Source of the DNA: Enterobacter phage fGh-Ecl02
Length of the DNA stretch: 64,000 nt
Reading direction: 5' to 3' (one strand)
Sequence record: ON212266.1
In this document: positions 1-64,000 of the stretch, piece after piece
How positions within the stretch are numbered: the stretch's first letter is position 1
How the letters are laid out: every line of letters begins with the position of its first letter
Notes under the pieces: generated by a model
Told to the model about the DNA's origin: nothing
The model's input: the letters and a program-made list of their open reading frames with translations, nothing else
Databases searched by the model: none
Made by a program: the position numbers and the translations under genes

Positions 1-2757
1 TTATGCCCTGATAATGGAATTTGAAATAACGTCCAAGTAATCCGAAGAATTTTCAATCGGGTTCAGGGCGCTTGGTTTGTAATTCTCTTTCAAGAACCGG
101 ACAACACGATGACGCTCGATGGTCAATCGGTTTTCCCGCCTTGCTTTCAATGACGGAGTCCTCGATATATCAAACGGTGTAAATCCATGAGACAGCAACA
201 CATCCGAAGCGTATTCAAAGATCTGTAGCATCTGATGTTCTGAACGGAAGATCTTTTCGTCACGCTCGTTGGCGTACAAATTCACGTTAAGAGAATGTAT
301 TGTGTCCTGGAAATGGCTAAAGCGACGCTTGTCATTGATTGAAACCGGGGCTTTCGCCAGGCTTTGGTAATGACGTACAGTCTGCTCATCCAAGATATCG
401 TCCACGACTTTCATTAACTTGTTGTAACGGCTGACCAATTTGCCATAACGATCGTCTTCAACATCACCAAACGCCTGATGAACCAGATGGCTCCCGTATT
501 TTAATCGATCCGCCCCAAGGCGCATGCGGCGGTATGATTCCAGTATGCGCCTGGCGCTATCGCGCTCCATCATAGGCTTCACGTTTTCCAACATGATCTT
601 CAGGATTTCATCGATCGGTATGAAGACCTCTGGGAACTTCTTCATCATTGGCACGGATTTACGACGAGCCAAGAAGATTCGGTTGTGAACGTTCAACATA
701 TCGCTGATGTACACTGGCTTGCCTTCATCGTCGACACTGACTGCGTGCTCATACAGAGATTTACGAATACCCCGCGCCGCCGCAGTCGTCAACGTTCTGT
801 CCATCACCTGATGGATACACGCATGGCCAGACACCTCAATATAGACGATGCGCTCGCCCTTGTTGATGATATCTGAGATCTGGTCGCCCGTCAGTTCTTC
901 ATACTGGTATATGTCGAAGTTGCTGCGCGTGAACGGAAACAGGCCAGGGTCTTTGGTGACCGGGGGCGTGACATACGTCAGTTCGTTCATGAACTTAACT
1001 TCAGCAGGCTCCAGCACCGCACTCAGCCAATCGACGAACTTGTCAGCGAAGCACAGATAATCAACCGTCGTTTCTTCTTTACCAATCCAAGTTTCAAAGA
1101 AATCATAGAGAGCCTGAGAATTCTTGAACGCAGGGTTGTCCTTAGATTGGTTGCGCTTGGTGACATAGGATGTGTTCGGCTTGGCCACGATGACTATCGT
1201 CCCTGTATCTTTCAGCTGCTTGATCTTCAGGTTACGAGCACGAACACTATCTTCGATCACCACAGTAACATGCTGGCCGCGATCAATCCACTTCTGGATT
1301 TCTGAAATGGTCAGGGTACTGGACTCACCCCAGTCATAGAAGATCTCCATAGAGAACGGCGATGACAGCTCATTGAACGGCGCGGTATGGTCATAATCGC
1401 GATCAATCTCAACAGGCAGCGGGTAACGGTAATATGAATCATGGAAGCGCTTGTCTGCCGGGTATTCCTTTTCAACCATCTTACGGAATCCACTACCGAA
1501 CATTTCGCTCAGTTTTGCCTTCTCCATATACAGGGCAAGAGGACCGCGCTTACATGCCAGCTCCAGGTCACGCATCTTTTCTGTCAAGATTGCATTGGCG
1601 GTGCCCTTAAACTCCTCAGAGAGCGTCTCACGCGTGAATTCGTCATATGAAAGGTCTTCACGCGACGGTGGTACGTTCAGCGAGCCGAGTTCGAAGAACG
1701 TATAGGACGATGGAAACTTGCTCATGATGGAAGCAGTGTCCGGGTCCAGCTGGTCCAGGTCAATCGGGTACGACACGCCACCCATTACAGCATAATGGGT
1801 GTTCCCCTGGCCCTTCGGCTGGATGTACGTGTTGTTGACCTTGAAATCATAACTGATATCTTCCCAGCTGAAGCGGTATGAAGCGTTCTCAACAATTGGA
1901 CGTTGTTCAGGGCGCATAACACGACCAAGACGGACCAGTTCATCGGAGAATGCAGAGAAACGAGCGTTCTTCACCGGGATCTTCACCGTCATGCCGTTGA
2001 ACTCATCGGTGTCTTCCGGCTTAGGATCACGGGTTTCAAGATCTTTGGTGATCAGATCAACAGTCGGGATGCGCTTGGCATTCAGGTACATCAGGAAGCG
2101 ATGGAGTTTACCGTCCATGCGGCTTTCCACAGTGAACGAATCCGATACCGCAAATGGTGATTTGGAGCCAAGACCGAATGCCCCAATCTGATCATCATCT
2201 TCTTCCTTCGTACTGTGGAAAAGAGTGGTATACAACCCAGGCGTACGAATGATTTCACCATCTTCGCGACGGAACACTAGACCACCATTATAGAACGCAG
2301 GCACACCGATGACCTCAGCTGAGTCAGGGATCTCGTCTTCCTTCACGACCATGTTGCCTTCCAGCAGCACCTCATCTTCCTGTGCTGGGATAGGCTCGCC
2401 AATGATCTTCTCGAGTGGTAGGCCGATGCCGTAATCACGGATTTCCAGCCATGGCTCAAAGTCATCAGGCAGATGCACAACAACCTGCTTACCCTTCGGT
2501 GCAAGGTATTTGCTATGGCGGGCAGGAGGCGGAGTGAGAGGCGCGTAGTGGGATGCCATCACACGGTGCATACGATCACGCATGCCATGGGAGTCGATGG
2601 CGTTACAGACGGTTTCGCGCAGGGCTGCAGCCTCTTTGTAACGATACAATGATGAGAACAGAGTCTCAAACATCTTATCGTTCATCTTCACGTTGAACGC
2701 CTGCCCCTGAATGGAAGACGACGAGCGGATAAAGTGCTCGGACTTGCGCATTTTCAT
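1..2757 (-). CDS. GHKL/Bergerat-fold ATPase domain protein (Hsp90/MORC-like HATPase_c), 918 aa, complete gene (stop at 1-3)
   Basis: N-terminal motifs: N-box 'ETVCNAIDSH', G1 box 'IRDYGIGLP', G2 box 'GAFGLGSKSPF' (MORC/Hsp90-type GxFGxGxKS). A large C-terminal region has no recognisable motifs. ATG at 2755-2757. Confidence 0.6.
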   Translation of the reverse strand: MKMRKSEHFIRSSSSIQGQAFNVKMNDKMFETLFSSLYRYKEAAALRETVCNAIDSHGMRDRMHRVMASHYAPLTPPPARHSKYLAPKGKQVVVHLPDDFEPWLEIRDYGIGLPLEKIIGEPIPAQEDEVLLEGNMVVKEDEIPDSAEVIGVPAFYNGGLVFRREDGEIIRTPGLYTTLFHSTKEEDDDQIGAFGLGSKSPFAVSDSFTVESRMDGKLHRFLMYLNAKRIPTVDLITKDLETRDPKPEDTDEFNGMTVKIPVKNARFSAFSDELVRLGRVMRPEQRPIVENASYRFSWEDISYDFKVNNTYIQPKGQGNTHYAVMGGVSYPIDLDQLDPDTASIMSKFPSSYTFFELGSLNVPPSREDLSYDEFTRETLSEEFKGTANAILTEKMRDLELACKRGPLALYMEKAKLSEMFGSGFRKMVEKEYPADKRFHDSYYRYPLPVEIDRDYDHTAPFNELSSPFSMEIFYDWGESSTLTISEIQKWIDRGQHVTVVIEDSVRARNLKIKQLKDTGTIVIVAKPNTSYVTKRNQSKDNPAFKNSQALYDFFETWIGKEETTVDYLCFADKFVDWLSAVLEPAEVKFMNELTYVTPPVTKDPGLFPFTRSNFDIYQYEELTGDQISDIINKGERIVYIEVSGHACIHQVMDRTLTTAAARGIRKSLYEHAVSVDDEGKPVYISDMLNVHNRIFLARRKSVPMMKKFPEVFIPIDEILKIMLENVKPMMERDSARRILESYRRMRLGADRLKYGSHLVHQAFGDVEDDRYGKLVSRYNKLMKVVDDILDEQTVRHYQSLAKAPVSINDKRRFSHFQDTIHSLNVNLYANERDEKIFRSEHQMLQIFEYASDVLLSHGFTPFDISRTPSLKARRENRLTIERHRVVRFLKENYKPSALNPIENSSDYLDVISNSIIRA

Positions 2758-2829
2758 AGTATAGAAATCCTATCAATGTCAAAGGGGAACATATTGGTTG
2801 AGTGGGTATAATACGGTGGGTGTCTTCAA

Positions 2830-2858
2830 TTGAAAAAGCCCTCGACTGAGGGCTTTGT
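2830..2858 (-). terminator. rho-independent terminator (minus strand) downstream of 2864..3211
   Basis: Hairpin aaagccctc-gact-gagggcttt, followed on the minus strand by TTTTT. Confidence 0.5.
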
Positions 2859-2863
2859 TCAGA

Positions 2864-3211
2864 TCAATCTTCGGTGGCAAATCGCGCCTGGAAGTCGAAT
2901 GTTGGGCGCTGGGCACCAGGTTCCAACTTCTCTTCCAGATAGCCGATGATGGTGCGGGTGACCGACACAGGCTCTTTGCGTGGGTTGACTGGAGTAGCCA
3001 GCGCGATGATAGAGGACTGCTGCTCTTCTACACGCGTGTATTCCACATTGAAGTGATAGCGAGAACCAAAGGCCGCCACTTCGACTTTGGTGATCTGTAG
3101 ATCTTTCAGGTCAGTGCTGTTCAGGGTTCCCACGTTCAACTGTGAGCGCAGGTGCTCAACAATGTTGGAGTACACATACTGTGGGGTGATCAGCTGTTCA
3201 ATAGAACTCAT
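2864..3211 (-). CDS. hypothetical protein 115 aa
   Basis: ORF in a co-directional operon. No recognisable motif. Confidence 0.45.
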   Translation of the reverse strand: MSSIEQLITPQYVYSNIVEHLRSQLNVGTLNSTDLKDLQITKVEVAAFGSRYHFNVEYTRVEEQQSSIIALATPVNPRKEPVSVTRTIIGYLEEKLEPGAQRPTFDFQARFATED

Positions 3212-3352
3212 AACATATCCTCTACTTTTTGGGTTCGGTTTTACTTAATCGAGCGACCTCTGCTCGAAGGAAGATTATCTCGTCGGTCATCAAACATCAC
3301 CCATGATCTGGCCAACTTTGGAGTGTCTGCAGAAAGATCCTTCAGGCACTCC

Positions 3353-3553
3353 TCACTTACGTTTGCGCTTGTTCTTTCCATAGGTCTTCGCCTTCTTCTT
3401 GCGGGTTACAGATGGACGACCATGTCCCGGTTCGCCGGGTGTGCCACCCTGAGTGTAACGACGCCCCCACATATCATCACCACGATGCGCGGCGACGATT
3501 TCCATTTCTGACAGCGCTAGCATAGCAGCAACAGCCGCAGATGATTTCTTCAT
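3353..3553 (-). CDS. small basic protein 66 aa (Lys/Arg-rich C-terminus)
   Basis: Has a stop/start overlap with the upstream gene. Hydrophobic N-terminus, KRKRK tail. Confidence 0.3.
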   Translation of the reverse strand: MKKSSAAVAAMLALSEMEIVAAHRGDDMWGRRYTQGGTPGEPGHGRPSVTRKKKAKTYGKNKRKRK

Positions 3554-4005
3554 TTCGTTTCTCCTTTGGCGGCGTAGGACAGCGCCTGAACAATCATTAC
3601 AGCCAGATCGATAGGCGAGTAGGTGCTGTTCAGATCTTCTCGAACACTCTGCTCGATTTCTTCATCAGACTGGACCACAGGACAGTTCTTTTCCTGGCGA
3701 CGGCGTTCTGTGTTGATCATATCACGTAGGAGCAGATCGGTGAAGGAGTACTCATCAAAGTTTTCCAGATAATTCTGAATCCCAGTGGATACAGGGATTG
3801 GCTCCGGCTCCTGTGCCCCAGGATCTTTCAGGGCAGCAACAGTGGCATCAATATCCCACAGAGGGTTCATCAGTAACAGAAGATTAACTGTTTCTCCTGA
3901 CTCTGAAGTCGGGTTATTTCCCAGCACCTTGTAAAGATTCTTCAGGGTGCTGTCAAAGGTCAGAACGGTCTGCGCCAGTTCTTCATAAGTTGGTTTGGTA
4001 GTCAT
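3550..4005 (-). CDS. hypothetical protein 151 aa
   Basis: ORF within the early minus-strand operon. Confidence 0.45.
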   Translation of the reverse strand: MTTKPTYEELAQTVLTFDSTLKNLYKVLGNNPTSESGETVNLLLLMNPLWDIDATVAALKDPGAQEPEPIPVSTGIQNYLENFDEYSFTDLLLRDMINTERRRQEKNCPVVQSDEEIEQSVREDLNSTYSPIDLAVMIVQALSYAAKGETK

Positions 4006-4067
4006 CAGCGTTTGCTCCGGCGTTTGTTCTTCATCTTTCTTGGCTTGTCTGTCATGTTCCTGTCCAC

Positions 4068-4100
4068 GAAAAAGGGATAGAGCAATAATACCCTATCCCC
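4068..4100 (-). terminator. TTCAATAAA + hairpin + T-run module (minus strand)
   Basis: Minus strand reads ttcaataaaaggggatagggtattattgctctatcccttttt. Confidence 0.4.
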
Positions 4101-4116
4101 TTTTATTGAAGAACGA

Positions 4117-4530
4117 TTAGTCTTCAGATTCTACTTTGCCGCCTCGTAGATCCCGAACTGGTTTACCGTCCGGTGTCATCACATAAATGGTGTTGATTGT
4201 CTCAAACCAAGACAGCTGGTCAACACCCTCGGTGTATGGAGTCACCGGAACAGAAGTCTTGACCTCTTTACCTTTCGTGTTCGGATGTTCAACCACATCC
4301 AAGAACGCACATTTCCCGCTCGGAAGGATCACACCATCAGTAAACAGCACGATCTTCTTGCGAGGGTTGCTGGCCTCACCCAGGCACACCACCAGATGAT
4401 GGATCATCTCGGGGCGGTCAATCAACAAGTCGTCTTTGATAATCCCTTGCTTGATAGCAGAGATCACTACTTCATCCAACAGAGCCTGCTGTTGGTCCAG
4501 TGTCAGGGATTCAGTGAGTTTCACGCTCAT
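4117..4530 (-). CDS. hypothetical protein about 137 aa (start moved to internal ATG 'MSVKLTESL')
   Basis: The track ORF 4117..4599 overlaps the LemA gene by 65 nt. The ATG at 4530 removes that overlap. Confidence 0.4.
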   Translation of the reverse strand: MSVKLTESLTLDQQQALLDEVVISAIKQGIIKDDLLIDRPEMIHHLVVCLGEASNPRKKIVLFTDGVILPSGKCAFLDVVEHPNTKGKEVKTSVPVTPYTEGVDQLSWFETINTIYVMTPDGKPVRDLRGGKVESED

Positions 4531-4534
4531 GACA

Positions 4535-5104
4535 TCAGCCTTTGAAGTTAATCGGTTTCTGAATACCAGCGTCGAACGCGGCCTGGGTACGGGTATCACT
4601 CACCACCTGACAGGTCTTGTCAAGGTCGATACGCGGGTAGCCGAACATGCCAGCAATCAACGAACCAGGGAACTGAGCCAGCTTGGTTTCGTATATTGTG
4701 CAGATATCCAGCTTCTTGGTCTGGCTGATGCGGAATTCATCACGCCCAGAACTGATCACCACCTGGATCTCTTTGTACAGGCTGGAATCGAACTGAATAT
4801 TCTGCTCCTGGATCCACTGCATCACAGCCTTGGAACCATCAGCGCCATAACGCCCTTCGAACGTGCCTTTGATCACTTCCTTCAGGCCGTCTTTATACAT
4901 GTCAGGAATCTGCGCCGTCTCTTGAACTTTGAGCGTGTAGTTGCTCAGGTAGTTCTCGGAGTCTTTATTGAACTTCTTGACCTGCTGTTCAGTGCGGTTG
5001 AAGTCGTTGAAGTAGCTGATGACAGTACCGATACCGATGATCACAATGCCCAGCAACGCCAAACCAAAGATCCAACCTGATGCAATGCCCTTAGATTGAG
5101 ACAT
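4535..5104 (-). CDS. LemA-family membrane protein 189 aa
   Basis: N-terminal TM 'WIFGLALLGIVIIGIGTVISYF' followed by a LemA-like soluble domain. Confidence 0.5.
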   Translation of the reverse strand: MSQSKGIASGWIFGLALLGIVIIGIGTVISYFNDFNRTEQQVKKFNKDSENYLSNYTLKVQETAQIPDMYKDGLKEVIKGTFEGRYGADGSKAVMQWIQEQNIQFDSSLYKEIQVVISSGRDEFRISQTKKLDICTIYETKLAQFPGSLIAGMFGYPRIDLDKTCQVVSDTRTQAAFDAGIQKPINFKG

Positions 5105-5122
5105 TCTTATTTCCTCTTTTGA

Positions 5123-6238
5123 TTAAAAATTAAACGGATAACGTCGACGGCCACCATTGTACTCCATTCGCTGCAATATGAAAATTGCGGTGAACGGCAG
5201 ACAGCCCAGCAGAACAACAATCACAACTTCCCATGTCTTGAGTTCCCGCCACTTCAGGTACTCCATTTCCTTCATCTCAACGCGGTTGTAGCCTTTGGTG
5301 ATGTTAACGACAACATCAGCCATGACACCGACGCCCATGTCGTGGCCTGTGAGAGCCATGCCATTGCGAGAATGGAGTTCACGGTTGTGCATACCATCAG
5401 CGAACGAAGTGCTCTTGCCCCAGTTGATCTTCAGGTCTTTGTTGATGTCGGTCACGACAATAACGTCGTTCTTTTTACCACCATCCCAAGCATAGACCAA
5501 GCCCTGGAAGTATTCAACTGGCTGACCGGAAGTCACAACCCAGACGATGTTCACCTGCTTGGCTGCGCCCAGCTTCTTCAGGACATCGTTCAGATAGTCG
5601 TTCCAGTATGTGGTCGGTAACGCCAGGCCGGACACGTTAAGCACACGAGTGACGCGATAGTAGTCATAGACTTCGGGATACTTCGGAATCTTGTCTTTGA
5701 AGCGCTCAGCAAACTGCTGGTCTGAACGAGAGAACAGAGAGTCTTTGTTGCCCAGCACATAATTCATATATGAATGTTCACGTGCCGCAGGTTCCCCGAT
5801 TTTAACTTGTGCCCAGCGCGGCGGTTGACCAAGACCACGACGATCAATACGATCAATCGTCAGATTACCAACAGTCGTCAACACATCCCAGTCCACGTCA
5901 TACGAATGCTCATAGCATGTGCTGCAATGGCGGGTGCGGGTACATGACTTGCTGCTACCGGAACCGGAACATGATGTGGTGTAGTAGCAGTTGCATTCAT
6001 ATGAATGCTCACAACTCACCTTATTCCGCTCCTTTGCAGTGACGTACCCGTTCAGGATCTCAACATCCCCAGAACTGCCAAGGGAGAACGCAGCATAAGT
6101 CCCCGCCTGAATCAGACAGGATAGCACCACTACAATCGCGGTCGCTATCAGAGTCTCTTTCGGCTCATGGGTCTTGCGGTGGTAGGTCACAAACAGGATA
6201 GCCAGTACCAATGGCACACCAAACAGGAGGTAGATCAT
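5123..6238 (-). CDS. Cys-rich membrane protein 371 aa (TM at both termini)
   Basis: N-terminal TM. Cys cluster 'CEHSYECNCYYTTSCSGSGSSKSCTRTRHCSTCYEH'. C-terminal TM 'VVIVVLLGCLPFTAIFIL'. Confidence 0.5.
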   Translation of the reverse strand: MIYLLFGVPLVLAILFVTYHRKTHEPKETLIATAIVVVLSCLIQAGTYAAFSLGSSGDVEILNGYVTAKERNKVSCEHSYECNCYYTTSCSGSGSSKSCTRTRHCSTCYEHSYDVDWDVLTTVGNLTIDRIDRRGLGQPPRWAQVKIGEPAAREHSYMNYVLGNKDSLFSRSDQQFAERFKDKIPKYPEVYDYYRVTRVLNVSGLALPTTYWNDYLNDVLKKLGAAKQVNIVWVVTSGQPVEYFQGLVYAWDGGKKNDVIVVTDINKDLKINWGKSTSFADGMHNRELHSRNGMALTGHDMGVGVMADVVVNITKGYNRVEMKEMEYLKWRELKTWEVVIVVLLGCLPFTAIFILQRMEYNGGRRRYPFNF

Positions 6239-6453
6239 TTGGATTCACCGACGAGCTGCGCCTTGGTCATCCCAAGGAGTTGATCTTTATGCTCAGGATT
6301 AGCACCGTTCTTTAACAACAAATCCCAACGCTCTTCATGGTACTGTGGGTCCAGTGCTTCATCAAATGTGATGTGGTGGCGGAACATAATAGTTGCCACT
6401 GAATGGACACAGTGAGCGATTGCGCGCTTCATTGTTCGGGTATTCTTGATCAT
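6235..6453 (-). CDS. hypothetical protein about 72 aa (ATG start at 6453)
   Basis: ATGA stop/start overlap with the upstream ORF. The track start is a non-ATG codon. Confidence 0.35.
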   Translation of the reverse strand: MIKNTRTMKRAIAHCVHSVATIMFRHHITFDEALDPQYHEERWDLLLKNGANPEHKDQLLGMTKAQLVGESK

Positions 6454-6674
6454 CTTGTACACCCTCCGACACAAATGATATTCAGTTCGCCACGGACAAA
6501 CCCACTCTTACCGGAGGATTTGTTGTCGTTCAGCATTTTCCACAGCCCATCAGCGTCACCCAATTCCGGCATCTGATACTGTACCACAGGGGTCTTGCGA
6601 TCTTCTTCGAGCATTACAGACACCATAGATTCGATATCCAGGGAGTCCATATCTTCAATTCGTTGCATTGCCAT
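6450..6674 (-). CDS. hypothetical protein 74 aa
   Basis: ORF in the operon. Confidence 0.35.
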   Translation of the reverse strand: MAMQRIEDMDSLDIESMVSVMLEEDRKTPVVQYQMPELGDADGLWKMLNDNKSSGKSGFVRGELNIICVGGCTR

Positions 6675-6686
6675 AGTGAAATCCTC

Positions 6687-6884
6687 TTAATAGAGTTTGG
6701 TGTATGTTTGTTTGACACGCATAAAAGTGCTCATATATCTTTGTGATTCCACCAAATGAGCAAACGCCGTTTCTGCCGAACTCTTGTCCTTGAACTCCAG
6801 AACGGAAGTGTCTACTGCAATAGATTGATTCTTCCCGTCGAAACCAACGGTTGTCACTAAGATCTTATAATCTTGGGTTTCCAT
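6687..6884 (-). CDS. hypothetical protein 65 aa
   Basis: ORF in the operon. Confidence 0.35.
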   Translation of the reverse strand: METQDYKILVTTVGFDGKNQSIAVDTSVLEFKDKSSAETAFAHLVESQRYMSTFMRVKQTYTKLY

Positions 6885-6966
6885 GATGTATATCCTTGCA
6901 AAAAGAAAGGGGAACGGGCTAATAATAACCCATTCCCCTTTATTGAAGGAAGCAACCCCAGTCAGA

Positions 6967-7134
6967 TTACTTTTTCTTCAGCTCGTCCAGTTTGGCTTCG
7001 ATTTGTTCTAGGATATCTTTACCCTTCTGAACAATCACCTCACCGTCTTGCGCGTGTTTACGGAAGACCAGAGCGCCAGCGATGAAGCCGACAACCGCGC
7101 CAGGAAGCGCATAAACCAGCAGATCTTGTAACAT
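6967..7134 (-). CDS. small membrane protein 55 aa (below the ORF-track cutoff)
   Basis: Minus-strand ATG at 7134 preceded by GAGGA. Translation MLQDLLVYALPGAVVGFIAGALVFRKHAQDGEVIVQKGKDILEQIEAKLDELKKK. It is followed by a hairpin and T-run at about 6905-6950. Confidence 0.4.
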   Translation of the reverse strand: MLQDLLVYALPGAVVGFIAGALVFRKHAQDGEVIVQKGKDILEQIEAKLDELKKK

Positions 7135-7170
7135 GATAATATCCTCGCTTTATAGGCGAGGATATTTATA

Positions 7171-8406
7171 TCAGCGTTTCAAGAGTGTCATGAGGTTGAC
7201 GCTGCTGGACTTCGGCTTGTCCTCAACCTTGCGCACAGGCATCTTCAGGTTCGTACAGACCTCGGATGGTTCCCAGCGCGTACCCTTTTGCAGGTGCCAG
7301 ATATGCAGAGGAACACCAGTCTCAAAGAACACAGGCATCTTCCACTTCTGGACGCCTGGAACGTGCCCTACAGGAGCCTTTTCGCACAACAGGGTATCTG
7401 GCAGCCAGAGCGAACGGGCTTCCCAGAGCGCTGCGCAGGAGTATTCAGGCCAGACGCGTTCCATGTAGTCTATCTCATCCCAGGTACGCTCTGCGTCCCA
7501 CCCGATGTAACGGGTATTCTTCAGTCGGAAGAATTTCTTCAGCCAACAAGCACCGGAGGTTTCAAAGTTCAGGCGGTTGATGAACGTCAGGTGCCCGAAC
7601 TCAGCCACACAATCCTGGAACGCCTGCTCAAGGTCGGCCTCAAGGATGTCACACTCTTCATCCGTGATAGGGCAACCGTTGATCTTTTTCTTCCCGTGTT
7701 TAGTCACCCAATCGTCACGGTTGGACAAGAACGCCGCGCCATTACGGTTGGACTCGCTTCCATCACGATCACGCAGCATGAATCCAGGGACGTCAATGGT
7801 GTATTCGTTCCCGAAGACCATGTTCAGGGCTTCCAGGAAGTTCCAGGCACTCAGGCGACCGAAGTATTTCCAGGACATCGCCGTGTCCCACAGCTGGGTG
7901 AATTGTTCTGTCTTATCGATGCACACCAACATCCCACGGAAAGCGTCATATTGAGTACGGCCAGCCAGCCAGTCAATATAGGACTGAACACACGGAATCA
8001 TCTTGGACTTGCGGTAGCGACAGTCGGTATCGAATCGCATGCGTTCAAAGTTCAGATTATACCAATCAGAGAAGCGCTGCATCTCTTCCTTAGACTGAGG
8101 CGGCACAGGGAACTCACTGTAGATCGTCCACGGTCCGACAGCGTTATAGCAACAACCCCACAGGAATGCCATCCAGATCTTGCGCTCGACTTTCTGTTCG
8201 AGGCTGATACCTTCAGTGACTTCGATCGCATAGTCCATCAGACGCATCTGCTGGTTGTGCTCTTCTGTGTAGGACAGCGCCTCCACCCAAGCCTTGAGCA
8301 GGTACATGCGATTCTCAGGCTTGCGATAATCAACAGCCAGGTCAATCGGGTACTTCCATTCAGCCGGAGGCGTATAGCCCGTCGGCATTTTAGATAAATG
8401 ATGCAT
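7171..8406 (-). CDS. hypothetical protein 411 aa; candidate DNA-modification enzyme
   Basis: Large soluble ORF with no recognisable motif. It is co-located with the kinase, PLP and HAD genes. Confidence 0.5.
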   Translation of the reverse strand: MHHLSKMPTGYTPPAEWKYPIDLAVDYRKPENRMYLLKAWVEALSYTEEHNQQMRLMDYAIEVTEGISLEQKVERKIWMAFLWGCCYNAVGPWTIYSEFPVPPQSKEEMQRFSDWYNLNFERMRFDTDCRYRKSKMIPCVQSYIDWLAGRTQYDAFRGMLVCIDKTEQFTQLWDTAMSWKYFGRLSAWNFLEALNMVFGNEYTIDVPGFMLRDRDGSESNRNGAAFLSNRDDWVTKHGKKKINGCPITDEECDILEADLEQAFQDCVAEFGHLTFINRLNFETSGACWLKKFFRLKNTRYIGWDAERTWDEIDYMERVWPEYSCAALWEARSLWLPDTLLCEKAPVGHVPGVQKWKMPVFFETGVPLHIWHLQKGTRWEPSEVCTNLKMPVRKVEDKPKSSSVNLMTLLKR

Positions 8407-8765
8407 CTTTCGCTTCCTCTTCAGGAGCCACAGCTTCAGGCTCAGGAGCCAGCTGAATATCTTCCGGCTTCACGAACCCCATCGGACGTTCCCACATATC
8501 GACAAAGCGACGGTCAGCGGTCACGAACCACAGACGGGCTGCGGTGTGGGTCTTACTCGAGATGAACATCTGAGCGTTCGTCTGGGTACGGAACGGAGCA
8601 GCCTGCAACCACTTGCCAAAGTCTTTGGACGACGGATTGGCATTCAGCTGGAACTGAGGGATGACGCAGTTCTTTTCAGGAATCAGGCGCACGGCAGTAA
8701 TGTGCTTGGCGTTTCCGGTGTAGTCAATCGCAACAGCCACAGCATCGCGAGGGATTTGAATTTTC
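8390..8765 (-). CDS. hypothetical protein about 125 aa (start at MKIQIP)
   Basis: ATGA overlap with the upstream 67-aa ORF. Confidence 0.4.
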
Positions 8766-8967
8766 ATTTTGGTTCCTTGAATATTTTGTAACCAGCAGCG
8801 CCGATAGACATCACCGCGCCAATACAGTACATCACAGTCACGTTCAACTTCTCTGAGGTTGTTAAGTCCAGAGGGGTGAAATGATAGGCTAGGGCAGTAC
8901 ACATTGAAACGGCTGCCATAACCAGACCAATGAACAACAGATAATTAGACAACCGTTTCATGATCAC
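8764..8967 (-). CDS. small two-TM membrane protein 67 aa
   Basis: Hydrophobic segments 'LLFIGLVMAAVSMCTALAY' and 'VMYCIGAVMSIGAAGY'. Confidence 0.4.
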   Translation of the reverse strand: MIMKRLSNYLLFIGLVMAAVSMCTALAYHFTPLDLTTSEKLNVTVMYCIGAVMSIGAAGYKIFKEPK

Positions 8968-17650: not shown

Positions 17651-18865
17651 TCAGGAAGGGGTGAATTCGTTTACAGGAACTGTTTCAGGGATAGCCAGCT
17701 CAGGGCATGCTGCCTTCATCGGCTCGATGTATGGCTTGCTACCCACAATCCAGAACAGAGTGTTCTCATTGAGCAACTCGGGCTTGTGTTGCTGAACCCA
17801 GGTCATGACCTTGCCTTCATAGCGAGGATGCAACTCAATATCACCCCACTGATATTCCATCAGGTCATTATAACGAACCCAATTAGTGGTATGAAGATCC
17901 CAATGGTGTACCTCAAAGCGAGGAAGCACGACCTCTGGCTCTTCCTTCTGCCTGATACCACTTAGGAGGCCAGCCAGCGAAACGCTCTTAGAGGCATGCT
18001 GAAGTTCCTTCTTGCCGTGTACATAGTCTGGGTTGTCGTGATAGCGACGGGTGAAGTCGACAATGTGCGGCAGATTGGCATGTTTGCCGATGATACGCAG
18101 ACGGCTCTCAATGAAGTCAAGGCGGTTAGGACCGATGCCGATCAGATACACACGCTTCAGATTAGGCTTCGGATGCATTGCCAGCCCGGTCAGAATGCTT
18201 GTGCAAGAGTTGCACGATCCGGCTGGGATAATCAGATCGGTAATATGGTCAGGGATGTTGGCAACCTGCTCGCCACCCAGCATATGGAAGCCAGCGATGC
18301 GCTCAGGGGAGTGGGCTGTATGGTCGAGGGTGATACCATACTCCAGATAATACGCCTTTGGATTCTGTTGTTCGATCAACTTCTTACAGCGCGGCTGGAT
18401 CGTGCTGTTGTAACCCGAGCCGACGAAGTTGAACTCACTACCAAACCAGGCTGACATTGCCACCATGTCGTGGTTCATACAGGTGGTGGGTTTGGTCGCT
18501 CCGAGTACAGTGGTTGTCTTGCCGCCGAAGTGCCGAGAGACTGCTGTCGCCATAGGGGACTGTGGACTACCAACGACAGTGCCGTGGATGATGTCAGGGG
18601 AGCCTCCGGCCTTGAGGTGCTCAACCATCAACCAGATGGCCTGACGGAGTTTGCTGCCGTTGATACCCTGTTGGCCATTCGCGTAATTGGACAACGGTGC
18701 GAAGTAATCTTCACGCTTGAACCAGACCTGCTGATTGGTTTCGGGGTTGACGACAAGTTCGCACGGGGTGTGCTTGAAGAGATAATCTTCCCAATGGACC
18801 AGGTTGCGGTCGAGGGAAAGGATATCGAAGATGGTCTTGTTCATTCTATTTTCTCCTGTAGACAT
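17651..18865 (-). CDS. PLP-dependent fold-type-II enzyme (ACC-deaminase/Trp-synthase-beta family-like) 404 aa
   Basis: 'FKREDYFAPLSNYANGQQGINGSKLRQAIW...GGSPDIIHGTVVGSPQSPMA' matches the KRED...GNKxRK...GxxQSN pattern. Confidence 0.6.
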   Translation of the reverse strand: MSTGENRMNKTIFDILSLDRNLVHWEDYLFKHTPCELVVNPETNQQVWFKREDYFAPLSNYANGQQGINGSKLRQAIWLMVEHLKAGGSPDIIHGTVVGSPQSPMATAVSRHFGGKTTTVLGATKPTTCMNHDMVAMSAWFGSEFNFVGSGYNSTIQPRCKKLIEQQNPKAYYLEYGITLDHTAHSPERIAGFHMLGGEQVANIPDHITDLIIPAGSCNSCTSILTGLAMHPKPNLKRVYLIGIGPNRLDFIESRLRIIGKHANLPHIVDFTRRYHDNPDYVHGKKELQHASKSVSLAGLLSGIRQKEEPEVVLPRFEVHHWDLHTTNWVRYNDLMEYQWGDIELHPRYEGKVMTWVQQHKPELLNENTLFWIVGSKPYIEPMKAACPELAIPETVPVNEFTPS

Positions 18866-18914
18866 TGGCTTATCATAGTGTATCTACAGGAGTATAGAAA
18901 AGGAGAATCTCGGA

Positions 18915-19574
18915 TTACTTCTTGAACAGACGAAGGAACTTCATCATGTTATCCATGAAAGTTGGCTTCTTGGCCTTTTGTTTTACTGGAGCACCCTGAT
19001 CATTCAGAACACGACTGGCCGGAGGAGTAGGTGGTGTCGGCGCTTTCGTTTCACAGGCCGGAACGATGTTCACGTCATGATGAGAAGACTCAGATGTAGT
19101 GTTAACAACATTGTTCTCCTGGACGACAGGCTTGACGAGATTCTTTTCATACTCGCGAGCCATGGCCTGGTACTTCCGATTCTCTGCGTCAAAGTCCATA
19201 GAAACGACTTTACGACGGCGGCGCGTCGCGCTCTCATCACCATAGAAATCGTATCCGTTCTTGACCAGCCAGTGCACAGCTTGGACAAATGAATGGAAGA
19301 TCATGAACGGCTGACCATTGCCCTCTTCAGCAGCGGTGATACCGGAGTAACCCATGAGCACAACCTGACCCTTCACGTCGAGGTCAAAGAATGTGCATTC
19401 ACCGGGCTGGTTCAGATCACGCGGAGCCAGCTGGGAACCACGATGGATATAATTTGGCGACAAAAACTCATTCAGAGTTCGTTTGTTGCCTTTGTATTCA
19501 AACAGACGAATACAGATGGGAGTTGTCAGTTCATGCCATTCGGCTTCGTTGACCCAGATAGAAACATTACGCAT
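18915..19574 (-). CDS. hypothetical protein 219 aa
   Basis: ORF with a Pro/Thr-rich linker and basic C-terminus. Confidence 0.5.
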   Translation of the reverse strand: MRNVSIWVNEAEWHELTTPICIRLFEYKGNKRTLNEFLSPNYIHRGSQLAPRDLNQPGECTFFDLDVKGQVVLMGYSGITAAEEGNGQPFMIFHSFVQAVHWLVKNGYDFYGDESATRRRRKVVSMDFDAENRKYQAMAREYEKNLVKPVVQENNVVNTTSESSHHDVNIVPACETKAPTPPTPPASRVLNDQGAPVKQKAKKPTFMDNMMKFLRLFKK

Positions 19575-19912
19575 TGGTGTATCCTCAAATCAATGGATAG
19601 GGGTTTAACGGTTAAATTTTAAACCATTCTATCTCATTGAACAAATACAGAATGGGAAGGATGGACAAAAGAAAGCCGGATAAGGATATCCGGCTATGCC
19701 ACATCGATGGGATGGGTTGAAAGACTACACGCTTGCACTGGTACTACCCTATGGGAGAGCGCGTCAGGAGTCGAACCTGAAGTCGTCGACGTAGAGAAAG
19801 CTATTTGCATTTCACTATCCTCGCCGCGATTTTCTTAACTTCCTAAACACCCCGATTACGAGAGAGTCGACATGCACATCTTCTAACTCTTCAGGAAGTC
19901 ACGCTCGTAATT

Positions 19913-20001
19913 TGGCGGAAGGTGAAGGATTCGAACCTTCGGGGGCTAAAAGCCCCACTCGATTAGCAGTCGAGTCCCTTAAACCTCTCGGGCAACCTTC
20001 C
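19913..20001 (-). tRNA. tRNA-Ser (GCU), type II with long variable arm
   Basis: Minus strand ggaaggttgcccgagaggtttaagggactcgaCTGCTAAtcgagtggggcttttagcccccgaaggttcgaatccttcaccttccgcca. Anticodon loop cuGCUaa. T-loop GGTTCGAATCC. Confidence 0.7.
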
Positions 20002-20221
20002 AATTTGGACGGGCTTCACACCCGATTGAGCATTTGATCTGCTGTAGCCCAACTCCCCGCGCTTCTCAGCGCCGATTGGTTAACTGGCAACCAGTGCCTT
20101 CTGGTTCGATCTCCTGGAACTTTACAGGCTTTGCGCCCGACCATTTCTGGAAGTTGGGGCATCGTTTCCGATGTGGAGTCACCCCATTTTATACACAGCT
20201 GGCTGCAACGCTTACTGTGTT

Positions 20222-20305
20222 TGGTGTGAGTGGATGGATTCGAACCACCGCGCTGTTACGGGGAGATTTACAGTCTCCTGCATTCGACCGCTCTGCCACA
20301 CTCAC
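20222..20305 (-). tRNA. tRNA-Tyr (GUA), type II
   Basis: Minus strand ...ggagaCTGTAAAtctcc... with T-arm ggtggttcgaatccatc and acceptor gtgagtg/cactcac + A + CCA. Confidence 0.65.
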
Positions 20306-20562
20306 ATTTGGTCTGCCGCTGCGTGCTGGGCCACGCTCGAGGACATCGGCCATCCTTCCTCAGCTAATCCACGCAGCGGTAGATTTGTATCAGAGTGTCC
20401 GGTGTAGCAACCCGTGAGGTGCGCACTACTGTAGCCTCTACACTCTGAATTTGGTGGGCGCTACTATCGTCGTCTTCGGATTCCGTTCGGCTATTGGACA
20501 GAGGCTTGGAGCTTGTCGGTCGCGTACTTTATGCCTATTCACTTTCGTTCACACCCATTGTC

Positions 20563-20638
20563 TGGCGACGATGGCAGGACTTGAACCTGCGACATATGGA
20601 TTAACAGTCCACCGTTCTACCGACTGAACTACATCGTC
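20563..20638 (-). tRNA. tRNA-Asn (GUU)
   Basis: Minus strand gacgatgtagttcagtcggtagaacggtggaCTGTTAAtccatatgtcgcaggttcaagtcctgccatcgtcgcca, 76 nt, cloverleaf folds, close to E. coli tRNA-Asn. Confidence 0.85.
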
Positions 20639-20809
20639 TTGCAAATCACTATACCATATAAAGTTTATTGAACAAACATTTATTTTACAACAAACTGTAT
20701 TGGCGGGGTCTGAGGCTTTTCACCTCACCTGCTGGGTTTGGCCGCCCAGCCGTTCTCTATGAGGATTCACTGTCCGGACAGCTATCCATTAAACTATCGC
20801 CCCTCAATA

Positions 20810-20886
20810 TGGTGATCCTGATTGGGTTTGAACCAATGACCAATGAATTATGAGTTCACTGCTCTAACCGACTGAGCTACAGGACC
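20810..20886 (-). tRNA. tRNA with CAU anticodon (elongator Met or Ile2-lysidine type)
   Basis: Minus strand ggtcctgtagctcagtcggttagagcagtgaaCTCATAAttcattggtcattggttcaaacccaatcaggatcacca. G1-C72 pair, so not an initiator. The variable loop UGGUC resembles Ile2. Confidence 0.8.
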
Positions 20887-22997
20887 AAATTATTGTGTAC
20901 CAACCAAGGACTGTCAACCCTTTATCCCGTTTGTACATGATCAGTTCATGCATGCCTGTTTGTGCGCCTCACGGCATGCGCTTCTGTGGGTCTTTGGCCT
21001 GCACCATAGCCTCACCACAGGCGTTTATTTTTCCAGGGCTTTCCACTTGCAAGTCTTGACCATACAGGGATACGGGCTTGTAAGATCGGGTTGGACACAA
21101 CTTTGATGGCTCTGGTATTAAAGATCCCGCGTCACCCATAGACATGGTTTATAAATCCAGAGCCATCAAAGTTGCAACCAAATGTTACAACTCGCAGCTT
21201 CCATACAGAAGCAACTTGTCCTCTAACGCTCGGACCAAACGAGACTGGCTGGTTGATTCAGAGCCGCTGGTTGCTCCAGCAAGCATGGGTTGATAGCCCG
21301 ACAACATAGAATCACCCAAAGATGAAGAACACTCAGTGGTACAAGCCAGGGATACCAATTTCAGGTCCTTTGCGAGTTCTTTAAATGCTCTTCATTTTGT
21401 GAACTTGAGAATACTACGCCTGTCTCGGGTTTCCCCTTAGTTCGGCCTCCCAGTCCTCGCCGCGCCGGGTAGCTAACCCTGATGGCTCGTCTGCTACTGA
21501 GTTCTTCTTGGTGCCCACCAGTGTCCGGAATGTGTAGGCATCGCAATCTGCAAGGCATGGTCTATTTCGCCCAATGCTCTCTCAAGTTCACAAATCGAAG
21601 TGCCCTGACTCAACAGTATGGCCCAATATGCTGTTATCGTCCACCGGATTGGCCACCCACTTCGTAGATCAACCTTTGGGTTTAAGATAAATTGTCAAGG
21701 CACTTCGATTTGTGTGCCCTTCACCTGCCAGGGATCAGGGCTGATGGCAAGACTTCGCTCACATCTTTCAAGATACTCGTGAGAATATCCTCAAAGATGT
21801 GGAGCCGTTTTTAGGAGTCGAACCCAAATGCTTGTCAGTGCTGACCTTACGCACCATCTCACTCTTGAATGTTAACCCACTCCCAGCCCCACAACACTCA
21901 CTACGGTTAAGATTATTGCGTATGTTGTATGGTCTTGCTGGTCACAACTGAAAGGGCACTTAACAGAAGATAGGTCTGTTTGCCTCGGATGATTTCTCAG
22001 TAGCCTAAATGCCCTTACATGTTGTGTGCCCATTATTAATCACAGCGGGCCACTGCGCCGAATTTGGTGATGAGGAATCGGAAGACCTCACTGACTTATA
22101 GGCTGTTACGCCGCCATCAGAACTTCGGAATCATTAGCAGTTATTTGCTTGGTCAGTTTCTAAAAACCCGCAAAGTCACGCACAACGAAAACGAAAACCT
22201 GTTTGAGTCCTAAACGTACCTGTCTTAGTTCACAACGCTATGAGTGGCCAGGACTCAAACAGCTTGCCGTTCAGTGGGTTAACTATACTTTGTAACCCGT
22301 TATTGATAAAACCTTTTATTTTTGTTGGCGAGGGTGTCACCATCGATTTACCGGAACTTACGCATCCGGCCTCGCCTGTTGGTGCTCCTTCGAATCCGGG
22401 AAGATCAGTAGGAACTATGAATCAAGTTAATTCAACCAACAGGAACCTTGTTGCCCTTTGACGCAACATTATGAACCCTCTGTGAGGACTCATAATGTTG
22501 TCGGCGTGATGGAGATTAGCGCCCCCGACCTCCCCTTATACGTTGGTGTCGACTTGCCAACAGGGTGCTCTCTGATTCTGAGCTAATCACGCTACAACAG
22601 GGAGTTTCGTTCTCCGACGGTCAGTGCGTCCACCGACACCAGCGAGGTTGATATTACGCCTCTATTCGTCACGGTGCCCTGAGACTGGGCTTTCCTGGTT
22701 TCGGGTTCCAGCCCTACTCCCACCGCGCTATTCGCCTCGTGTTTAATACTTTACTACAGCCCAGCTAATTTGAAAAGTCCTCTCCTCTTTGTGCTACACT
22801 GCCCACAGCAGTGCGGACGAACCTTCACACAAAACCGGATGCGCCGAAGTGGGCGACTGTTTACCGGACTGATCAGGTAGACCCAGGAGAGTAAAGGTAA
22901 TCCCGATCAGGAGGATGAGGAGTAACATCATGTAAAACATAGTGTTCCCTCCCTTCCATGCAAATAACTTTACTGTAATTATTTATTGAATAAAGCG

Positions 22998-23567
22998 TTA
23001 TTTTAACACTTCTAACTTCACAACACGACGCAGAAGGTAAACATATTCACCAGCAGCTTCATGCGTCATATAATGGGTAGAAGGTGTGGAATGAGTGTTC
23101 TGGGTTTCTTTTAATCCAACACGTTCTGCCCAACCATTAATGGAGTTCCCATAGAAACCGATAATCGCGCCAAAATAAATGCGCTGGCTCTCTGGCTCTA
23201 AAACATAATTGACAGTGAAGCAAATGTCAGAACGAATAGACTCCAGTTTCATACCAACACGACCTTCAGAGAATTCGTTACGAACATATAAATGACGGAA
23301 GCGATCGCGCCGTGCTTGTGATGATTCTTCCAATTCTTGTCGAAGTGAAGAAGTTATGTCAATATTAAATGAAAATGTTGGATTTCGTAAATCAGAACGG
23401 GCCAACTCTAACGCAGATTCAATAACGCGACGGAAATTGATACTTTTACCTGTCAGGCGTTTCACTTCATCGGTGATTGTTCCAAAAGGGATTTTCGTGG
23501 CGTGTTCCCCTTCGTATTTTGCTAACAAAGGAATAATGTGTTTCATGATTGCTGTGTTAATGTGCAT
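22998..23567 (-). CDS. hypothetical protein 189 aa
   Basis: Last minus-strand ORF before the divergent region leading into the late module. Confidence 0.5.
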   Translation of the reverse strand: MHINTAIMKHIIPLLAKYEGEHATKIPFGTITDEVKRLTGKSINFRRVIESALELARSDLRNPTFSFNIDITSSLRQELEESSQARRDRFRHLYVRNEFSEGRVGMKLESIRSDICFTVNYVLEPESQRIYFGAIIGFYGNSINGWAERVGLKETQNTHSTPSTHYMTHEAAGEYVYLLRRVVKLEVLK

Positions 23568-23879
23568 TCCGGAGCCTCACTGGATTGATTAAATGTCTCC
23601 GTTATTATATTGGAGGTATGTTTATTGAATATAAACACAGGAATGGCCGATAAAATAATGACAGTGATTATTAATAGGCAAAAACTACTTTTCTACAACA
23701 TCAAGAAACTGTATCCTAACGCAGTGCCCTTCGAGTTGTGAGTGTCAACGAACAACGAGAAGCAGCCTCCATGGCTGTGGAATGGTGCTGCCCGCATAGG
23801 GCGGTGTTACGAGCGAGGGCGTCAGCCCCCTCGCGAGTTATATTCGAATAAATTAAACGCGCGCGAGCGTTTTGATTCC

Positions 23880-23900
23880 CATTGGCTAAATACTTCAACA
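23880..23900 (+). promoter_or_regulatory. late-promoter motif CTAAATAct upstream of gp6-like gene
   Basis: ggctaaatacttcaac lies about 40 nt upstream of ATG 23932. Confidence 0.45.
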
Positions 23901-23931
23901 CCATATTCAAACTCAGGTGATGGAGATTATC

Positions 23932-25710
23932 ATGGCCACGCAAACAGTCCCTTCACTCGATGTCAGGGCTTTCGAGTATCTTATCAAGAAGCGCATGAAA
24001 GCTGATCCAACTTTCAAGGATTATGACTTTGAAGGTTCTGGTCTCAGCGCAATCGTGCGTATCTTGGCATCGGATGCCAACTCTATCGGGTTCATGCAGA
24101 ACATGCTGAATGGCGAAAGCCATCTTCACTCTGCTCAACAGCGTTCTAATGTCGGTCTTGCGGCCGGGTTCTTGTCTTACACCCCTCACAACTACCAGGC
24201 AGCGTACCTGTATGCAAACGTCACAGTCACTCCGTATGACGCCAGCACGGCTCCAGACACGATTGTAATGGATCGCCGCGCGATGTTCATTGGGGTGAAG
24301 GATGGCAAATCCTATAACTTCACGGTTGACCAACCTGTGAGTGCCTCTCTTGTAGACGGCTCTTACAAGTTCGAGAACATCAAACTCATACAGGGTAACT
24401 GGCTGTACAAGTCCTATGATGTGGAAGGCAGCGCGATCTCTACCTATGTGATCCCATCTTCTTCCGTGGACATCGACCATATGGTGGTGCAGGTGCAGGA
24501 ATCTGAGACATCTGACGTGCGGTCTACCTTCTCACGATATGTCAGCCCGTTCGATTTGAGCCAGTATGCGCAACTCTACTTCGTTGAGCTGGGGTTGGAC
24601 GGGATGTACACGTTCGAATTCGGTGATGGGTATATCTGTAAGCGAGTAGAAGACGGGAACGTCGTGTACCTCCAGTATCTGGAGACAGCTGGTGCAGACG
24701 GCAATGATATCACTGCCTTGTCCTCCGCGTCTTCCATCGGGGGATTCAACCTTGTAGATGTTGAGCTGGTGTCAGAACGTTCTTCCGGTGGTAAGGACCC
24801 AGAGAGCATTGAGGACATCAAGCGCCTTGCTCCGCTGGCTTATCAGGCTGAGGGTGCGGCGGTAGCCGAAGTCGATTATGCTGTGTTGACCGAGCGTCTG
24901 TTCTCCAACGTCTCCCGCGCCAAAGCATATGGCGGCGACACGCTCTCTCCGCCCGACTCCGGATACGTTTACATTGCTGTAATACCTTCTGTTGGTGAGG
25001 CGCTCTCGGACGCTGAGAAGGCAGATATCGTGGCGAAGTTGGACAAGTACAATGTGGGCACGATCACACCCAAGATTGTCGACGCTGAACTGACTTATGT
25101 TGATGTCACCACCCGCGTGTTCTGGGATCCGACTTCCACGTCCTATACCGAAGAGCAGTTGAAGACAGTCGTGAAGAACGGTGTTGTCAACTGGGGCTTG
25201 GGGAACCTAGAAGGATTCGACGAACTGTTCGATAAAGAGCAGTTGCAGTCGGCCATCACCGACATGGACAGATCGATAGTGTCAAACATCACTTCTGTGA
25301 AGTATAAGCGCCATTTCAAGCCAGACTATGGGGTACTGGACAGCTTTACGTTCGATTATGGGCGCTCGATTGCGTCTGGTTCTGTGCGTATCAGTGGGTT
25401 TAAGCCGCTTCCGGCCGAGGTCGAATTCACTTACTACATACGCGACGTCAGTGGTGTCCTGAATATGTATAAGGTGAGTACAACAGACACGACCAAGGAA
25501 TATCTGGTACAAGCTGTTGGAACGGTTGATTATGTGACTGGCGTTGTTGAACTCCAGCGTATCATAGTATCCAACTACAACACTGAGGGTGTGACAATAA
25601 TTGTGTCTCCAGACGGTCTTGACCAGAACATTCAGGCCACACAGAATCAGGTGCTCCGCATCGGTACTGTAACTGTGGAGCCGGAGGTGCGTTATGTCCA
25701 AAGATCTTAA
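23932..25710 (+). CDS. baseplate wedge protein (T4 gp6-like) about 592 aa
   Basis: 'FKDYDFEGSGLSAIVRILASDANSIGFMQNM' aligns with the T4 gp6 N-terminus 'FLDYDFEGSRLNVLCDLLAYNT'. Confidence 0.75.
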   Translation: MATQTVPSLDVRAFEYLIKKRMKADPTFKDYDFEGSGLSAIVRILASDANSIGFMQNMLNGESHLHSAQQRSNVGLAAGFLSYTPHNYQAAYLYANVTVTPYDASTAPDTIVMDRRAMFIGVKDGKSYNFTVDQPVSASLVDGSYKFENIKLIQGNWLYKSYDVEGSAISTYVIPSSSVDIDHMVVQVQESETSDVRSTFSRYVSPFDLSQYAQLYFVELGLDGMYTFEFGDGYICKRVEDGNVVYLQYLETAGADGNDITALSSASSIGGFNLVDVELVSERSSGGKDPESIEDIKRLAPLAYQAEGAAVAEVDYAVLTERLFSNVSRAKAYGGDTLSPPDSGYVYIAVIPSVGEALSDAEKADIVAKLDKYNVGTITPKIVDAELTYVDVTTRVFWDPTSTSYTEEQLKTVVKNGVVNWGLGNLEGFDELFDKEQLQSAITDMDRSIVSNITSVKYKRHFKPDYGVLDSFTFDYGRSIASGSVRISGFKPLPAEVEFTYYIRDVSGVLNMYKVSTTDTTKEYLVQAVGTVDYVTGVVELQRIIVSNYNTEGVTIIVSPDGLDQNIQATQNQVLRIGTVTVEPEVRYVQRS

Positions 25711-26548
25711 TAACGGACACAATGGGGTGAAATATGAAACCCCATTGTTTTACCAGAATGAATTCCCAGTATTCATCGAGTTTATGGATACGTTCTTCAA
25801 CTGGTTGTATCGCCAGCAGGGATTCACCGAAGAGGAGATCTTGGCGTATCTGGCAGACACTGGTGGCTGGGTGAACCCAAATACGGATCAGTCTCCTATT
25901 GAGCAGTTGATTGATATCAAGAAGCGCAAGACGCCAGGTACTGAGGCCAAAGACTTCTTGGAAGACAAGTTCCTGACGCGCACGTTTGAGAACATGATGG
26001 CGCTAGACTTCGAAGATTTGCTGGACGTGGACGGTCGACCATTAATCTCAATGGAAGACAAGAACGAACGCATCGACGATTGGTATGCTGATTTTGGATT
26101 CCAGAGAACGGTTGATAAGTCCTTCCTGGAGTTCGGGAAGTTTGTGCCAGTTGGTTCGGACAGTTTGGTGACTTCAGACGGAGACACACTCTCTGTGTAT
26201 GTCGAGGGAACTGAACGCCGGACACTGGACCATGTACGCTGGTTGAAGTTACTTAAACACATTTATCGCATTCGCGGGACGAAGAAAGCGATTGAATTGT
26301 TCTTCTGGATTTACTTTGGTTGCCCAGTGAGTGTGTATTATCCCAAGGAAGCAATTGGTGGCCTGGATGACAACTTTGAATGTGACGGCGCGACAGGAAT
26401 GCGTGACGATTACTACTATGATGAATTCACGTATGTGATAAGAGTTCCTGGCAACGTATCTGATTTTGAAGGTGTGTTTGATCGCGTCTTCCGTCAGCAT
26501 TTCCATCCTGCTGGGTTTACTGTATTCCTAGAAAGTTCAAGGAGTTAA
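25694..26548 (+). CDS. baseplate-associated structural protein 284 aa
   Basis: Overlaps the gp6-like gene end by 17 nt and sits in the baseplate gene block. Confidence 0.5.
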   Translation: MSKDLNNGHNGVKYETPLFYQNEFPVFIEFMDTFFNWLYRQQGFTEEEILAYLADTGGWVNPNTDQSPIEQLIDIKKRKTPGTEAKDFLEDKFLTRTFENMMALDFEDLLDVDGRPLISMEDKNERIDDWYADFGFQRTVDKSFLEFGKFVPVGSDSLVTSDGDTLSVYVEGTERRTLDHVRWLKLLKHIYRIRGTKKAIELFFWIYFGCPVSVYYPKEAIGGLDDNFECDGATGMRDDYYYDEFTYVIRVPGNVSDFEGVFDRVFRQHFHPAGFTVFLESSRS

Positions 26549-26550
26549 AA

Positions 26551-27741
26551 ATGGCCGATTTTCTGAGTCGATACACAGGTCAGCAGATTGATGCAATCCT
26601 TTCTTCTGTTGACGATAAAATAAGCAAGACTGATGTTGTCAACGATTTCGCTGTTGATGATCCGTTGTTCCCTCCTTCAGCTCATTTGACATACGAGCTG
26701 AAGCGTTCTGTGGATAATATCTACGACACACTGGAAAACAAAGTGATCCGCACCGACGGTGGTGAACAAACGATCAACGGGAACAAGACTTTTGCTGCGT
26801 TGTTGAAAGCCAACGGCGGCCTGACTGTTCCGGCTGGAAAGAAACTGTCTATCGCGGATGAGCCTATAGTAGCGACAGATGGTGTTAACCTGAGCATGTT
26901 GAGAAAGCATGGTGTCAGTGAAGACACTACCCCACCTGGTTCTGGTTTGGCTGGGGAGTTGTTGGCATCCGGATATTACAAATTCAATTTGGATTTCACC
27001 AGATTGTCTGCGTATACCGGATCAACGATGCCGACTTCAATTCCAGTACAAACAGATTCTGGAGCGCGTTATTGGACAATGACTGCATTTTTTGATGCGT
27101 TGTTTGCAGATAACCGATTTAATGGATATGTGACAACGACAGCGTATGATGCAGATATGCTGAGTTTAGAGTCCCAGATTAATAACATCAACACATCGTT
27201 GAACGGGAAAGTCAACACCTCGACTTACAACACGAAGATGGCGTCATTGGATTTGAGTATCTCCAATATCAATACGTCTCTGGGTAATAAAGTCGAGGTT
27301 AGCACGTACAACACGAAGATGACATCTCTGGATAACAGCATCAGTTCTCTTTCCAGTGATAAAGTTAGTGTATCAACGTATAATGCCAAGATGACCTCTA
27401 TCGACAATAGTTTGGGGAACGCCGTTTATCGTACCAAAACGAATTTGTCATCATACACGGTTTCGGCTTCGGGAACGACGGCTCTTCCAGATTTTGATTT
27501 GGTGAACCTTTGTCAAATACTGGTAACTGCGCAATGGGGAACGGGTAACGTTGTTGATACATATCGAGTAACCATAACTCGTGACGGAACGATCAAATCA
27601 GAGTTGTTGGTTCAGAAAAGTACGAGTGGTACAGTGACGTTCACAGGGGCTGTGGTGGGTGGTAAATTGAGAATTTCCGTTGTTAATGCGAATACAACAA
27701 CTGCTTGTTCGGTCGATTATTCTATTGTAGCTTCTTTCTAA
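26551..27741 (+). CDS. tail-fibre/fibritin-like protein with three tandem ~24-aa repeats, 396 aa
   Basis: Repeats 'NINTSLGNKVEVSTYNTKMTSLDNSIS' x3 at nt about 27170-27420. RBS aaggag. Confidence 0.55.
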   Translation: MADFLSRYTGQQIDAILSSVDDKISKTDVVNDFAVDDPLFPPSAHLTYELKRSVDNIYDTLENKVIRTDGGEQTINGNKTFAALLKANGGLTVPAGKKLSIADEPIVATDGVNLSMLRKHGVSEDTTPPGSGLAGELLASGYYKFNLDFTRLSAYTGSTMPTSIPVQTDSGARYWTMTAFFDALFADNRFNGYVTTTAYDADMLSLESQINNINTSLNGKVNTSTYNTKMASLDLSISNINTSLGNKVEVSTYNTKMTSLDNSISSLSSDKVSVSTYNAKMTSIDNSLGNAVYRTKTNLSSYTVSASGTTALPDFDLVNLCQILVTAQWGTGNVVDTYRVTITRDGTIKSELLVQKSTSGTVTFTGAVVGGKLRISVVNANTTTACSVDYSIVASF

Positions 27742-27743
27742 AA

Positions 27744-27787
27744 CTAAATACCCCTAGATGAAACGAACACATTTAGGGGTATTTGAA
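27744..27787 (+). promoter_or_regulatory. late promoter CTAAATAcccc + hairpin cassette
   Basis: ctaaataccccta...taggggtattt inverted repeat ending 3 nt before ATG 27788. Confidence 0.55.
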
Positions 27788-30784
27788 ATGGCTAATAAAC
27801 CAACACAGCCTGTTTTCCCTCTCGGTCTGGCGGCTGAAGAGCAGTCTACTTTGGCTGGTGTCCTCAACACGGGTACGATTGAGCATGGACCAGATGCCGT
27901 CCTGACTTTACCCGAGGGTAATGCCAGCGCAGGGCTCCCGTCTTCCGTTCGCTACAATGCCGACTCCGACGAATTCGAAGGTTATTACGAAAAGGGTGGT
28001 TGGTTGCCGCTGGGTGGCGGTGGTATCCGCTGGGAAGCCCTTCCGCATGCCTCTACGGCAACGCTCACTGAAGGGCGAGGCTATCTGGTAGACAACTCCA
28101 CAGGCGTCTCTACGGTGGTGTTCCCTTCCCCTACGCGCATTGGCGATTCTGTTACAGTCTGTGACTTGTATGGAAAGTTCTCCCTGTATCCTCTGACCAT
28201 CGATCCAAACGGACGCCCAATGTACGGCTCTGTAGAGCCTATGACTCTCTCCACAGATAGTGTATCTGCGACCTTTACCTGGTCTGGAGACGCGCGTGGT
28301 TGGATTGTGACTGCTGGTGTCGGTCTTGGCCAGGGGCACGTTTACAGTCGTACCATCTTCACTGAGACAGTTGCATCAGACACAGCTCAGGTAACTCTCA
28401 CCACACAGCCGTCCATTGTTGATGTGTATGTTGACGGGAAGCGCCTGCTGGAGTCAAAGTATTCCCTCAATGGTTACAATGTCGACTTCAGTCCATCAAT
28501 CCCATCAGGTTCCGAGCTGCAGGTCATCCAATATGTCCCGATCCAGTTGGGCGATGGCTCCGGTGGTTCCGGCGGCGGTACGGTTATCACTTGGATATAC
28601 AATAGCGGATCAGCTGCGGGCGGTGAAACTGAGATCGAGTTGGACGTGGATGCCGAAGATGTTTCTGAGATCTTTATCGATGGATCCCGCCAGCAGAAAG
28701 GCCTGGGCTTCACTTATGACTCCGTTACGAAGATCATCACGCTGGCCGACGAACTCGAAGCTGGTGATGAAGTTGTTGTCGTCATCAATGGCGACCCAAC
28801 ACTGTACAATCAGATCGACCGTACACCAAACGAAGTGGCGCGTTCCGTGAACGTGCCGAATTCTCAGGTTATTTTGTCGTCCGATACCATCACCAAACTG
28901 GACGGAAAGACGGTTATCTATGATGTCGTTGCACAGAAGATCTGGGGTCTGCCTTCTGGTATCCCAACAGGCGCGTCCATCGTATCTGTGAGCGGAAGCA
29001 CCCTGACATATGCGCCTGGAGGTGTTGTTGTTAGTTTGTTGCCTGTATCAAATGAATACACTGATGTACTACGCTCTGATTTAGCCGCGCAAGACGGAGA
29101 TAAATTACTCGGGGAGGCATTGACCGTAACCGCGCTGAGGAACATAGAGCCGTCATTTGATAAACAGCGCATAACACTGCGCGAGTACAGTTCCGGCACA
29201 CGATACGGTGGCGGGCAGTTACGAGCAGTGCTCGACGGTAGCTCTTACACCGACAACGGCGTTACTGTATTCAAGACTCCTGGGGGAGCGGCATGGATTC
29301 GTATTAATGCTGACACTGTAAATCCGTTAATGGCAGGTGCAGTACCGGACGGCGTTACGCCATGTTCCTCTGCCATTAACGCTGCATTCGCAGCAGCTAA
29401 ACGAATTAGTTTCCCTGATGGTGATTACCTGCTGGACGCAACAATCACGGCGCATGAAGCCCGCCGTATTGACTTTGGCGCGGCAAGGCTGATTCAGGGT
29501 ACTACATTGTCGAACTATATTTTCGCTATCCGTGGTTCGAATACACAGGCGCGTGGCGGTAATATCGTTGGTACAGGTATCAGGGCTGGAGCAAGCAGTG
29601 TAGTGTCTGCTGTGTTAGTTGCTGATACCTCCCATAGCTCTGTTATAGGAATGACCGTCAGAAAGGTGCCTGGCTCAGGCATTCAGATGATCAATTGCAC
29701 TCGTTGCAAGATTCAGGATTGCATATCTGAAAATAACTGGGGTATGGGGCTTGAAGACCGTTACGGAACATTCAATGAAGTTATCAATTCAATCAGCAAT
29801 TCCAACGGATACCTGAGTGATACAGAGATAAACGCAACAGGCCGTGGTTGCATTATCTGGAAGAGCACCGGCACAATCTTCAAAGGAAACCAGACATTCG
29901 GCAACAGCGAATATGGTATTCGCGTTTACTCTCAGAGCGGTGATGATGCTCCGACAAGATACATTCACATTATTGACCACATTGCTGGTGATAATCAGAA
30001 GATAGATATCTATGTATACAACGATTCTGGTAATTTGCTTGGCATCGAGTTGACAAACTGCCATGTACACCGATGGAATCAATCTTTCAGCGGTAGTCCT
30101 ATGGTCGCTCTTCAGGGTCAAAGATGCCACTTTAATGGCGGGAGCCTGACAAAATATGGTGATATTTATGACTCACGAGCTATTCAGTGTAGTAATGGCG
30201 ATAATATTATTGTTGAAAATGTGAGTATTAACAACGTTACTCATGCGTTCGGTAACTCTGCGAATAACACTATTTTCAGAAACTGCGCAACATACTCTTC
30301 GACGATAACTGACGCGTCCGGCGGCTCGATAGGTGTTGCTAAGTACGAGGGTATCGATGCTGTTCATGCAGGTACTGGCACCAGTGATTATGCAATTACG
30401 GTTACTGCTGCTTGCGCTATTACCAACGTCACTTTCCAGGGCTTCGCACGTAATATCTCGTGGAATAACCAGAGCTTAACCATTAGAGACTGCCGCAGCT
30501 TTAATACAACCGGTGAGGCAATTCGCATGTACGGCGATGGTGTAGGTGCACTGCAAATGTCTGGTAACAGGTGGGACGTTGCGACTGTTCCTGCATGGCT
30601 TGGTAGCTTGGTGAAACAAGGTAGTGCACTACCGGTTCTATATGATACCGCAGCACCAACCACATTGACCTGGCCTCGTGGTGCAAAATGCATTAACAGT
30701 TCACCAGCTGTAGGTAGTCCCAAAGAGTGGATATGTACTGTAGCAGGAACCCCAGGTACATGGGTATCTGGTGGTAATTTGTAA
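27788..30784 (+). CDS. tailspike protein A (gp10-like N-terminal domains + right-handed beta-helix/pectate-lyase-like C-terminus) about 998 aa
   Basis: The N-terminal segment is homologous to the N-terminus of tailspike C ('ARSVNVPNSQVILSSDTITKLDGKTVIYD' versus 'ARSANVRDSEVILSTDTTQPLNGKKIIFD'). The C-terminus has repetitive N/G/S/T-rich beta-helix-like sequence. Confidence 0.75.
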   Translation: MANKPTQPVFPLGLAAEEQSTLAGVLNTGTIEHGPDAVLTLPEGNASAGLPSSVRYNADSDEFEGYYEKGGWLPLGGGGIRWEALPHASTATLTEGRGYLVDNSTGVSTVVFPSPTRIGDSVTVCDLYGKFSLYPLTIDPNGRPMYGSVEPMTLSTDSVSATFTWSGDARGWIVTAGVGLGQGHVYSRTIFTETVASDTAQVTLTTQPSIVDVYVDGKRLLESKYSLNGYNVDFSPSIPSGSELQVIQYVPIQLGDGSGGSGGGTVITWIYNSGSAAGGETEIELDVDAEDVSEIFIDGSRQQKGLGFTYDSVTKIITLADELEAGDEVVVVINGDPTLYNQIDRTPNEVARSVNVPNSQVILSSDTITKLDGKTVIYDVVAQKIWGLPSGIPTGASIVSVSGSTLTYAPGGVVVSLLPVSNEYTDVLRSDLAAQDGDKLLGEALTVTALRNIEPSFDKQRITLREYSSGTRYGGGQLRAVLDGSSYTDNGVTVFKTPGGAAWIRINADTVNPLMAGAVPDGVTPCSSAINAAFAAAKRISFPDGDYLLDATITAHEARRIDFGAARLIQGTTLSNYIFAIRGSNTQARGGNIVGTGIRAGASSVVSAVLVADTSHSSVIGMTVRKVPGSGIQMINCTRCKIQDCISENNWGMGLEDRYGTFNEVINSISNSNGYLSDTEINATGRGCIIWKSTGTIFKGNQTFGNSEYGIRVYSQSGDDAPTRYIHIIDHIAGDNQKIDIYVYNDSGNLLGIELTNCHVHRWNQSFSGSPMVALQGQRCHFNGGSLTKYGDIYDSRAIQCSNGDNIIVENVSINNVTHAFGNSANNTIFRNCATYSSTITDASGGSIGVAKYEGIDAVHAGTGTSDYAITVTAACAITNVTFQGFARNISWNNQSLTIRDCRSFNTTGEAIRMYGDGVGALQMSGNRWDVATVPAWLGSLVKQGSALPVLYDTAAPTTLTWPRGAKCINSSPAVGSPKEWICTVAGTPGTWVSGGNL

Positions 30785-30818
30785 CACTATGAAGAGAGTG
30801 TTATAAGGCTCCTTGATC

Positions 30819-30858
30819 TCACTAAATACCCCATATTGGCAAATCCTCTATGGGGTAT
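30819..30858 (+). repeat. 40-nt promoter-hairpin cassette, copy 1 (tcactaaataccccatattggcaaatcctctatggggtat)
   Basis: Identical to 32999-33038. Contains CTAAATAcccc and the inverted repeat ataccccata/tatggggtat. Confidence 0.85.
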
Positions 30859-30862
30859 TATC

Positions 30863-32965
30863 ATGAATCCGCAATTCAATCAGCCGAAAGGTTCAACAGC
30901 CAAAGAAATCAACAAAAACCCGCGTGAATTGTGGCGGCGGGCTTTGTCGGATTTAGGCCTTAATTTGGTTGACGGTAGTTTTGAAGATGGTGCTACTGTG
31001 GCGTCTGCAACTGACGCCGTGTGGCATGTCAATGGTGCCCAGTGTTACACCTGGGGTGGGTCTTTACCCAAGACTGTAGACAAAAACTCAACACCGCAAT
31101 CAACTGGTGGGATATCTGGAGAAGCCTGGAAGAAATACGATGAAACTTCTCAGGTTACGACACCAGGATACTATGGCGGAACTTGTTTCCCTACGGAAAA
31201 TAATCTCTCCTTGGCCGTCGGGGATATTATCCCGTCGGGAGTAATGTTCGTCAGAATTGATGGCAATCTGATGATGATGAGTTCTTCTCTGACGGAACCC
31301 GTGACTGTCACCAGTTTTGATCAGACCACGATTAATGGTGTGTATGAGTTGTACCCAGTATCATTCTTTAACGAAGTGATCACGGGTTGGAAGATCGCCC
31401 AGAATGACGCACAGCTTGCCCGTTTGTTACCAAAGGCTGGTAATATTTACATTGGGTATTCTCCCGTGAAAGTTGAAGGGATCTTCACGATTCAGGGAGA
31501 CATTCAGCTTAAACCGCTTCTGCCAAAAGTAACTGTTGATTCCCGTCAGTTTTGGCTAAGGTCACCACGGACTTGGAATGATACAAACCAGGAGTTTGAC
31601 TACACTGCCTACGATATACGCATCGTCGGTAATTTCTTGTTTGATTTTTACCGTCAGGATGCGTCATTTGACCCTGGTGTTGGTTTGGCTATGCAATCCG
31701 CTGGCACGCTTGAGCTTTCAGGGTGTGAATTACAAGGTGCGTGGAACAGTAACGTAACAATGGATTATGGTCGCTGGGCGTTGGCTGACAATCTGTATTC
31801 ACACGATTGTGGACGTGGGAAAATCCAACAGCCGGACGGCAGCAATCGTCAAGGCATGGCAATTATTGTAGGTAACGCTACAGAAGCACATATCCATCAT
31901 ATCCGTACTAGAACCACATGGGCATCTTCTGTATTTGTGGATTCAGCTCGCCCAGCTCGCACACTTAACGTAATGATTCATGACATCAGCATTAATGGTT
32001 CTGGCGGTAATGGTCTTCGTCTTCAGTCTGATGACTTGGTAACTGGTGTTGGCGGTGGTGATGGTACTGCAATTACACGTGTAAACATCAGTAATGTAAC
32101 AATCAAGAACTGCGAATCACACGGCATCCGTGCAAACTTTACAAACGGAAGCGTAACTGGGGTTTATATTGAGGCTTGTAACGCTGGCATTGCCATTGAA
32201 GGTTCAAGCGATGTGGCGTATGACAACATCATAATCAAGAATTGCTCACAGCCAATCCTCTGCCGATATTATCCGGTAGTCTGCACACGCCTGCGATTTA
32301 GTAATATCTTAATATCAGGCCACACAGATTGGGCCGTGTTCTTTTTGCGTAAGGATGGCTCCTCTCACACGGTAAATCTAGGGGATATTGAATTCGATGG
32401 GTTGACAATCCACTGCACACAACCAGGTTCTAAAGCTGTTATGATTAACTGCGGGGCGAACTCAACAGCGACTTCAGACATCACTATGAAGAACGTGCGT
32501 ATTGTTGGTGCATCCCCTGATACAGACGGAACAGCACTATGTCAGATTCATAATGCACGGCATATTGAAGTAGATAACTGGAACATTCGTGGTATTAATG
32601 GTAAGCCTAGTTCTTATCTGTATGCGCAGGCATCACAGAGCCTGAACATAAACCGCCTTGTGGGTGTTCAGCCATTCGGTACGGTTGAGCGTCCTATTGA
32701 ATGTGTTGGTGTGGCTGGTCATGTGAACATTGTCAACTGCTCGGTGCCTGTTACAACGAACGGAATACTTTATACAACTGTACCAGCTCACAGGTACGAG
32801 CAGGGGAACCAGTTCTTCAACAGTGAACGGCCGCAAGCGTATCCGTTTACAAACGCAGGTACTTTACGCGGCGGCGATGTGAATACGTTAACAACGCCCC
32901 AACTGGCAAACATAGTGGCTACGCTGATTAACGATATTAGCCTGGGCAAATTCGTAATCAGATAA
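30863..32965 (+). CDS. tailspike protein B about 700 aa
   Basis: N-terminus 'YTWGGSLPKTVDKNSTPQSTGGISGEAWKKY' is a conserved fibre/tailspike head-binding motif. Beta-helix repeats 'NGSGGNGLRLQSDD'. Confidence 0.75.
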   Translation: MNPQFNQPKGSTAKEINKNPRELWRRALSDLGLNLVDGSFEDGATVASATDAVWHVNGAQCYTWGGSLPKTVDKNSTPQSTGGISGEAWKKYDETSQVTTPGYYGGTCFPTENNLSLAVGDIIPSGVMFVRIDGNLMMMSSSLTEPVTVTSFDQTTINGVYELYPVSFFNEVITGWKIAQNDAQLARLLPKAGNIYIGYSPVKVEGIFTIQGDIQLKPLLPKVTVDSRQFWLRSPRTWNDTNQEFDYTAYDIRIVGNFLFDFYRQDASFDPGVGLAMQSAGTLELSGCELQGAWNSNVTMDYGRWALADNLYSHDCGRGKIQQPDGSNRQGMAIIVGNATEAHIHHIRTRTTWASSVFVDSARPARTLNVMIHDISINGSGGNGLRLQSDDLVTGVGGGDGTAITRVNISNVTIKNCESHGIRANFTNGSVTGVYIEACNAGIAIEGSSDVAYDNIIIKNCSQPILCRYYPVVCTRLRFSNILISGHTDWAVFFLRKDGSSHTVNLGDIEFDGLTIHCTQPGSKAVMINCGANSTATSDITMKNVRIVGASPDTDGTALCQIHNARHIEVDNWNIRGINGKPSSYLYAQASQSLNINRLVGVQPFGTVERPIECVGVAGHVNIVNCSVPVTTNGILYTTVPAHRYEQGNQFFNSERPQAYPFTNAGTLRGGDVNTLTTPQLANIVATLINDISLGKFVIR

Positions 32966-32998
32966 AACAAGTGGGTAGTCCTGCGACTCCTTATCCAT

Positions 32999-33038
32999 TC
33001 ACTAAATACCCCATATTGGCAAATCCTCTATGGGGTAT
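32999..33038 (+). repeat. 40-nt promoter-hairpin cassette, copy 2
   Basis: Identical 40-mer to 30819-30858. Confidence 0.85.
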
Positions 33039-33044
33039 CTTCAA

Positions 33045-35708
33045 ATGACCAGAAACGTCGAGAGCATCTTTGGAGCGGTCGTAACAGCTCCGCACCAGAT
33101 TCCATACACTTATACCGCAACGGGTGGAGAGACGTTTATCTCCCTCCCTTTCTACCCTGTCACTGGTATAGTCACAATCAACGGTGGTATGCAAGTTCCG
33201 TTAGACAACTTTGAAATCGATGGAAATACGTTGAATCTCGGGTGCGCATTATCCAAAGGTGACGTTGTGTTCTGTCTGTTTGATAAGATTCTGTCTCCAG
33301 AAGATTATAAAACCGGGATTCGAATCTATAAGTTTCAGGCTATAGGAGGTGAAACCGAGTTCACTCCTGATTACACATCTTATGGAGTCCAATCTCTTTA
33401 TATCGGTGGTGAGTACAAAACACCCGAAATTGAATATTCCTATGACAGCACGACAGGGAAAGTGTCTTTACAAACTGCGCTGACTGCAGGCGTTTGGGTA
33501 GTCGCTGAAATGTCTGTTAAACAACCGAATATCAGTCCGTTGTTTGACCGAAGTATTCAAGAAATCGCCCGTTCAGCTAATGTAAGAGATTCTGAAGTAA
33601 TCCTCAGCACGGATACTACTCAGCCCCTTAATGGTAAAAAGATTATCTTCGATGCAGCTTCTCAGAAAATTTATGGCCTGCCTTCATTACCGACCAATGT
33701 CTATATTAGTTCTGTGTCTAATGGTCAGTTAACCTACAGCCCGGGTAACATTACCGTAGATTTGATGGAAGTTCCTAATTCTGGTGCTAGTCTCAGAGAA
33801 GACCTGAGTAAGCCTGATGGTAGCAAGCTCATTGGTTCATGCCCCAATATTGCAGTACTGCGAACAATTGAGCCTACCTATGCTGAACAACGCATTTACG
33901 TAGAAGCACATACTGAAGGTATGTCTGCAACCAATGCAGGTGATTTGGGTGGTGGTTACTTTGTATATAAACCATCTGTTACATCAGCAGATGACAATGG
34001 TATGACTATTGTTACTGCATCCGGCAAGCGTTGGGTACGTGATTTACGTGGTAGCACCGAAGTTACCCCATCTATGTTTGGTGCGTGGATGGATGCTCCT
34101 TATATTGATGGGAGCACTATTCAGGGTACACCTTACCCTAAAGCACCGAGTATGGGGGCTGCTGACCTGTCCGGTGTGCATAATGATGGGGATGCTTTGC
34201 AGGCAACTTACTCGTATGCTGTAGCTAATGGGTTGAATATTAAAATTACCCAGCCAATGTATATTGGTGATACACAGATAGATATCAGTGATGCACGTTG
34301 GACAGGTAAATCTCTATCCATTACGGGTCTTGGTCAGAGACAAAGTATTATTTATACATCAGGTAAGGGTGGATTCATCTCTACCAGATGGGGGCATAAT
34401 ATTACTATTGGTCGCCTCTCTTTCCGTAATGCTGATTCTGATTACGTAGGTAGCCCTCTTGTTATTAGTTCATTCGACTTAAGTAATGGCATAGGTGGTG
34501 GTGGTAAGACATTTAATGTGCATGACGTGGACTTTTACCACTATAAGTTCGCTTTGCCTATGGCTTGCTTTGTCAGTGTTATGACCAATTTGTATGCATA
34601 TGACTGTACCTATGGTTTTGGTATCAATGGAAGCACTAGTACGGATATGTCATCTATTTGGGCACACCATTGTGACATTGGCTTTTTATGGGGAGCTGCC
34701 ATTAATCGTACTACATACGAGCCAGCCAGTAATGGAATGCCTGTTATGTATGTTGCTACCAGCAATATTGCAGCAGATGGTTGTATTTTACCTCATAAAT
34801 TTTATGGAGATATTCGTAGCCTTTCCTTCTCTGGCTTTGGTATTGAAGGGATAAATGGTCCAGTGGCATTAGACTTCTCGCAATTAGCTTCTCCTGCTGC
34901 ACAAACAACAATCGTATTCAGAGATGTTTCTTGTTGGATTCAGTCTAAAATGAATACTGGTGTAACTCATTTTATTGAGTTGCCTGCTAATGAGTACCAG
35001 GCTGGTAGGATTATTTTTGACAGTGGTTACGTTAACTCTGACTATGCTATCAAATTGATGGAGAATACCACTTCTCCAAGTAACCAGTATGTTGGGCGTA
35101 GTGTTACATTAAATAGTAATTTTGAATTTTTAAAAGTTAGCGATGGTTCCTACACAATATCTACATATAACCGTGGCAACCTTTACCGGGGCAGGGTATA
35201 TGGAGAAGATATTGTACAAGGTCGTAACTCGTACACGGGTACTACTTTGTCAGCAATCCATTCTAATAGTAATTCCTTCTTCAGAAGTGTTGACCACAAG
35301 GAAGCTACTGTACTGGTTCCATGGAACAGGGCTTTAGATATATTCCTTTGTGCTGTAGGGGAAGAGACTAAAATTCCGGATGGTTGCTTCGTTGCAGGAC
35401 GTGCAGATATCATTCCAGTTAACAAAAATGGTTTGGCTGGTACTGAATCAGGGGGCAGTATTCTGTTTGGGCTATCCGGTAGCACACAGGAAAATGTAGC
35501 CTCTGGTGCAGTTTGGTCCAATATGATTGCTGGTGATAAATCCCTTTCCGGGGTAACTGTAACCAAACTGGTACGTGATGGTAAAACATTTGTCAGAATT
35601 GCATTACCTACAGCAAGCCTAGTAAATGCAATCGTTCATCTGTCTGTATCCTACTGTGGTTTTGCACATTACTACGACAAGCGTTGGGAAGTAAAACCAT
35701 TAAGCTAA
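33045..35708 (+). CDS. tailspike protein C about 887 aa
   Basis: N-terminal anchor homologous to tailspike A. AT-richer beta-helix C-terminus. Confidence 0.75.
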   Translation: MTRNVESIFGAVVTAPHQIPYTYTATGGETFISLPFYPVTGIVTINGGMQVPLDNFEIDGNTLNLGCALSKGDVVFCLFDKILSPEDYKTGIRIYKFQAIGGETEFTPDYTSYGVQSLYIGGEYKTPEIEYSYDSTTGKVSLQTALTAGVWVVAEMSVKQPNISPLFDRSIQEIARSANVRDSEVILSTDTTQPLNGKKIIFDAASQKIYGLPSLPTNVYISSVSNGQLTYSPGNITVDLMEVPNSGASLREDLSKPDGSKLIGSCPNIAVLRTIEPTYAEQRIYVEAHTEGMSATNAGDLGGGYFVYKPSVTSADDNGMTIVTASGKRWVRDLRGSTEVTPSMFGAWMDAPYIDGSTIQGTPYPKAPSMGAADLSGVHNDGDALQATYSYAVANGLNIKITQPMYIGDTQIDISDARWTGKSLSITGLGQRQSIIYTSGKGGFISTRWGHNITIGRLSFRNADSDYVGSPLVISSFDLSNGIGGGGKTFNVHDVDFYHYKFALPMACFVSVMTNLYAYDCTYGFGINGSTSTDMSSIWAHHCDIGFLWGAAINRTTYEPASNGMPVMYVATSNIAADGCILPHKFYGDIRSLSFSGFGIEGINGPVALDFSQLASPAAQTTIVFRDVSCWIQSKMNTGVTHFIELPANEYQAGRIIFDSGYVNSDYAIKLMENTTSPSNQYVGRSVTLNSNFEFLKVSDGSYTISTYNRGNLYRGRVYGEDIVQGRNSYTGTTLSAIHSNSNSFFRSVDHKEATVLVPWNRALDIFLCAVGEETKIPDGCFVAGRADIIPVNKNGLAGTESGGSILFGLSGSTQENVASGAVWSNMIAGDKSLSGVTVTKLVRDGKTFVRIALPTASLVNAIVHLSVSYCGFAHYYDKRWEVKPLS

Positions 35709-35710
35709 TC

Positions 35711-35742
35711 AACTACTCCCCACCCCCATAAGGGGGTGGTTT
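35711..35742 (+). terminator. rho-independent terminator after tailspike C
   Basis: ccaccccc-ataa-gggggtgg followed by ttt. Confidence 0.5.
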
Positions 35743-35765
35743 ACTAGAAAAACAAAGAGGTTGTT

Positions 35766-38399
35766 ATGAACGAGATGTTCTCACAAGGTGGTAAAGGCTC
35801 CACTGGTATTCTTACCAACAAGCAAGCCATTGCCCGTAAGTTTGGTGTTAAGCAGAATGAAGTAGTCTACTTTTCTGTAGGTGTAGACTTGGGTGGTTAC
35901 AAAGTCATTTATGATAAGTCTACCCAGCGTGCTTACTCATTACCTGTACTTCCGGTAGGAACCACTGCAGTAAGTCTTAATGAACAGGCAGAACTTATTC
36001 ATTCTAATGGGTCTATTGACTTAGGTCAGTTAGCTGTCGAACGTGGTGAGTATGTAACCCTCCCTTACTCATTTACTACTGGAGCCACGGTTAATGTAAA
36101 GAATGAGTTATTAACTCATGAAAGTAATCAATATTACTGGGATGGTTCTCTTCCTAAAGAAGTTGCCCCCAATTCTACCCCAGCTACTGCTGGTGGATTA
36201 GGTGCTACCAAATGGTCCCAAAAATCAAGCCAGGATAATAAGACTCCGGTTTCATTTACTCAGTTTGGTGCAGTAGGTGATGGTGTAACTAACGATGTGC
36301 AGGCTGTTGCTGCTGCATTCGCTTATGCTTATGCCAATAATTTACCGGTAGAGCAACACAGTGGTACTTTCCTGCTAGATGGTGGAACTTATCTTGATAT
36401 CAAAAACCTTCAGACAGATTTAACAGGTTGTGTATTGAAACCCTCTGCCTCGTGGACTGGGCAGATAGTCATTACACAGGGAGATGCACCTATTACACAC
36501 GGTGCAGGTTCTGCTGTAGTTAATGCTATGAATACTAATAATAATGCAAGTCGAGCAGTTGGTAGCACTGTATTTAATGGATTAGCTTCTAATACTGACC
36601 TGAATGGTTGTTATATTAAAGTATCTACTTCTCAGCCGATGTTTACTTTCAGGGATACTATCTATACCCGTAAGGATCTTAACCGTGTATACAACAGAGG
36701 TAATATTGAAAACCCTCTTCGTTACGGTATTGGTAATAACGTTACTGAGGTTTTTGCACTTAAGATTCGCAAGGATGTACAGACAGTCAAAGGTCTTACT
36801 ATTGATGAGAGCCTGTCTCGTAACTACAGGATAGTCTTTATTAATAATGCAACCCGTGTGCGTTTATTGAATACCTCATTCATTAATGCACCAATTACGC
36901 AGGACTACAGTACTTCACGTATTGAAGTATCTAACTCATATGATGTAATTATTGATGGGTTATTTACACCTGCTGTTGTGGACTCCTTCACATCTTCCGG
37001 TGACATCTATTCATACACTCTGGGTTTTGGTGAGAGCATGAATATACAGGTTAAGAATGCCACAGGTAACGGAGAAGGTTGGGGAGCAACTGGTTCTAAT
37101 GACTGTGCAAACATTTCCTTTACTAACTGTGACCTTAGTCGCATAGATTTCCATAGACCATTTCAGGGATTCCTTCGGGTTAACAAATGCAATGTTGGTC
37201 GGTATGGGGTAGTTGCATCTGGCATTGGGGATTTGATTATAGACGATGTGGTATTCAACGGCTCTACCGATACACTTGGTTCCATCATAGCGACTCGTCC
37301 TGACGCTGGGGGGTTCTTTGATGGTGACCTCTATATGACCAATGTGACAATCGCAGGTCGCCGTAGTGCACCTCTCTCTACACTAATTTTTGGTTACTCT
37401 GATGAAGGTCAGGGGCCGGTATCAGGTTCCCCAATTACCAGTACTTTGTTTAACAACATTGTTATTCGAGATTTGAAGTTGGGGGATGGTTTCTATGAAC
37501 AGGCATTCTCTACATTGATTTCCTGTTCTCGTGATTCCCAGTTACTATTCCCTCGTTCAATAACAATAGATGGATACAGTTTAGGTACTTTACCTAAGTC
37601 TTCTGGTATTGGCCTCAATATAGACTTCTCTCGTTTCAAGGAACTCTATACTGGAATGACTAACAGTGAACATCCGGTTACTGGAAGAAAGACTACAGAT
37701 ATTGTACTGAATAATATTCAGGTTCCTTACCTGTCTATTACCTCAGCATCGTATCGTCACAACCCTCATGTTACTGCTCGTAATGTTCGCCACATACTAG
37801 GAGATGAAGCACCTACCTTGTTTGAGACGAACCAACGTGGTAGTTACTACTTTGAGGATTGCTCCTTAGAACAAATCAAACTGTACTCTGGTAATAATCC
37901 AAATGGTCTGGTTAGTGTACGTATGCGTGGTGGTAAACTGCATCAGCCTGTTGCTGCTACTATGCCAATATTTGGTGAAGTAACCCATGACATTGTTCTG
38001 GATGGGGTAAATCTGATATGTAACTTTACTGGGCAGGATACTACCTACCCAATAACCCGGGCTATTCTGGCAAGAGCACTGGTTCAGGATTGTATTTACT
38101 GGGACGTATCTGGAACTCGCTTAAATAGCCTGCCTATTAATAACCAGACCGGTGTATCTGTTACATCCACCGTATCGGTACGTGCTGGACAAAAGATGAC
38201 TGTATCTTCTGGTTACTCTGCCAGCAGCAACTATACAAGGAATCATATTACTGCTTTGTGGGAAACGGACTGTAAGCAGATTGTTCCTTTAGATACTGGT
38301 ACTAATATTGTTATTAAATACTCAGTTACTGGTAATAGGGTTACTCAAATGGTGTTAACTGCACCAGCATCTAATGATATTCGTGAGTTAGCCATCTAA
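35766..38399 (+). CDS. tailspike protein D 877 aa
   Basis: 'YYWDGSLPKEVAPNSTPATAGGLGATKW' shares its motif with tailspike B. Pectate-lyase-like repeats. RBS aaagagg. Confidence 0.75.
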   Translation: MNEMFSQGGKGSTGILTNKQAIARKFGVKQNEVVYFSVGVDLGGYKVIYDKSTQRAYSLPVLPVGTTAVSLNEQAELIHSNGSIDLGQLAVERGEYVTLPYSFTTGATVNVKNELLTHESNQYYWDGSLPKEVAPNSTPATAGGLGATKWSQKSSQDNKTPVSFTQFGAVGDGVTNDVQAVAAAFAYAYANNLPVEQHSGTFLLDGGTYLDIKNLQTDLTGCVLKPSASWTGQIVITQGDAPITHGAGSAVVNAMNTNNNASRAVGSTVFNGLASNTDLNGCYIKVSTSQPMFTFRDTIYTRKDLNRVYNRGNIENPLRYGIGNNVTEVFALKIRKDVQTVKGLTIDESLSRNYRIVFINNATRVRLLNTSFINAPITQDYSTSRIEVSNSYDVIIDGLFTPAVVDSFTSSGDIYSYTLGFGESMNIQVKNATGNGEGWGATGSNDCANISFTNCDLSRIDFHRPFQGFLRVNKCNVGRYGVVASGIGDLIIDDVVFNGSTDTLGSIIATRPDAGGFFDGDLYMTNVTIAGRRSAPLSTLIFGYSDEGQGPVSGSPITSTLFNNIVIRDLKLGDGFYEQAFSTLISCSRDSQLLFPRSITIDGYSLGTLPKSSGIGLNIDFSRFKELYTGMTNSEHPVTGRKTTDIVLNNIQVPYLSITSASYRHNPHVTARNVRHILGDEAPTLFETNQRGSYYFEDCSLEQIKLYSGNNPNGLVSVRMRGGKLHQPVAATMPIFGEVTHDIVLDGVNLICNFTGQDTTYPITRAILARALVQDCIYWDVSGTRLNSLPINNQTGVSVTSTVSVRAGQKMTVSSGYSASSNYTRNHITALWETDCKQIVPLDTGTNIVIKYSVTGNRVTQMVLTAPASNDIRELAI

Positions 38400-38432
38400 A
38401 GGAAAATCCCCCTTAATTGGGGGCTTTTCTTA
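38400..38432 (+). terminator. rho-independent terminator after tailspike D
   Basis: aaatccccc-ttaatt-gggggctttt. Confidence 0.5.
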
Positions 38433-38778
38433 TATAGAATTTACTGTCTGCATTACCCTAACCGATACTGCTGTTAGGGTGATTACTTGTCCTGAGATAT
38501 AAACATACCCAATTGAATACCATCTATCATGAATGGGTCAGTTGAACCAAGTGTGTAAGTAGCCAATACGTTATCCCTATTAGAGATGTCCGTACCTTGT
38601 ACCTTAACACTAGCATCTGAACCCACTACTGTAGTTCCATTGGTTCGTCTTGTTTGCGTTCTTCACTCTCTTGCTGTACCAGCACAAATGGCGGAGGTCT
38701 TGAATCCATGACCATAACCACAGAAAGATAATCAAAGACCCTTCGGGCTTATTTCTTTCTATTCCTCGGTTGGCTGTA

Positions 38779-38800
38779 TACTAAATATCTCTATAATGGC
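38779..38800 (+). promoter_or_regulatory. late-promoter motif CTAAATAtc upstream of the 1612-aa gene
   Basis: tgtatactaaatatctctataatggc. Confidence 0.4.
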
Positions 38801-38821
38801 ACCTATCGATGGAGCATCAAA

Positions 38822-41800
38822 ATGCAAGAAATGAACCTCAACCGCCGCCCATACTGGGATGATTGGAATCCAGAGAAGCGTTTTTCGCGCATCCTATTCC
38901 GTCCGGCACCTATCAAAGTTCAGACTCGTGAACTGAACCAGATGCAGACCATCTTCCAGGATCAACTGGAGAAACTTGGCAACCATCTGTTCAAAGACGG
39001 TTCAATGGTTATCCCCGGCGGCCTAACGATCACCAACACTGCTGTGTCCATGAAGTTCACTCTGGCTGGTGGTAGTGAGTTCACTGATCTGGAAGGTATC
39101 TCCGAACTCTATGTTCTGGGCAAGGACAACAATGCGAAAGCACGCGTCCTGTCCTTGGAACGTTATCCAGCTGAGCCAGATACAATGTATGCCATCTTAG
39201 AGATGACTGAAAGTGGTAGTTCAGACGGTTTCGAAGCTGGCGATAATCTATACTTCAACACCTATGACGTGAACGATAACTTCATCCGTGTCGGCTATGG
39301 CGTGGCCGATACTGTTGGCGGTTCGATTGTCGCTCGCATGACAAAGGGTGTTTATTTCGTTCGTGGTATGTTCCTGGATGTTGAACCAACCACTTTGATC
39401 GTAGACAACGCATCGAACTCTACATCTCACCGCATTGGTTTCAAAGTTACAGAAACAATCGTGACCGAAGCAGAAGATGAAAGTCTGTTCTCCAATGCTC
39501 AGGGTACTCCGAACTCTAAAGCCCCTGGTGCGCATCGCCTGCGCGTCGACCTCGTGTTGTCTCGCTACGGTTATGATGAAGAAGTGGCCGACTTCGTTGA
39601 ACTGGCGAAGGTGAAAGACGGTCGCATTCAGTCCATGGTCACCCAGTCAACGTACAACATCCTCGAAGACGCCATGGCTCAGCGTACCTATGAGACCAAT
39701 GGTGACTACAACGTCTCTACTCACCAGATCGACCTGCGCGAACATCTGAAAGAGAACAACAACGGCGGCGTTTACACTCCGGCTGAAGGTGGTGATGAAA
39801 GCAAATTCGTGGCTGTTATGAAGCCAGGCATTTCCTACGTTCGCGGTCGTCGTATCGAAAACCTCGGCGAAGAGCTGGTCATAATTGACAAAGCCCGTGA
39901 CACTGATATCCTGAACAACAACCCTGTGGCTGTTTCGACTGGCAACTATCTGGTGTCCAAGAACTCCAAAGGGGTTCCGGTTGTCTCCCGCACAATCCGC
40001 TACAAGTTCCTGAACGCATCCAGCGATGTGCAGGCCACCGCCCTGCTGATTTCGGCAGAGCGCTCCGGTACTGAATTCCGTCTGTATATGCGCGACCTGG
40101 TTGTGACTGGGGACATGGGCACGGTGACCAAAGTCGCTTATGAAGAAAGCGGTACAACGATGTTCTCCTGCGAACTGGAGTCCAATCAGTTCAGTCAGAG
40201 TTCAGCAATTGACCTGATCTTCCCTCTGCCTGTATTTGGTGTGAAGACTCTAGCACCTACAGGCACCATCGACATCAACTACACTGTCCTGCGGTCAAAC
40301 AAGATCACGTTGAACGCCGCTGGTGCAGGCTCAATCTCCGCTCCTCTGGGTTACAGCTTCAGCCCTGAGTTTTCACTGTACTCCGCAGCGAAGGCAGATG
40401 GCACTGCAGCTCAGTTTGATATCTCTTCGGGACTGTCCCTGGCTGGTACTCCGGTTGGTTCAGCACTGCAGATTTCCCTGGGCGCGGGGTATGCCAACCA
40501 GTCTATCAACCTGTTGGCATTGATGGTCCGCACCACAGCGACGATCAAGACCAAGACTGTTACCGAAGCCACCGAGACTGTGACGTTTACGGCGGCGGCC
40601 AGCACACAACTTGGGAACCATGATGGATACAAGCTGATCAGCGTGAAGAACGCAAATGGCGCTGACGTCACCTCTAACTTCACTCTGGACGGTGGTCAAC
40701 GCGATGCGGCATACTACCTTTCTAACCTCATATCGTCCACTGGAGCCATTTCAGGGACGTTCACGGTGGTGTATCAGTATTTCGCTCACAGCTCTGGTGA
40801 TTTCTTCACAGCGGACTCCTATTCGTCCATCAACTACCCAGACATCCCGAACTATGTTTCATCCAGTTCTGGTACTGTGTATGGGTTGGCCGACAGTCTG
40901 GACTTCCGTCCCAAGATCACCAGCGGAGCGTCTGACACGGACATGGTTCGCCCGAATACCGCGATCATCCTAGATGCAGAGTACTATCTGCCTCGTATTG
41001 ATGCTGTGTATCTGGCAGACAACGGTGTGTTCAACGTTGCTCGTGGTGTGAGTTCCAACAACCTGGCTTCCCCTGCGATCCCAGACAACGGCATGCGCCT
41101 GTATGAATTGATGATCCCACCATACACGGCCAACATCGACGACATCCAGATTCGTACTATCGACAACCGCCGCTACACGATGCGCGATATCGGTAAACTG
41201 GAGACCCGTATCTCCAATGTCGAATATTACACCTCACTGTCTCAGCTGGAATCCTCGGCGATGTCACAACAGGTGTTCGATCCAATTACTGGCAACCCGC
41301 GCTTCAAGAACGGTATCGCAGCAGACCCGTTCAAAGACTTCCGTCTGATCGACGATTTGTCTGCAGACTGGGTGGGTTCAATCGACACTGACAATGGTCG
41401 CCTGCGCCCGTTTGTTCAGCAGAACGCGATTGACCTGACGCCAGTCGGTTGGAACAACGTTCAGGATGGCATGGTTGTGTGCAACTACACCCGTGAGATC
41501 TCTGTCCGCCAGGACTATGCAACCACGACCATCAACGTGAACCCGTATGCGGTGTTCAACTGGGAAGGATTCCTGAAACTGAACCCAACTACTGATTACT
41601 GGTTTGAGAACTACTATGTTACTCCACGTGTGATCAACGAAACGATCAACACCCGTGGTGCGATCAAAGAAGGTTCCGTGTATGGCACATGGCGTACTGT
41701 GTCCGTGTCTGAGCGTGTGTGGGAACCGCATGGTGCAGGTGGTGTATGGTGGGGCTATCGCTACCGCACGACTGTGTCTACCCGTGACGTCACCACGTAC

Positions 41801-43660
41801 ACGTACACCGACAAGACGACCACTACCCTGACTGGCGAGCAGATCGTTGAAACGCAGGTAATCCCATACATGCGCAAAACGAACATCAACTTCGAAGCCA
41901 CAGGTCTGCGTCCGTTCACTCGTGTGTATCCGTTCTTCTCTGGACGTGATGTGAGCGCGTACTGTACCCCAAACGGTGGTGTACTGGGTGGTGCGTTGAA
42001 CACTGATGCCAACGGCAACATCAAAGGTGTGTTTGCGGTTCCTCAGAACGAGACTATCAAGTTTAACACGGGTGACAACGTCTTCCGTCTGACTGACAGT
42101 CCTGTGGACAGCAAGTCTGCTGATGATACCCTGACCAATGCCGAGGCTGTTCATAAGTCCTTCGGCAAGAAACAGGGCATCCAGAAGACTTATGTCAACA
42201 CCCGCGTCCTGGGATACACTGCGACCAAGTCTACGGAAAACAAAACAGAGACGGTTGAAGTCGCGAAGTGGAAAGACCCGATTGCTCAATCCTTCATGGT
42301 TGCCACCAATATCGGCGGCGAATACATCGAAGGTATCGAAGTATTCTTCTCTACTAAGTCTCGCGATATTCCAATCACTCTGGAAATCCGCGAGATGAGC
42401 AATGGTCTGCCAGCGACGACTGTCGTCACTCGTAAGACTCTGAATCCATCAGAAGTTTCCATCTCCACAGACTCTTCTGTGCCGACGATGTTCAAGTTTG
42501 ATTATCCTGTGTATCTACAGGCGCAAACCGAGTTCGCGATTGTTCTCTTGGCCAACACTCAAGATTACAATGCGTACATCGCAGAGATGGGCAAGAAGAA
42601 CTTGCTGACCAACGAGTTCATTGCCAAACAGCCGTACACTGGCGTGTTCTTCACATCTTCAAATGGTACGACCTGGACTCCAAACCAGACTGCCGATATG
42701 AAGTTCCGTGTGTATCGCTGTAACTTCTCCGCTGGTTCAAACATCGTGACCTTCGATGCTAAAGTCGGTCCGAAGATCCGCCCTCTGGGTCTGAATACCG
42801 TGAAATGTGTCAACGGTTCTTCAACTGTTACTGTGTACGCTCCGGGGCATGGCCTGACTGCGGGTGAAAGTGTTACTCTGTCTGGGTTGACGGGTGGTTG
42901 CGGTTTCACTCCTGAGCAACTGAACGCTCAACACACTGTGACTGATGCGACGTTCACGACGTTCAAATTCGTTCTGAGTTCCAACGCCGACTCCGACGGT
43001 CAGATTGGCGGTGAAGCGGCTTCTTTCCTAGGCAACTACTTGGTAGACATGTTCTACGCAAGCGTCACCAATTCAGCCCTGGAAGGATCTGTGTTGAAAC
43101 TGGAATACCGCTATCGCGATGCGACCTCCAACTCATTCTCTGATTGGGTCGAGTTCGAATCCGATACGGACGTGTCTCTGCCGACGGAAGGTATCTATCG
43201 TCAGGTGGGTGACTTCCAGGTTCGTGCAACCATGACTCGCAACGAGAGTAATGTCTACACGGCTCCAATGATCGACGGTGATGATTTCACTATCATCTTC
43301 AACACCTACGGTGTGGATCCGTTTGAAGATGTGTTCAGCTATGTGACCAAGGATATCGGATTCGATAACCCTTGCACCACTCTGAAACAATACTTCGGCG
43401 CGATGCTACCTTCTCAGTCTTCAATGACTGTACAGGTTAAACTGCTGCGCGCAGGTCAGGAGATGGATGACGTGGAATGGGAAACTGTGACACCGACATC
43501 CCCTCTGGTCAATGACGGTTCTGCATTCTTCGAATATGAGTATGACAAGACTGTAGCCAGTACCAATCCTTTCGTTGGCCTGAAGATCCGCCTGCTGGTC
43601 AGAGGCAACCGCATAGCACCGCCGTCATTCAAAGATTTCCGTTTGATTGCTCTGGCATAA
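38822..43660 (+). CDS. large virion structural protein 1612 aa (baseplate/fibre-associated)
   Basis: Sits in the T4 gp7-gp12/wac position between the tailspikes and the neck genes. No catalytic motifs. Confidence 0.6.
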   Translation: MQEMNLNRRPYWDDWNPEKRFSRILFRPAPIKVQTRELNQMQTIFQDQLEKLGNHLFKDGSMVIPGGLTITNTAVSMKFTLAGGSEFTDLEGISELYVLGKDNNAKARVLSLERYPAEPDTMYAILEMTESGSSDGFEAGDNLYFNTYDVNDNFIRVGYGVADTVGGSIVARMTKGVYFVRGMFLDVEPTTLIVDNASNSTSHRIGFKVTETIVTEAEDESLFSNAQGTPNSKAPGAHRLRVDLVLSRYGYDEEVADFVELAKVKDGRIQSMVTQSTYNILEDAMAQRTYETNGDYNVSTHQIDLREHLKENNNGGVYTPAEGGDESKFVAVMKPGISYVRGRRIENLGEELVIIDKARDTDILNNNPVAVSTGNYLVSKNSKGVPVVSRTIRYKFLNASSDVQATALLISAERSGTEFRLYMRDLVVTGDMGTVTKVAYEESGTTMFSCELESNQFSQSSAIDLIFPLPVFGVKTLAPTGTIDINYTVLRSNKITLNAAGAGSISAPLGYSFSPEFSLYSAAKADGTAAQFDISSGLSLAGTPVGSALQISLGAGYANQSINLLALMVRTTATIKTKTVTEATETVTFTAAASTQLGNHDGYKLISVKNANGADVTSNFTLDGGQRDAAYYLSNLISSTGAISGTFTVVYQYFAHSSGDFFTADSYSSINYPDIPNYVSSSSGTVYGLADSLDFRPKITSGASDTDMVRPNTAIILDAEYYLPRIDAVYLADNGVFNVARGVSSNNLASPAIPDNGMRLYELMIPPYTANIDDIQIRTIDNRRYTMRDIGKLETRISNVEYYTSLSQLESSAMSQQVFDPITGNPRFKNGIAADPFKDFRLIDDLSADWVGSIDTDNGRLRPFVQQNAIDLTPVGWNNVQDGMVVCNYTREISVRQDYATTTINVNPYAVFNWEGFLKLNPTTDYWFENYYVTPRVINETINTRGAIKEGSVYGTWRTVSVSERVWEPHGAGGVWWGYRYRTTVSTRDVTTYTYTDKTTTTLTGEQIVETQVIPYMRKTNINFEATGLRPFTRVYPFFSGRDVSAYCTPNGGVLGGALNTDANGNIKGVFAVPQNETIKFNTGDNVFRLTDSPVDSKSADDTLTNAEAVHKSFGKKQGIQKTYVNTRVLGYTATKSTENKTETVEVAKWKDPIAQSFMVATNIGGEYIEGIEVFFSTKSRDIPITLEIREMSNGLPATTVVTRKTLNPSEVSISTDSSVPTMFKFDYPVYLQAQTEFAIVLLANTQDYNAYIAEMGKKNLLTNEFIAKQPYTGVFFTSSNGTTWTPNQTADMKFRVYRCNFSAGSNIVTFDAKVGPKIRPLGLNTVKCVNGSSTVTVYAPGHGLTAGESVTLSGLTGGCGFTPEQLNAQHTVTDATFTTFKFVLSSNADSDGQIGGEAASFLGNYLVDMFYASVTNSALEGSVLKLEYRYRDATSNSFSDWVEFESDTDVSLPTEGIYRQVGDFQVRATMTRNESNVYTAPMIDGDDFTIIFNTYGVDPFEDVFSYVTKDIGFDNPCTTLKQYFGAMLPSQSSMTVQVKLLRAGQEMDDVEWETVTPTSPLVNDGSAFFEYEYDKTVASTNPFVGLKIRLLVRGNRIAPPSFKDFRLIALA

Positions 43661-43671
43661 GTAGTATTAAC

Positions 43672-43692
43672 AAGGCGGGGTTGCCCCGCCAT
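43672..43692 (+). terminator. hairpin ggcggggttgccccgcc (weak terminator, no T-run)
   Basis: The same hairpin core occurs in the terminator at 45024-45050. Confidence 0.35.
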
Positions 43693-43709
43693 TAACAGAG
43701 GATATTATC

Positions 43710-43958
43710 ATGCGTGGTGTAAAAGTACAAGGGCATGCATCGATGATGAGAAGTAGCTCTTGCCCTGGGGCTATCATCTGCACAGACAATGCTGCCGGTT
43801 TGGCAGCACTGAACGCTCGTCGAAATCAGGAAGAAAAGGACAGAACTATTGCAGCGCAGGCAGCGCAAATAGATCAACTGACAGCGATGGTACAACTCAT
43901 GGCAGAACACCTCGGGATTGAACTCCCGTCAGGAGGCCAAGATGGCAACCCAAACTGA
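43710..43958 (+). CDS. hypothetical protein 82 aa
   Basis: Short ORF with RBS aggata. Confidence 0.3.
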   Translation: MRGVKVQGHASMMRSSSCPGAIICTDNAAGLAALNARRNQEEKDRTIAAQAAQIDQLTAMVQLMAEHLGIELPSGGQDGNPN

Positions 43959-44280
43959 CACTGTGATCGATGTGAAAGCGATCCTCACCGGGGTGCTGAC
44001 GGCGACGATAGTCTCTGTTGGCTCGGTTGTTTGGATGATGGGTAAATTTGAGAATCGCCTTGATGTGGTTGAGCGTGACTCCAACAAGGTCGACCTAATC
44101 CTCACCAAGGTGAACGATATGAATGAGAAGATTGCTGTGTTAAACACAGACGTTAACTACGTCAAGCAGAACGTTGCTGAGTTGAAACTCAATAGCAACA
44201 GTCTATCCGATGACGTTCGCACTTTACGTATCACCGTCGCTGATATCCAGAGCAACAAGGGGAATGGCAATGGCCGTTAA
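43942..44280 (+). CDS. membrane-anchored coiled-coil protein about 112 aa (type-II topology, i-spanin-like)
   Basis: TM 'ILTGVLTATIVSVGSVVWMMG' followed by a heptad-rich region. Confidence 0.4.
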   Translation: MATQTDTVIDVKAILTGVLTATIVSVGSVVWMMGKFENRLDVVERDSNKVDLILTKVNDMNEKIAVLNTDVNYVKQNVAELKLNSNSLSDDVRTLRITVADIQSNKGNGNGR

Positions 44281-45022
44281 TTCTATTGTTGATCGTAAAG
44301 GATTTATGAATTACATTCTCAAGAAATTGGGGGCACCTGTAATTCAGATCAACCTTGACCCAACGCAAGTTTCGGATGCTGTAGACGATGCTCTACAGAA
44401 GTTTTGGGAGTATCATCGTGATGGCAGTCAGGACGCATTCTTTGTTCACCAGGTGACTGAAGAAACTATCACCAACGGTTACATCGAATTCCCCAAAGAC
44501 ATCGACGACGTGGTTGAAGTCATCGTTGGCCCTCCGATTGAATCGATCGGTAACTGGGCAACCCCTCAATGGCAGATGGCCCAAGCCATGTTGGTACCAA
44601 AGGCTGCCCTCGTTTCCATCCGCTTGGTCGACTATGTTTCAATGCAACAGCGTTTGTCTGACATCACCAGTGTACTGAACGTGAAGCGCACCTTCGTTTA
44701 CAAGAAATTCCAGCGCAAACTCTACCCACAATTCGCCCTGATAAAGGACGAGGTGTTGGCGTTCAAATGCTTCCAGAACATCGACCCAGAGGTTGAGGGT
44801 AATGAAGAAGCATGGAATGATATGTGGCTGAAGGCATATGCAACTGCGTTGGTCAAGCGCCGCTGGGCAGAAGTGCTCAAGAAGGCAAGAGGCATCCGTC
44901 TCCCTGGCGGTATCGAGCTGGATGGCGATAGTATGTTCAGTGAGGCTGAAGCGGAGATCGAGCGTTTAGAGGAAGAACTGCGCACTGGTCAGCAGTACCC
45001 TATCGACTTCTACATAGGGTAA
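44264..45022 (+). CDS. neck protein (T4 gp13-like) about 252 aa
   Basis: Position and order immediately before the gp14/gp15 genes. Confidence 0.55.
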   Translation: MAMAVNSIVDRKGFMNYILKKLGAPVIQINLDPTQVSDAVDDALQKFWEYHRDGSQDAFFVHQVTEETITNGYIEFPKDIDDVVEVIVGPPIESIGNWATPQWQMAQAMLVPKAALVSIRLVDYVSMQQRLSDITSVLNVKRTFVYKKFQRKLYPQFALIKDEVLAFKCFQNIDPEVEGNEEAWNDMWLKAYATALVKRRWAEVLKKARGIRLPGGIELDGDSMFSEAEAEIERLEEELRTGQQYPIDFYIG

Positions 45023-45023
45023 G

Positions 45024-45052
45024 AGAAGGCGGGTTGCCCCGCCCTTCTTTTA
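45024..45052. terminator. bidirectional rho-independent terminator
   Basis: agaaggcggg-gttg-ccccgcccttcttttag. Confidence 0.55.
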
Positions 45053-45262
45053 GATTTTCAAATCCAGGTTTCCGTTGCCACTACCACGCAGCAGACCGTC
45101 TTCTGTCTTGTCTTTGGAGTTCCACCACTCAATGAAGTCTGTGCCGTCTACTTCTTTCACCAGACCGACGATGTCGTAATCACCACCTCCAATCTTGGCG
45201 TCCACACAGATGATTCGGACGCGACGACCGCTGCGAACTTCTTTGATGTCTTCCACTTGCAT
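45050..45262 (-). CDS. hypothetical protein 70 aa (opposite strand inside the late module)
   Basis: ORF with RBS gagga on the minus strand. Confidence 0.35.
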   Translation of the reverse strand: MQVEDIKEVRSGRRVRIICVDAKIGGGDYDIVGLVKEVDGTDFIEWWNSKDKTEDGLLRGSGNGNLDLKI

Positions 45263-45287
45263 GAGCTATTCCTCAAAAGAATAAACT

Positions 45288-45305
45288 TCGACTAAATACC
45301 TTCAA
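45288..45305 (+). promoter_or_regulatory. late-promoter motif CTAAATAcc
   Basis: cgactaaataccttcaaaattgagggtatcgatATG. Confidence 0.45.
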
Positions 45306-45321
45306 AATTGAGGGTATCGAT

Positions 45322-45972
45322 ATGGCCACTTCTAAATATTTCAACGCCACCAATCACCAAGGCACACAGAAGCTGATTGAAGATTTGGTACAGGAAATGA
45401 TTGAGTTGCGCGGGATAGACATCAAGTATATACCCCGTTCCATCGTTGAAAAATTTCCTATCACCAACGATGCTAACCACAGATTCGACCAGGCGTTCGA
45501 CATCGAAGCGTACATGCAGGATTATCAGGGCTTCAACACCCAGATGTGGGAGAAGTTTGGGGGTATCCAATTACAAGACGAAGTGACGTTCTCTATCTCG
45601 CGCCGCCGATTTGCCGAGGTGATAGGCAACGGTGTTGGGATTGAACAACAACCTCAGGAAGGTGACCTGATCTATCTACCACTGGCGAACAAGATCTTCA
45701 AGGTCAACAACCCGAACAACGATGAAGACTTCATGCAATTTGGCAAATGGTATACATTCTCTCTGCCGTGCACGTTGTTCCAGTACGGCAACGAAAACTT
45801 CGATACGGGCGTTCCGGAGATCGACGATATTGACAAACGTCTGTCCATCTTGGACGAAGAGAACGAACCGGACGTGTACAAGGATTCTTCTCTACAGACT
45901 GACAATGCTTTAGCAGATGATCTTGAGAAGGGGCTTGCAACAGACAATATGAAGATCGACTTTGGAGAATAA
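45322..45972 (+). CDS. neck protein (T4 gp14-like) 216 aa
   Basis: Gene order gp13-gp14-gp15-gp16-gp17. Confidence 0.55.
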   Translation: MATSKYFNATNHQGTQKLIEDLVQEMIELRGIDIKYIPRSIVEKFPITNDANHRFDQAFDIEAYMQDYQGFNTQMWEKFGGIQLQDEVTFSISRRRFAEVIGNGVGIEQQPQEGDLIYLPLANKIFKVNNPNNDEDFMQFGKWYTFSLPCTLFQYGNENFDTGVPEIDDIDKRLSILDEENEPDVYKDSSLQTDNALADDLEKGLATDNMKIDFGE

Positions 45973-45974
45973 TC

Positions 45975-46670
45975 ATGGCCAGACCATTTGAAAATTACTT
46001 CTACCATGATTCATTGATGAAATACATCAATCTGTTTGCCACCATTATGTCTGATCTGAAGGTGAACACAGAGCGTGGTCTTATGGAAGTCCCATTACAC
46101 ATGGCCATCGGGAGACGCAATGACCTCAACAGGAACGTGCCGTCCAACATGCTTCCATTTGCGACTTTCTCTTTTGGTCAGTTTGAGATCAACAAACAGG
46201 TGACGAAGACGTACCACAATCGACAATCGACACCAACAGCAGGGGCGAAGCAGCGAATCCCCCTGATTATCGATTTTGAGTACAATATCCGAACCAAGAA
46301 ATTGGTTGAGATGTTACAGGTGCTAGAGCAGGTTTATTCGGTATTCACCCCCTCTCTAGACTGTGGTATCAAGGACAACGATACACTACAGCAAGACCAG
46401 AAGATCAAGATCCAACTGGTCAGCCACCAGATGTCCGATAACTGGGAAGGGGATGCTTCTGATTCACCACACGTCGACTGCTCCTTCATGTTCCAGCTGA
46501 GCGGCTTCATCTACGGGTATGACTATTGGGTGGACAACGGTGGAGGCGGGGATCCTAACGGGATCAAAGAGATAATTATCGAAATGTCTAATGATTTGAA
46601 AACACCGTGGACGGAACTGCCGGAGTGGTTCCGTGTTGACAAAGACGGTGTACATCATCCTGGAGATTGA
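45975..46670 (+). CDS. tail sheath stabiliser/completion protein (T4 gp15-like) 231 aa
   Basis: Gene order and size. Confidence 0.55.
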   Translation: MARPFENYFYHDSLMKYINLFATIMSDLKVNTERGLMEVPLHMAIGRRNDLNRNVPSNMLPFATFSFGQFEINKQVTKTYHNRQSTPTAGAKQRIPLIIDFEYNIRTKKLVEMLQVLEQVYSVFTPSLDCGIKDNDTLQQDQKIKIQLVSHQMSDNWEGDASDSPHVDCSFMFQLSGFIYGYDYWVDNGGGGDPNGIKEIIIEMSNDLKTPWTELPEWFRVDKDGVHHPGD

Positions 46671-47380
46671 TTATGAGTGCTATGTCAGAACGCCTATTAT
46701 CCACCCTCAGCGCTATCCAAGCGCGAGATGAGGTCGCTCAAGAAGTCATGGAGAAGACCTCGCCTGTGGCTGGAAAGGATTACGATCCGGATACAGGCGT
46801 GTGGTTGGGTGAAAAGCCTGTGGGGTATGAGCCTGTGGTGTTTCCTCCTTCATTGGACCCAGAAGAGCTGAAGCCCAAGGAATCTAAGGTTCCAGACTTC
46901 GAAGACACTGATGCCACCACCGACTACAAACGCATCCGTGACACAACTTATGCCATGCAGGAAGCCACGATGTTCATGATGGGACAGGCAGCCAAACTTG
47001 CGACGACGACTGAAGCACCCCGTGCTTTCACAGTCTTCAAAGAGTTGGGTGAACTCATGCGCGGTCTGAACAAAGACCTGATGGAGAACCAGAAAACCAT
47101 CAAGGCGGTCACGGGCGACAGAGAGCCGCCTCCTGGAGACGAAACAACCGTCGAGGTCACCACGTCCCCTGATGGCACAACCACGGTCAACGTCGGTAAA
47201 CAGGCCAGGTCTTCCCGTGATCTACTGAAGACCATCGAAGACGCCCGTAAACGTGCTGAAGAACGTGCTGCAGCGAAATCTGCGTCCAAAGGACCTGATC
47301 CCGAAGAAGATGTAATCGACGTTCAGGCGGAGCCGCAGCCGAAGGAAGAAGGTGAAGACAATGGCGTATCAGAAGCGTGA
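46667..47380 (+). CDS. terminase small subunit (T4 gp16-like) about 235 aa
   Basis: Immediately upstream of and overlapping the terminase large subunit gene. Acidic/charged C-terminus. Confidence 0.55.
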   Translation: MIMSAMSERLLSTLSAIQARDEVAQEVMEKTSPVAGKDYDPDTGVWLGEKPVGYEPVVFPPSLDPEELKPKESKVPDFEDTDATTDYKRIRDTTYAMQEATMFMMGQAAKLATTTEAPRAFTVFKELGELMRGLNKDLMENQKTIKAVTGDREPPPGDETTVEVTTSPDGTTTVNVGKQARSSRDLLKTIEDARKRAEERAAAKSASKGPDPEEDVIDVQAEPQPKEEGEDNGVSEA

Positions 47381-49571
47381 TGTAGAATACGCCCCGCTCA
47401 AGACGGGGTTTCGGACAGAAGACGTCAGACTGCGTATGGACCAAACGTTCATGCGCAAGCCGTCTGTGCGCGCTCCTCGCGTGGAGTTGATGCTAACAGA
47501 TGAGCAGGAATCGGAGTTCGTCGAGTGTGCGATGGACGCCCATTACTTCGCCGCCAACTACTACAAGATAACGACCATCGATAAAGGCTTCATCCTCTTT
47601 GATATGCACGATTATCAGAAGCAGTTGTTCCATGACTTCCAGGACTATCGATTCAATGTGGTCGTCCAGGCTCGTCAGTCTGGGAAATGTGTAAAAGGTG
47701 ACACGCTTGTCACAGTTTACGATACTCTCAGTCAAGAGGAATTGATCCTGACTATAGGGGAGCTTCACAGTCGCTTCGAGGACGTCAACCACGCTGTGCC
47801 ACTGAATACCATTGGCAACCATGACAAGTTCGTGGACAGCCGCTTCGGCAAACGTTATTTTGTACAATCCGATAGTGGCTGGGTTCCGGTTATCGCAGCA
47901 CATAAGACGAAGAAATATGCGGAATTCGTTATTGTCACCGTTACCGGGCGGCGAATTAACGTGGCCGATGAACATATGTTCTTCACTCCGGAAATGAAGG
48001 AGATATTTGCCAAAGACCTGAATGCTGGGTCATACATCATGACGTCAGAAGGTCCAGAAGAAATTCGTGAGATTTGGCAGACTGGTGAAATGCATCACAT
48101 GTATGACCTACAGGTGAAATCTAGTGATCAGCGCTACTACACCAACGGCTTCCTCAGCCACAACACGACAGTCGTGGCAGCATTCCTTCTCTGGTATGCC
48201 ATGTTCCACTCTGACAAAGAGATAGCAGTACTGGCGAACAAAGAGAAGCAGGCGATTGAAATTCTAGATCGTATTCGCAAAGCATATCAAGATCTGCCAT
48301 TCTTCCTCCAACAGGGTTGTGAGAAGTTCGGTTCCACGCTGATCGAGTTCGAAAACGGATCAAAGATCTATGCTTACGCGACGTCTTCGGACTCCATCCG
48401 TGGTCGATCCGTATCGCTACTGTATGTGGATGAAGTGGCGTTCATCGAAAACGACTTTGAGTTCTGGGAGTCTACATTCCCGGCGATTGCATCTGCGGAT
48501 ACTTCACGTTGTATCCTGACCAGTACACCGAAAGGCCAGCGTGGATTGTTCTACGACATCGTCACCAAGGCGAATCCAGAACATCCACAATACAATGACT
48601 TCAAACTCACAGAGGTCCCATGGTATCGTGTTCCAACGTACACCAAAGATCCAAACTGGGAAACCAAGCAGAGAGCGAAGCTGGGTGATGCACGTTTCGA
48701 TCAGGAATTCGGTATCAAGTTCCGTGGTTCTGTGGGATCACTGATACCTTCCAAGTGTCTGGACAAGATGACATCGAAGCTGTATCAGGAGCCGAACGAG
48801 TTCACCAAGATTTACCACGACTACGATCCGAAGCGCATTTATATGGGTATCGCAGATACAGGCAAGGGCGTCGAGGGGGATTATTCTGTGCTGACCATTA
48901 TCGACATCACAGACTATCCTCACAAGATCGCAGCCAAGTATCGAAACAACACGATACCTCCAATGATGTATGCGTACACAATCGCCGATATGGGCGAGAA
49001 GTATGGAACGTGCCCGATGCTAGTCGAGACCAACAACGACGTGGGTGGTCAGGTAATCACAATTCTATATCAGGAAATTGAATATCCCGAGATCATATTC
49101 ACTACAACAGATACCAAGGGTACAGGCAAGAGAATCGGTGGTCGCCGCCCTGAGCCTGGTATCAATACCAACAAGAAGGTGCGCACAAACGGCTGTGCCA
49201 ACCTGAAAGCCCTGATTGAACGTGAAATGCTGGTGATAGATGACCAGGACACGATAGATGAACTCAGTACATTCGTATGGACTGGAACAAGGTATGAAGC
49301 CGATGATGGTTGTCATGATGACTGTGTAATGCCCCTCGTGTTGTATGCATGGGCGGTGAAACAAGAATGGTTTAGTGATCTCACCAATTCAAATATCTCT
49401 GTGGACATGAGAGGACGGTTGTCTGCGATGGAAGAATCTCAGATGCTACCATTTGGGGGTATGATGTCGACGCCAGATCCTCACTCTGTGGAGAACATCC
49501 CAGGGTTCGGTGGAATTCAGGTTTATGATGAACGCTCTGGTATGTCTATGGAAGAATGGCTGAGACGGTGA
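47361..49571 (+). CDS. terminase large subunit (T4 gp17-like) interrupted by an in-frame mini-intein
   Basis: Walker A is split: 'VVVQARQSGK | intein | TTVVAAFLLWYAM'. 736 aa from ATG 47361; 577 aa after intein removal. Confidence 0.85.
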   Translation: MAYQKRDVEYAPLKTGFRTEDVRLRMDQTFMRKPSVRAPRVELMLTDEQESEFVECAMDAHYFAANYYKITTIDKGFILFDMHDYQKQLFHDFQDYRFNVVVQARQSGKCVKGDTLVTVYDTLSQEELILTIGELHSRFEDVNHAVPLNTIGNHDKFVDSRFGKRYFVQSDSGWVPVIAAHKTKKYAEFVIVTVTGRRINVADEHMFFTPEMKEIFAKDLNAGSYIMTSEGPEEIREIWQTGEMHHMYDLQVKSSDQRYYTNGFLSHNTTVVAAFLLWYAMFHSDKEIAVLANKEKQAIEILDRIRKAYQDLPFFLQQGCEKFGSTLIEFENGSKIYAYATSSDSIRGRSVSLLYVDEVAFIENDFEFWESTFPAIASADTSRCILTSTPKGQRGLFYDIVTKANPEHPQYNDFKLTEVPWYRVPTYTKDPNWETKQRAKLGDARFDQEFGIKFRGSVGSLIPSKCLDKMTSKLYQEPNEFTKIYHDYDPKRIYMGIADTGKGVEGDYSVLTIIDITDYPHKIAAKYRNNTIPPMMYAYTIADMGEKYGTCPMLVETNNDVGGQVITILYQEIEYPEIIFTTTDTKGTGKRIGGRRPEPGINTNKKVRTNGCANLKALIEREMLVIDDQDTIDELSTFVWTGTRYEADDGCHDDCVMPLVLYAWAVKQEWFSDLTNSNISVDMRGRLSAMEESQMLPFGGMMSTPDPHSVENIPGFGGIQVYDERSGMSMEEWLRR
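47688..48164 (+). mobile_element. mini-intein (159 aa, Hint domain only, no homing-endonuclease domain) in the terminase P-loop
   Basis: Starts with Cys (tgt 47688-47690) and ends ...GFLSHN (aac 48162-48164). The +1 residue is Thr. Excision restores RQSGKTTVVAAF. Confidence 0.75.
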
Positions 49572-49575
49572 TCAC

Positions 49576-49590
49576 TAAATATCTTTCAAA
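49576..49590 (+). promoter_or_regulatory. late-promoter motif CTAAATAtc upstream of the tail sheath gene (coordinates +/-1)
   Basis: tcactaaatatctttcaaattgag. Confidence 0.4.
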
Positions 49591-49623
49591 TTGAGCGAAA
49601 CTCTACAGAGAAGGAATAAGATT

Positions 49624-51519
49624 ATGGCAACTCAAAGCTTCAGCGTTGCGCCGTCCGTACAGTGGACTGAGCGTGATGCCACGCTTCAGACGTCTCCATC
49701 CGTTGTTGTTCAGGGTGCGACTGTCGGCAAATTCCAATGGGGTGAAGCAGAACTCCCTGTGTTGGTCACTGGTGGCGAAACTGGTCTGGTGAAGAAATTC
49801 TTCAAGCCAAACGATGCAACTGCCACCGACTTCTTGGTGATTGCTGACTTCCTGTCTTACAGCTCTGTTGCATGGGTGACCCGTGTGGTCGGTCCGGCGG
49901 CACGCAACGCTGTAACCAAAGGTCAGACTGCAATCCTTATCCGCAACAAACTAGACTTCGAAACTGCGTCCCCATCTGCGTCTATTACCTGGACAGGCCG
50001 CTATGCTGGCTCTCTGGGTAACGACATTGCTGTGAACATCTGTGATGCTGCGCTGTTCCCGACCTGGGAATTCCGTAACAACTTCGCATATGCTCCGCAG
50101 GATGGCGAGTACCATATCGCCATCGTTGACAAAGTAGGTCGCATTACCGACTCTTCTGGCGCTGTTAGTCAGGTTGATCGTATCTCTGTATCCGGTACTG
50201 CCACCGCTGCTGGTTCCATCTCTGTTGCTGGTGAAGCCGTGGCGTACACTGACGCTGACACCCCGGCGACTCTGGCGACAAAGATCGGAACTGCGCTGAC
50301 GTCTCTGTCTGACGTGTATTCTTCTGTTGTCGTGAAGTCCAACACCGTCACCGTCACTCACAAAGCAATCGGTCCTCAGGCTGCGACTGCGATTGTTCCA
50401 GACGCGAATGGCCTGACTGCTACCGCTGCCGTCACCACTGTTGGTGCTTCCGGTACGATCATCGAGAAGTATGAACTGGTGCAGACCACTCAGGGTTCTA
50501 AGAAATCTGATGGATCCAATGCGTACTTCAAAGACGTGATCAACGGCACCTCAAATTGGGTGTACACCTTCGCCACTACCCTGGCTGCTGGTGTCATTGA
50601 ACTCGAAGGTGGTGTAGACGATTACACTGGGAACCGTGTTGCGGCTATCCAGGCACTGAACAACGCCGAAGCGTATGATGCCAAGCCAGTGTTCGGTTTC
50701 TGTGAAGAACTGATTGAGCAGCAGGCACTGATCGACCTGTCCACTGAGCGTAAAGACACAGTGTCCTTCGTGTCTCCTCTTCGCGATGCGGTCGTCGGAA
50801 ACCGTGGCCGTGAGATGGATGATGTTGTGGCCTGGCGTGAAAGCCTTGTTCGCGACTCCTCCTACTTCTTCATGGATGACAACTGGGCGTATGTGTACGA
50901 CAAGTACAACGACAAAATGCGTTGGATTCCGGCTTGTGGCGGCACCGCAGGTGTTTGGGCGCGAAGCATTGAAATCGCGGGTATCTACAAATCTCCGGCG
51001 TTCCACAACCGTGGTAAATACAACAACTATAATCGAATGGCGTGGTCTGCGTCTTCTGATGAGCGTGCTGTGCTATATCGCAACCAGATCAACAGCATCG
51101 TCACCTTCTCCAACGAAGGCATCGTGTTGTACGGCGACAAGACTGGCCTGACCCGCCCATCTGCGTTCGACCGCATCAACGTTCGTGGTCTGTTCATCAT
51201 GGCAGAACAGAACATCGCAGCCATCGCCAAATACTACCTTGGTGAGAACAACGATGCATTCACTCGTGGGTTGTTCAGCAACGCTGTCCGCCCATATATC
51301 CGCCAGTTGGCCAACATGGGCGCGATCTATGACGGGATGGTGAAGTGTGATGAGGACAACAACACCGCTGATGTTATCGCAGCCAACACCATGGTCGCGG
51401 GTATCTGGCTGAAACCAGAATACAGCATTAACTGGATATTTTTAGATTTCGCCGCCGTCCGCCCAGACATGGAGTTCTCCGAGATCGAATCCGGTGGTGG
51501 TATCGTTGCAGCCTCCTAA
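49624..51519 (+). CDS. tail sheath protein (T4 gp18-like) about 631 aa
   Basis: Gene order and size. Start MATQSF with RBS gaaggaataag. Confidence 0.8.
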   Translation: MATQSFSVAPSVQWTERDATLQTSPSVVVQGATVGKFQWGEAELPVLVTGGETGLVKKFFKPNDATATDFLVIADFLSYSSVAWVTRVVGPAARNAVTKGQTAILIRNKLDFETASPSASITWTGRYAGSLGNDIAVNICDAALFPTWEFRNNFAYAPQDGEYHIAIVDKVGRITDSSGAVSQVDRISVSGTATAAGSISVAGEAVAYTDADTPATLATKIGTALTSLSDVYSSVVVKSNTVTVTHKAIGPQAATAIVPDANGLTATAAVTTVGASGTIIEKYELVQTTQGSKKSDGSNAYFKDVINGTSNWVYTFATTLAAGVIELEGGVDDYTGNRVAAIQALNNAEAYDAKPVFGFCEELIEQQALIDLSTERKDTVSFVSPLRDAVVGNRGREMDDVVAWRESLVRDSSYFFMDDNWAYVYDKYNDKMRWIPACGGTAGVWARSIEIAGIYKSPAFHNRGKYNNYNRMAWSASSDERAVLYRNQINSIVTFSNEGIVLYGDKTGLTRPSAFDRINVRGLFIMAEQNIAAIAKYYLGENNDAFTRGLFSNAVRPYIRQLANMGAIYDGMVKCDEDNNTADVIAANTMVAGIWLKPEYSINWIFLDFAAVRPDMEFSEIESGGGIVAAS

Positions 51520-51600
51520 CGCGCATGCCCTCTTCGGAGGGCATTTCAATGGTCTCTCGCGGGTTAAAATGGAACGATTTTACTGAGAGAGAGCATCGAA

Positions 51601-52299
51601 ATGATCGGAAGTGTTTACAAAATTACAAATCTAGTCAATCAGAAAGCCCATATCGGTATCACCACAAGAGACCCAAGCCATAGGTGGTGGGAACATTGTA
51701 ACAGCGCTCGAAATGGTTCCGACTACGGTATCCATCAAGCTATTCGCAAGCACGGTGAAGAATCATTCTCGTTCCAAGTGATTGCCCAGACCAAGTCCAT
51801 AAAAGATCTTAAAGAATTAGAGATCATCCTGATCAAGCAGCATGACACCCACATGTCAACTCAGAAAGGGTACAACAAAACTTGGGGCGGTGATGGTGCA
51901 ACATTCACTGGCAAGACCGGCGCTATTGATGCATCGACCGGAGAGCGTATCGGCCTCGTAGACTGTGATGACCCTAGATGGTCGACAGGAGAGATAATAC
52001 ACTGCAAGGTCGGGGTCAAGCGTTCTTTCTCAAAGAGCCTGTCTGAATTCGCCAAAGCAAGAACCGGATCCAAGAACTCCAATGCCAAGCGATTCAAATT
52101 GGTATCTCCATCCGGCGAAGAATACGAAATCCACGGGAATTGTCGCGAATACGTGGAGAGGTTGGGACTTAAATATTCAGCACTCTATGATTACATCGAC
52201 AAGGGTATTCCAGTTCCACCACCGTCTGTGTATCATAGGAAAACTGCGACCACAGAGCGTTTGAATACGACGGGTTGGCAGCTAATTAGAATTGTGTAA
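51601..52299 (+). CDS. freestanding GIY-YIG homing endonuclease (Seg/I-TevI-like) 232 aa
   Basis: 'SVYKITNLVNQKAHIGITT...RWWEH...YNKTWGG' GIY-YIG motifs. Inserted between the sheath and tube genes. Confidence 0.75.
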   Translation: MIGSVYKITNLVNQKAHIGITTRDPSHRWWEHCNSARNGSDYGIHQAIRKHGEESFSFQVIAQTKSIKDLKELEIILIKQHDTHMSTQKGYNKTWGGDGATFTGKTGAIDASTGERIGLVDCDDPRWSTGEIIHCKVGVKRSFSKSLSEFAKARTGSKNSNAKRFKLVSPSGEEYEIHGNCREYVERLGLKYSALYDYIDKGIPVPPPSVYHRKTATTERLNTTGWQLIRIV

Positions 52300-52319
52300 C
52301 TCTTTCTGGAGAATCTATA

Positions 52320-52853
52320 ATGGCTACAGTTAATGAATTCAGAGCAGCTATGTCACGCGGGGGCGGCGTTCAGCGCCAACACCGTTGGCGTGTGACTGTT
52401 AACTTCCCTTCCTTCGTGGCTGGAAGCGATACTATCCGTGATGTTTCGCTGTTGGCGGTGACCACAAATACCCCAACAGGCCAGCTCGGGGAAATACTCG
52501 TCCCATGGGGTGGTCGTGAACTTCCATTCCCAGGTGACCGCCGCTTCGAAGCGCTGCCTGTGACGTTCATCAACGTCGTGGACAACGCCCCGTACAACGC
52601 ATTCGAAGTCTGGCAGCAGTACATCAACGGCAGCAACAACAACCGTGCGTCTGCTAACCCAGATGATTATTTCCGTGATGTAATCATGGAACTGCTGGAT
52701 GCGAATGACAACGTCACCAAGACCTGGACCCTTCAGGGCACCTGGCCTCAGAACCTCGGTCAGCTGGAACTGGACATGTCTGCAATGGACTCTTATACTC
52801 AGTTCACTGTTGACCTGCGTTACTTCCAGGCCATTTCAGACAAGTCTCTCTAA
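52320..52853 (+). CDS. tail tube protein (T4 gp19-like) 177 aa
   Basis: Gene order and size. Confidence 0.7.
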   Translation: MATVNEFRAAMSRGGGVQRQHRWRVTVNFPSFVAGSDTIRDVSLLAVTTNTPTGQLGEILVPWGGRELPFPGDRRFEALPVTFINVVDNAPYNAFEVWQQYINGSNNNRASANPDDYFRDVIMELLDANDNVTKTWTLQGTWPQNLGQLELDMSAMDSYTQFTVDLRYFQAISDKSL

Positions 52854-52919
52854 TGTCCTCAGTGCTGGGGGATCTTTATTCCCCCTCACTAATTACAAGA
52901 AAATGTTGAGGACTTAATC

Positions 52920-54614
52920 ATGGCATTCGGTAATGGTGCATTCGGAAATGGGTTCTTCGGCTTGTTCGGCAGAGGCGGCAAAGTAGAAGCGCCGATTGAT
53001 ACCGACAAGATGGTCACGAACCAAGAAGAGAAGTTGCTTTCAAAAGCGACTGTTGTTGCGCTGGACGATTCTCAGGATGGTTCCATCATCCTCCAGGGCG
53101 GCGCGAACACATTCAATTTCGTTGGTGTTGAGAATGAGTTGCTCAACGTCAAACAGCTGGTCGAAGAGTACCAGTCTATGGCTCAGCAGCCTGAGATTCG
53201 TAAGGCTGTGGATATCATTGTCAACGACATCGTCACCTGTGAAGAGGACGAGACTCCTGTAACCATCAACCTGGAAAAGGTAGATGGCATCACAAACGAA
53301 GTCAAAGAGAAGATCACTGACGCATTCAAAGAGATCATGCATCTCCTTGACTTTGACAACACGGCGTATCAGAAGATCCGCAAATGGTATATTGAAGGCC
53401 GTCAGGCATTCCACGTTGTAGTGGACCCGAAGAACAAGAAAGCGGGTATCGCCAAACTCATCATGATGGACTCACGCTGTATCCGTCCTGTGTACATCGT
53501 TCAAAAAGCGATGCGCGACGGTATCGAAGTCATCAATGACGTAAAACTTCAATACTACTACAACCCGAACTACAACCGCAACCAATTCACTGGCCAGTCC
53601 GGTACGTCTCAGAACTTCCAACCGTCACAGCAAGAGCTGGTGTTTGATGATGAGAGCATAGTGTATCTGGACAGTGGTGAAGAGCCTCTGGCGAATGGAG
53701 TTGTACCAAGCCTGCTGAACCCAGCTATCCGTCCCCTGAACAACCTTGTTACAACTGAAGATGCAACGGTGATCTATGCGATCACACGTGCTCCTGAGAA
53801 GCGAGCGTTCTATCTCGACGTGGGTACGCTGGGTAAGAAGTCGGCCGAAGAATACATGCAAGCCATGATGGGCAAATTCAAGAACCGTCTGGCGTATGAT
53901 CGCACCACTGGTAAGGTGGCTGGTAACACTCATTTGATGGGTATCGCTGAGGACTACTGGCTACCACGTCGCGAAGGACAGAACGCAACCGAGATCTCCA
54001 ACGTAGGCGGTGGCGACCAACTGGGTCAAATGGATCATGTGGTATACTTCCGCGAGAAGCTCTACGAGGCTCTGATGATCCCTAAGAGCCGCCTGCAAGA
54101 GGAAGGTTCCATCAACATCGGTGGTTCCAATCTTGCTGAAATTACACAGGAAGAATTGCGCTTCAACAAGTTCTGTGCGAGCCTGCGCCGTCGTTATTCT
54201 TCTGGTATCTTCCTGGAACTTCTGCGTCGCCAGCTGATATTGAAAGGCATTACAGATCAGGCTGACTGGAATGAGAAGATCAAGCCGTTCGTCAAGTTCG
54301 AATTCACTTCTGACAGCTTCATCCGTGAACAACAAGAGAACGAAATCTTGTCACAGCGTATGGCGGCTCTCGGTCAGATAGAACCATATATCGGCACCCT
54401 CTTCTCTATCGATTTTGCTCAACGCAATTTGCTGCGCATGTCCGATGAAGACATCAAAGATCAGCAAGAGAAGATCGAGAAAGAGAAGAAAGAAGGCAAA
54501 TACCCTGAAGTACAGGCAGATGAGTCCGGCGGCTTCGGCAGCGGGGAAGTCAGTCCACTGAAATTCAGACCTAACGTCATCCCAGCGACTAACCCTCCTG
54601 GTGGTGAAGAATAA
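52920..54614 (+). CDS. portal protein (T4 gp20-like) 564 aa
   Basis: Gene order and size. N-terminal Gly-rich 'MAFGNGAFGNGFFGLFG'. Confidence 0.8.
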   Translation: MAFGNGAFGNGFFGLFGRGGKVEAPIDTDKMVTNQEEKLLSKATVVALDDSQDGSIILQGGANTFNFVGVENELLNVKQLVEEYQSMAQQPEIRKAVDIIVNDIVTCEEDETPVTINLEKVDGITNEVKEKITDAFKEIMHLLDFDNTAYQKIRKWYIEGRQAFHVVVDPKNKKAGIAKLIMMDSRCIRPVYIVQKAMRDGIEVINDVKLQYYYNPNYNRNQFTGQSGTSQNFQPSQQELVFDDESIVYLDSGEEPLANGVVPSLLNPAIRPLNNLVTTEDATVIYAITRAPEKRAFYLDVGTLGKKSAEEYMQAMMGKFKNRLAYDRTTGKVAGNTHLMGIAEDYWLPRREGQNATEISNVGGGDQLGQMDHVVYFREKLYEALMIPKSRLQEEGSINIGGSNLAEITQEELRFNKFCASLRRRYSSGIFLELLRRQLILKGITDQADWNEKIKPFVKFEFTSDSFIREQQENEILSQRMAALGQIEPYIGTLFSIDFAQRNLLRMSDEDIKDQQEKIEKEKKEGKYPEVQADESGGFGSGEVSPLKFRPNVIPATNPPGGEE

Positions 54615-54650
54615 TTCGACTAAGTATAGAAAACATTTAGAGGATATGAA

Positions 54651-54821
54651 CATGGCTGCTATCGATCTGGTAAAAGCAATCATCGCTGGTGATACTGATG
54701 CCGCTGCTGCTGAATGCGAAATGGAGCTGTCCGCTCGCGCCCAAGAACTGGTCCAGCAGGGTACTGAATATGTCTTGAACTCCCTGAGCCAAGACATGGG
54801 TCCTTTCGGCGACGACCAGTA
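54651..54821 (+). CDS. small prohead core protein (gp67/68-position) about 56 aa
   Basis: Position between portal and protease. RBS tagaggatatgaac. Confidence 0.35.
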
Positions 54822-54834
54822 AGAGGAATGTATC

Positions 54835-55140
54835 ATGGAAATCGAAGAAGTTGCAACGTTCGCTGATTTCCTGGCTTCCCGCATGGATGAGCAGAAAGTC
54901 ATTGACAAGGTGAACGCAAAAGGCAAACGCCGTCGCCGTCTGCAGTGTGCTCCTGGTTTCAAACTGTCTGCGGATGGTTCCCGTTGTGAGGTGATGGTCG
55001 CCAGTGAGCGCCGTACCCGCAAGCTGGGCAACCGCAAGGCGATCCGAGCCAAGAAACGCATGGGTATGGGATACCAGCGCAAAATCGAGCGTCGTAAGAA
55101 AAAAGCAATGAAGTTCCGTCGTATGATGGGACTGAGTTAA
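54835..55140 (+). CDS. highly basic prohead-core/internal protein 101 aa
   Basis: 'KGKRRRRLQ...RKAIRAKKRMGMGYQRKIERRKKKAMKFRR'. Confidence 0.45.
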   Translation: MEIEEVATFADFLASRMDEQKVIDKVNAKGKRRRRLQCAPGFKLSADGSRCEVMVASERRTRKLGNRKAIRAKKRMGMGYQRKIERRKKKAMKFRRMMGLS

Positions 55141-55147
55141 GGAGCGA

Positions 55148-55816
55148 ATGATGAAACTGTTGCGTGAGATCACTGCGATAGGGAAAGACCTTCAGATTGG
55201 TGAAGCGGCCACGGCTACTGGCGGCAAAGCCATGTACATCGAAGGTCCATTCGTGATGTGTAACCAGGTGAACCGTAATGGTCGCAACTACGATCTCCAA
55301 AAGGTGGGTATCCCTGCTGTCGAAGCATACGACAAAGAGTATATCCAGGATCGTCGTGCAATCGGTGAACTCAAGCATCCGGATTATCCTTTCCCCGATA
55401 TCGAACACGCTGCACTCAAAACCGAATCTTTGCGCTGGGAAGGCACCAACGCTATCGGTCGAGCGCGGATCCTGAATACACCGAAAGGTCAGATCATTCG
55501 TGCTCTGGCTGAAGCAGACTTCAACCTGGCCGTGTCTACACGTGGCCTTGGTGAGACCAAGTCAGTGAACGGCTATGATGACGTTCAACCCGGCTTTATG
55601 CTCACTGCTGTTGATGCAGTCGACCGTCCTTCTGGACAAGTTTGTTATGTAAAGGCTGTGAGCGAATCTGTGGAATGGCAGCTTGATGAATCTTCAGGAA
55701 TTTGGGTTCCTAAGGACATTAAGGGGCATGTGGTCGATTCATTGGTGAAAACCAATATTCAGTTAGAAGACGACTTCCTGCGCCGCCTCGATATCGCATT
55801 GAAACATCTGGGCTGA
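55148..55816 (+). CDS. prohead protease (T4 gp21-like) 222 aa
   Basis: Gene order and size. Confidence 0.7.
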   Translation: MMKLLREITAIGKDLQIGEAATATGGKAMYIEGPFVMCNQVNRNGRNYDLQKVGIPAVEAYDKEYIQDRRAIGELKHPDYPFPDIEHAALKTESLRWEGTNAIGRARILNTPKGQIIRALAEADFNLAVSTRGLGETKSVNGYDDVQPGFMLTAVDAVDRPSGQVCYVKAVSESVEWQLDESSGIWVPKDIKGHVVDSLVKTNIQLEDDFLRRLDIALKHLG

Positions 55817-55825
55817 ATTCAGCCT

Positions 55826-55840
55826 CACTAAATACTGAAA
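55826..55840 (+). promoter_or_regulatory. late-promoter motif CTAAATAct
   Basis: cctcactaaatactgaaaatcg. Confidence 0.4.
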
Positions 55841-55861
55841 ATCGTTCAGAAGGAAACAATC

Positions 55862-56713
55862 ATGAAACCTGAATTGCAAAAACTGTTTGAGGGCGTTAAC
55901 GGCCTCAGCACCGACTTCCTGGATAAAGTGTCTGGTCTGCTGGAATCTAAAGTAGAAGCCGCTCGCCTGACCGCTATTCAAGAAACTGAAAACGCTGCCA
56001 ACATTGAGCGCCTGCGTCTGGTTGAAGCTCATCAGGCTGAGATTGCTCAGCTGAAAGAGTCTCACTTGATGGAAATCGCGACGAAAGTCGATGGCTTCCT
56101 GAATGCTGTTGTAGAAGAGTGGGCTAACAAGAACGCTCCTGCAATCGATGCTCAGATCAAACGTGAAGCGGCTGAAAATCTGCTGACTGGCCTGACTGGT
56201 GTTCTGAAAGAAGCTGGTATCAACTTTGCCACTGACGAAAACGGCCAGATCGCTGCGCTGACTGCCCGCCTGGCCGAAGCAGAACAACGTGCTGCGATTG
56301 CCGAAAGCGAAAACCGTCAAATCAAAGAAGCCGCGAATGCGACTCTGCGTGACTCTGTGATTGCCCGTATCTGTGAAGGTATGGTCGACACCAAGAAAGC
56401 AACGGTTGTCAATCTGCTGGAAGCTGTGCAGTTCACCACCGAAAGCGAATTCGCTTCCCGCGTACACACCTTCCGCAACCTGGTAGAAGGTAAGTCCGTG
56501 AAGAAAGAAGGCGATGACGATGACGATGACTTCCAAGACAAAGTCGGCGGAAAAGACGGCGATGACGACAACAAAGATGTTAAAGCCGAAGGCAAAAAGC
56601 CTAAGAAAGAAGGCGATGAAGATGACGATGAAGATGAAACAGACAAAGAGCTGAAAGAATCTATCAAGCGTCAGTTGGCCGACTATAATCGTCGCTTCGG
56701 CATCAACGGCTAA
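55862..56713 (+). CDS. prohead scaffold protein (T4 gp22-like) 283 aa
   Basis: Coiled-coil region and acidic 'DDDDDDFQDKVGGKDGDDDNKD' tail. Confidence 0.7.
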   Translation: MKPELQKLFEGVNGLSTDFLDKVSGLLESKVEAARLTAIQETENAANIERLRLVEAHQAEIAQLKESHLMEIATKVDGFLNAVVEEWANKNAPAIDAQIKREAAENLLTGLTGVLKEAGINFATDENGQIAALTARLAEAEQRAAIAESENRQIKEAANATLRDSVIARICEGMVDTKKATVVNLLEAVQFTTESEFASRVHTFRNLVEGKSVKKEGDDDDDDFQDKVGGKDGDDDNKDVKAEGKKPKKEGDEDDDEDETDKELKESIKRQLADYNRRFGING

Positions 56714-56804
56714 TTTTAGCAGCCACAGCCCTCGAAAGGGGGCTTGATTTTGAACTACTAAGTAATTTCAACTTAACTGAATATCAATGTAAGGAATGAC
56801 CATC

Positions 56805-64000: not shown

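Follow-up and report, generated by a model that had tools for sequence, protein, structure and literature searches.

Every functional tmRNA needs a tRNA-like domain, and tmRNA is thought to act only as one RNA or as two base-paired pieces, in which the tag template and a chargeable tRNA-like domain are brought together. In two-piece tmRNA, the coding and acceptor pieces are held together by an outer helix. We know of no mechanism by which a tag template could be loaded unless a covalent bond or a helix links it to a tRNA-like domain. T4 stable RNAs C and D (species 1 and 2) are small non-tRNA RNAs in a tRNA cluster, not known to carry a tag frame, and GOLLD and ROOL are large ornate RNAs beside tRNAs in phages and prophages. 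Phage-encoded tmRNAs are known from cluster C mycobacteriophages, Bacillus phage G and the marine phage Melnitz (two-piece) (PMC4131195, PMC9004378, PMC11915505), and mycobacteriophage DS6A carries a TLD-only tmRNA, a kind of molecule that inhibits tmRNA (PMC4131195, PMC11915505). A CCA-equivalent position is required of candidates by the tmRNA database pipeline, so message-only forms would be excluded from the database.

Here we analyzed a 64,000-nt stretch (the window) of Enterobacter phage fGh-Ecl02 (ON212266.1), a Vi1/CBA120-like member of the Ackermannviridae. Positions 19.7–22.8 kb are one minus-strand cluster of non-coding RNA genes. Judged by its sequence, the unit at 22272–22026 is a tmRNA-like RNA that keeps the core of the tmRNA message part and has no recognizable tRNA part; no description of it or of its tags was found in the literature. 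Its importance lies in a tag template that is conserved, apparently under coding selection, without a tRNA-like domain. We consider it likely that the locus is a non-coding RNA cluster whose tmRNA-like RNA takes part in trans-translation.

A minus-strand cluster of non-coding RNA genes

Along with four tRNAs, the cluster holds several tRNA-like RNAs of non-canonical form and long hairpins that covary; these parts, and the probable small gene next to them, are arranged as follows.

22794–22940, minus strand: probable small gene encoding 48 aa, hydrophobic, with GGAGGG upstream (DET7_201 in relatives' annotation)
22326–22592, minus strand: upstream block of tRNA-like units
22592–22504, minus strand: cloverleaf-like unit, acceptor GCGUGAU/AUCACGC, D arm GCUC/GAGC
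22500–22464, minus strand: 17-bp hairpin in the upstream block
22443–22375, minus strand: Y-shaped junction in the upstream block
22376–22326, minus strand: acceptor-type stem GGCGAGG/CCUCGCC, last unit of the upstream block
22282–22309, minus strand: promoter-like site of sigma-70 type, TTATCA-16-TATAGT, immediately preceding the tmRNA-like unit
22272–22026, minus strand: tmRNA-like element (tag template, helix-5-like hairpin, pseudoknot and P4)
21943–22026, minus strand: long irregular hairpin CACAAC-A-GG-U-AAG(G/A)GCA ... UGC(C/U)CUU-UC(A/C)-GUUGUG, distal part variable
21799–21892, minus strand: tRNA-like unit TL-1, T arm UUGGG-UUCGACU-CCUAA at 21827–21811, encoded CCA at 21802–21800
21757–21805, minus strand: 21-bp hairpin I5, 5 compensatory pairs, z = −6.5
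21398–21713, minus strand: two nested structured domains, closed by I3 (21710–21694/21609–21593) and I2 (21592–21580/21410–21398)
21250–21318, minus strand: mini tRNA-like unit, a 69-nt three-way junction ending ...UGAAUCA-A-CCA
21098–21175, minus strand: hairpin I1, the 18-bp repeat extended to ~22 bp, 5 compensatory pairs, 3/260 unpaired cells
20889–21099, minus strand: structured domain closed by 21099–21089/20905–20894, overlapping the promoter-like site before tRNA-Met
20917–20889, minus strand: strong promoter-like site TTGACA-17-AATAAT, directly before tRNA-Met
19674–20886, minus strand: rest of the cluster, with tRNA-Met, Asn, Tyr and Ser and tRNA-like units at 20803–20701 and ~19830–19735
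19695–19674, minus strand: intrinsic terminator ending the cluster

The tRNAs and the flanking genes all lie on the minus strand, so the region is upstream of the tRNAs in transcription and not downstream, as the preliminary description had it. In every family the RNA strand has the orientation of the tRNAs; in 14 of 19 alignment windows the consensus fold is more stable in the minus sense, and N4-like copies carry a terminator at their end on the RNA strand (minus sense here). The suggestion that the region is co-transcribed with the tRNAs is right only in part, since the cluster contains internal promoter-like sites (22309–22282 and 20917–20889). The former is one of three copies of an AAAATAA..TTTAT(C/T)CAATAA motif (family D2).

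No ORF exceeds 73 aa on either strand in 20900–22790, in line with the earlier limit of 75 aa, and none of the 16 ORFs of 30–73 aa is intact across 13 related phages, being broken by frame-shifting indels and stops. The wider claim that 20900–22960 holds no credible ORF stands for 20887–22793, where no ORF is conserved, and fails for 22794–22940, which probably is a real small gene.

Hairpins across the region are far more stable than chance and are kept by compensatory changes. The 18-bp perfect inverted repeat already described (21098–21115/21157–21174, 41-nt loop) is exact and belongs to a 30-nt arm pair; its hairpin I1 folds at −41.3 kcal/mol (z = −8.5). Three other repeats are real, with amended limits: the 11-bp repeat placed at 22465–22500 is 17 bp long (22464–22480/22484–22500, z = −6.7), the ggcgagg/cctcgcc pair lies at 22327–22333/22370–22376 instead of within 22291–22340, and the repeat near tRNA-Tyr (20312–20325/20370–20383) adjoins that gene but does not flank it. 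None of these repeats is followed by a terminator-like T-run, as had been noted. Further long hairpins had been missed (22272–22189, 21805–21757, 21713–21590 and 22026–21943; z −3.1 to −6.5). The hairpins are conserved in relatives, and those between units are most likely processing or stabilizing elements of multi-unit transcripts.

ARAGORN and Rfam return only the four known tRNAs in the window, with no ordinary extra tRNA in 20.9–22.8 kb; as the hairpins are conserved too, the outcome that the preliminary description named as refuting it did not occur. The units at 21892–21799, 21318–21250, 22592–22504 and 22376–22326 show partial tRNA features. The order T arm, 7 nt, N, CCA in TL-1 is that of the four real tRNAs. 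TL-1 is chimeric here, its 3′ half occurring in all Ackermannviridae and its 5′ half being shared with Skatevirus SEzh_1. Its minimum-free-energy fold closes GUGGGGCUG (21892–21884) with CGGCUCCAC (21807–21799) (z = −3.1); this candidate GUGGGGCUG/CGGCUCCAC helix, which lacks comparative support, matches the E. coli tmRNA acceptor stem in 6/7 pairs, including G3·U70 and A73. In EP75-type relatives, the tip of I5 bears a tRNA-like body with a T arm (GCGGG-UUCGAGU-CCCGC). Closing stems of the nested domains show 3 (I3, z = −5.9) and 1 (I2) compensatory pairs, and their inner helices 2–3 each with 0–1 unpaired cells. In the 69-nt junction, 6/9 pairs of the closing helix have changed on both sides (3/117 unpaired cells); in the Klebsiella N4-like phage FBKp27, a copy with 81.5% identity has tRNA-Gln on one side and a terminator on the other. 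The hairpin at 21943–22026 (z = −3.1) covaries among phages (AAGAGCA/UGCUCUU, AAGGGCA/UGCCCUU, AAUUGCA/UGCAAUU) and is present in 1–3 copies per locus in C1-like phages and the E. coli prophage. Upstream, 22643–22394 is 92–100% identical across Kuttervirus, Agtrevirus, Taipeivirus and Serratia phages; the unit 22376–22326, annotated as tRNA-Ala in SeKF_19, has in Det7 and SeKF_19 a T arm (GUGUGG-UUCGAUU-CCACAC) lost here by deletion.

Among the explanations proposed earlier for the region, structured non-coding RNAs and tRNA-derived elements both apply, side by side. An intron remnant is not supported, with no group I or group II match in Rfam even at E = 10, nor is a replication origin, with no AT-rich stretch, iteron or skew switch.

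Several other candidates were rejected. A plus-strand 30-aa ORF through the conserved core (22009–22101; ~70 aa in C1) is broken in relatives and opposed by the strand evidence. The 'repeat_region' of some Kuttervirus records, taken as terminal repeats, consists only of 21-bp features in genomes merely opened here. Y RNA, riboswitch, small ribozyme, RNase P RNA, 6S and type III antitoxin mimic gave no Rfam match (E up to 10) and no sequence resemblance.

The tmRNA-like element and its tag frame

From 5′ to 3′ on the RNA strand, the element is built of the following parts.

22189–22272, minus strand: long 5′ hairpin I4, 22-bp stem, 2 compensatory and 6 one-sided changes, 6/308 unpaired cells
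22186–22199, minus strand: conserved leader GGUUUUCGUUUUCG, its core GUUUUC invariant in 35/35 copies
22144–22174, minus strand: hairpin P1 upstream of the resume codon, helices 22174–22170/22148–22144 and 22168–22165/22154–22151
22106–22138, minus strand: tag frame GCU AAU GAU UCC GAA GUU CUG AUG GCG GCG UAA, reading ANDSEVLMAA and stop
22091–22120, minus strand: helix-5-like hairpin formed by tag codons 7–10 and downstream sequence, stop codon in the apical loop
22058–22090, minus strand: H-type pseudoknot, stem 1 22090–22086/22075–22071 (UGAGG/CCUCA), stem 2 22081–22078/22061–22058 (CCGA/UCGG)
22026–22053, minus strand: hairpin P4, its 15-nt loop conserved as G(C/G)UGUGAUUAAUAA(U/G)

The tag frame opens on an alanine resume codon without a start codon, ~7 codons after an in-frame stop, and the Rfam tmRNA models place it in register with their own tag region. 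Its length is exactly 10 codons in 35/35 copies. Across the 17 distinct coding sequences, position 1 is always alanine, position 10 is always alanine with all four alanine codons in use, and position 11 is always a stop, with TAA, TGA and TAG all used. Frame length, terminal alanine and stop are thus kept while the codons vary, which argues that the tag is, or has been, translated; if so, the RNA would take part in trans-translation. RNA-level constraints could be a partial cause of the conserved AND and frame.

Since MAFFT mis-registers helices P1 and H5 between types, sequence types were folded separately, and the helix-5-like hairpin appeared in each of the 16, on stems as different as CUGAU/GUCAG, CUGG/CCAG, GAGCA/UGCUC and UGCAA/UUGCA. 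In the pseudoknot and P4 core together, 98.9% of 455 cells pair, versus 81.6% in shuffles (0/500 reach this value) and at most 62% in slid controls, with a covariation score of 0.469 versus 0.172. Pairs changed on both sides number 3 in stem 1 and 2 in stem 2 of the pseudoknot, where G·U pairs occur in the minus sense only, and 3/4 in the P4 core. The P4 loop is carried on at least four different stems: GUGGCCC/GGGCAC here, GCGGGAG/CUCCCGC in Det7-type phages, UCCCUGA/UCAGGGA in Skatevirus and GCCCAC/GUGGGC in Felixounavirus. When the window was searched for a pairing partner, no sequence complementary to this loop rose above chance.

On the 5′ side, the A-rich box AAUAACU directly follows P1. 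When the Felixounavirus copy is aligned to the standard tmRNA model, P1 falls on the pseudoknot-1 helix and the box on the model's AAAAAAUAAuU; the upstream element is seen as a hairpin only, and PK3 and PK4 are not present. Hairpin I4 (z = −3.9; G·U pairs on the minus-sense strand in relatives) aligns to the outer helix of Rfam tmRNA_permuted, and has 30 nt where the model has a tRNA-domain insert of 111 nt. In two-piece tmRNA genes, this position is taken by the helix enclosing the tRNA-like domain. The leader aligns to the 3′ strand of that outer helix and is the predicted transcript start in C1-like, Felix-like and Vibrio-phage copies; strong promoters lie directly before the conserved 5′ end in C1 (TTGACA-17-TAGATT), in Felixounavirus (TTGACA-17-TATAGT) and also in Vibrio phage pYD38-A.

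All Rfam matches at the element are to tmRNA families on the RNA strand, and all are sub-threshold. tmRNA_permuted (RF04321) scores 19.5 bits here against a gathering threshold of 47, and 26–31 bits in other phages, 31 bits being the best of any copy. alpha_tmRNA matches at 27.2 bits (E = 1e-4) and beta_tmRNA at 23.8 bits (E = 4e-4), while the Felixounavirus copy matches positions 56–295 of the standard model (E = 2e-4). At gathering thresholds, Rfam reports only the four tRNAs in the whole window, and neither the window nor any of the ~40 related loci scanned yields a tmRNA in ARAGORN.

No alanine-type tRNA-like domain is detectable in cis with the core, and a search of the whole 46.7-kb genome of phage C1 found none. 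The two-piece arrangement is not seen either: the conserved 5′ end is (A/G)GUUUUCG with no GGGG-type strand, and no family has an acceptor piece upstream of the core, the promoter abutting the 5′ end in C1. Two permissive acceptor/T-arm scans returned mostly noise, and only a strict scan for G3·U70/A73/CCA plus a T arm was used; it found this combination in the Felixounavirus locus alone. There, the core is followed by an 82-nt tRNA-like RNA with G3·U70, A73 and CCA, a candidate partner. A second candidate, tRNA-shaped, comes after the core in the E. coli 55989 prophage, and its alignment to the tmRNA model is that of a TLD-only molecule (E = 4.5e-6). Neighboring tRNA-like units vary by family, with alanine identity in the Felixounavirus unit only.

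The core is widespread. It occurs in 670/50,697 phage records (~1.3% of deposited phage genomes) and, by BLAST, in 137/5,426 E. coli genomes. It lies without annotation in Ackermannviridae, ~46-kb siphoviruses, N4-like Gamaleyavirus, Felixounavirus, Chaseviridae and E. coli lambdoid prophages, its carriers including relatives of Vi1/CBA120, Felix O1 and the N4-like G7C as well as lambdoid prophages of pathogenic E. coli. The 17 distinct versions, from at least six unrelated phage groups and from E. coli lambdoid prophages, all keep the ten-codon frame. With one genome per bacterial species, an exact-pattern scan hit a single contig, a count that understates presence in prophages.

Possible roles in trans-translation and alternatives

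That the RNA is a phage-specified tag template for ribosome rescue by host tmRNA–SmpB is a serious possibility, a little short of probable. The template would act together with a separately folded tRNA-like partner encoded alongside, or with host tmRNA itself. A split trans-translation system, in which a tag-template RNA without a tRNA-like domain would be loaded non-covalently on stalled ribosomes, is a more tentative and somewhat doubtful proposal. Here the template would dock to host tmRNA–SmpB or pair with a separate phage tRNA-like RNA, and rescued host or phage proteins would receive the phage-specified tag in place of the host ANDENYALAA.

The RNA might instead be a decoy. By mimicking the tmRNA message part it could titrate a host factor (ribosomal protein S1, SmpB's second contacts or RNase R), or it could pair with host tmRNA through its 5′ AGUUUUCGU; either form would damp or block host trans-translation in infection. 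The failure to find a tRNA-like domain, in cis or anywhere in phage C1, speaks for a decoy, early-type sigma-70 promoters precede the element in three families, and the TLD-only tmRNA of DS6A offers a precedent in the opposite direction (PMC4131195, PMC11915505). The invariant leader also contains AGUUUUCGU, the exact complement of ACGAAAACU in tag codons 3–6 of E. coli tmRNA. This complementarity may be chance: it spans 9 nt, with a chance expectation of ~0.05 after allowing for the number of conserved motifs inspected, and the leader is sequestered in the I4 stem in Ackermannviridae. Whole-length RNAduplex prediction between the element and E. coli tmRNA was uninformative. A decoy has no need for a ten-codon frame, for alanine at position 10 written in four codons or for a stop at position 11 written in all three, and we judge both forms, taken together, unlikely.

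It is improbable that the units are decaying tRNA or tmRNA gene remnants without present function, their hairpins left by internal deletions. Some are indeed truncated relative to relatives (the T arm of 22376–22326 is deleted, the tip body of 21805–21757 is found elsewhere and TL-1 is chimeric), ARAGORN rejects all of them, and the region ranges from 1.4 to 3.1 kb in relatives. Decay, however, fits poorly with blocks 92–100% identical between genera, compensatory changes in nearly every helix, dedicated promoters ahead of the element and the same core, frame intact, in at least six unrelated phage groups.

Several very small proteins, missed or inconsistently called by gene callers, are a very remote prospect: databases do carry 30–65-aa 'hypothetical proteins' here on both strands, but these differ in position and strand among near-identical genomes, 0/16 ORFs survive in relatives and substitutions track base-pairing, not codons. 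A DNA-level element (replication origin, packaging site or recombination hotspot), suggested by the mosaic exchange of modules between phages and by deposited genomes opened in the region, is just as hard to credit given the absence of an AT-rich unwinding stretch, iterons or tandem repeats, a GC content like that of the flanks, 'repeat_region' features of only 21 bp, and a G·U strand asymmetry and reading frame that are properties of RNA.

If the RNA is a tag template, it would represent a new trans-translation architecture and give viruses a means of acting on ribosome rescue and ClpXP-directed proteolysis; a split system would amount to a tmRNA of new architecture and a novel viral route to the reprogramming of ribosome rescue and protein quality control. 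Were it a decoy, phages would widely carry an RNA that inhibits a drug-target system. In practical terms, the cluster goes unannotated in hundreds of phage genomes, many of them put forward for therapy or biocontrol, where current pipelines leave it blank or fill it with spurious small ORFs.

Comparison with known systems

By description, T4 RNAs C and D resemble the units here in lying in tRNA orientation inside a phage tRNA cluster, some with tRNA-like 3′ ends; T4-like phages were not among the BLAST matches. GOLLD and ROOL share the character of a long, highly structured non-coding RNA adjoining phage tRNA genes. Neither has an Rfam match in the window, and the 1.9 kb here is an array of separate 50–250-nt modules with internal promoters, unlike their one large fold.

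Bacterial tmRNA (SsrA, RF00023) likewise has an alanine resume codon after an A-rich box without a start codon, a 10-codon tag that starts with AND and ends in alanine (ANDENYALAA in E. coli, ANDSEVLMAA here), a hairpin before the tag, a stop in the helix 5 loop and a pseudoknot after helix 5. Unlike it, the element has no 5′ acceptor strand, D-loop analogue or nested T arm/acceptor/CCA, and it has one downstream pseudoknot instead of three in a core of ~180–250 nt.

The coding piece of two-piece/permuted tmRNA (RF01849 alpha, RF01850 beta, RF04321) gives the best-scoring models. Translation of the RF01850 consensus gives a tag (ANDE.F..AA) similar to those of the phages, and the leader GUUUUC aligns to the outer-helix strand that, in the permuted models, lies just before the tag region. 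In contrast, the models' tRNA-domain insert of 67–182 nt corresponds to 1–59 nt in the phage copies, the phage RNA has neither an acceptor 5′ strand at its start nor an upstream acceptor piece, and the hosts here (Enterobacteriaceae) have one-piece tmRNA.

The known phage tmRNAs likewise show phages encoding the trans-translation RNA in whole or in part, and reduced forms exist (DS6A). Those RNAs, however, are complete (found by ARAGORN) or TLD-only, whereas here the message domain is kept and the tRNA-like domain is missing or detached.

The ORF-free region and its strand

The four tRNA genes (Ser, Tyr, Asn and Met; 19913–20886, ARAGORN and Rfam) and the genes flanking the region all lie on the minus strand, so the region is upstream of the tRNAs in the direction of transcription and not downstream, as first described. 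Matches to 19600–23000 came from 363 phage records, the best being Ackermannviridae at 92–95% identity (among them Salmonella phages Det7 and SeKF_19 and Escherichia phage YX22). Alignment with 13 relatives (Kuttervirus, Agtrevirus, Taipeivirus and Serratia phages) disclosed a mosaic of blocks 92–100% identical across genera alternating with wholly substituted ones. A 250-nt block including a cloverleaf-like tRNA mimic (22643–22394, minus strand) retains 92–100% identity among Salmonella, Klebsiella and Serratia Ackermannviridae, against just 78–92% for the adjoining small ORF in the same alignment.

The preliminary description of 20900–22960 as free of credible ORFs stands for 20887–22793. 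No ORF longer than 73 aa occurs in 20900–22790, and 0 of 16 ORFs of 30–73 aa remain intact across the 13 relatives, being disrupted by stops and by indels whose lengths are not divisible by three; deposited annotations show short hypothetical proteins at positions and on strands that are inconsistent between near-identical genomes. It fails at the far edge:

22794–22940, minus strand: 48-aa ORF with Shine–Dalgarno GGAGGG upstream; MFYMMLLLILLIGITFTLLGLPDQSGKQSPTSAHPVLCEGSSALLWAV; hypothetical DET7_201 in relatives

The product is hydrophobic with a clear membrane-spanning N-terminus; the ORF, which borders the RNA cluster, probably does encode a small membrane protein and sets the limit of the ORF-free stretch.

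The inverted repeats reported earlier all exist, with the coordinates of one pair in error, and hairpin stability far exceeds that of shuffled sequence (z = −8.5, −6.7, −6.5, −5.9, −3.9). As proposed, they are not simple terminators, none having a terminator-like T-run after it. The sole intrinsic terminator detected is:

19695–19674, minus strand: intrinsic terminator closing the tRNA cluster

For 14 of 19 windows of the family alignment, the minus-sense consensus fold was the more stable (in one, −54.5 versus −27.1 kcal/mol in the plus sense), and almost all minus-sense helices carry compensatory changes in relatives, with few unpaired cells. GC skew of the plus strand is negative all along 19.8–23.2 kb. 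Two of the options originally listed, structured ncRNA and tRNA-derived elements, are borne out by these covarying helices, a conserved RNA core and a chain of non-canonical tRNA-like units. A replication origin is unsupported since no AT-rich stretch, iterons or tandem repeats were found in the region, an intron remnant is likewise unsupported, and a junk reading was rejected. The region is an RNA gene cluster, neither junk, origin nor intron.

A tmRNA-like core with a tag frame

Sensitive BLAST matched parts of the region to phages unrelated to this one. Every match falls in an unannotated gap, mostly beside tRNA genes of the same orientation; the chief shared piece is 22005–22192. A pattern scan of IMG/VR, together with related loci, yielded 35 distinct copies of this core, each reading on the minus strand GC(A/U) AA(C/U) GA(U/C), seven codons and a stop. 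Its elements in the window are:

22138–22106, minus strand: tag frame, GCU AAU GAU UCC GAA GUU CUG AUG GCG GCG UAA = ANDSEVLMAA
22090–22058, minus strand: H-type pseudoknot, next after a helix-5-like hairpin
22053–22026, minus strand: hairpin P4, after the pseudoknot, with a 15-nt loop G(C/G)UGUGAUUAAUAA(U/G)

No in-frame AUG for the tag frame occurs in the copies examined, and most have an in-frame stop ~7 codons 5′ of it. Across 17 distinct coding sequences, positions 1 and 2 are invariably Ala and Asn (two codons each), position 10 is invariably Ala with all four codons used, and position 11 is invariably a stop, with TAA, TGA and TAG all used. Such a pattern is what marks a tmRNA tag template. 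All sequence types, on differing stems, fold tag codons 7–10 and the bases after them into the helix-5-like hairpin, whose loop holds the stop. In the helix-5/tag segment (22143–22094; aligned related loci L001–L037), otherwise similar Ackermannviridae carry two sharply different alleles, one encoding ANDSEVLMAA (stem CUGAU/GUCAG) and the other ANDNTFLAVA (stem CUGG/CCAG). Identity is ~60% between alleles and 98–100% within one, which looks like cassette exchange, not gradual divergence.

The P4 loop is preserved on at least four unrelated stems. Across the pseudoknot stems and P4 (three helices), 98.9% of cells pair versus 81.6% in shuffles (0/500), and both sides change in 8 of 13 pairs; slid controls reached at most 62%. 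No Rfam match at the core reached the gathering score. All sub-threshold matches there (nine independent loci) are to tmRNA families and lie on the RNA strand, their alignments keeping the resume codon, the tag and the stop in register: tmRNA_permuted (19.5 bits for the window copy, 26–31 bits in other loci), alpha_tmRNA (27.2 bits, E = 1e-4), beta_tmRNA (23.8 bits, E = 4e-4) and, on a Felixounavirus copy, the standard tmRNA model (positions 56–295, E = 2e-4). These data show a structured RNA gene, kept in different phage families, that comprises a tmRNA core and a tag frame under coding-type constraint.

tRNA-like units and promoters

ARAGORN detected no tmRNA in the window or ~40 related loci scanned, and phage C1 gave no tRNA, tRNA-like or second tmRNA match across its whole 46.7-kb genome. 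In several families a tRNA-shaped RNA lies downstream of the core. The sole alanine-type candidate found is an 82-nt D-armless unit 3′ of the core in Felixounavirus humlepung, with G3·U70, A73 and CCA. In the E. coli 55989 prophage, the core is followed by a five-armed tRNA-like RNA without G3·U70 or CCA, aligned by the tmRNA model as a molecule consisting only of the tRNA-like domain (TLD; E = 4.5e-6). The window carries:

21892–21799, minus strand: tRNA-like unit downstream of the core, with T arm and encoded CCA

Its 5′ half is from a module also present in a Skatevirus, and its MFE fold pairs GUGGGGCUG with CGGCUCCAC, a helix much like the E. coli tmRNA acceptor stem, in a non-canonical geometry with no comparative support.

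In a Vibrio phage, a Felixounavirus and the C1-like phages, a strong sigma-70-type promoter lies directly 5′ of (A/G)GUUUUCG, the conserved motif at the 5′ end of the core, its spacing predicting a transcript start at or just before this motif; the window unit has a weaker promoter-like site upstream. A 24-nt motif, TTTATTGAA.AAA...TTATTTTA, occurs three times (22982–23005, 22299–22322 and 20664–20687; plus-strand coordinates). Read on the minus strand, the copies present an A/T-rich upstream element and −35-like box, then a TA(T/A)AGT −10 box, and look like a phage-specific promoter class for the small ORF, the tmRNA-like unit and tRNA-Asn.

The remainder of the region is a series of non-canonical tRNA-like units and long hairpins, with two further units between and beyond the tRNAs:

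22592–22504, minus strand: cloverleaf-like unit within a block 92–100% identical across genera
22443–22375, minus strand: Y-shaped junction
22376–22326, minus strand: acceptor-type stem; its T arm, present in Det7 and SeKF_19 (annotated tRNA-Ala), is deleted in the window
22026–21943, minus strand: irregular long hairpin with conserved mismatch and bulge, repeated within loci of other phages
21318–21250, minus strand: 69-nt three-way junction with ACCA end and six compensatory pairs
20701–20803, minus strand: tRNA-like unit between real tRNAs
~19735–19830, minus strand: tRNA-like unit after the real tRNAs

Klebsiella phage FBKp27 has a copy of the 21318–21250 junction at its tRNA operon end. 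Of the last two units, one ends ...CCUCAGACCCCGCCA; the other ends UCCC and contains a perfect T arm (UCAGG-UUCGACU-CCUGA). Det7 carries a different unit right after tRNA-Ser, annotated as a pseudo-tRNA possibly containing a 15-bp intron, with no counterpart at the window position. In some relatives the tip of hairpin 21805–21757 bears a T-arm-carrying body, so the long 'perfect' hairpins include extended acceptor-type stems that have lost their tRNA-like tops. A single locus can carry as many as three hairpins of the 22026–21943 type (related loci L004, L013, L014, L021 and the 55989 prophage). Their distal parts are unrelated, some containing T-arm-like sequences, on a common base (CACAAC / A·C mismatch / GG / bulged U / AAGAGCA versus UGCUCUU-UCC-GUUGUG); these hairpins may have in common a function as sites of processing or protein binding. 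In other enterobacterial phage families, unannotated stretches of 1.4–2.5 kb in or beside tRNA clusters of phages CU10EC (L044) and DE16 (L045) and N4-like phages (L005/L022) share short modules with window 21849–21960 and 21942–22027. Such RNA arrays may be a general, overlooked trait of virulent enterophages.

Possible roles, distribution and relation to known tmRNAs

Because no TLD is joined to the core, it must either use a separate TLD or act as a mimic. We tentatively place its use as a tag template a little short of an even chance. Translation of the tag, which we infer, would bring the RNA into trans-translation, where a neighbouring phage tRNA-like RNA or host tmRNA–SmpB could provide the separate TLD. 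The conserved 5′ leader AGUUUUCGU is invariant and the exact complement of host tag codons 3–6, a pairing that could dock the core RNA to host tmRNA; such complementarity has a chance expectation close to 0.05, and the 5′ hairpin of Ackermannviridae buries the leader. Action as a decoy, in which the core mimics the message part of tmRNA and titrates factors that bind it, would fit the missing TLD and appears unlikely; the remaining probability falls to some role other than template or decoy.

The core is present in 670 of 50,697 phage records, almost never annotated, spanning Ackermannviridae, Gamaleyavirus, Felixounavirus, Chaseviridae and ~46-kb siphoviruses (Deseoctovirus, Skatevirus, Roufvirus). 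Among 5,426 complete E. coli genomes, 137 have it in lambdoid prophages, with O26 strains among the matches listed. In the 55989 lambdoid prophage (NC_011748.1, 2691526–2691683 and flanks), the core has the Q antiterminator gene on one side and the lysis genes (holin gene) on the other, and a late-promoter/terminator-like leader precedes it. Stx phages have tRNA genes at this position.

The observation is real and more interesting than originally described. No similar RNA was found in the phage tmRNA literature examined, nor the core tag peptides in the literature searched; the tmRNA database pipeline discards candidates without a CCA-equivalent position. The E. coli tmRNA, whose sequence was retrieved for comparison, has the tag ANDENYALAA, versus ANDSEVLMAA in the window. 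Whereas Rfam tmRNA models contain a tRNA-domain insert of 67–182 nt, phage cores have 1–59 nt in its place, and the window 5′ hairpin (22272–22189) aligns to the tmRNA_permuted helix that normally encloses the tRNA domain. Known phage forms are complete tmRNAs and a TLD-only form; this cluster has as its centrepiece a reduced tmRNA of a form not described before.

Follow-up and report, generated by a model that had tools for sequence, protein, structure and literature searches.

The system of four tailspikes explains the host range of the Ackermannviridae and is already exploited to redirect phages in therapeutic and diagnostic applications. Its closest structurally described example is that of CBA120 (Kuttervirus; 4OJ5, 6W4Q, 5W6F/6NW9, 5W6H, 7REJ). 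For the genus Agtrevirus, Sorensen et al. 2023 (PMC10791037) described four tsp genes with conserved N-termini and phage-unique heads resembling tailspikes of E. coli prophages. This comparison of 14 genomes already includes the tsp cluster of Enterobacter phage fGh-Ecl02, and it does not discuss the intergenic cassettes that are treated below. According to published work (PMC8432352, PMC11414711), tailspikes are exchanged via the conserved 5' coding regions, via the GTTAVSL/TD1 site, and via flanking genes. Hairpins that combine a late promoter with a ribosome binding site are known from the T4 genes e, soc, 49, and I-TevI (McPheeters 1986; reviewed in PMC3014915). Homologues of gp55, gp33, and gp45 have been reported in CBA120, ViI, and AG3 (PMC3184105); the CBA120 paper states the late promoter to be unidentified, and in EspM4VN the sequence CTAAATAcCcc is merely listed as a 'regulatory motif'. 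In the literature on Ackermannviridae, we found neither mapped transcription start sites nor promoter activity, and a 2024 review does not mention promoters.

Here, we analyzed a stretch of 64,000 nucleotides of fGh-Ecl02 (ON212266.1), referred to as the window. With a probability of roughly 0.88, the region of interest is the tsp1-4 cluster of this agtrevirus, which encodes a CBA120-type complex with exchangeable heads and carries a late-gene leader cassette. The observation made in the first-pass annotation is therefore a correct reading of known biology and is ordinary for Ackermannviridae apart from the little-studied promoter-hairpin element.

Organization of the tailspike cluster

Four consecutive open reading frames are present on the plus strand, and the start codons implied by the first-pass annotation yield exactly the protein lengths given there. 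All four genes are intact, and the products of A, C, and D match the fGh-Ecl02 proteins exactly.

27788-30784, plus strand: gene A, 998 aa, TSP4 position
30863-32965, plus strand: gene B, 700 aa, TSP3 position
33045-35708, plus strand: gene C, 887 aa, TSP2 position
35766-38399, plus strand: gene D, 877 aa, TSP1 position

According to the ORF map, synteny, and ten annotated relatives, the cluster sits between baseplate-wedge genes and a VriC-like gene, as is characteristic of CBA120-type phages, and its order is the same in the ten relatives. The ORF on its 3' side encodes 1612 aa with a DUF4815 domain and is annotated as VriC in relatives. Outside the cluster, nucleotide identity to E. coli agtreviruses is 97-98%; the backbone of AV101 (Agtrevirus) is 97.5% identical to that of fGh-Ecl02, but the two phages have no head in common at the nucleotide level. 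With CBA120, the locus shares gene order, neighbours, the N-termini of TSP4, TSP2, and TSP1, the cassettes before TSP4, TSP3, and TSP2, and the hairpin before TSP1. It differs from CBA120 in all four heads, in the missing TD1 of TSP3 (gene B), and in its backbone, which belongs to another subfamily (Aglimvirinae, ~49% GC). The proposal that the genes encode a branched four-tailspike complex of the CBA120 type was supported by comparison of the N-termini with the structure database, by a mosaic map against ten relatives, and by homologues of the heads elsewhere.

Anchor domains and predicted assembly of the complex

The N-termini assign the four proteins to their positions. In gene A, the anchor occupies the following positions:

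27788-29044, plus strand: anchor of gene A (XD1-XD3 baseplate/assembly domains and TD1)

Residues 1-338 of A match residues 1-336 of CBA120 TSP4-N (7REJ/7RFO, E 8e-150) and thus contain the gp10-like XD1-XD3 anchor and assembly domains typical of TSP4. The anchor DNA is 88-92% identical to that of relatives as far as position 28818 or 29038. Residues 1-441 of C match residues 1-434 of CBA120 TSP2 (6W4Q, E 9e-144), including the N-terminal XD domains and TD1 typical of TSP2. In D, residues 1-163 form a TD1-TD2 anchor that matches CBA120 TSP1 (4OJ5, E 1e-65), with GTTAVSL at residue 65. The TD1-TD2 tandem is complete in D, while the short N-terminus of B consists of a docking peptide and a TD2-like PF18668 domain (residues 38-91) and has no TD1. 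Relative to CBA120 TSP3, the first ~20 residues of B are kept and ~63 aa of TD1 are missing; TSP3 proteins lacking these ~63 residues are also found in Shigella phage MK-13 and in Ag3. Since B is devoid of this TD1, its docking may differ.

Two relationships among the N-termini had been proposed. The segment common to A and C was readily recovered (A 276-521 versus C 99-350, 39% identity, E 7e-42). The motif shared by B and D, W-x-GSLPK-x-V-x-x-NSTP-x-x-x-GG, is likewise real and corresponds to Pfam PF18668 (Tail_spike_N; E 3e-14 and 4e-16); its spacing had been given slightly incorrectly, and the designation 'head-binding' is a P22 term that is inapplicable here.

Following the CBA120 model, A (TSP4) would be fixed to the baseplate via its gp10-like XD domains and would bear C (TSP2), and D (TSP1) and B (TSP3) would dock on A and C through their N-terminal peptides and TD domains. 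Each protein would end in its own trimeric right-handed beta-helix head, which binds and cleaves one surface polysaccharide. By analogy, four different heads might allow the phage to exploit as many as four receptors. Among the strains tested with fGh-Ecl02, only 7.4% of the Enterobacter cloacae complex and 0/10 E. coli strains were infected (PMC11226500), so possibly not all four heads are useful.

Fold and provenance of the heads

The C-termini had been read as right-handed beta-helices. At the level of the fold, this holds for all four, based on Pfam, AF2 with Foldseek, or homology. For gene A, the fold was identified by Pfam:

29045-30784, plus strand: receptor-binding head of gene A, right-handed beta-helix (Pfam Beta_helix, E 6e-10)

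When the heads of B, C, and D were searched on their own against Pfam, no match was significant (best E 0.046-0.18), so that enzyme families could not be assigned on this basis. The predicted structure of the B head (AF2 pLDDT 85.8) matched tailspikes (E 2e-5) and pectate-lyase-like folds in Foldseek, and that of the C head (pLDDT 83.6) matched tailspike depolymerases (E 1e-13); for both, this identifies the general beta-helix tailspike fold only. The D head is homologous to the Klebsiella phage tail spike K64-ORF41 (8X8M, E 7e-47, about 560 residues aligned), a capsule depolymerase acting as a beta-elimination lyase. Identity between the two is low, but the catalytic Tyr/His/Arg residues are conserved: Tyr417, His463, and Arg511 of D align with those of 8X8M, where we infer an offset of +20 between the numbering in the K64-ORF41 paper and that of the PDB chain. 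As judged from this alignment, the head of D probably acts as a polysaccharide lyase.

For every head, close relatives occur on other anchors, which supports modular horizontal exchange. At the amino acid level, the A head is 83-91% identical to proteins whose N-termini are of the P22 head-binding or T7 gp17 type or contain PF18668. A P22-like prophage in E. coli YA-1 encodes a tailspike with 84.6% nucleotide identity to this head; the best match of the A head in the phage collection has only 32% amino acid identity. For the B head, amino acid identity to a P22-like tailspike of E. coli is 85%, and gene B aligns to MK-13 at 84% nucleotide identity and to two Logan contigs at 96%, with homology beginning exactly at 30862. 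The C head is 96% identical (aa) to 1023-aa proteins of ~72-kb contigs and ~52% identical to E. coli P22-like tailspikes. The entire gene C is 93% identical (nt) to phage YX22, the only relative in which nucleotide homology spans C and the first 380 nt of D. The D head shares 70% amino acid identity with the protein at the TSP2 position of MK-13 and 46% with the Rtp fibre. Altogether, the heads of A, B, and C resemble P22-like (Lederbergvirus) prophage tailspikes and G7C-like (Gamaleyavirus) gp63.1/gp66 tail spikes (52-96% aa identity). These differ in their adaptors, which are P22 head-binding (PF09008), T7 gp17-type (PF03906), or PF18668 only, and they come as single- or two-spike systems, not as a four-spike tree.

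Nucleotide homology to relatives ends at 28818/29038 in A, and relatives with 97% identical backbones bear entirely different heads. Such backbones argue against a very improbable alternative, in which tandem duplication produced four genes that diverged in place, with the low GC content of 33-38.4 kb reflecting a local mutational or amino acid bias. This scenario would fit the paralogous N-termini in A/C and in B/D, as well as the anchors of C and D, which are as AT-rich as their heads. The heads themselves are mutually dissimilar, yet proteins from unrelated phages and prophages match them at 70-96% identity. In pairwise comparison of the four heads, no significant similarity was detected (best E 0.007 over 80 aa), and tandem duplication was rejected as their origin. 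The view of horizontally acquired, mutually different beta-helix heads on conserved anchors is thus borne out by close homologues on unrelated anchors. By this comparison, the heads are interchangeable modules that were gained by recombination with P22-like prophages of E. coli and Enterobacter, with G7C-like phages, and with other phages, and also between TSP positions of related agtreviruses. The crossovers map to three places: where TD1 ends, at the start codon, and within the intergenic cassettes.

Since the genome is public and the cluster has been compared before, the instance of fGh-Ecl02 adds little to the known system. What is added is the provenance of the heads: those of A and B resemble prophage spikes of Enterobacter hormaechei and E. 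coli, and such relationships provide leads for receptor prediction in an Enterobacter therapeutic candidate.

Base composition

A shift from GC-balanced N-terminal to AT-richer C-terminal parts had been proposed as a sign of import. It is evident in A, where GC and GC3 decrease from 0.534 and 0.54 in the anchor to 0.474 and 0.43 in the head; GC falls near 29.5 kb, and the homology breakpoint lies at 28.8-29.04 kb. The shift is weak in C, where only GC3 drops (0.41 to 0.32), and absent from B (GC 0.48 versus 0.46) and D (0.42 versus 0.415). In D, GC is flat and low, with the anchor just as AT-rich as the head. The AT-rich region itself was confirmed, with 33.0-38.4 kb being the longest low-GC stretch of the window and containing 21 of its 25 lowest 1-kb windows; C and D are AT-rich throughout, anchors included, so imports cannot be recognized by base composition alone. 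It gives weak evidence of imported heads and works for A only. As a general marker, it was rejected for B and D, where the GC content of the anchor is close to that of the head.

The putative promoter-hairpin cassette

An identical 40-mer before B and C, and a variant before A, had been noted in the first-pass annotation. These elements were located as follows:

27744-27784, plus strand: cassette before A, consisting of CTAAATACCCC and a hairpin of 15-16 bp (fold -21 kcal/mol, z -7.2)
30819-30858, plus strand: cassette before B (fold -17.9 kcal/mol), 40/40 identical to the cassette before C
32999-33038, plus strand: cassette before C, TSP2-type, conserved from Kuttervirus to Limestonevirus

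The repeat is exact over 40 nt and extends to 43/45 over 45 nt, whereas the TSP3 and TSP2 cassettes of CBA120 differ in loop and tail. In the cassette before A, which all ten relatives carry in identical or almost identical form, the 3' arm of the hairpin (AGGGGTAT) is the Shine-Dalgarno region of the gene. Cassettes precede TSP4, TSP3, and TSP2 in relatives, CBA120 among them. Gene D has neither a cassette nor a CTAAATA motif and uses an ordinary AAGAGG ribosome site.

In the window, CTAAATACCCC occurs six times exactly and eight times with at most one mismatch (0.6 expected), and CTAAATA occurs 12 times (4.2 expected), at the sites examined ~15-45 nt 5' of a gene start on the same strand. 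Cassettes are also present at the non-tailspike sites 17644 (minus strand) and 62501 (plus strand), and CTAAATACCCC...GGGGTAT hairpins lie before late genes in viral contigs of Ackermannviridae size. Given these two sites and the many viral contigs, the idea of a tailspike-specific element was rejected. Among distinct cassettes of viral contigs with an ATG within 10 nt, 32 of 40 have at least three extra complementary pairs, compared to 2.0 expected, and more than 12 sequences are represented among the inner stems; the inner stem thus covaries, while the CCCC/GGGG stem core, which was required in the scan of the collection and is invariant, gives no evidence of covariation. The scan also matched unrelated terminator-like sites of other phages, such as CCCCCGAGAAATCGGGGG with a T run behind it, which were set apart by the ATG requirement.

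For five of six cassettes, the predicted fold has a minimum free energy between -16 and -22 kcal/mol (z -3.9 to -7.2). In all cases, 2-9 nt separate the end of the 3' arm from the ATG, and the arm holds the sole purine-rich ribosome site; the Shine-Dalgarno sequence is paired in the 3' strand of the stable predicted helix, as in T4 gene e. The Shine-Dalgarno sequence has a predicted accessibility of 0.00-0.21 in read-through leaders, compared to 0.35-0.52 when the leader starts 6 nt past the motif. By analogy, the cassettes resemble the T4 gene e-type hairpins in which a late promoter is embedded and the Shine-Dalgarno sequence is sequestered. They share with T4 e, soc, 49, and I-TevI a T4-like late motif (CTAAATA versus TATAAATA) in the 5' strand, the Shine-Dalgarno sequence in the 3' strand, and the AUG next to it; they differ from T4 in that they precede structural late genes and that a near-invariant ATACCCC/GGGGTAT core is reused at several genes. 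The cassette is probably a generic late-gene leader of the family with a gp55-type late promoter-like CTAAATA in the 5' arm of the hairpin and the Shine-Dalgarno sequence in its 3' arm. Read-through transcripts would then stay translationally silent, and those begun at the embedded promoter, which do not contain the 5' arm, would be translated. If transcription started upstream of CCCC, the hairpin would be part of every mRNA and the gating model would fail.

The hairpins could alternatively serve mainly as terminators of the upstream tsp gene with an overlapping restart promoter, making each tsp gene its own transcription unit. We consider this unlikely. GC-rich stems of 10-16 bp are indeed followed by a U-rich stretch (UAUUUGAA, UAUUAUC, UAUCUUC), the A-B and B-C spacers of the window hold no other terminator, and relatives with longer spacers have a separate canonical terminator 5' of the cassette. 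However, the scan for terminators did not pick up the cassette hairpins because of their short, interrupted T runs, and relatives retain the hairpin even with a strong terminator 40 nt upstream. The close placement of the 3' arm before the ATG, with the only ribosome site, further suggests a role in translation. Because the cassette is a generic late-gene leader and not a tailspike device, its primary role is most likely regulatory.

The cassette as a possible recombination joint

The suggestion that the cassettes provide homology for exchange received comparative support from mosaic junctions at cassette edges (RC-2014, Gloob, MK-13, LHE287) and at the start codon. Window positions 30614-30858, which comprise the flank and the cassette, are homologous to the sequence before TSP2 in Dickeya phage RC-2014 and precede TSP3 here. 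Gloob has the same cassette and the start of B in common from 30819. In MK-13 and two Logan contigs, B is in common from the ATG, and a terminator and a plain ribosome site replace the cassette. LHE287, which has three TSPs, carries a single chimeric cassette, in which the loop is TSP3-type and the tail TSP2-type; a deletion of tsp3 between the repeats would be expected to leave this structure. Most relatives have the loop ggtcatccttt at TSP3 and ggcaaatcctct at TSP2, while the TSP3 cassette of the window and of Gloob bears the TSP2-type loop.

Such junctions make a secondary role as recombination joints plausible: being conserved and repeated, the cassette could act as a short patch of homology for joining, swapping, or deleting tsp genes. 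They do not prove causation, since a conserved regulatory sequence between variable genes always resembles a breakpoint. It is also conceivable that the identity of the B and C cassettes over 40 nt reflects purifying selection only, with exchange confined to coding N-termini and flanking genes. We regard this as a minority possibility. In its favour are the published exchange sites cited above, GTTAVSL in D and the breakpoint of A at the end of TD1, and the conservation of the cassette at non-tsp genes. On the other hand, the TSP2-type loop in the TSP3 cassettes, the match of the A 3' flank and cassette to the sequence before TSP2 in RC-2014, and the chimera of LHE287, where tsp3 is missing, require crossovers in or beside the cassette. 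The full proposal, that the cassette is both a family-wide translational gate for tsp4, tsp3, tsp2, and a few late genes and the actual crossover site for whole tsp genes, is tentative and less likely than not. If true, it would explain how tailspikes are gained and lost in agtreviruses without disturbing the expression of neighbouring genes. Cassettes confirmed as gates and joints would represent natural, expression-neutral splice points for swaps of whole tailspikes.

The C-D spacer and the end of the cluster

Three further features were found between C and D and at the end of the cluster:

35720-35739, plus strand: GC-rich hairpin (ccaccccc-ataa-gggggtgg) between C and D, followed by TTTACTAG
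38407-38423, plus strand: intrinsic terminator-like hairpin closing the cluster (terminator scan)
38420-38685, minus strand: non-coding remnant of a spike-adjacent gene of Gamaleyavirus (G7C-like), based on nucleotide identity

A hairpin at the same C-D position, followed by ...ACTAGAAAAACAA, is present in seven relatives and absent from MK-13 and Ag3; the hairpin in the window was not called by the terminator scan because its T run is short. fGh-Ecl02 has ~270 nt of DNA beside the spike gene in common with G7C-like phages. The remnant is 86-92% identical (nt) to Bp4, nithesis, and PD38, and it overlaps Bp4 orf14, which lies directly 3' of the Bp4 tail spike gene.

Organization of the tailspike cluster

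We found four consecutive tailspike genes in the order TSP4, TSP3, TSP2 and TSP1 of the CBA120-type complex, flanked by baseplate genes and a VriC-like gene as in the ten annotated Ackermannviridae relatives used for comparison. The protein lengths proposed by the first-pass annotation were reproduced when counted from the ATG after each ribosome site.

Tailspike genes (alternative starts separated by a slash)
27758/27788-30784, + strand: gene A (TSP4), 998 aa
30836/30863-32965, + strand: gene B (TSP3), 700 aa
33030/33045-35708, + strand: gene C (TSP2), 887 aa
35766-38399, + strand: gene D (TSP1), 877 aa

Proteins A, C and D, three of the four, are exact sequence matches to USL85809.1, USL85811.1 and USL85812.1 of fGh-Ecl02 (153,282 bp), a Ghanaian isolate with the host Enterobacter cloacae (PMC11226500). 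Outside the tailspike region, window positions 40-60 kb share 97-98% identity with the E. coli phages AV101, RPN242, YX22 and A221 (Ackermannviridae, Aglimvirinae).

The N-terminal assembly parts, here termed anchors, match CBA120 structures in A, C and D.

Anchors and their CBA120 counterparts
A, residues 1-338: TSP4-N, 7REJ/7RFO, E 8e-150
C, residues 1-441: TSP2, 6W4Q, E 9e-144
D, residues 1-163: TSP1, 4OJ5, E 1e-65

Together with the synteny with the ten relatives, these matches show that a known tailspike system had been correctly recognized and place the cluster in the CBA120-type branched family. The sole caveat is gene B, whose match to TSP3 is confined to the PF18668 domain. In the alignment, its N-terminus (window 30863-31150) keeps the first ~20 residues and a TD2-like PF18668 domain and is without the ~63 residues (TD1) found in CBA120 TSP1/TSP3, YX22 TSP3 and the window's D, exactly as in TSP3 of MK-13 and Ag3; this form is typical of the Ag3 group. 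The docking of a TD1-less TSP3 onto TSP2 is not addressed in the tailspike literature examined.

The N-terminal segments said to be shared between genes were also recovered: residues 276-521 of A align with 99-350 of C (39% identity, E 7e-42), and the motif common to B and D, W-x-GSLPK-x-V-x-x-NSTP-x-x-x-GG, is Pfam Tail_spike_N (PF18668). D additionally carries at residue 65 the GTTAVSL motif highlighted by the authors who described modular tsp exchange (PMC8432352, PMC10791037, PMC11414711).

Tailspike biology is already established, and this cluster has previously been compared in print, among the 14 genomes of the Agtrevirus comparison by Sorensen et al. 2023 (PMC10791037), so the novelty of the cluster as such is low. 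The description of fGh-Ecl02 took the 700-aa protein alone as "the spike protein" (PMC11226500). The only under-described part seems to be the promoter-hairpin leader, which probably has a regulatory function and may also act as a splice point; in the tailspike papers that were word-searched, "intergenic" and "promoter" are not used about the tsp cluster.

Receptor-binding heads and their origin

All four tailspikes end in a right-handed beta-helix module, the head, and no significant pairwise similarity was detected among the four. The head of A has a Pfam Beta_helix match. AF2 models of B and C were confident (pLDDT 85.8 and 83.6) and matched tailspike depolymerases in Foldseek (E 2e-5 for B, 1e-13 for C) with modest TM scores of 0.35-0.45. 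The head of D shows sequence homology to the Klebsiella K64-ORF41 lyase 8X8M (E 7e-47), and its Tyr417, His463 and Arg511 (window 37014-37298) align with the catalytic Tyr528, His574 and Arg628, the +20 offset between the numbering of the paper and the PDB chain being our inference. Because these are the catalytic residues of a beta-elimination lyase, the alignment suggests that D may act as a lyase, not as a hydrolase, on a capsule or O-antigen that contains uronic acid.

Base composition agreed only in part with the proposed shift from balanced anchors to AT-rich heads. The shift was present in A (GC 0.534 and GC3 0.54 in the anchor, 0.474 and 0.43 in the head) and, in GC3 alone, in C (0.41 to 0.32), while the composition of B was flat and the GC content of D was low throughout; AT-richness therefore extends to the anchors in C and D. 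Even so, 33.0-38.4 kb was the window's longest low-GC tract, holding 21 of the 25 lowest 1-kb windows.

Comparison of the cluster with the ten relatives by blastn revealed a mosaic structure. Homology in A ends at 28818 in the E. coli group and CBA120 and at 29019-29038 in Ag3, MK-13, Gloob and RC-2014, a breakpoint region that corresponds to the end of TD1, the module-exchange site proposed in the literature. Among these relatives, B has full-length similarity to MK-13 only (84%), similarity across C and into D as far as nt 380 is seen with YX22 only (93%), and the head of D is related only to the MK-13 gene at the TSP2 position (67% nt, 70% aa), a swap between positions.

Relatives of the heads were found on other scaffolds. 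That of A is 83-91% identical to proteins on three other adaptors (PF18668, P22 head-binding and T7 gp17-type), and its DNA is 84.6% identical to the tailspike of a P22-like prophage of E. coli YA-1, adjoining an O-antigen glucosylation operon; sequenced phages offer no match better than 32%. The head of B matches an E. coli P22-like tailspike (85%) and Enterobacter hormaechei proteins (~82%), and that of C matches 1023-aa proteins of ~72-kb contigs (96%) and E. coli P22-like spikes (~52%). The heads are thus genuinely foreign and distinct from the heads of close relatives. The refuting condition set in the first-pass annotation (uniform composition, or heads all of the family found in close relatives) is ruled out by homology, not by composition. 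Modular tsp exchange has already been described for Ackermannviridae (PMC8432352, PMC10791037, PMC11414711).

The same B-C block (96% nt) occurs with different A and D genes in two uncharacterised Logan contigs, SRR19500612_495 (90 kb) and ERR14760525_1211 (125 kb). In both, the B protein is identical, and TSP4 (1062 aa) and the TSP1 genes are different; they represent additional, unsampled agtreviruses in which these modules have been reshuffled.

A putative promoter-hairpin cassette before three of the tailspike genes

The identical 40-mer noted before B and C was confirmed, as was the variant before A. The cassette combines a CTAAATA-containing, promoter-like motif with a hairpin.

Hairpin cassettes in the window
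27744-27784: variant before A, with a longer stem
30819-30858: 40-mer before B
32999-33038: identical 40-mer before C
17603-17648, - strand: CTAAATACCCC-hairpin-ATG leader of a non-tailspike gene (17644)
62497-62545, + strand: CTAAATACCCC-hairpin-ATG leader of a non-tailspike gene (62501)

The two non-tailspike genes encode proteins of unknown function (phrog_4700, 154 aa; phrog_2114, 242 aa). The full motif CTAAATACCCC has six exact copies in the window, or eight with one mismatch allowed (0.6 expected), and for CTAAATA by itself the count was 12, compared to 4.2 expected. A same-strand gene starts 15-45 nt downstream of CTAAATA at each inspected site, namely the cassettes of the three tsp genes, the VriC-like gene and three late genes other than tsp. 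In five of the six cases the full motif is the 5' arm and pairs with GGGGTAT as the 3' arm, the hairpin finishing 5-9 nt upstream of the ATG; the motif at 17149 (- strand) has no hairpin and a separate GAGGA ribosome site. The cassettes fold at -16 to -22 kcal/mol (z -3.9 to -7.2).

Relatives from Kuttervirus to Limestonevirus also have these cassettes ahead of TSP4, TSP3 and TSP2, and a scan of viral contigs returned at least 120 loci. In 32 of the 40 distinct cassettes with an ATG within 10 nt downstream, the constant core encloses three or more additional complementary pairs (shuffled loops: 2.0 cassettes expected, maximum 7), and the inner stems comprise over 12 different sequences, which indicates that the hairpin itself is under selection.

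The motif has been listed before as a "unique regulatory motif" (PMC7283392), and the CBA120 paper noted homologues of T4 gp55, gp33 and gp45 while leaving the late promoter unidentified (PMC3184105). The T4 genes e, soc, 49 and I-TevI carry a late promoter within the 5' strand of a helix in which the ribosome site is sequestered, and translation is limited to transcripts from that promoter (PMC3014915). The cassette has the same architecture. With the transcript start set 6 nt past the motif, the spacing of T4 late promoters, the computed leader energy weakens from ~-20 to ~-3 kcal/mol, and the predicted unpaired probability of the Shine-Dalgarno sequence rises from 0.00-0.21 in read-through leaders to 0.35-0.52. 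By analogy with the T4 genes, we infer that the cassette gates translation: read-through leaders, with the Shine-Dalgarno sequence sequestered, would be silent, whereas leaders from the embedded late promoter would be translated.

No late-promoter motif or cassette was found before TSP1 in the nine relatives compared or in the window (35720-35765). In the window and seven of the nine (not MK-13 and Ag3), TSP1 is preceded by a GC-rich hairpin and a plain ribosome site, in the form ...ACTAGAAAAACAA(A/T)GAGG. TSP1 (D) would therefore have to be expressed by read-through from the predicted TSP2 promoter, giving it a dosage unlike that of the other three spikes.

Cassettes as possible recombination junctions

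Four observations place junctions at the cassette. First, window 30614-30858, which runs from the end of A through the spacer and includes the cassette, is homologous to RC-2014 DNA located after a decayed TSP3 and before TSP2 (78.6%; 90.7% over the last 140 nt); this homology stops where the cassette ends on its 3' side, and the gene that follows in the window is TSP3. Second, most relatives have the loop ggtcatccttt in the TSP3 cassette versus ggcaaatcctct in the TSP2 cassette, and the TSP3 cassette of the window and Gloob joins a TSP2-type loop to a TSP3-type tail (tattatcATG). Third, MK-13, Ag3 and the two Logan contigs share the TSP3 gene from its ATG, with homology beginning at 30862, and have before it a terminator and an ordinary ribosome site but no cassette. 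Fourth, LHE287 has three tsp genes only, and its single cassette combines a TSP3-type upstream base and loop with a TSP2-type tail, as would be expected from a deletion of tsp3 between two direct repeats.

These observations support the earlier proposal that cassettes supply homology for exchange. Regulatory DNA that is conserved amid variable genes would, however, coincide with breakpoints whatever the mechanism, so the junctions do not prove that the cassette is causal.

Decayed and remnant-like genes in tailspike clusters

In the Dickeya phage RC-2014 (5590-6100), the decayed TSP3 has a terminator and a ribosome site ahead of ATGAATCCGCAATTCAACCAGCAATGGTGA, which reaches a stop after nine codons. 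Next comes a frame-broken remnant with homology to the C-terminal ~140 residues of gene A; its only annotation is a hypothetical protein of 63 aa.

Downstream of gene D, the 420-nt spacer holds ~270 nt of gene-like DNA (38420-38685, - strand) with 86-92% identity to the 3' end of Bp4 orf14, a hypothetical gene in opposite orientation directly after the tail spike gene in ~72-kb Gamaleyavirus (G7C-like) phages. This stretch resembles the remnant of a gene transferred together with a tailspike between phage families, and a second copy is present in YX22 between TSP3 and TSP2.

Follow-up and report, generated by a model that had tools for sequence, protein, structure and literature searches.

The large terminase (TerL) gene of Enterobacter phage fGh-Ecl02 (ON212266.1) is interrupted within the codons for its Walker-A P-loop. 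This raises the question of whether the interrupting segment is removed from the protein as an intein or is kept in the mature enzyme. The window, i.e. the whole stretch of 64,000 nucleotides that was analyzed, was used to address this question, and the features concerned are listed in Table 1. Most probably the insert is a mini-intein, for which we estimate a probability of about 93%. According to this reading a 736-aa precursor would be converted to a 577-aa TerL, DNA packaging would depend on splicing, and the intein alleles would be exchanged by recombination.

Table 1. Features of the terminase region, with positions in the window and the evidence for each.
Feature	Position	Strand	Evidence
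TerL (gp17-type large terminase) precursor gene, 736 aa plus stop	47361..49571	+	ORF list, Pfam, PHROG, Shine-Dalgarno, homologues
N-extein (109 aa), ends ...ARQSGK, first P-loop half	47361..47687	+	aligns to T4 gp17 ...SRQLGK; flank identical in intein-free relatives
Predicted class-1-type mini-intein, 159 aa, without homing-endonuclease domain	47688..48164	+	profiles, motifs, fold model
C-extein (468 aa plus stop), starts with +1 Thr (TTVVAAFLL), second P-loop half	48165..49571	+	spliced-product alignment to T4 gp17 RQLGKTTVVAIFL
Recombinant Kuttervirus (CBA120)-type patch in otherwise Agtrevirus (Ag3)-type gene	47645..48089 (best breakpoints)	+	sliding identity, informative sites
Free-standing GIY-YIG-type homing endonuclease gene, between sheath and tube genes	51601..52299	+	ORF; annotation in relatives

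T4-type large terminases combine an N-terminal Walker A ATPase with a C-terminal RNase H-like nuclease and are encoded in the order gp16-gp17-gp18. The interrupted gene conforms to this type in its Terminase_6/gp17 domains and gene order. Its product matches the Pfam families Terminase_6N (PF03237) and Terminase_6C (PF17289) as well as the PHROG terminase large subunit (E 4e-56), and its neighbors encode TerS and the tail sheath. The ORF finder opened the reading frame at a GTG (47352..49571, 739 aa). However, the likely true start is the ATG at position 47361, not this GTG: a Shine-Dalgarno sequence, AGGTGA, is located 5 nt upstream of the ATG, the GTG itself falls within AGGTGA, and homologues are annotated with 736 aa. 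With translation starting at this ATG, the intein therefore corresponds to Cys110-Asn268 of the real protein. The lengths of 736 aa for the precursor and 577 aa for the product, which had been proposed in the initial annotation, hold for this start, but its residue numbers Cys113 and Asn271 had been counted from the GTG and are off by three.

The insert comprises 159 codons (CVKGDTLV...NGFLSHN), is free of stops and in frame, and is flanked by ...VVVQARQSGK on one side and TTVVAAFLLWYAM on the other. It separates Lys from Thr in the Walker-A motif (RQSGK/TTVV), and the reading given in the initial annotation, from Cys to His-Asn followed by Thr, was reproduced exactly by translation. All four splicing blocks are present: block A is represented by Cys1 (CVKGDT), block B by A93-D94-x-H96, block F by M138-x-D140 and block G by L156-S157-H158-N159. 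Among 27 alleles, which are down to ~32% identical, the residues C1, A93, D94, H96, D140, L156, S157, H158, N159 and the +1 T are invariant, as is the M138-x-D140 motif. The +1 nucleophile is in each case the Thr of the GKT P-loop, in the window and in 27/27 alleles. Analysis of the insert alone with intein profiles showed a resemblance well outside the range of chance, with scores above the curated cut-offs for Pfam PF14890 Intein_splicing (36.2 bits, E 7e-9, cut-off 35.8) and for TIGR01445 (25.9 bits, cut-off 24.5). TIGR01443, a C-terminal splicing model of only 24 positions, scored 12-13 bits and stayed under its cut-off of 15.6, but the terminal LSHN/T is still invariant.

An intein was regarded as a mini-intein if no LAGLIDADG, HNH or other endonuclease is located between blocks B and F and if its size is roughly 130-200 aa. 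The spacing between these blocks is only ~40 residues here, and the sole Pfam matches of the insert at E<=1 were Intein_splicing and PT-HINT, with no endonuclease domain among them. The suggestion of a Hint-only element thus agrees with a compact single domain of 159 aa. No PHROGs family matching the insert alone was found. Ten other large ORFs, including that of the family B DNA polymerase, showed no Hint or intein match, as had been stated for the remaining large genes of the window.

The AlphaFold2 model of the insert (pLDDT 95.1, pTM 0.88) consists of one compact domain with two short helices, and the insert is predicted with high confidence to adopt the HINT fold. In a Foldseek search against the PDB the best 50 matches consisted of inteins and HINT-fold BIL domains only; TM values reached 0.8, and VidaL ranked first (E 2e-10). 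The best PDB matches by sequence were likewise all inteins, namely Cat (6dsl), VidaL (6vgv), PabCDC21 (6rpp), gp41-1 (6qaz) and Mxe GyrA. Proteins with BIL domains are non-conserved and often secreted; the domains lie in their variable regions, commonly lack a +1 nucleophile, and cleave instead of splicing. Classification of the insert as a BIL domain was rejected: it interrupts an essential ATPase at its most conserved motif and is followed by an invariant +1 Thr, the first BIL structure appears only at rank 39 in the Foldseek results, and PT-HINT reached 16.9 bits, which is under its cut-off of 27.7.

A HINT fold could also belong to a degenerate or domesticated domain that has lost splicing and remains an integral part of the mature terminase, e.g. 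with a regulatory or interaction role. Essentially all TerLs of cultured enterobacterial Ackermannviridae carry the intein, with near-identical counts per host genus, which would be in line with such a fixed useful domain, and the literature that could be searched contained no experiment on the splicing of this TerL intein or of any other in the Ackermannviridae. In addition, the textbook block B motif is TxxH, whereas the alleles harbor ADxH, with the His96 invariant but an equally invariant Ala at the position of the Thr. Sequence alignment places an Ala at this position in VidaL too, and a Ser in Cat. Because VidaL carries the same residue, the Ala looks like a trait of the family and not like a defect, and these nearest solved relatives are active inteins according to the literature. 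Furthermore, Cys1, the terminal Asn, the +1 Thr and the other splicing residues are invariant in alleles that are otherwise 32-40% identical, although a module that does not splice would not need them. The insert also parts two residues of the Walker-A loop that are contiguous in T4 gp17 structures, and close syntenic relatives function without it. A retained, non-splicing domain is therefore considered extremely improbable.

The continuity of the host protein after removal of the insert is consistent with a mini-intein. The predicted spliced product aligned to the T4 gp17 structures (3ezk, 3cpe) with E 1e-72 and without a gap at the junction, which would read ...QSGK-TTVVAAFLLWYAMFHSDK. Without the insert, Terminase_6N matches continuously and scores 80 instead of 63 bits. 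As suggested in the initial annotation, the exteins were also aligned to uninterrupted gp17 homologues, and the gap falls exactly at Cys...Asn. This is the case for the intein-free TerLs P0015-P0019, P0028, P0030, P0031, P0036 and P0043. The DNA of the empty site was recovered and reads AAA/ACG across the junction, and the intein-free Ackermannviridae-like contigs, which are up to 119 kb long, are syntenic and show the same gp13-gp20 gene order. Homologues that retain the 159 aa as part of the finished protein were not observed, and neither was a loss of block residues. All computational checks suggested in the initial annotation thus agreed with its reading.

From the conserved residues the following course of splicing may be proposed. 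Translation would yield a precursor of 736 aa, with the 159-aa HINT domain physically dividing its P-loop. An N-S acyl shift at Cys1, assisted by the block B His96, would be followed by attack of the +1 Thr hydroxyl on the thioester, resulting in a branched intermediate. Cyclization of Asn159 to a succinimide, with the help of His158 and the block F Asp140, would then free the intein, and an O-N shift would produce a normal peptide bond. The resulting TerL of 577 aa would carry RQSGKTTV as an uninterrupted P-loop. The unspliced precursor should not properly bind or hydrolyze ATP, and packaging would therefore depend on splicing.

The TerL intein of Vi1-like (Ackermannviridae) phages is already known. 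It was reported in 2013 for Maynard and Marshall, and once more for Mooltan and Magnus, based on InterPro Hint matches in publications from 2013 and 2019 (PMC3868846, PMC3853055, PMC6486243, PMC6763660). A GenBank entry named 'intein' (YP_008772116, 159 aa) exists for the Salmonella phages Maynard/Marshall. A protein-database search with the 159-aa insert alone returned two matches (from 15 word-index candidates), and the full precursor was used instead. The inteins of Vi1-like/Kuttervirus TerLs (Maynard, Marshall, CBA120/PhaxI, Mooltan and Klebsiella phage Magnus) share with the window intein the host protein, the Lys/Thr site, the length of 159 aa and the blocks. Identity to the window intein amounts to 97.5% for the PhaxI/CBA120 allele and to 78% for the Maynard allele. 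Unlike in these phages, the host gene in the window is of the Agtrevirus type while intein codons 1-134 are of the Kuttervirus type, i.e. a chimeric allele resides in a different genus.

The position between Lys and Thr of the P-loop has been called a classic intein site (PMC5050341). In the same work on mycobacteriophage TerL1-a P-loop inteins, Kelley et al. (2016) mention efficient splicing of TerL inteins and their dissemination among phages. The mycobacteriophage terminases belong to the Terminase_1 family, whereas the TerL analyzed here is of the Terminase_6/T4 gp17 type, and the TerL1-a inteins are not close to the window intein in sequence and did not occur among the PDB or protein-database matches. 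The closest solved relatives are found in the group of the split TerL inteins AceL-TerL, GOS-TerL and Cat-TerL together with VidaL (6dsl, 6vgv; Cat E 0.004, VidaL E 0.02). The three TerL inteins of this group are class 1 with Cys1 or Ser1, and AceL-TerL and GOS-TerL presumably reside in terminase genes, as their names imply. The C-terminal motif YYTNG-x-x-SHN is common to the window intein and the Cat/VidaL group. However, the members of the group occur in nature as split inteins that splice in trans, have very short N fragments and use a +1 Cys, whereas the window intein is contiguous, predicted to act in cis, followed by a +1 Thr, and only ~19-26% identical to them.

More distant alleles were detected by tblastn with the insert, which has homologues in 13 records of Campylobacter phages and in 10 of Vibrio phages; the TerL intein of Campylobacter phage IBB_35 has been published. 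The alleles of the Campylobacter (IBB_35/CP220 group) and Vibrio phages measure 150-183 aa and differ by extra loops at residues ~32-45, and some of their host genes contain an intron or a GIY-YIG endonuclease as a further interruption. The same K/T site is occupied by metagenomic alleles and by those of the Vibrio VP-1 type. Two inserts of 422 aa (P0060, P0061) are also located at this site, and no endonuclease was found in them by Pfam at E<=0.01.

The history of the intein differs from that of the surrounding gene. In the flanks, the TerL gene shares 92-99% nucleotide identity with Ag3, but the last ~14 codons of the N-extein and intein codons 1-134 form the Kuttervirus-type patch. Intein codons 135-159 are Ag3-type, and the intein is therefore chimeric. 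Informative sites were distributed 107:7 within the patch versus 171:862 outside (Fisher p 1.4e-64). Thus, most of the intein allele is, judged from these sites, an import from another genus. The possibility that the patch arose by chimeric assembly was rejected, as nine independently sequenced genomes match the TerL region of the window at 96-97% identity; for PC3, one of these nine, the same patch is listed at 95%. A second swap of intein alleles was found within Kuttervirus. Together with the Kuttervirus-type patch, this suggests that the intein is exchanged as a cassette despite the lack of an endonuclease. The deeply diverged intein alleles are ~70-80% identical, and in similarity the corresponding exteins either far exceed the inteins or fall far below them. 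Old intein alleles thus appear to move repeatedly among phages, even between genera, with 5' breakpoints that seem to fall repeatedly at a short distance upstream of the insertion.

This pattern may be explained by a mini-intein that, without an endonuclease and essentially fixed in cultured enterobacterial Ackermannviridae, would be inherited with its gene, while homologous recombination would reshuffle its alleles among lineages. Crossovers would take place upstream in the conserved DNA that encodes the P-loop, and downstream in or beyond the conserved DNA of blocks F and G. Exchange that is not passive appears unlikely, if conceivable: either a free-standing homing endonuclease might act in trans by cutting in or close to the DNA of the P-loop or the intein ('collaborative homing'), or alleles might be selected since splicing tunes packaging. 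The GIY-YIG gene is a possible trans-acting factor. It is located outside the intein, 3.4 kb downstream, and is absent in Ag3; it was present in only 20 records scattered over genera, and no obvious tracking with the intein allele was seen. Several GIY-YIG and HNH genes occur in these genomes.

Purifying selection acts on the whole intein, with dN/dS values of 0.10-0.15 compared to 0.007-0.03 in the exteins. Since it is not restricted to the catalytic residues, the intein might be a conditional one, i.e. a post-translational switch in which a redox, temperature or DNA cue gates splicing and packaging, and this would explain why a costly insertion became fixed. The near-universal presence of the intein in the family, although no endonuclease drives its spread, and a variable helical segment (residues ~23-45) that differs among the alleles point in the same direction, and regulatory roles have been proposed for P-loop inteins (PMC4760082, PMC5050341). 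However, no sensor is indicated by the sequence, and Cys1 is the only invariant Cys, so that a conserved second Cys for a disulfide trap is missing. Fixation is equally explained by the difficulty of a precise deletion from an essential motif, and the interchangeability of alleles across genera argues against fine co-adaptation. Such a switch is thus very unlikely.

For Kuttervirus, Agtrevirus and their relatives, which are widely used as biocontrol and therapy phages, the mini-intein would mean that the mature TerL comprises 577 aa and not 736 aa, a result that is mainly of value for annotation. Structural and biochemical work on the packaging motor would therefore have to use the spliced form. 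The intein should be left out of TerL-based phylogenies of the Ackermannviridae, because intein and exteins have had different histories. As a short, well-folded Cys1/Thr+1 mini-intein related to Cat and VidaL, it is a potential reagent for protein engineering. The allele swap represents a clear natural example of intein exchange that is free of an endonuclease, and thereby bears on the question of how mini-inteins persist.

The large terminase (TerL) gene of the window harbors an insert whose stop-free translation comprises 159 residues (CVKGDTLVTV...YYTNGFLSHN), flanked by ...VVVQARQSGK on the N-terminal side and by TTVVAAFLLWYAM on the C-terminal side, in line with the initial annotation. 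The GTG at 47352 falls within the AGGTGA Shine-Dalgarno sequence (47349-47363 region) of the ATG at 47361, and TerL homologues are annotated with a length of 736 aa. Thus, the precursor is truly 736 aa long and the insert corresponds to Cys110-Asn268. The previously given lengths of 736 and 577 aa for precursor and spliced product were counted from the ATG and stand, whereas the numbering Cys113/Asn271 was counted from the GTG, which is a cosmetic slip. The TerL start overlaps the 3' end of the small terminase gene by 20 nt. The precursor matches Terminase_6N and Terminase_6C (Pfam) and PHROG terminase families; without the 159 aa, Terminase_6N matches continuously and at 80 instead of 63 bits. 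The 577-aa product matches T4 gp17 structures (3ezk, 3cpe; E 1e-72) with a gapless junction (vvqaRQSGKTTVVAaFL vs nlsRQLGKTTVVAiFL). This shows that the insert is located between the Walker A lysine and threonine.

Coordinates of features in the window
Feature	Position	Strand	Remark
ORF matching 5-hmdU DNA kinase 2	8967-10562	-	PF18747, E 4e-156
Family B DNA polymerase	12057-15053	-	no Hint domain
Four large ORFs in a row	27758-38396	+	putative multi-tailspike cluster
Small terminase gene	46667-47380		
Large terminase ORF	47352-49571	+	from ORF list
Recombinant patch, Kuttervirus (CBA120)-type in Ag3-type TerL	47645-48089		best breakpoints
Intein	47688-48164	+	159 aa
CBA120-like patch in tail sheath gene	50850-51070		
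GIY-YIG-type homing endonuclease gene, free-standing	51601-52299	+	between tail sheath and tail tube genes

The interpretation of this insert as a mini-intein is supported by models, fold, empty sites and invariant residues in the intein blocks. The insert alone passed the thresholds of Pfam Intein_splicing (36.2 bits, cut-off 35.8) and TIGR01445 intein_Nterm (25.9 bits, cut-off 24.5); the C-terminal model TIGR01443 (24 positions) reached 12-13 bits, under its cut-off of 15.6. All of its PDB sequence matches are inteins, namely Cat (consensus atypical split intein), VidaL, PabCDC21-1, gp41-1 and Mxe GyrA. The AlphaFold2 model (19 alleles; mean pLDDT 95.1, pTM 0.88) is nearly all beta with two short helices, and the top 50 PDB structures in a Foldseek search are without exception inteins or BIL domains of the HINT fold, VidaL ranking first (E 2e-10). 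No endonuclease domain was detected with Pfam and merely ~40 residues separate blocks B and F, which identifies the insert as a mini-intein. The same Lys/Thr site harbors 27 alleles of 150-183 aa with identities down to ~32%, all of which keep Cys1 in block A, A93-D94-x-H96 in block B, M138-x-D140 in block F, L156-S157-H158-N159 in block G and a Thr at +1. The block B Thr position is an invariant Ala, as in VidaL, whereas Cat harbors a Ser. Between genera, dN/dS is 0.10-0.15 for the intein versus 0.007-0.03 for the exteins. Purifying selection thus acts on the intein, though less strictly than on the exteins, which fits a domain with no task other than folding and splicing.

Two 987-aa TerLs from JGI metagenomes (P0060, P0061) carry a 422-aa insert at the same site, in which the intein C-terminal block alone was recognized and no Pfam endonuclease domain was found; a full-length intein that contains a linker or endonuclease domain not yet described is conceivable. 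The TerL of Vibrio phage VP-1 (P0058, 738 aa) and likewise P0052 and P0056 combine a P-loop intein with a GIY-YIG domain at residues 506-589, directly following the ATPase domain. No Terminase_6C match was obtained in these ORFs, which suggests that the terminase gene is additionally fractured by an endonuclease insertion.

A search of the precursor against a collection of 5.8 billion proteins recovered 765 TerL relatives. Intein-free ones originate from uncultured assemblies. Those designated P0015-P0019 (575-581 aa; 73-84% identity in the best local alignment, spanning the C-extein) lack the insert although they are nearer to the window TerL than many intein-bearing relatives. Aligned with MAFFT, they show a gap that extends exactly from Cys to Asn and keep RQSGK/TTVVA, so that uninterrupted homologues, like the gp17 junction, agree with the proposed excision. 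The DNA at the empty site reads ...CGTCAGTCCGGTAAG/ACGACTGTGGTG... The contigs of P0016 (118-119 kb) and P0015 (4.8 kb) share the gene order of the window (DUF4815 protein, gp13, gp14, gp15, gp16, gp17, gp18, gp19, gp20).

A separate GenBank 'intein' entry of 159 aa from Salmonella phages Maynard and Marshall is 78% identical to the window intein, and their 2013 genome announcements state, based on InterPro matches, that an intein interrupts the large terminase (PMC3868846, PMC3853055). TerL inteins were likewise noted for Mooltan, Klebsiella phage Magnus and Campylobacter phage IBB_35, and Novikova et al. 2016 list 22 Terminase_6 inteins. Kelley et al. 2016 (PMC5050341), on P-loop inteins of mycobacteriophage terminases, regard Lys/Thr in the P-loop as the classic insertion point of inteins. 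Thus the intein finding is correct but already known. The experimentally characterized split inteins AceL-TerL, GOS-TerL and Cat-TerL use a +1 Cys, whereas the window intein has a +1 Thr. Its features fit class 1. By analogy with the intein family, an N-S acyl shift at Cys1 would be followed by trans-esterification to the +1 Thr, cyclization of Asn159 and an O-N shift restoring the P-loop. The position inside Walker A implies that the unspliced precursor would be inactive. No splicing experiment on an Ackermannviridae TerL intein was found in the searchable literature.

By sequence, the window belongs to an Agtrevirus-type phage of the family Ackermannviridae. Its 3-kb TerL region shares 97% identity with Salmonella phage vB_CECAV_050, 96-97% with eight E. 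coli phages including AV101, and 89% with Shigella phage Ag3. Phage records matching the TerL region and those matching the intein (tblastn) are almost equal in number by host genus (Salmonella 164, Klebsiella 45, Dickeya 19, Serratia 10, Shigella 6; Escherichia 30 and 29, respectively). Thus the intein is essentially fixed in cultured enterobacterial Ackermannviridae. The record 'Enterococcus phage Efm 3-10' (OR844942.1, 111 kb) contains a Kuttervirus-type TerL intein at 33478-33927 (96% nt identity to the window) and is probably mislabelled or contaminated.

Ten other large ORFs, including the polymerase, are free of Hint domains, in agreement with the initial annotation. The kinase-like ORF, whose Pfam family name refers to 5-hydroxymethyl-dU DNA, points to a possible thymidine hypermodification pathway. 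Two ORFs of the four-ORF run match Tail_spike_N (TSP1/Gp66) and one a beta-helix domain; the run resembles the multi-tailspike cluster known from Ackermannviridae. Ag3 lacks the free-standing GIY-YIG gene at this position, and only ~20 phage records, scattered over several genera, contain it; in CBA120 the sheath gene is followed by a SegD-like gene. Neither the Ag3 comparison nor this distribution revealed a link to the intein.

Sliding identity (120-nt windows, gp15-gp18) showed that the flanks share 92-99% with Ag3 and ~55-85% with the Kuttervirus CBA120. Within the intein this pattern is reversed (92-98% CBA120, 69-78% Ag3). At positions where CBA120 and Ag3 differ (45975-51519), the window matches CBA120:Ag3 at 107:7 sites in 47640-48089 and 171:862 elsewhere (Fisher p 1.4e-64). 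The Kuttervirus-type patch begins within P-loop-coding DNA, ~43 nt 5' of the intein, and stops 75 nt short of the intein end. The intein is therefore chimeric, with residues 1-134 of Kuttervirus and 135-159 of Ag3 type, a clear intein allele swap between genera. Compared with PhaxI, the intein protein is 97% and the exteins are 86% identical; between Kuttervirus clusters P0005 and P0007 the exteins are 98% and the intein 79% identical. At the DNA level, CBA120 (3174-5384 of its locus) and SFP10 (2222-4432) share 97.2% identity over the N-extein and 95.9% over the C-extein, against 72.5% over the intein, with a sharp 5' transition ~40 nt upstream of the intein and a ~500-nt downstream zone of 86-93% identity. 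This amounts to another, independent exchange of intein alleles, here inside Kuttervirus, a genus with at least three intein allele classes. The mismatches between intein and extein identities indicate that this endonuclease-less intein is exchanged as a cassette, most simply explained by passive homologous recombination that uses the conserved flanks as anchors. The tail sheath gene contains a further short CBA120-like patch (informative sites 20:5; 98-99% to CBA120 vs 88-92% to Ag3), which indicates that Kuttervirus/Agtrevirus mosaic exchange is not limited to the intein.
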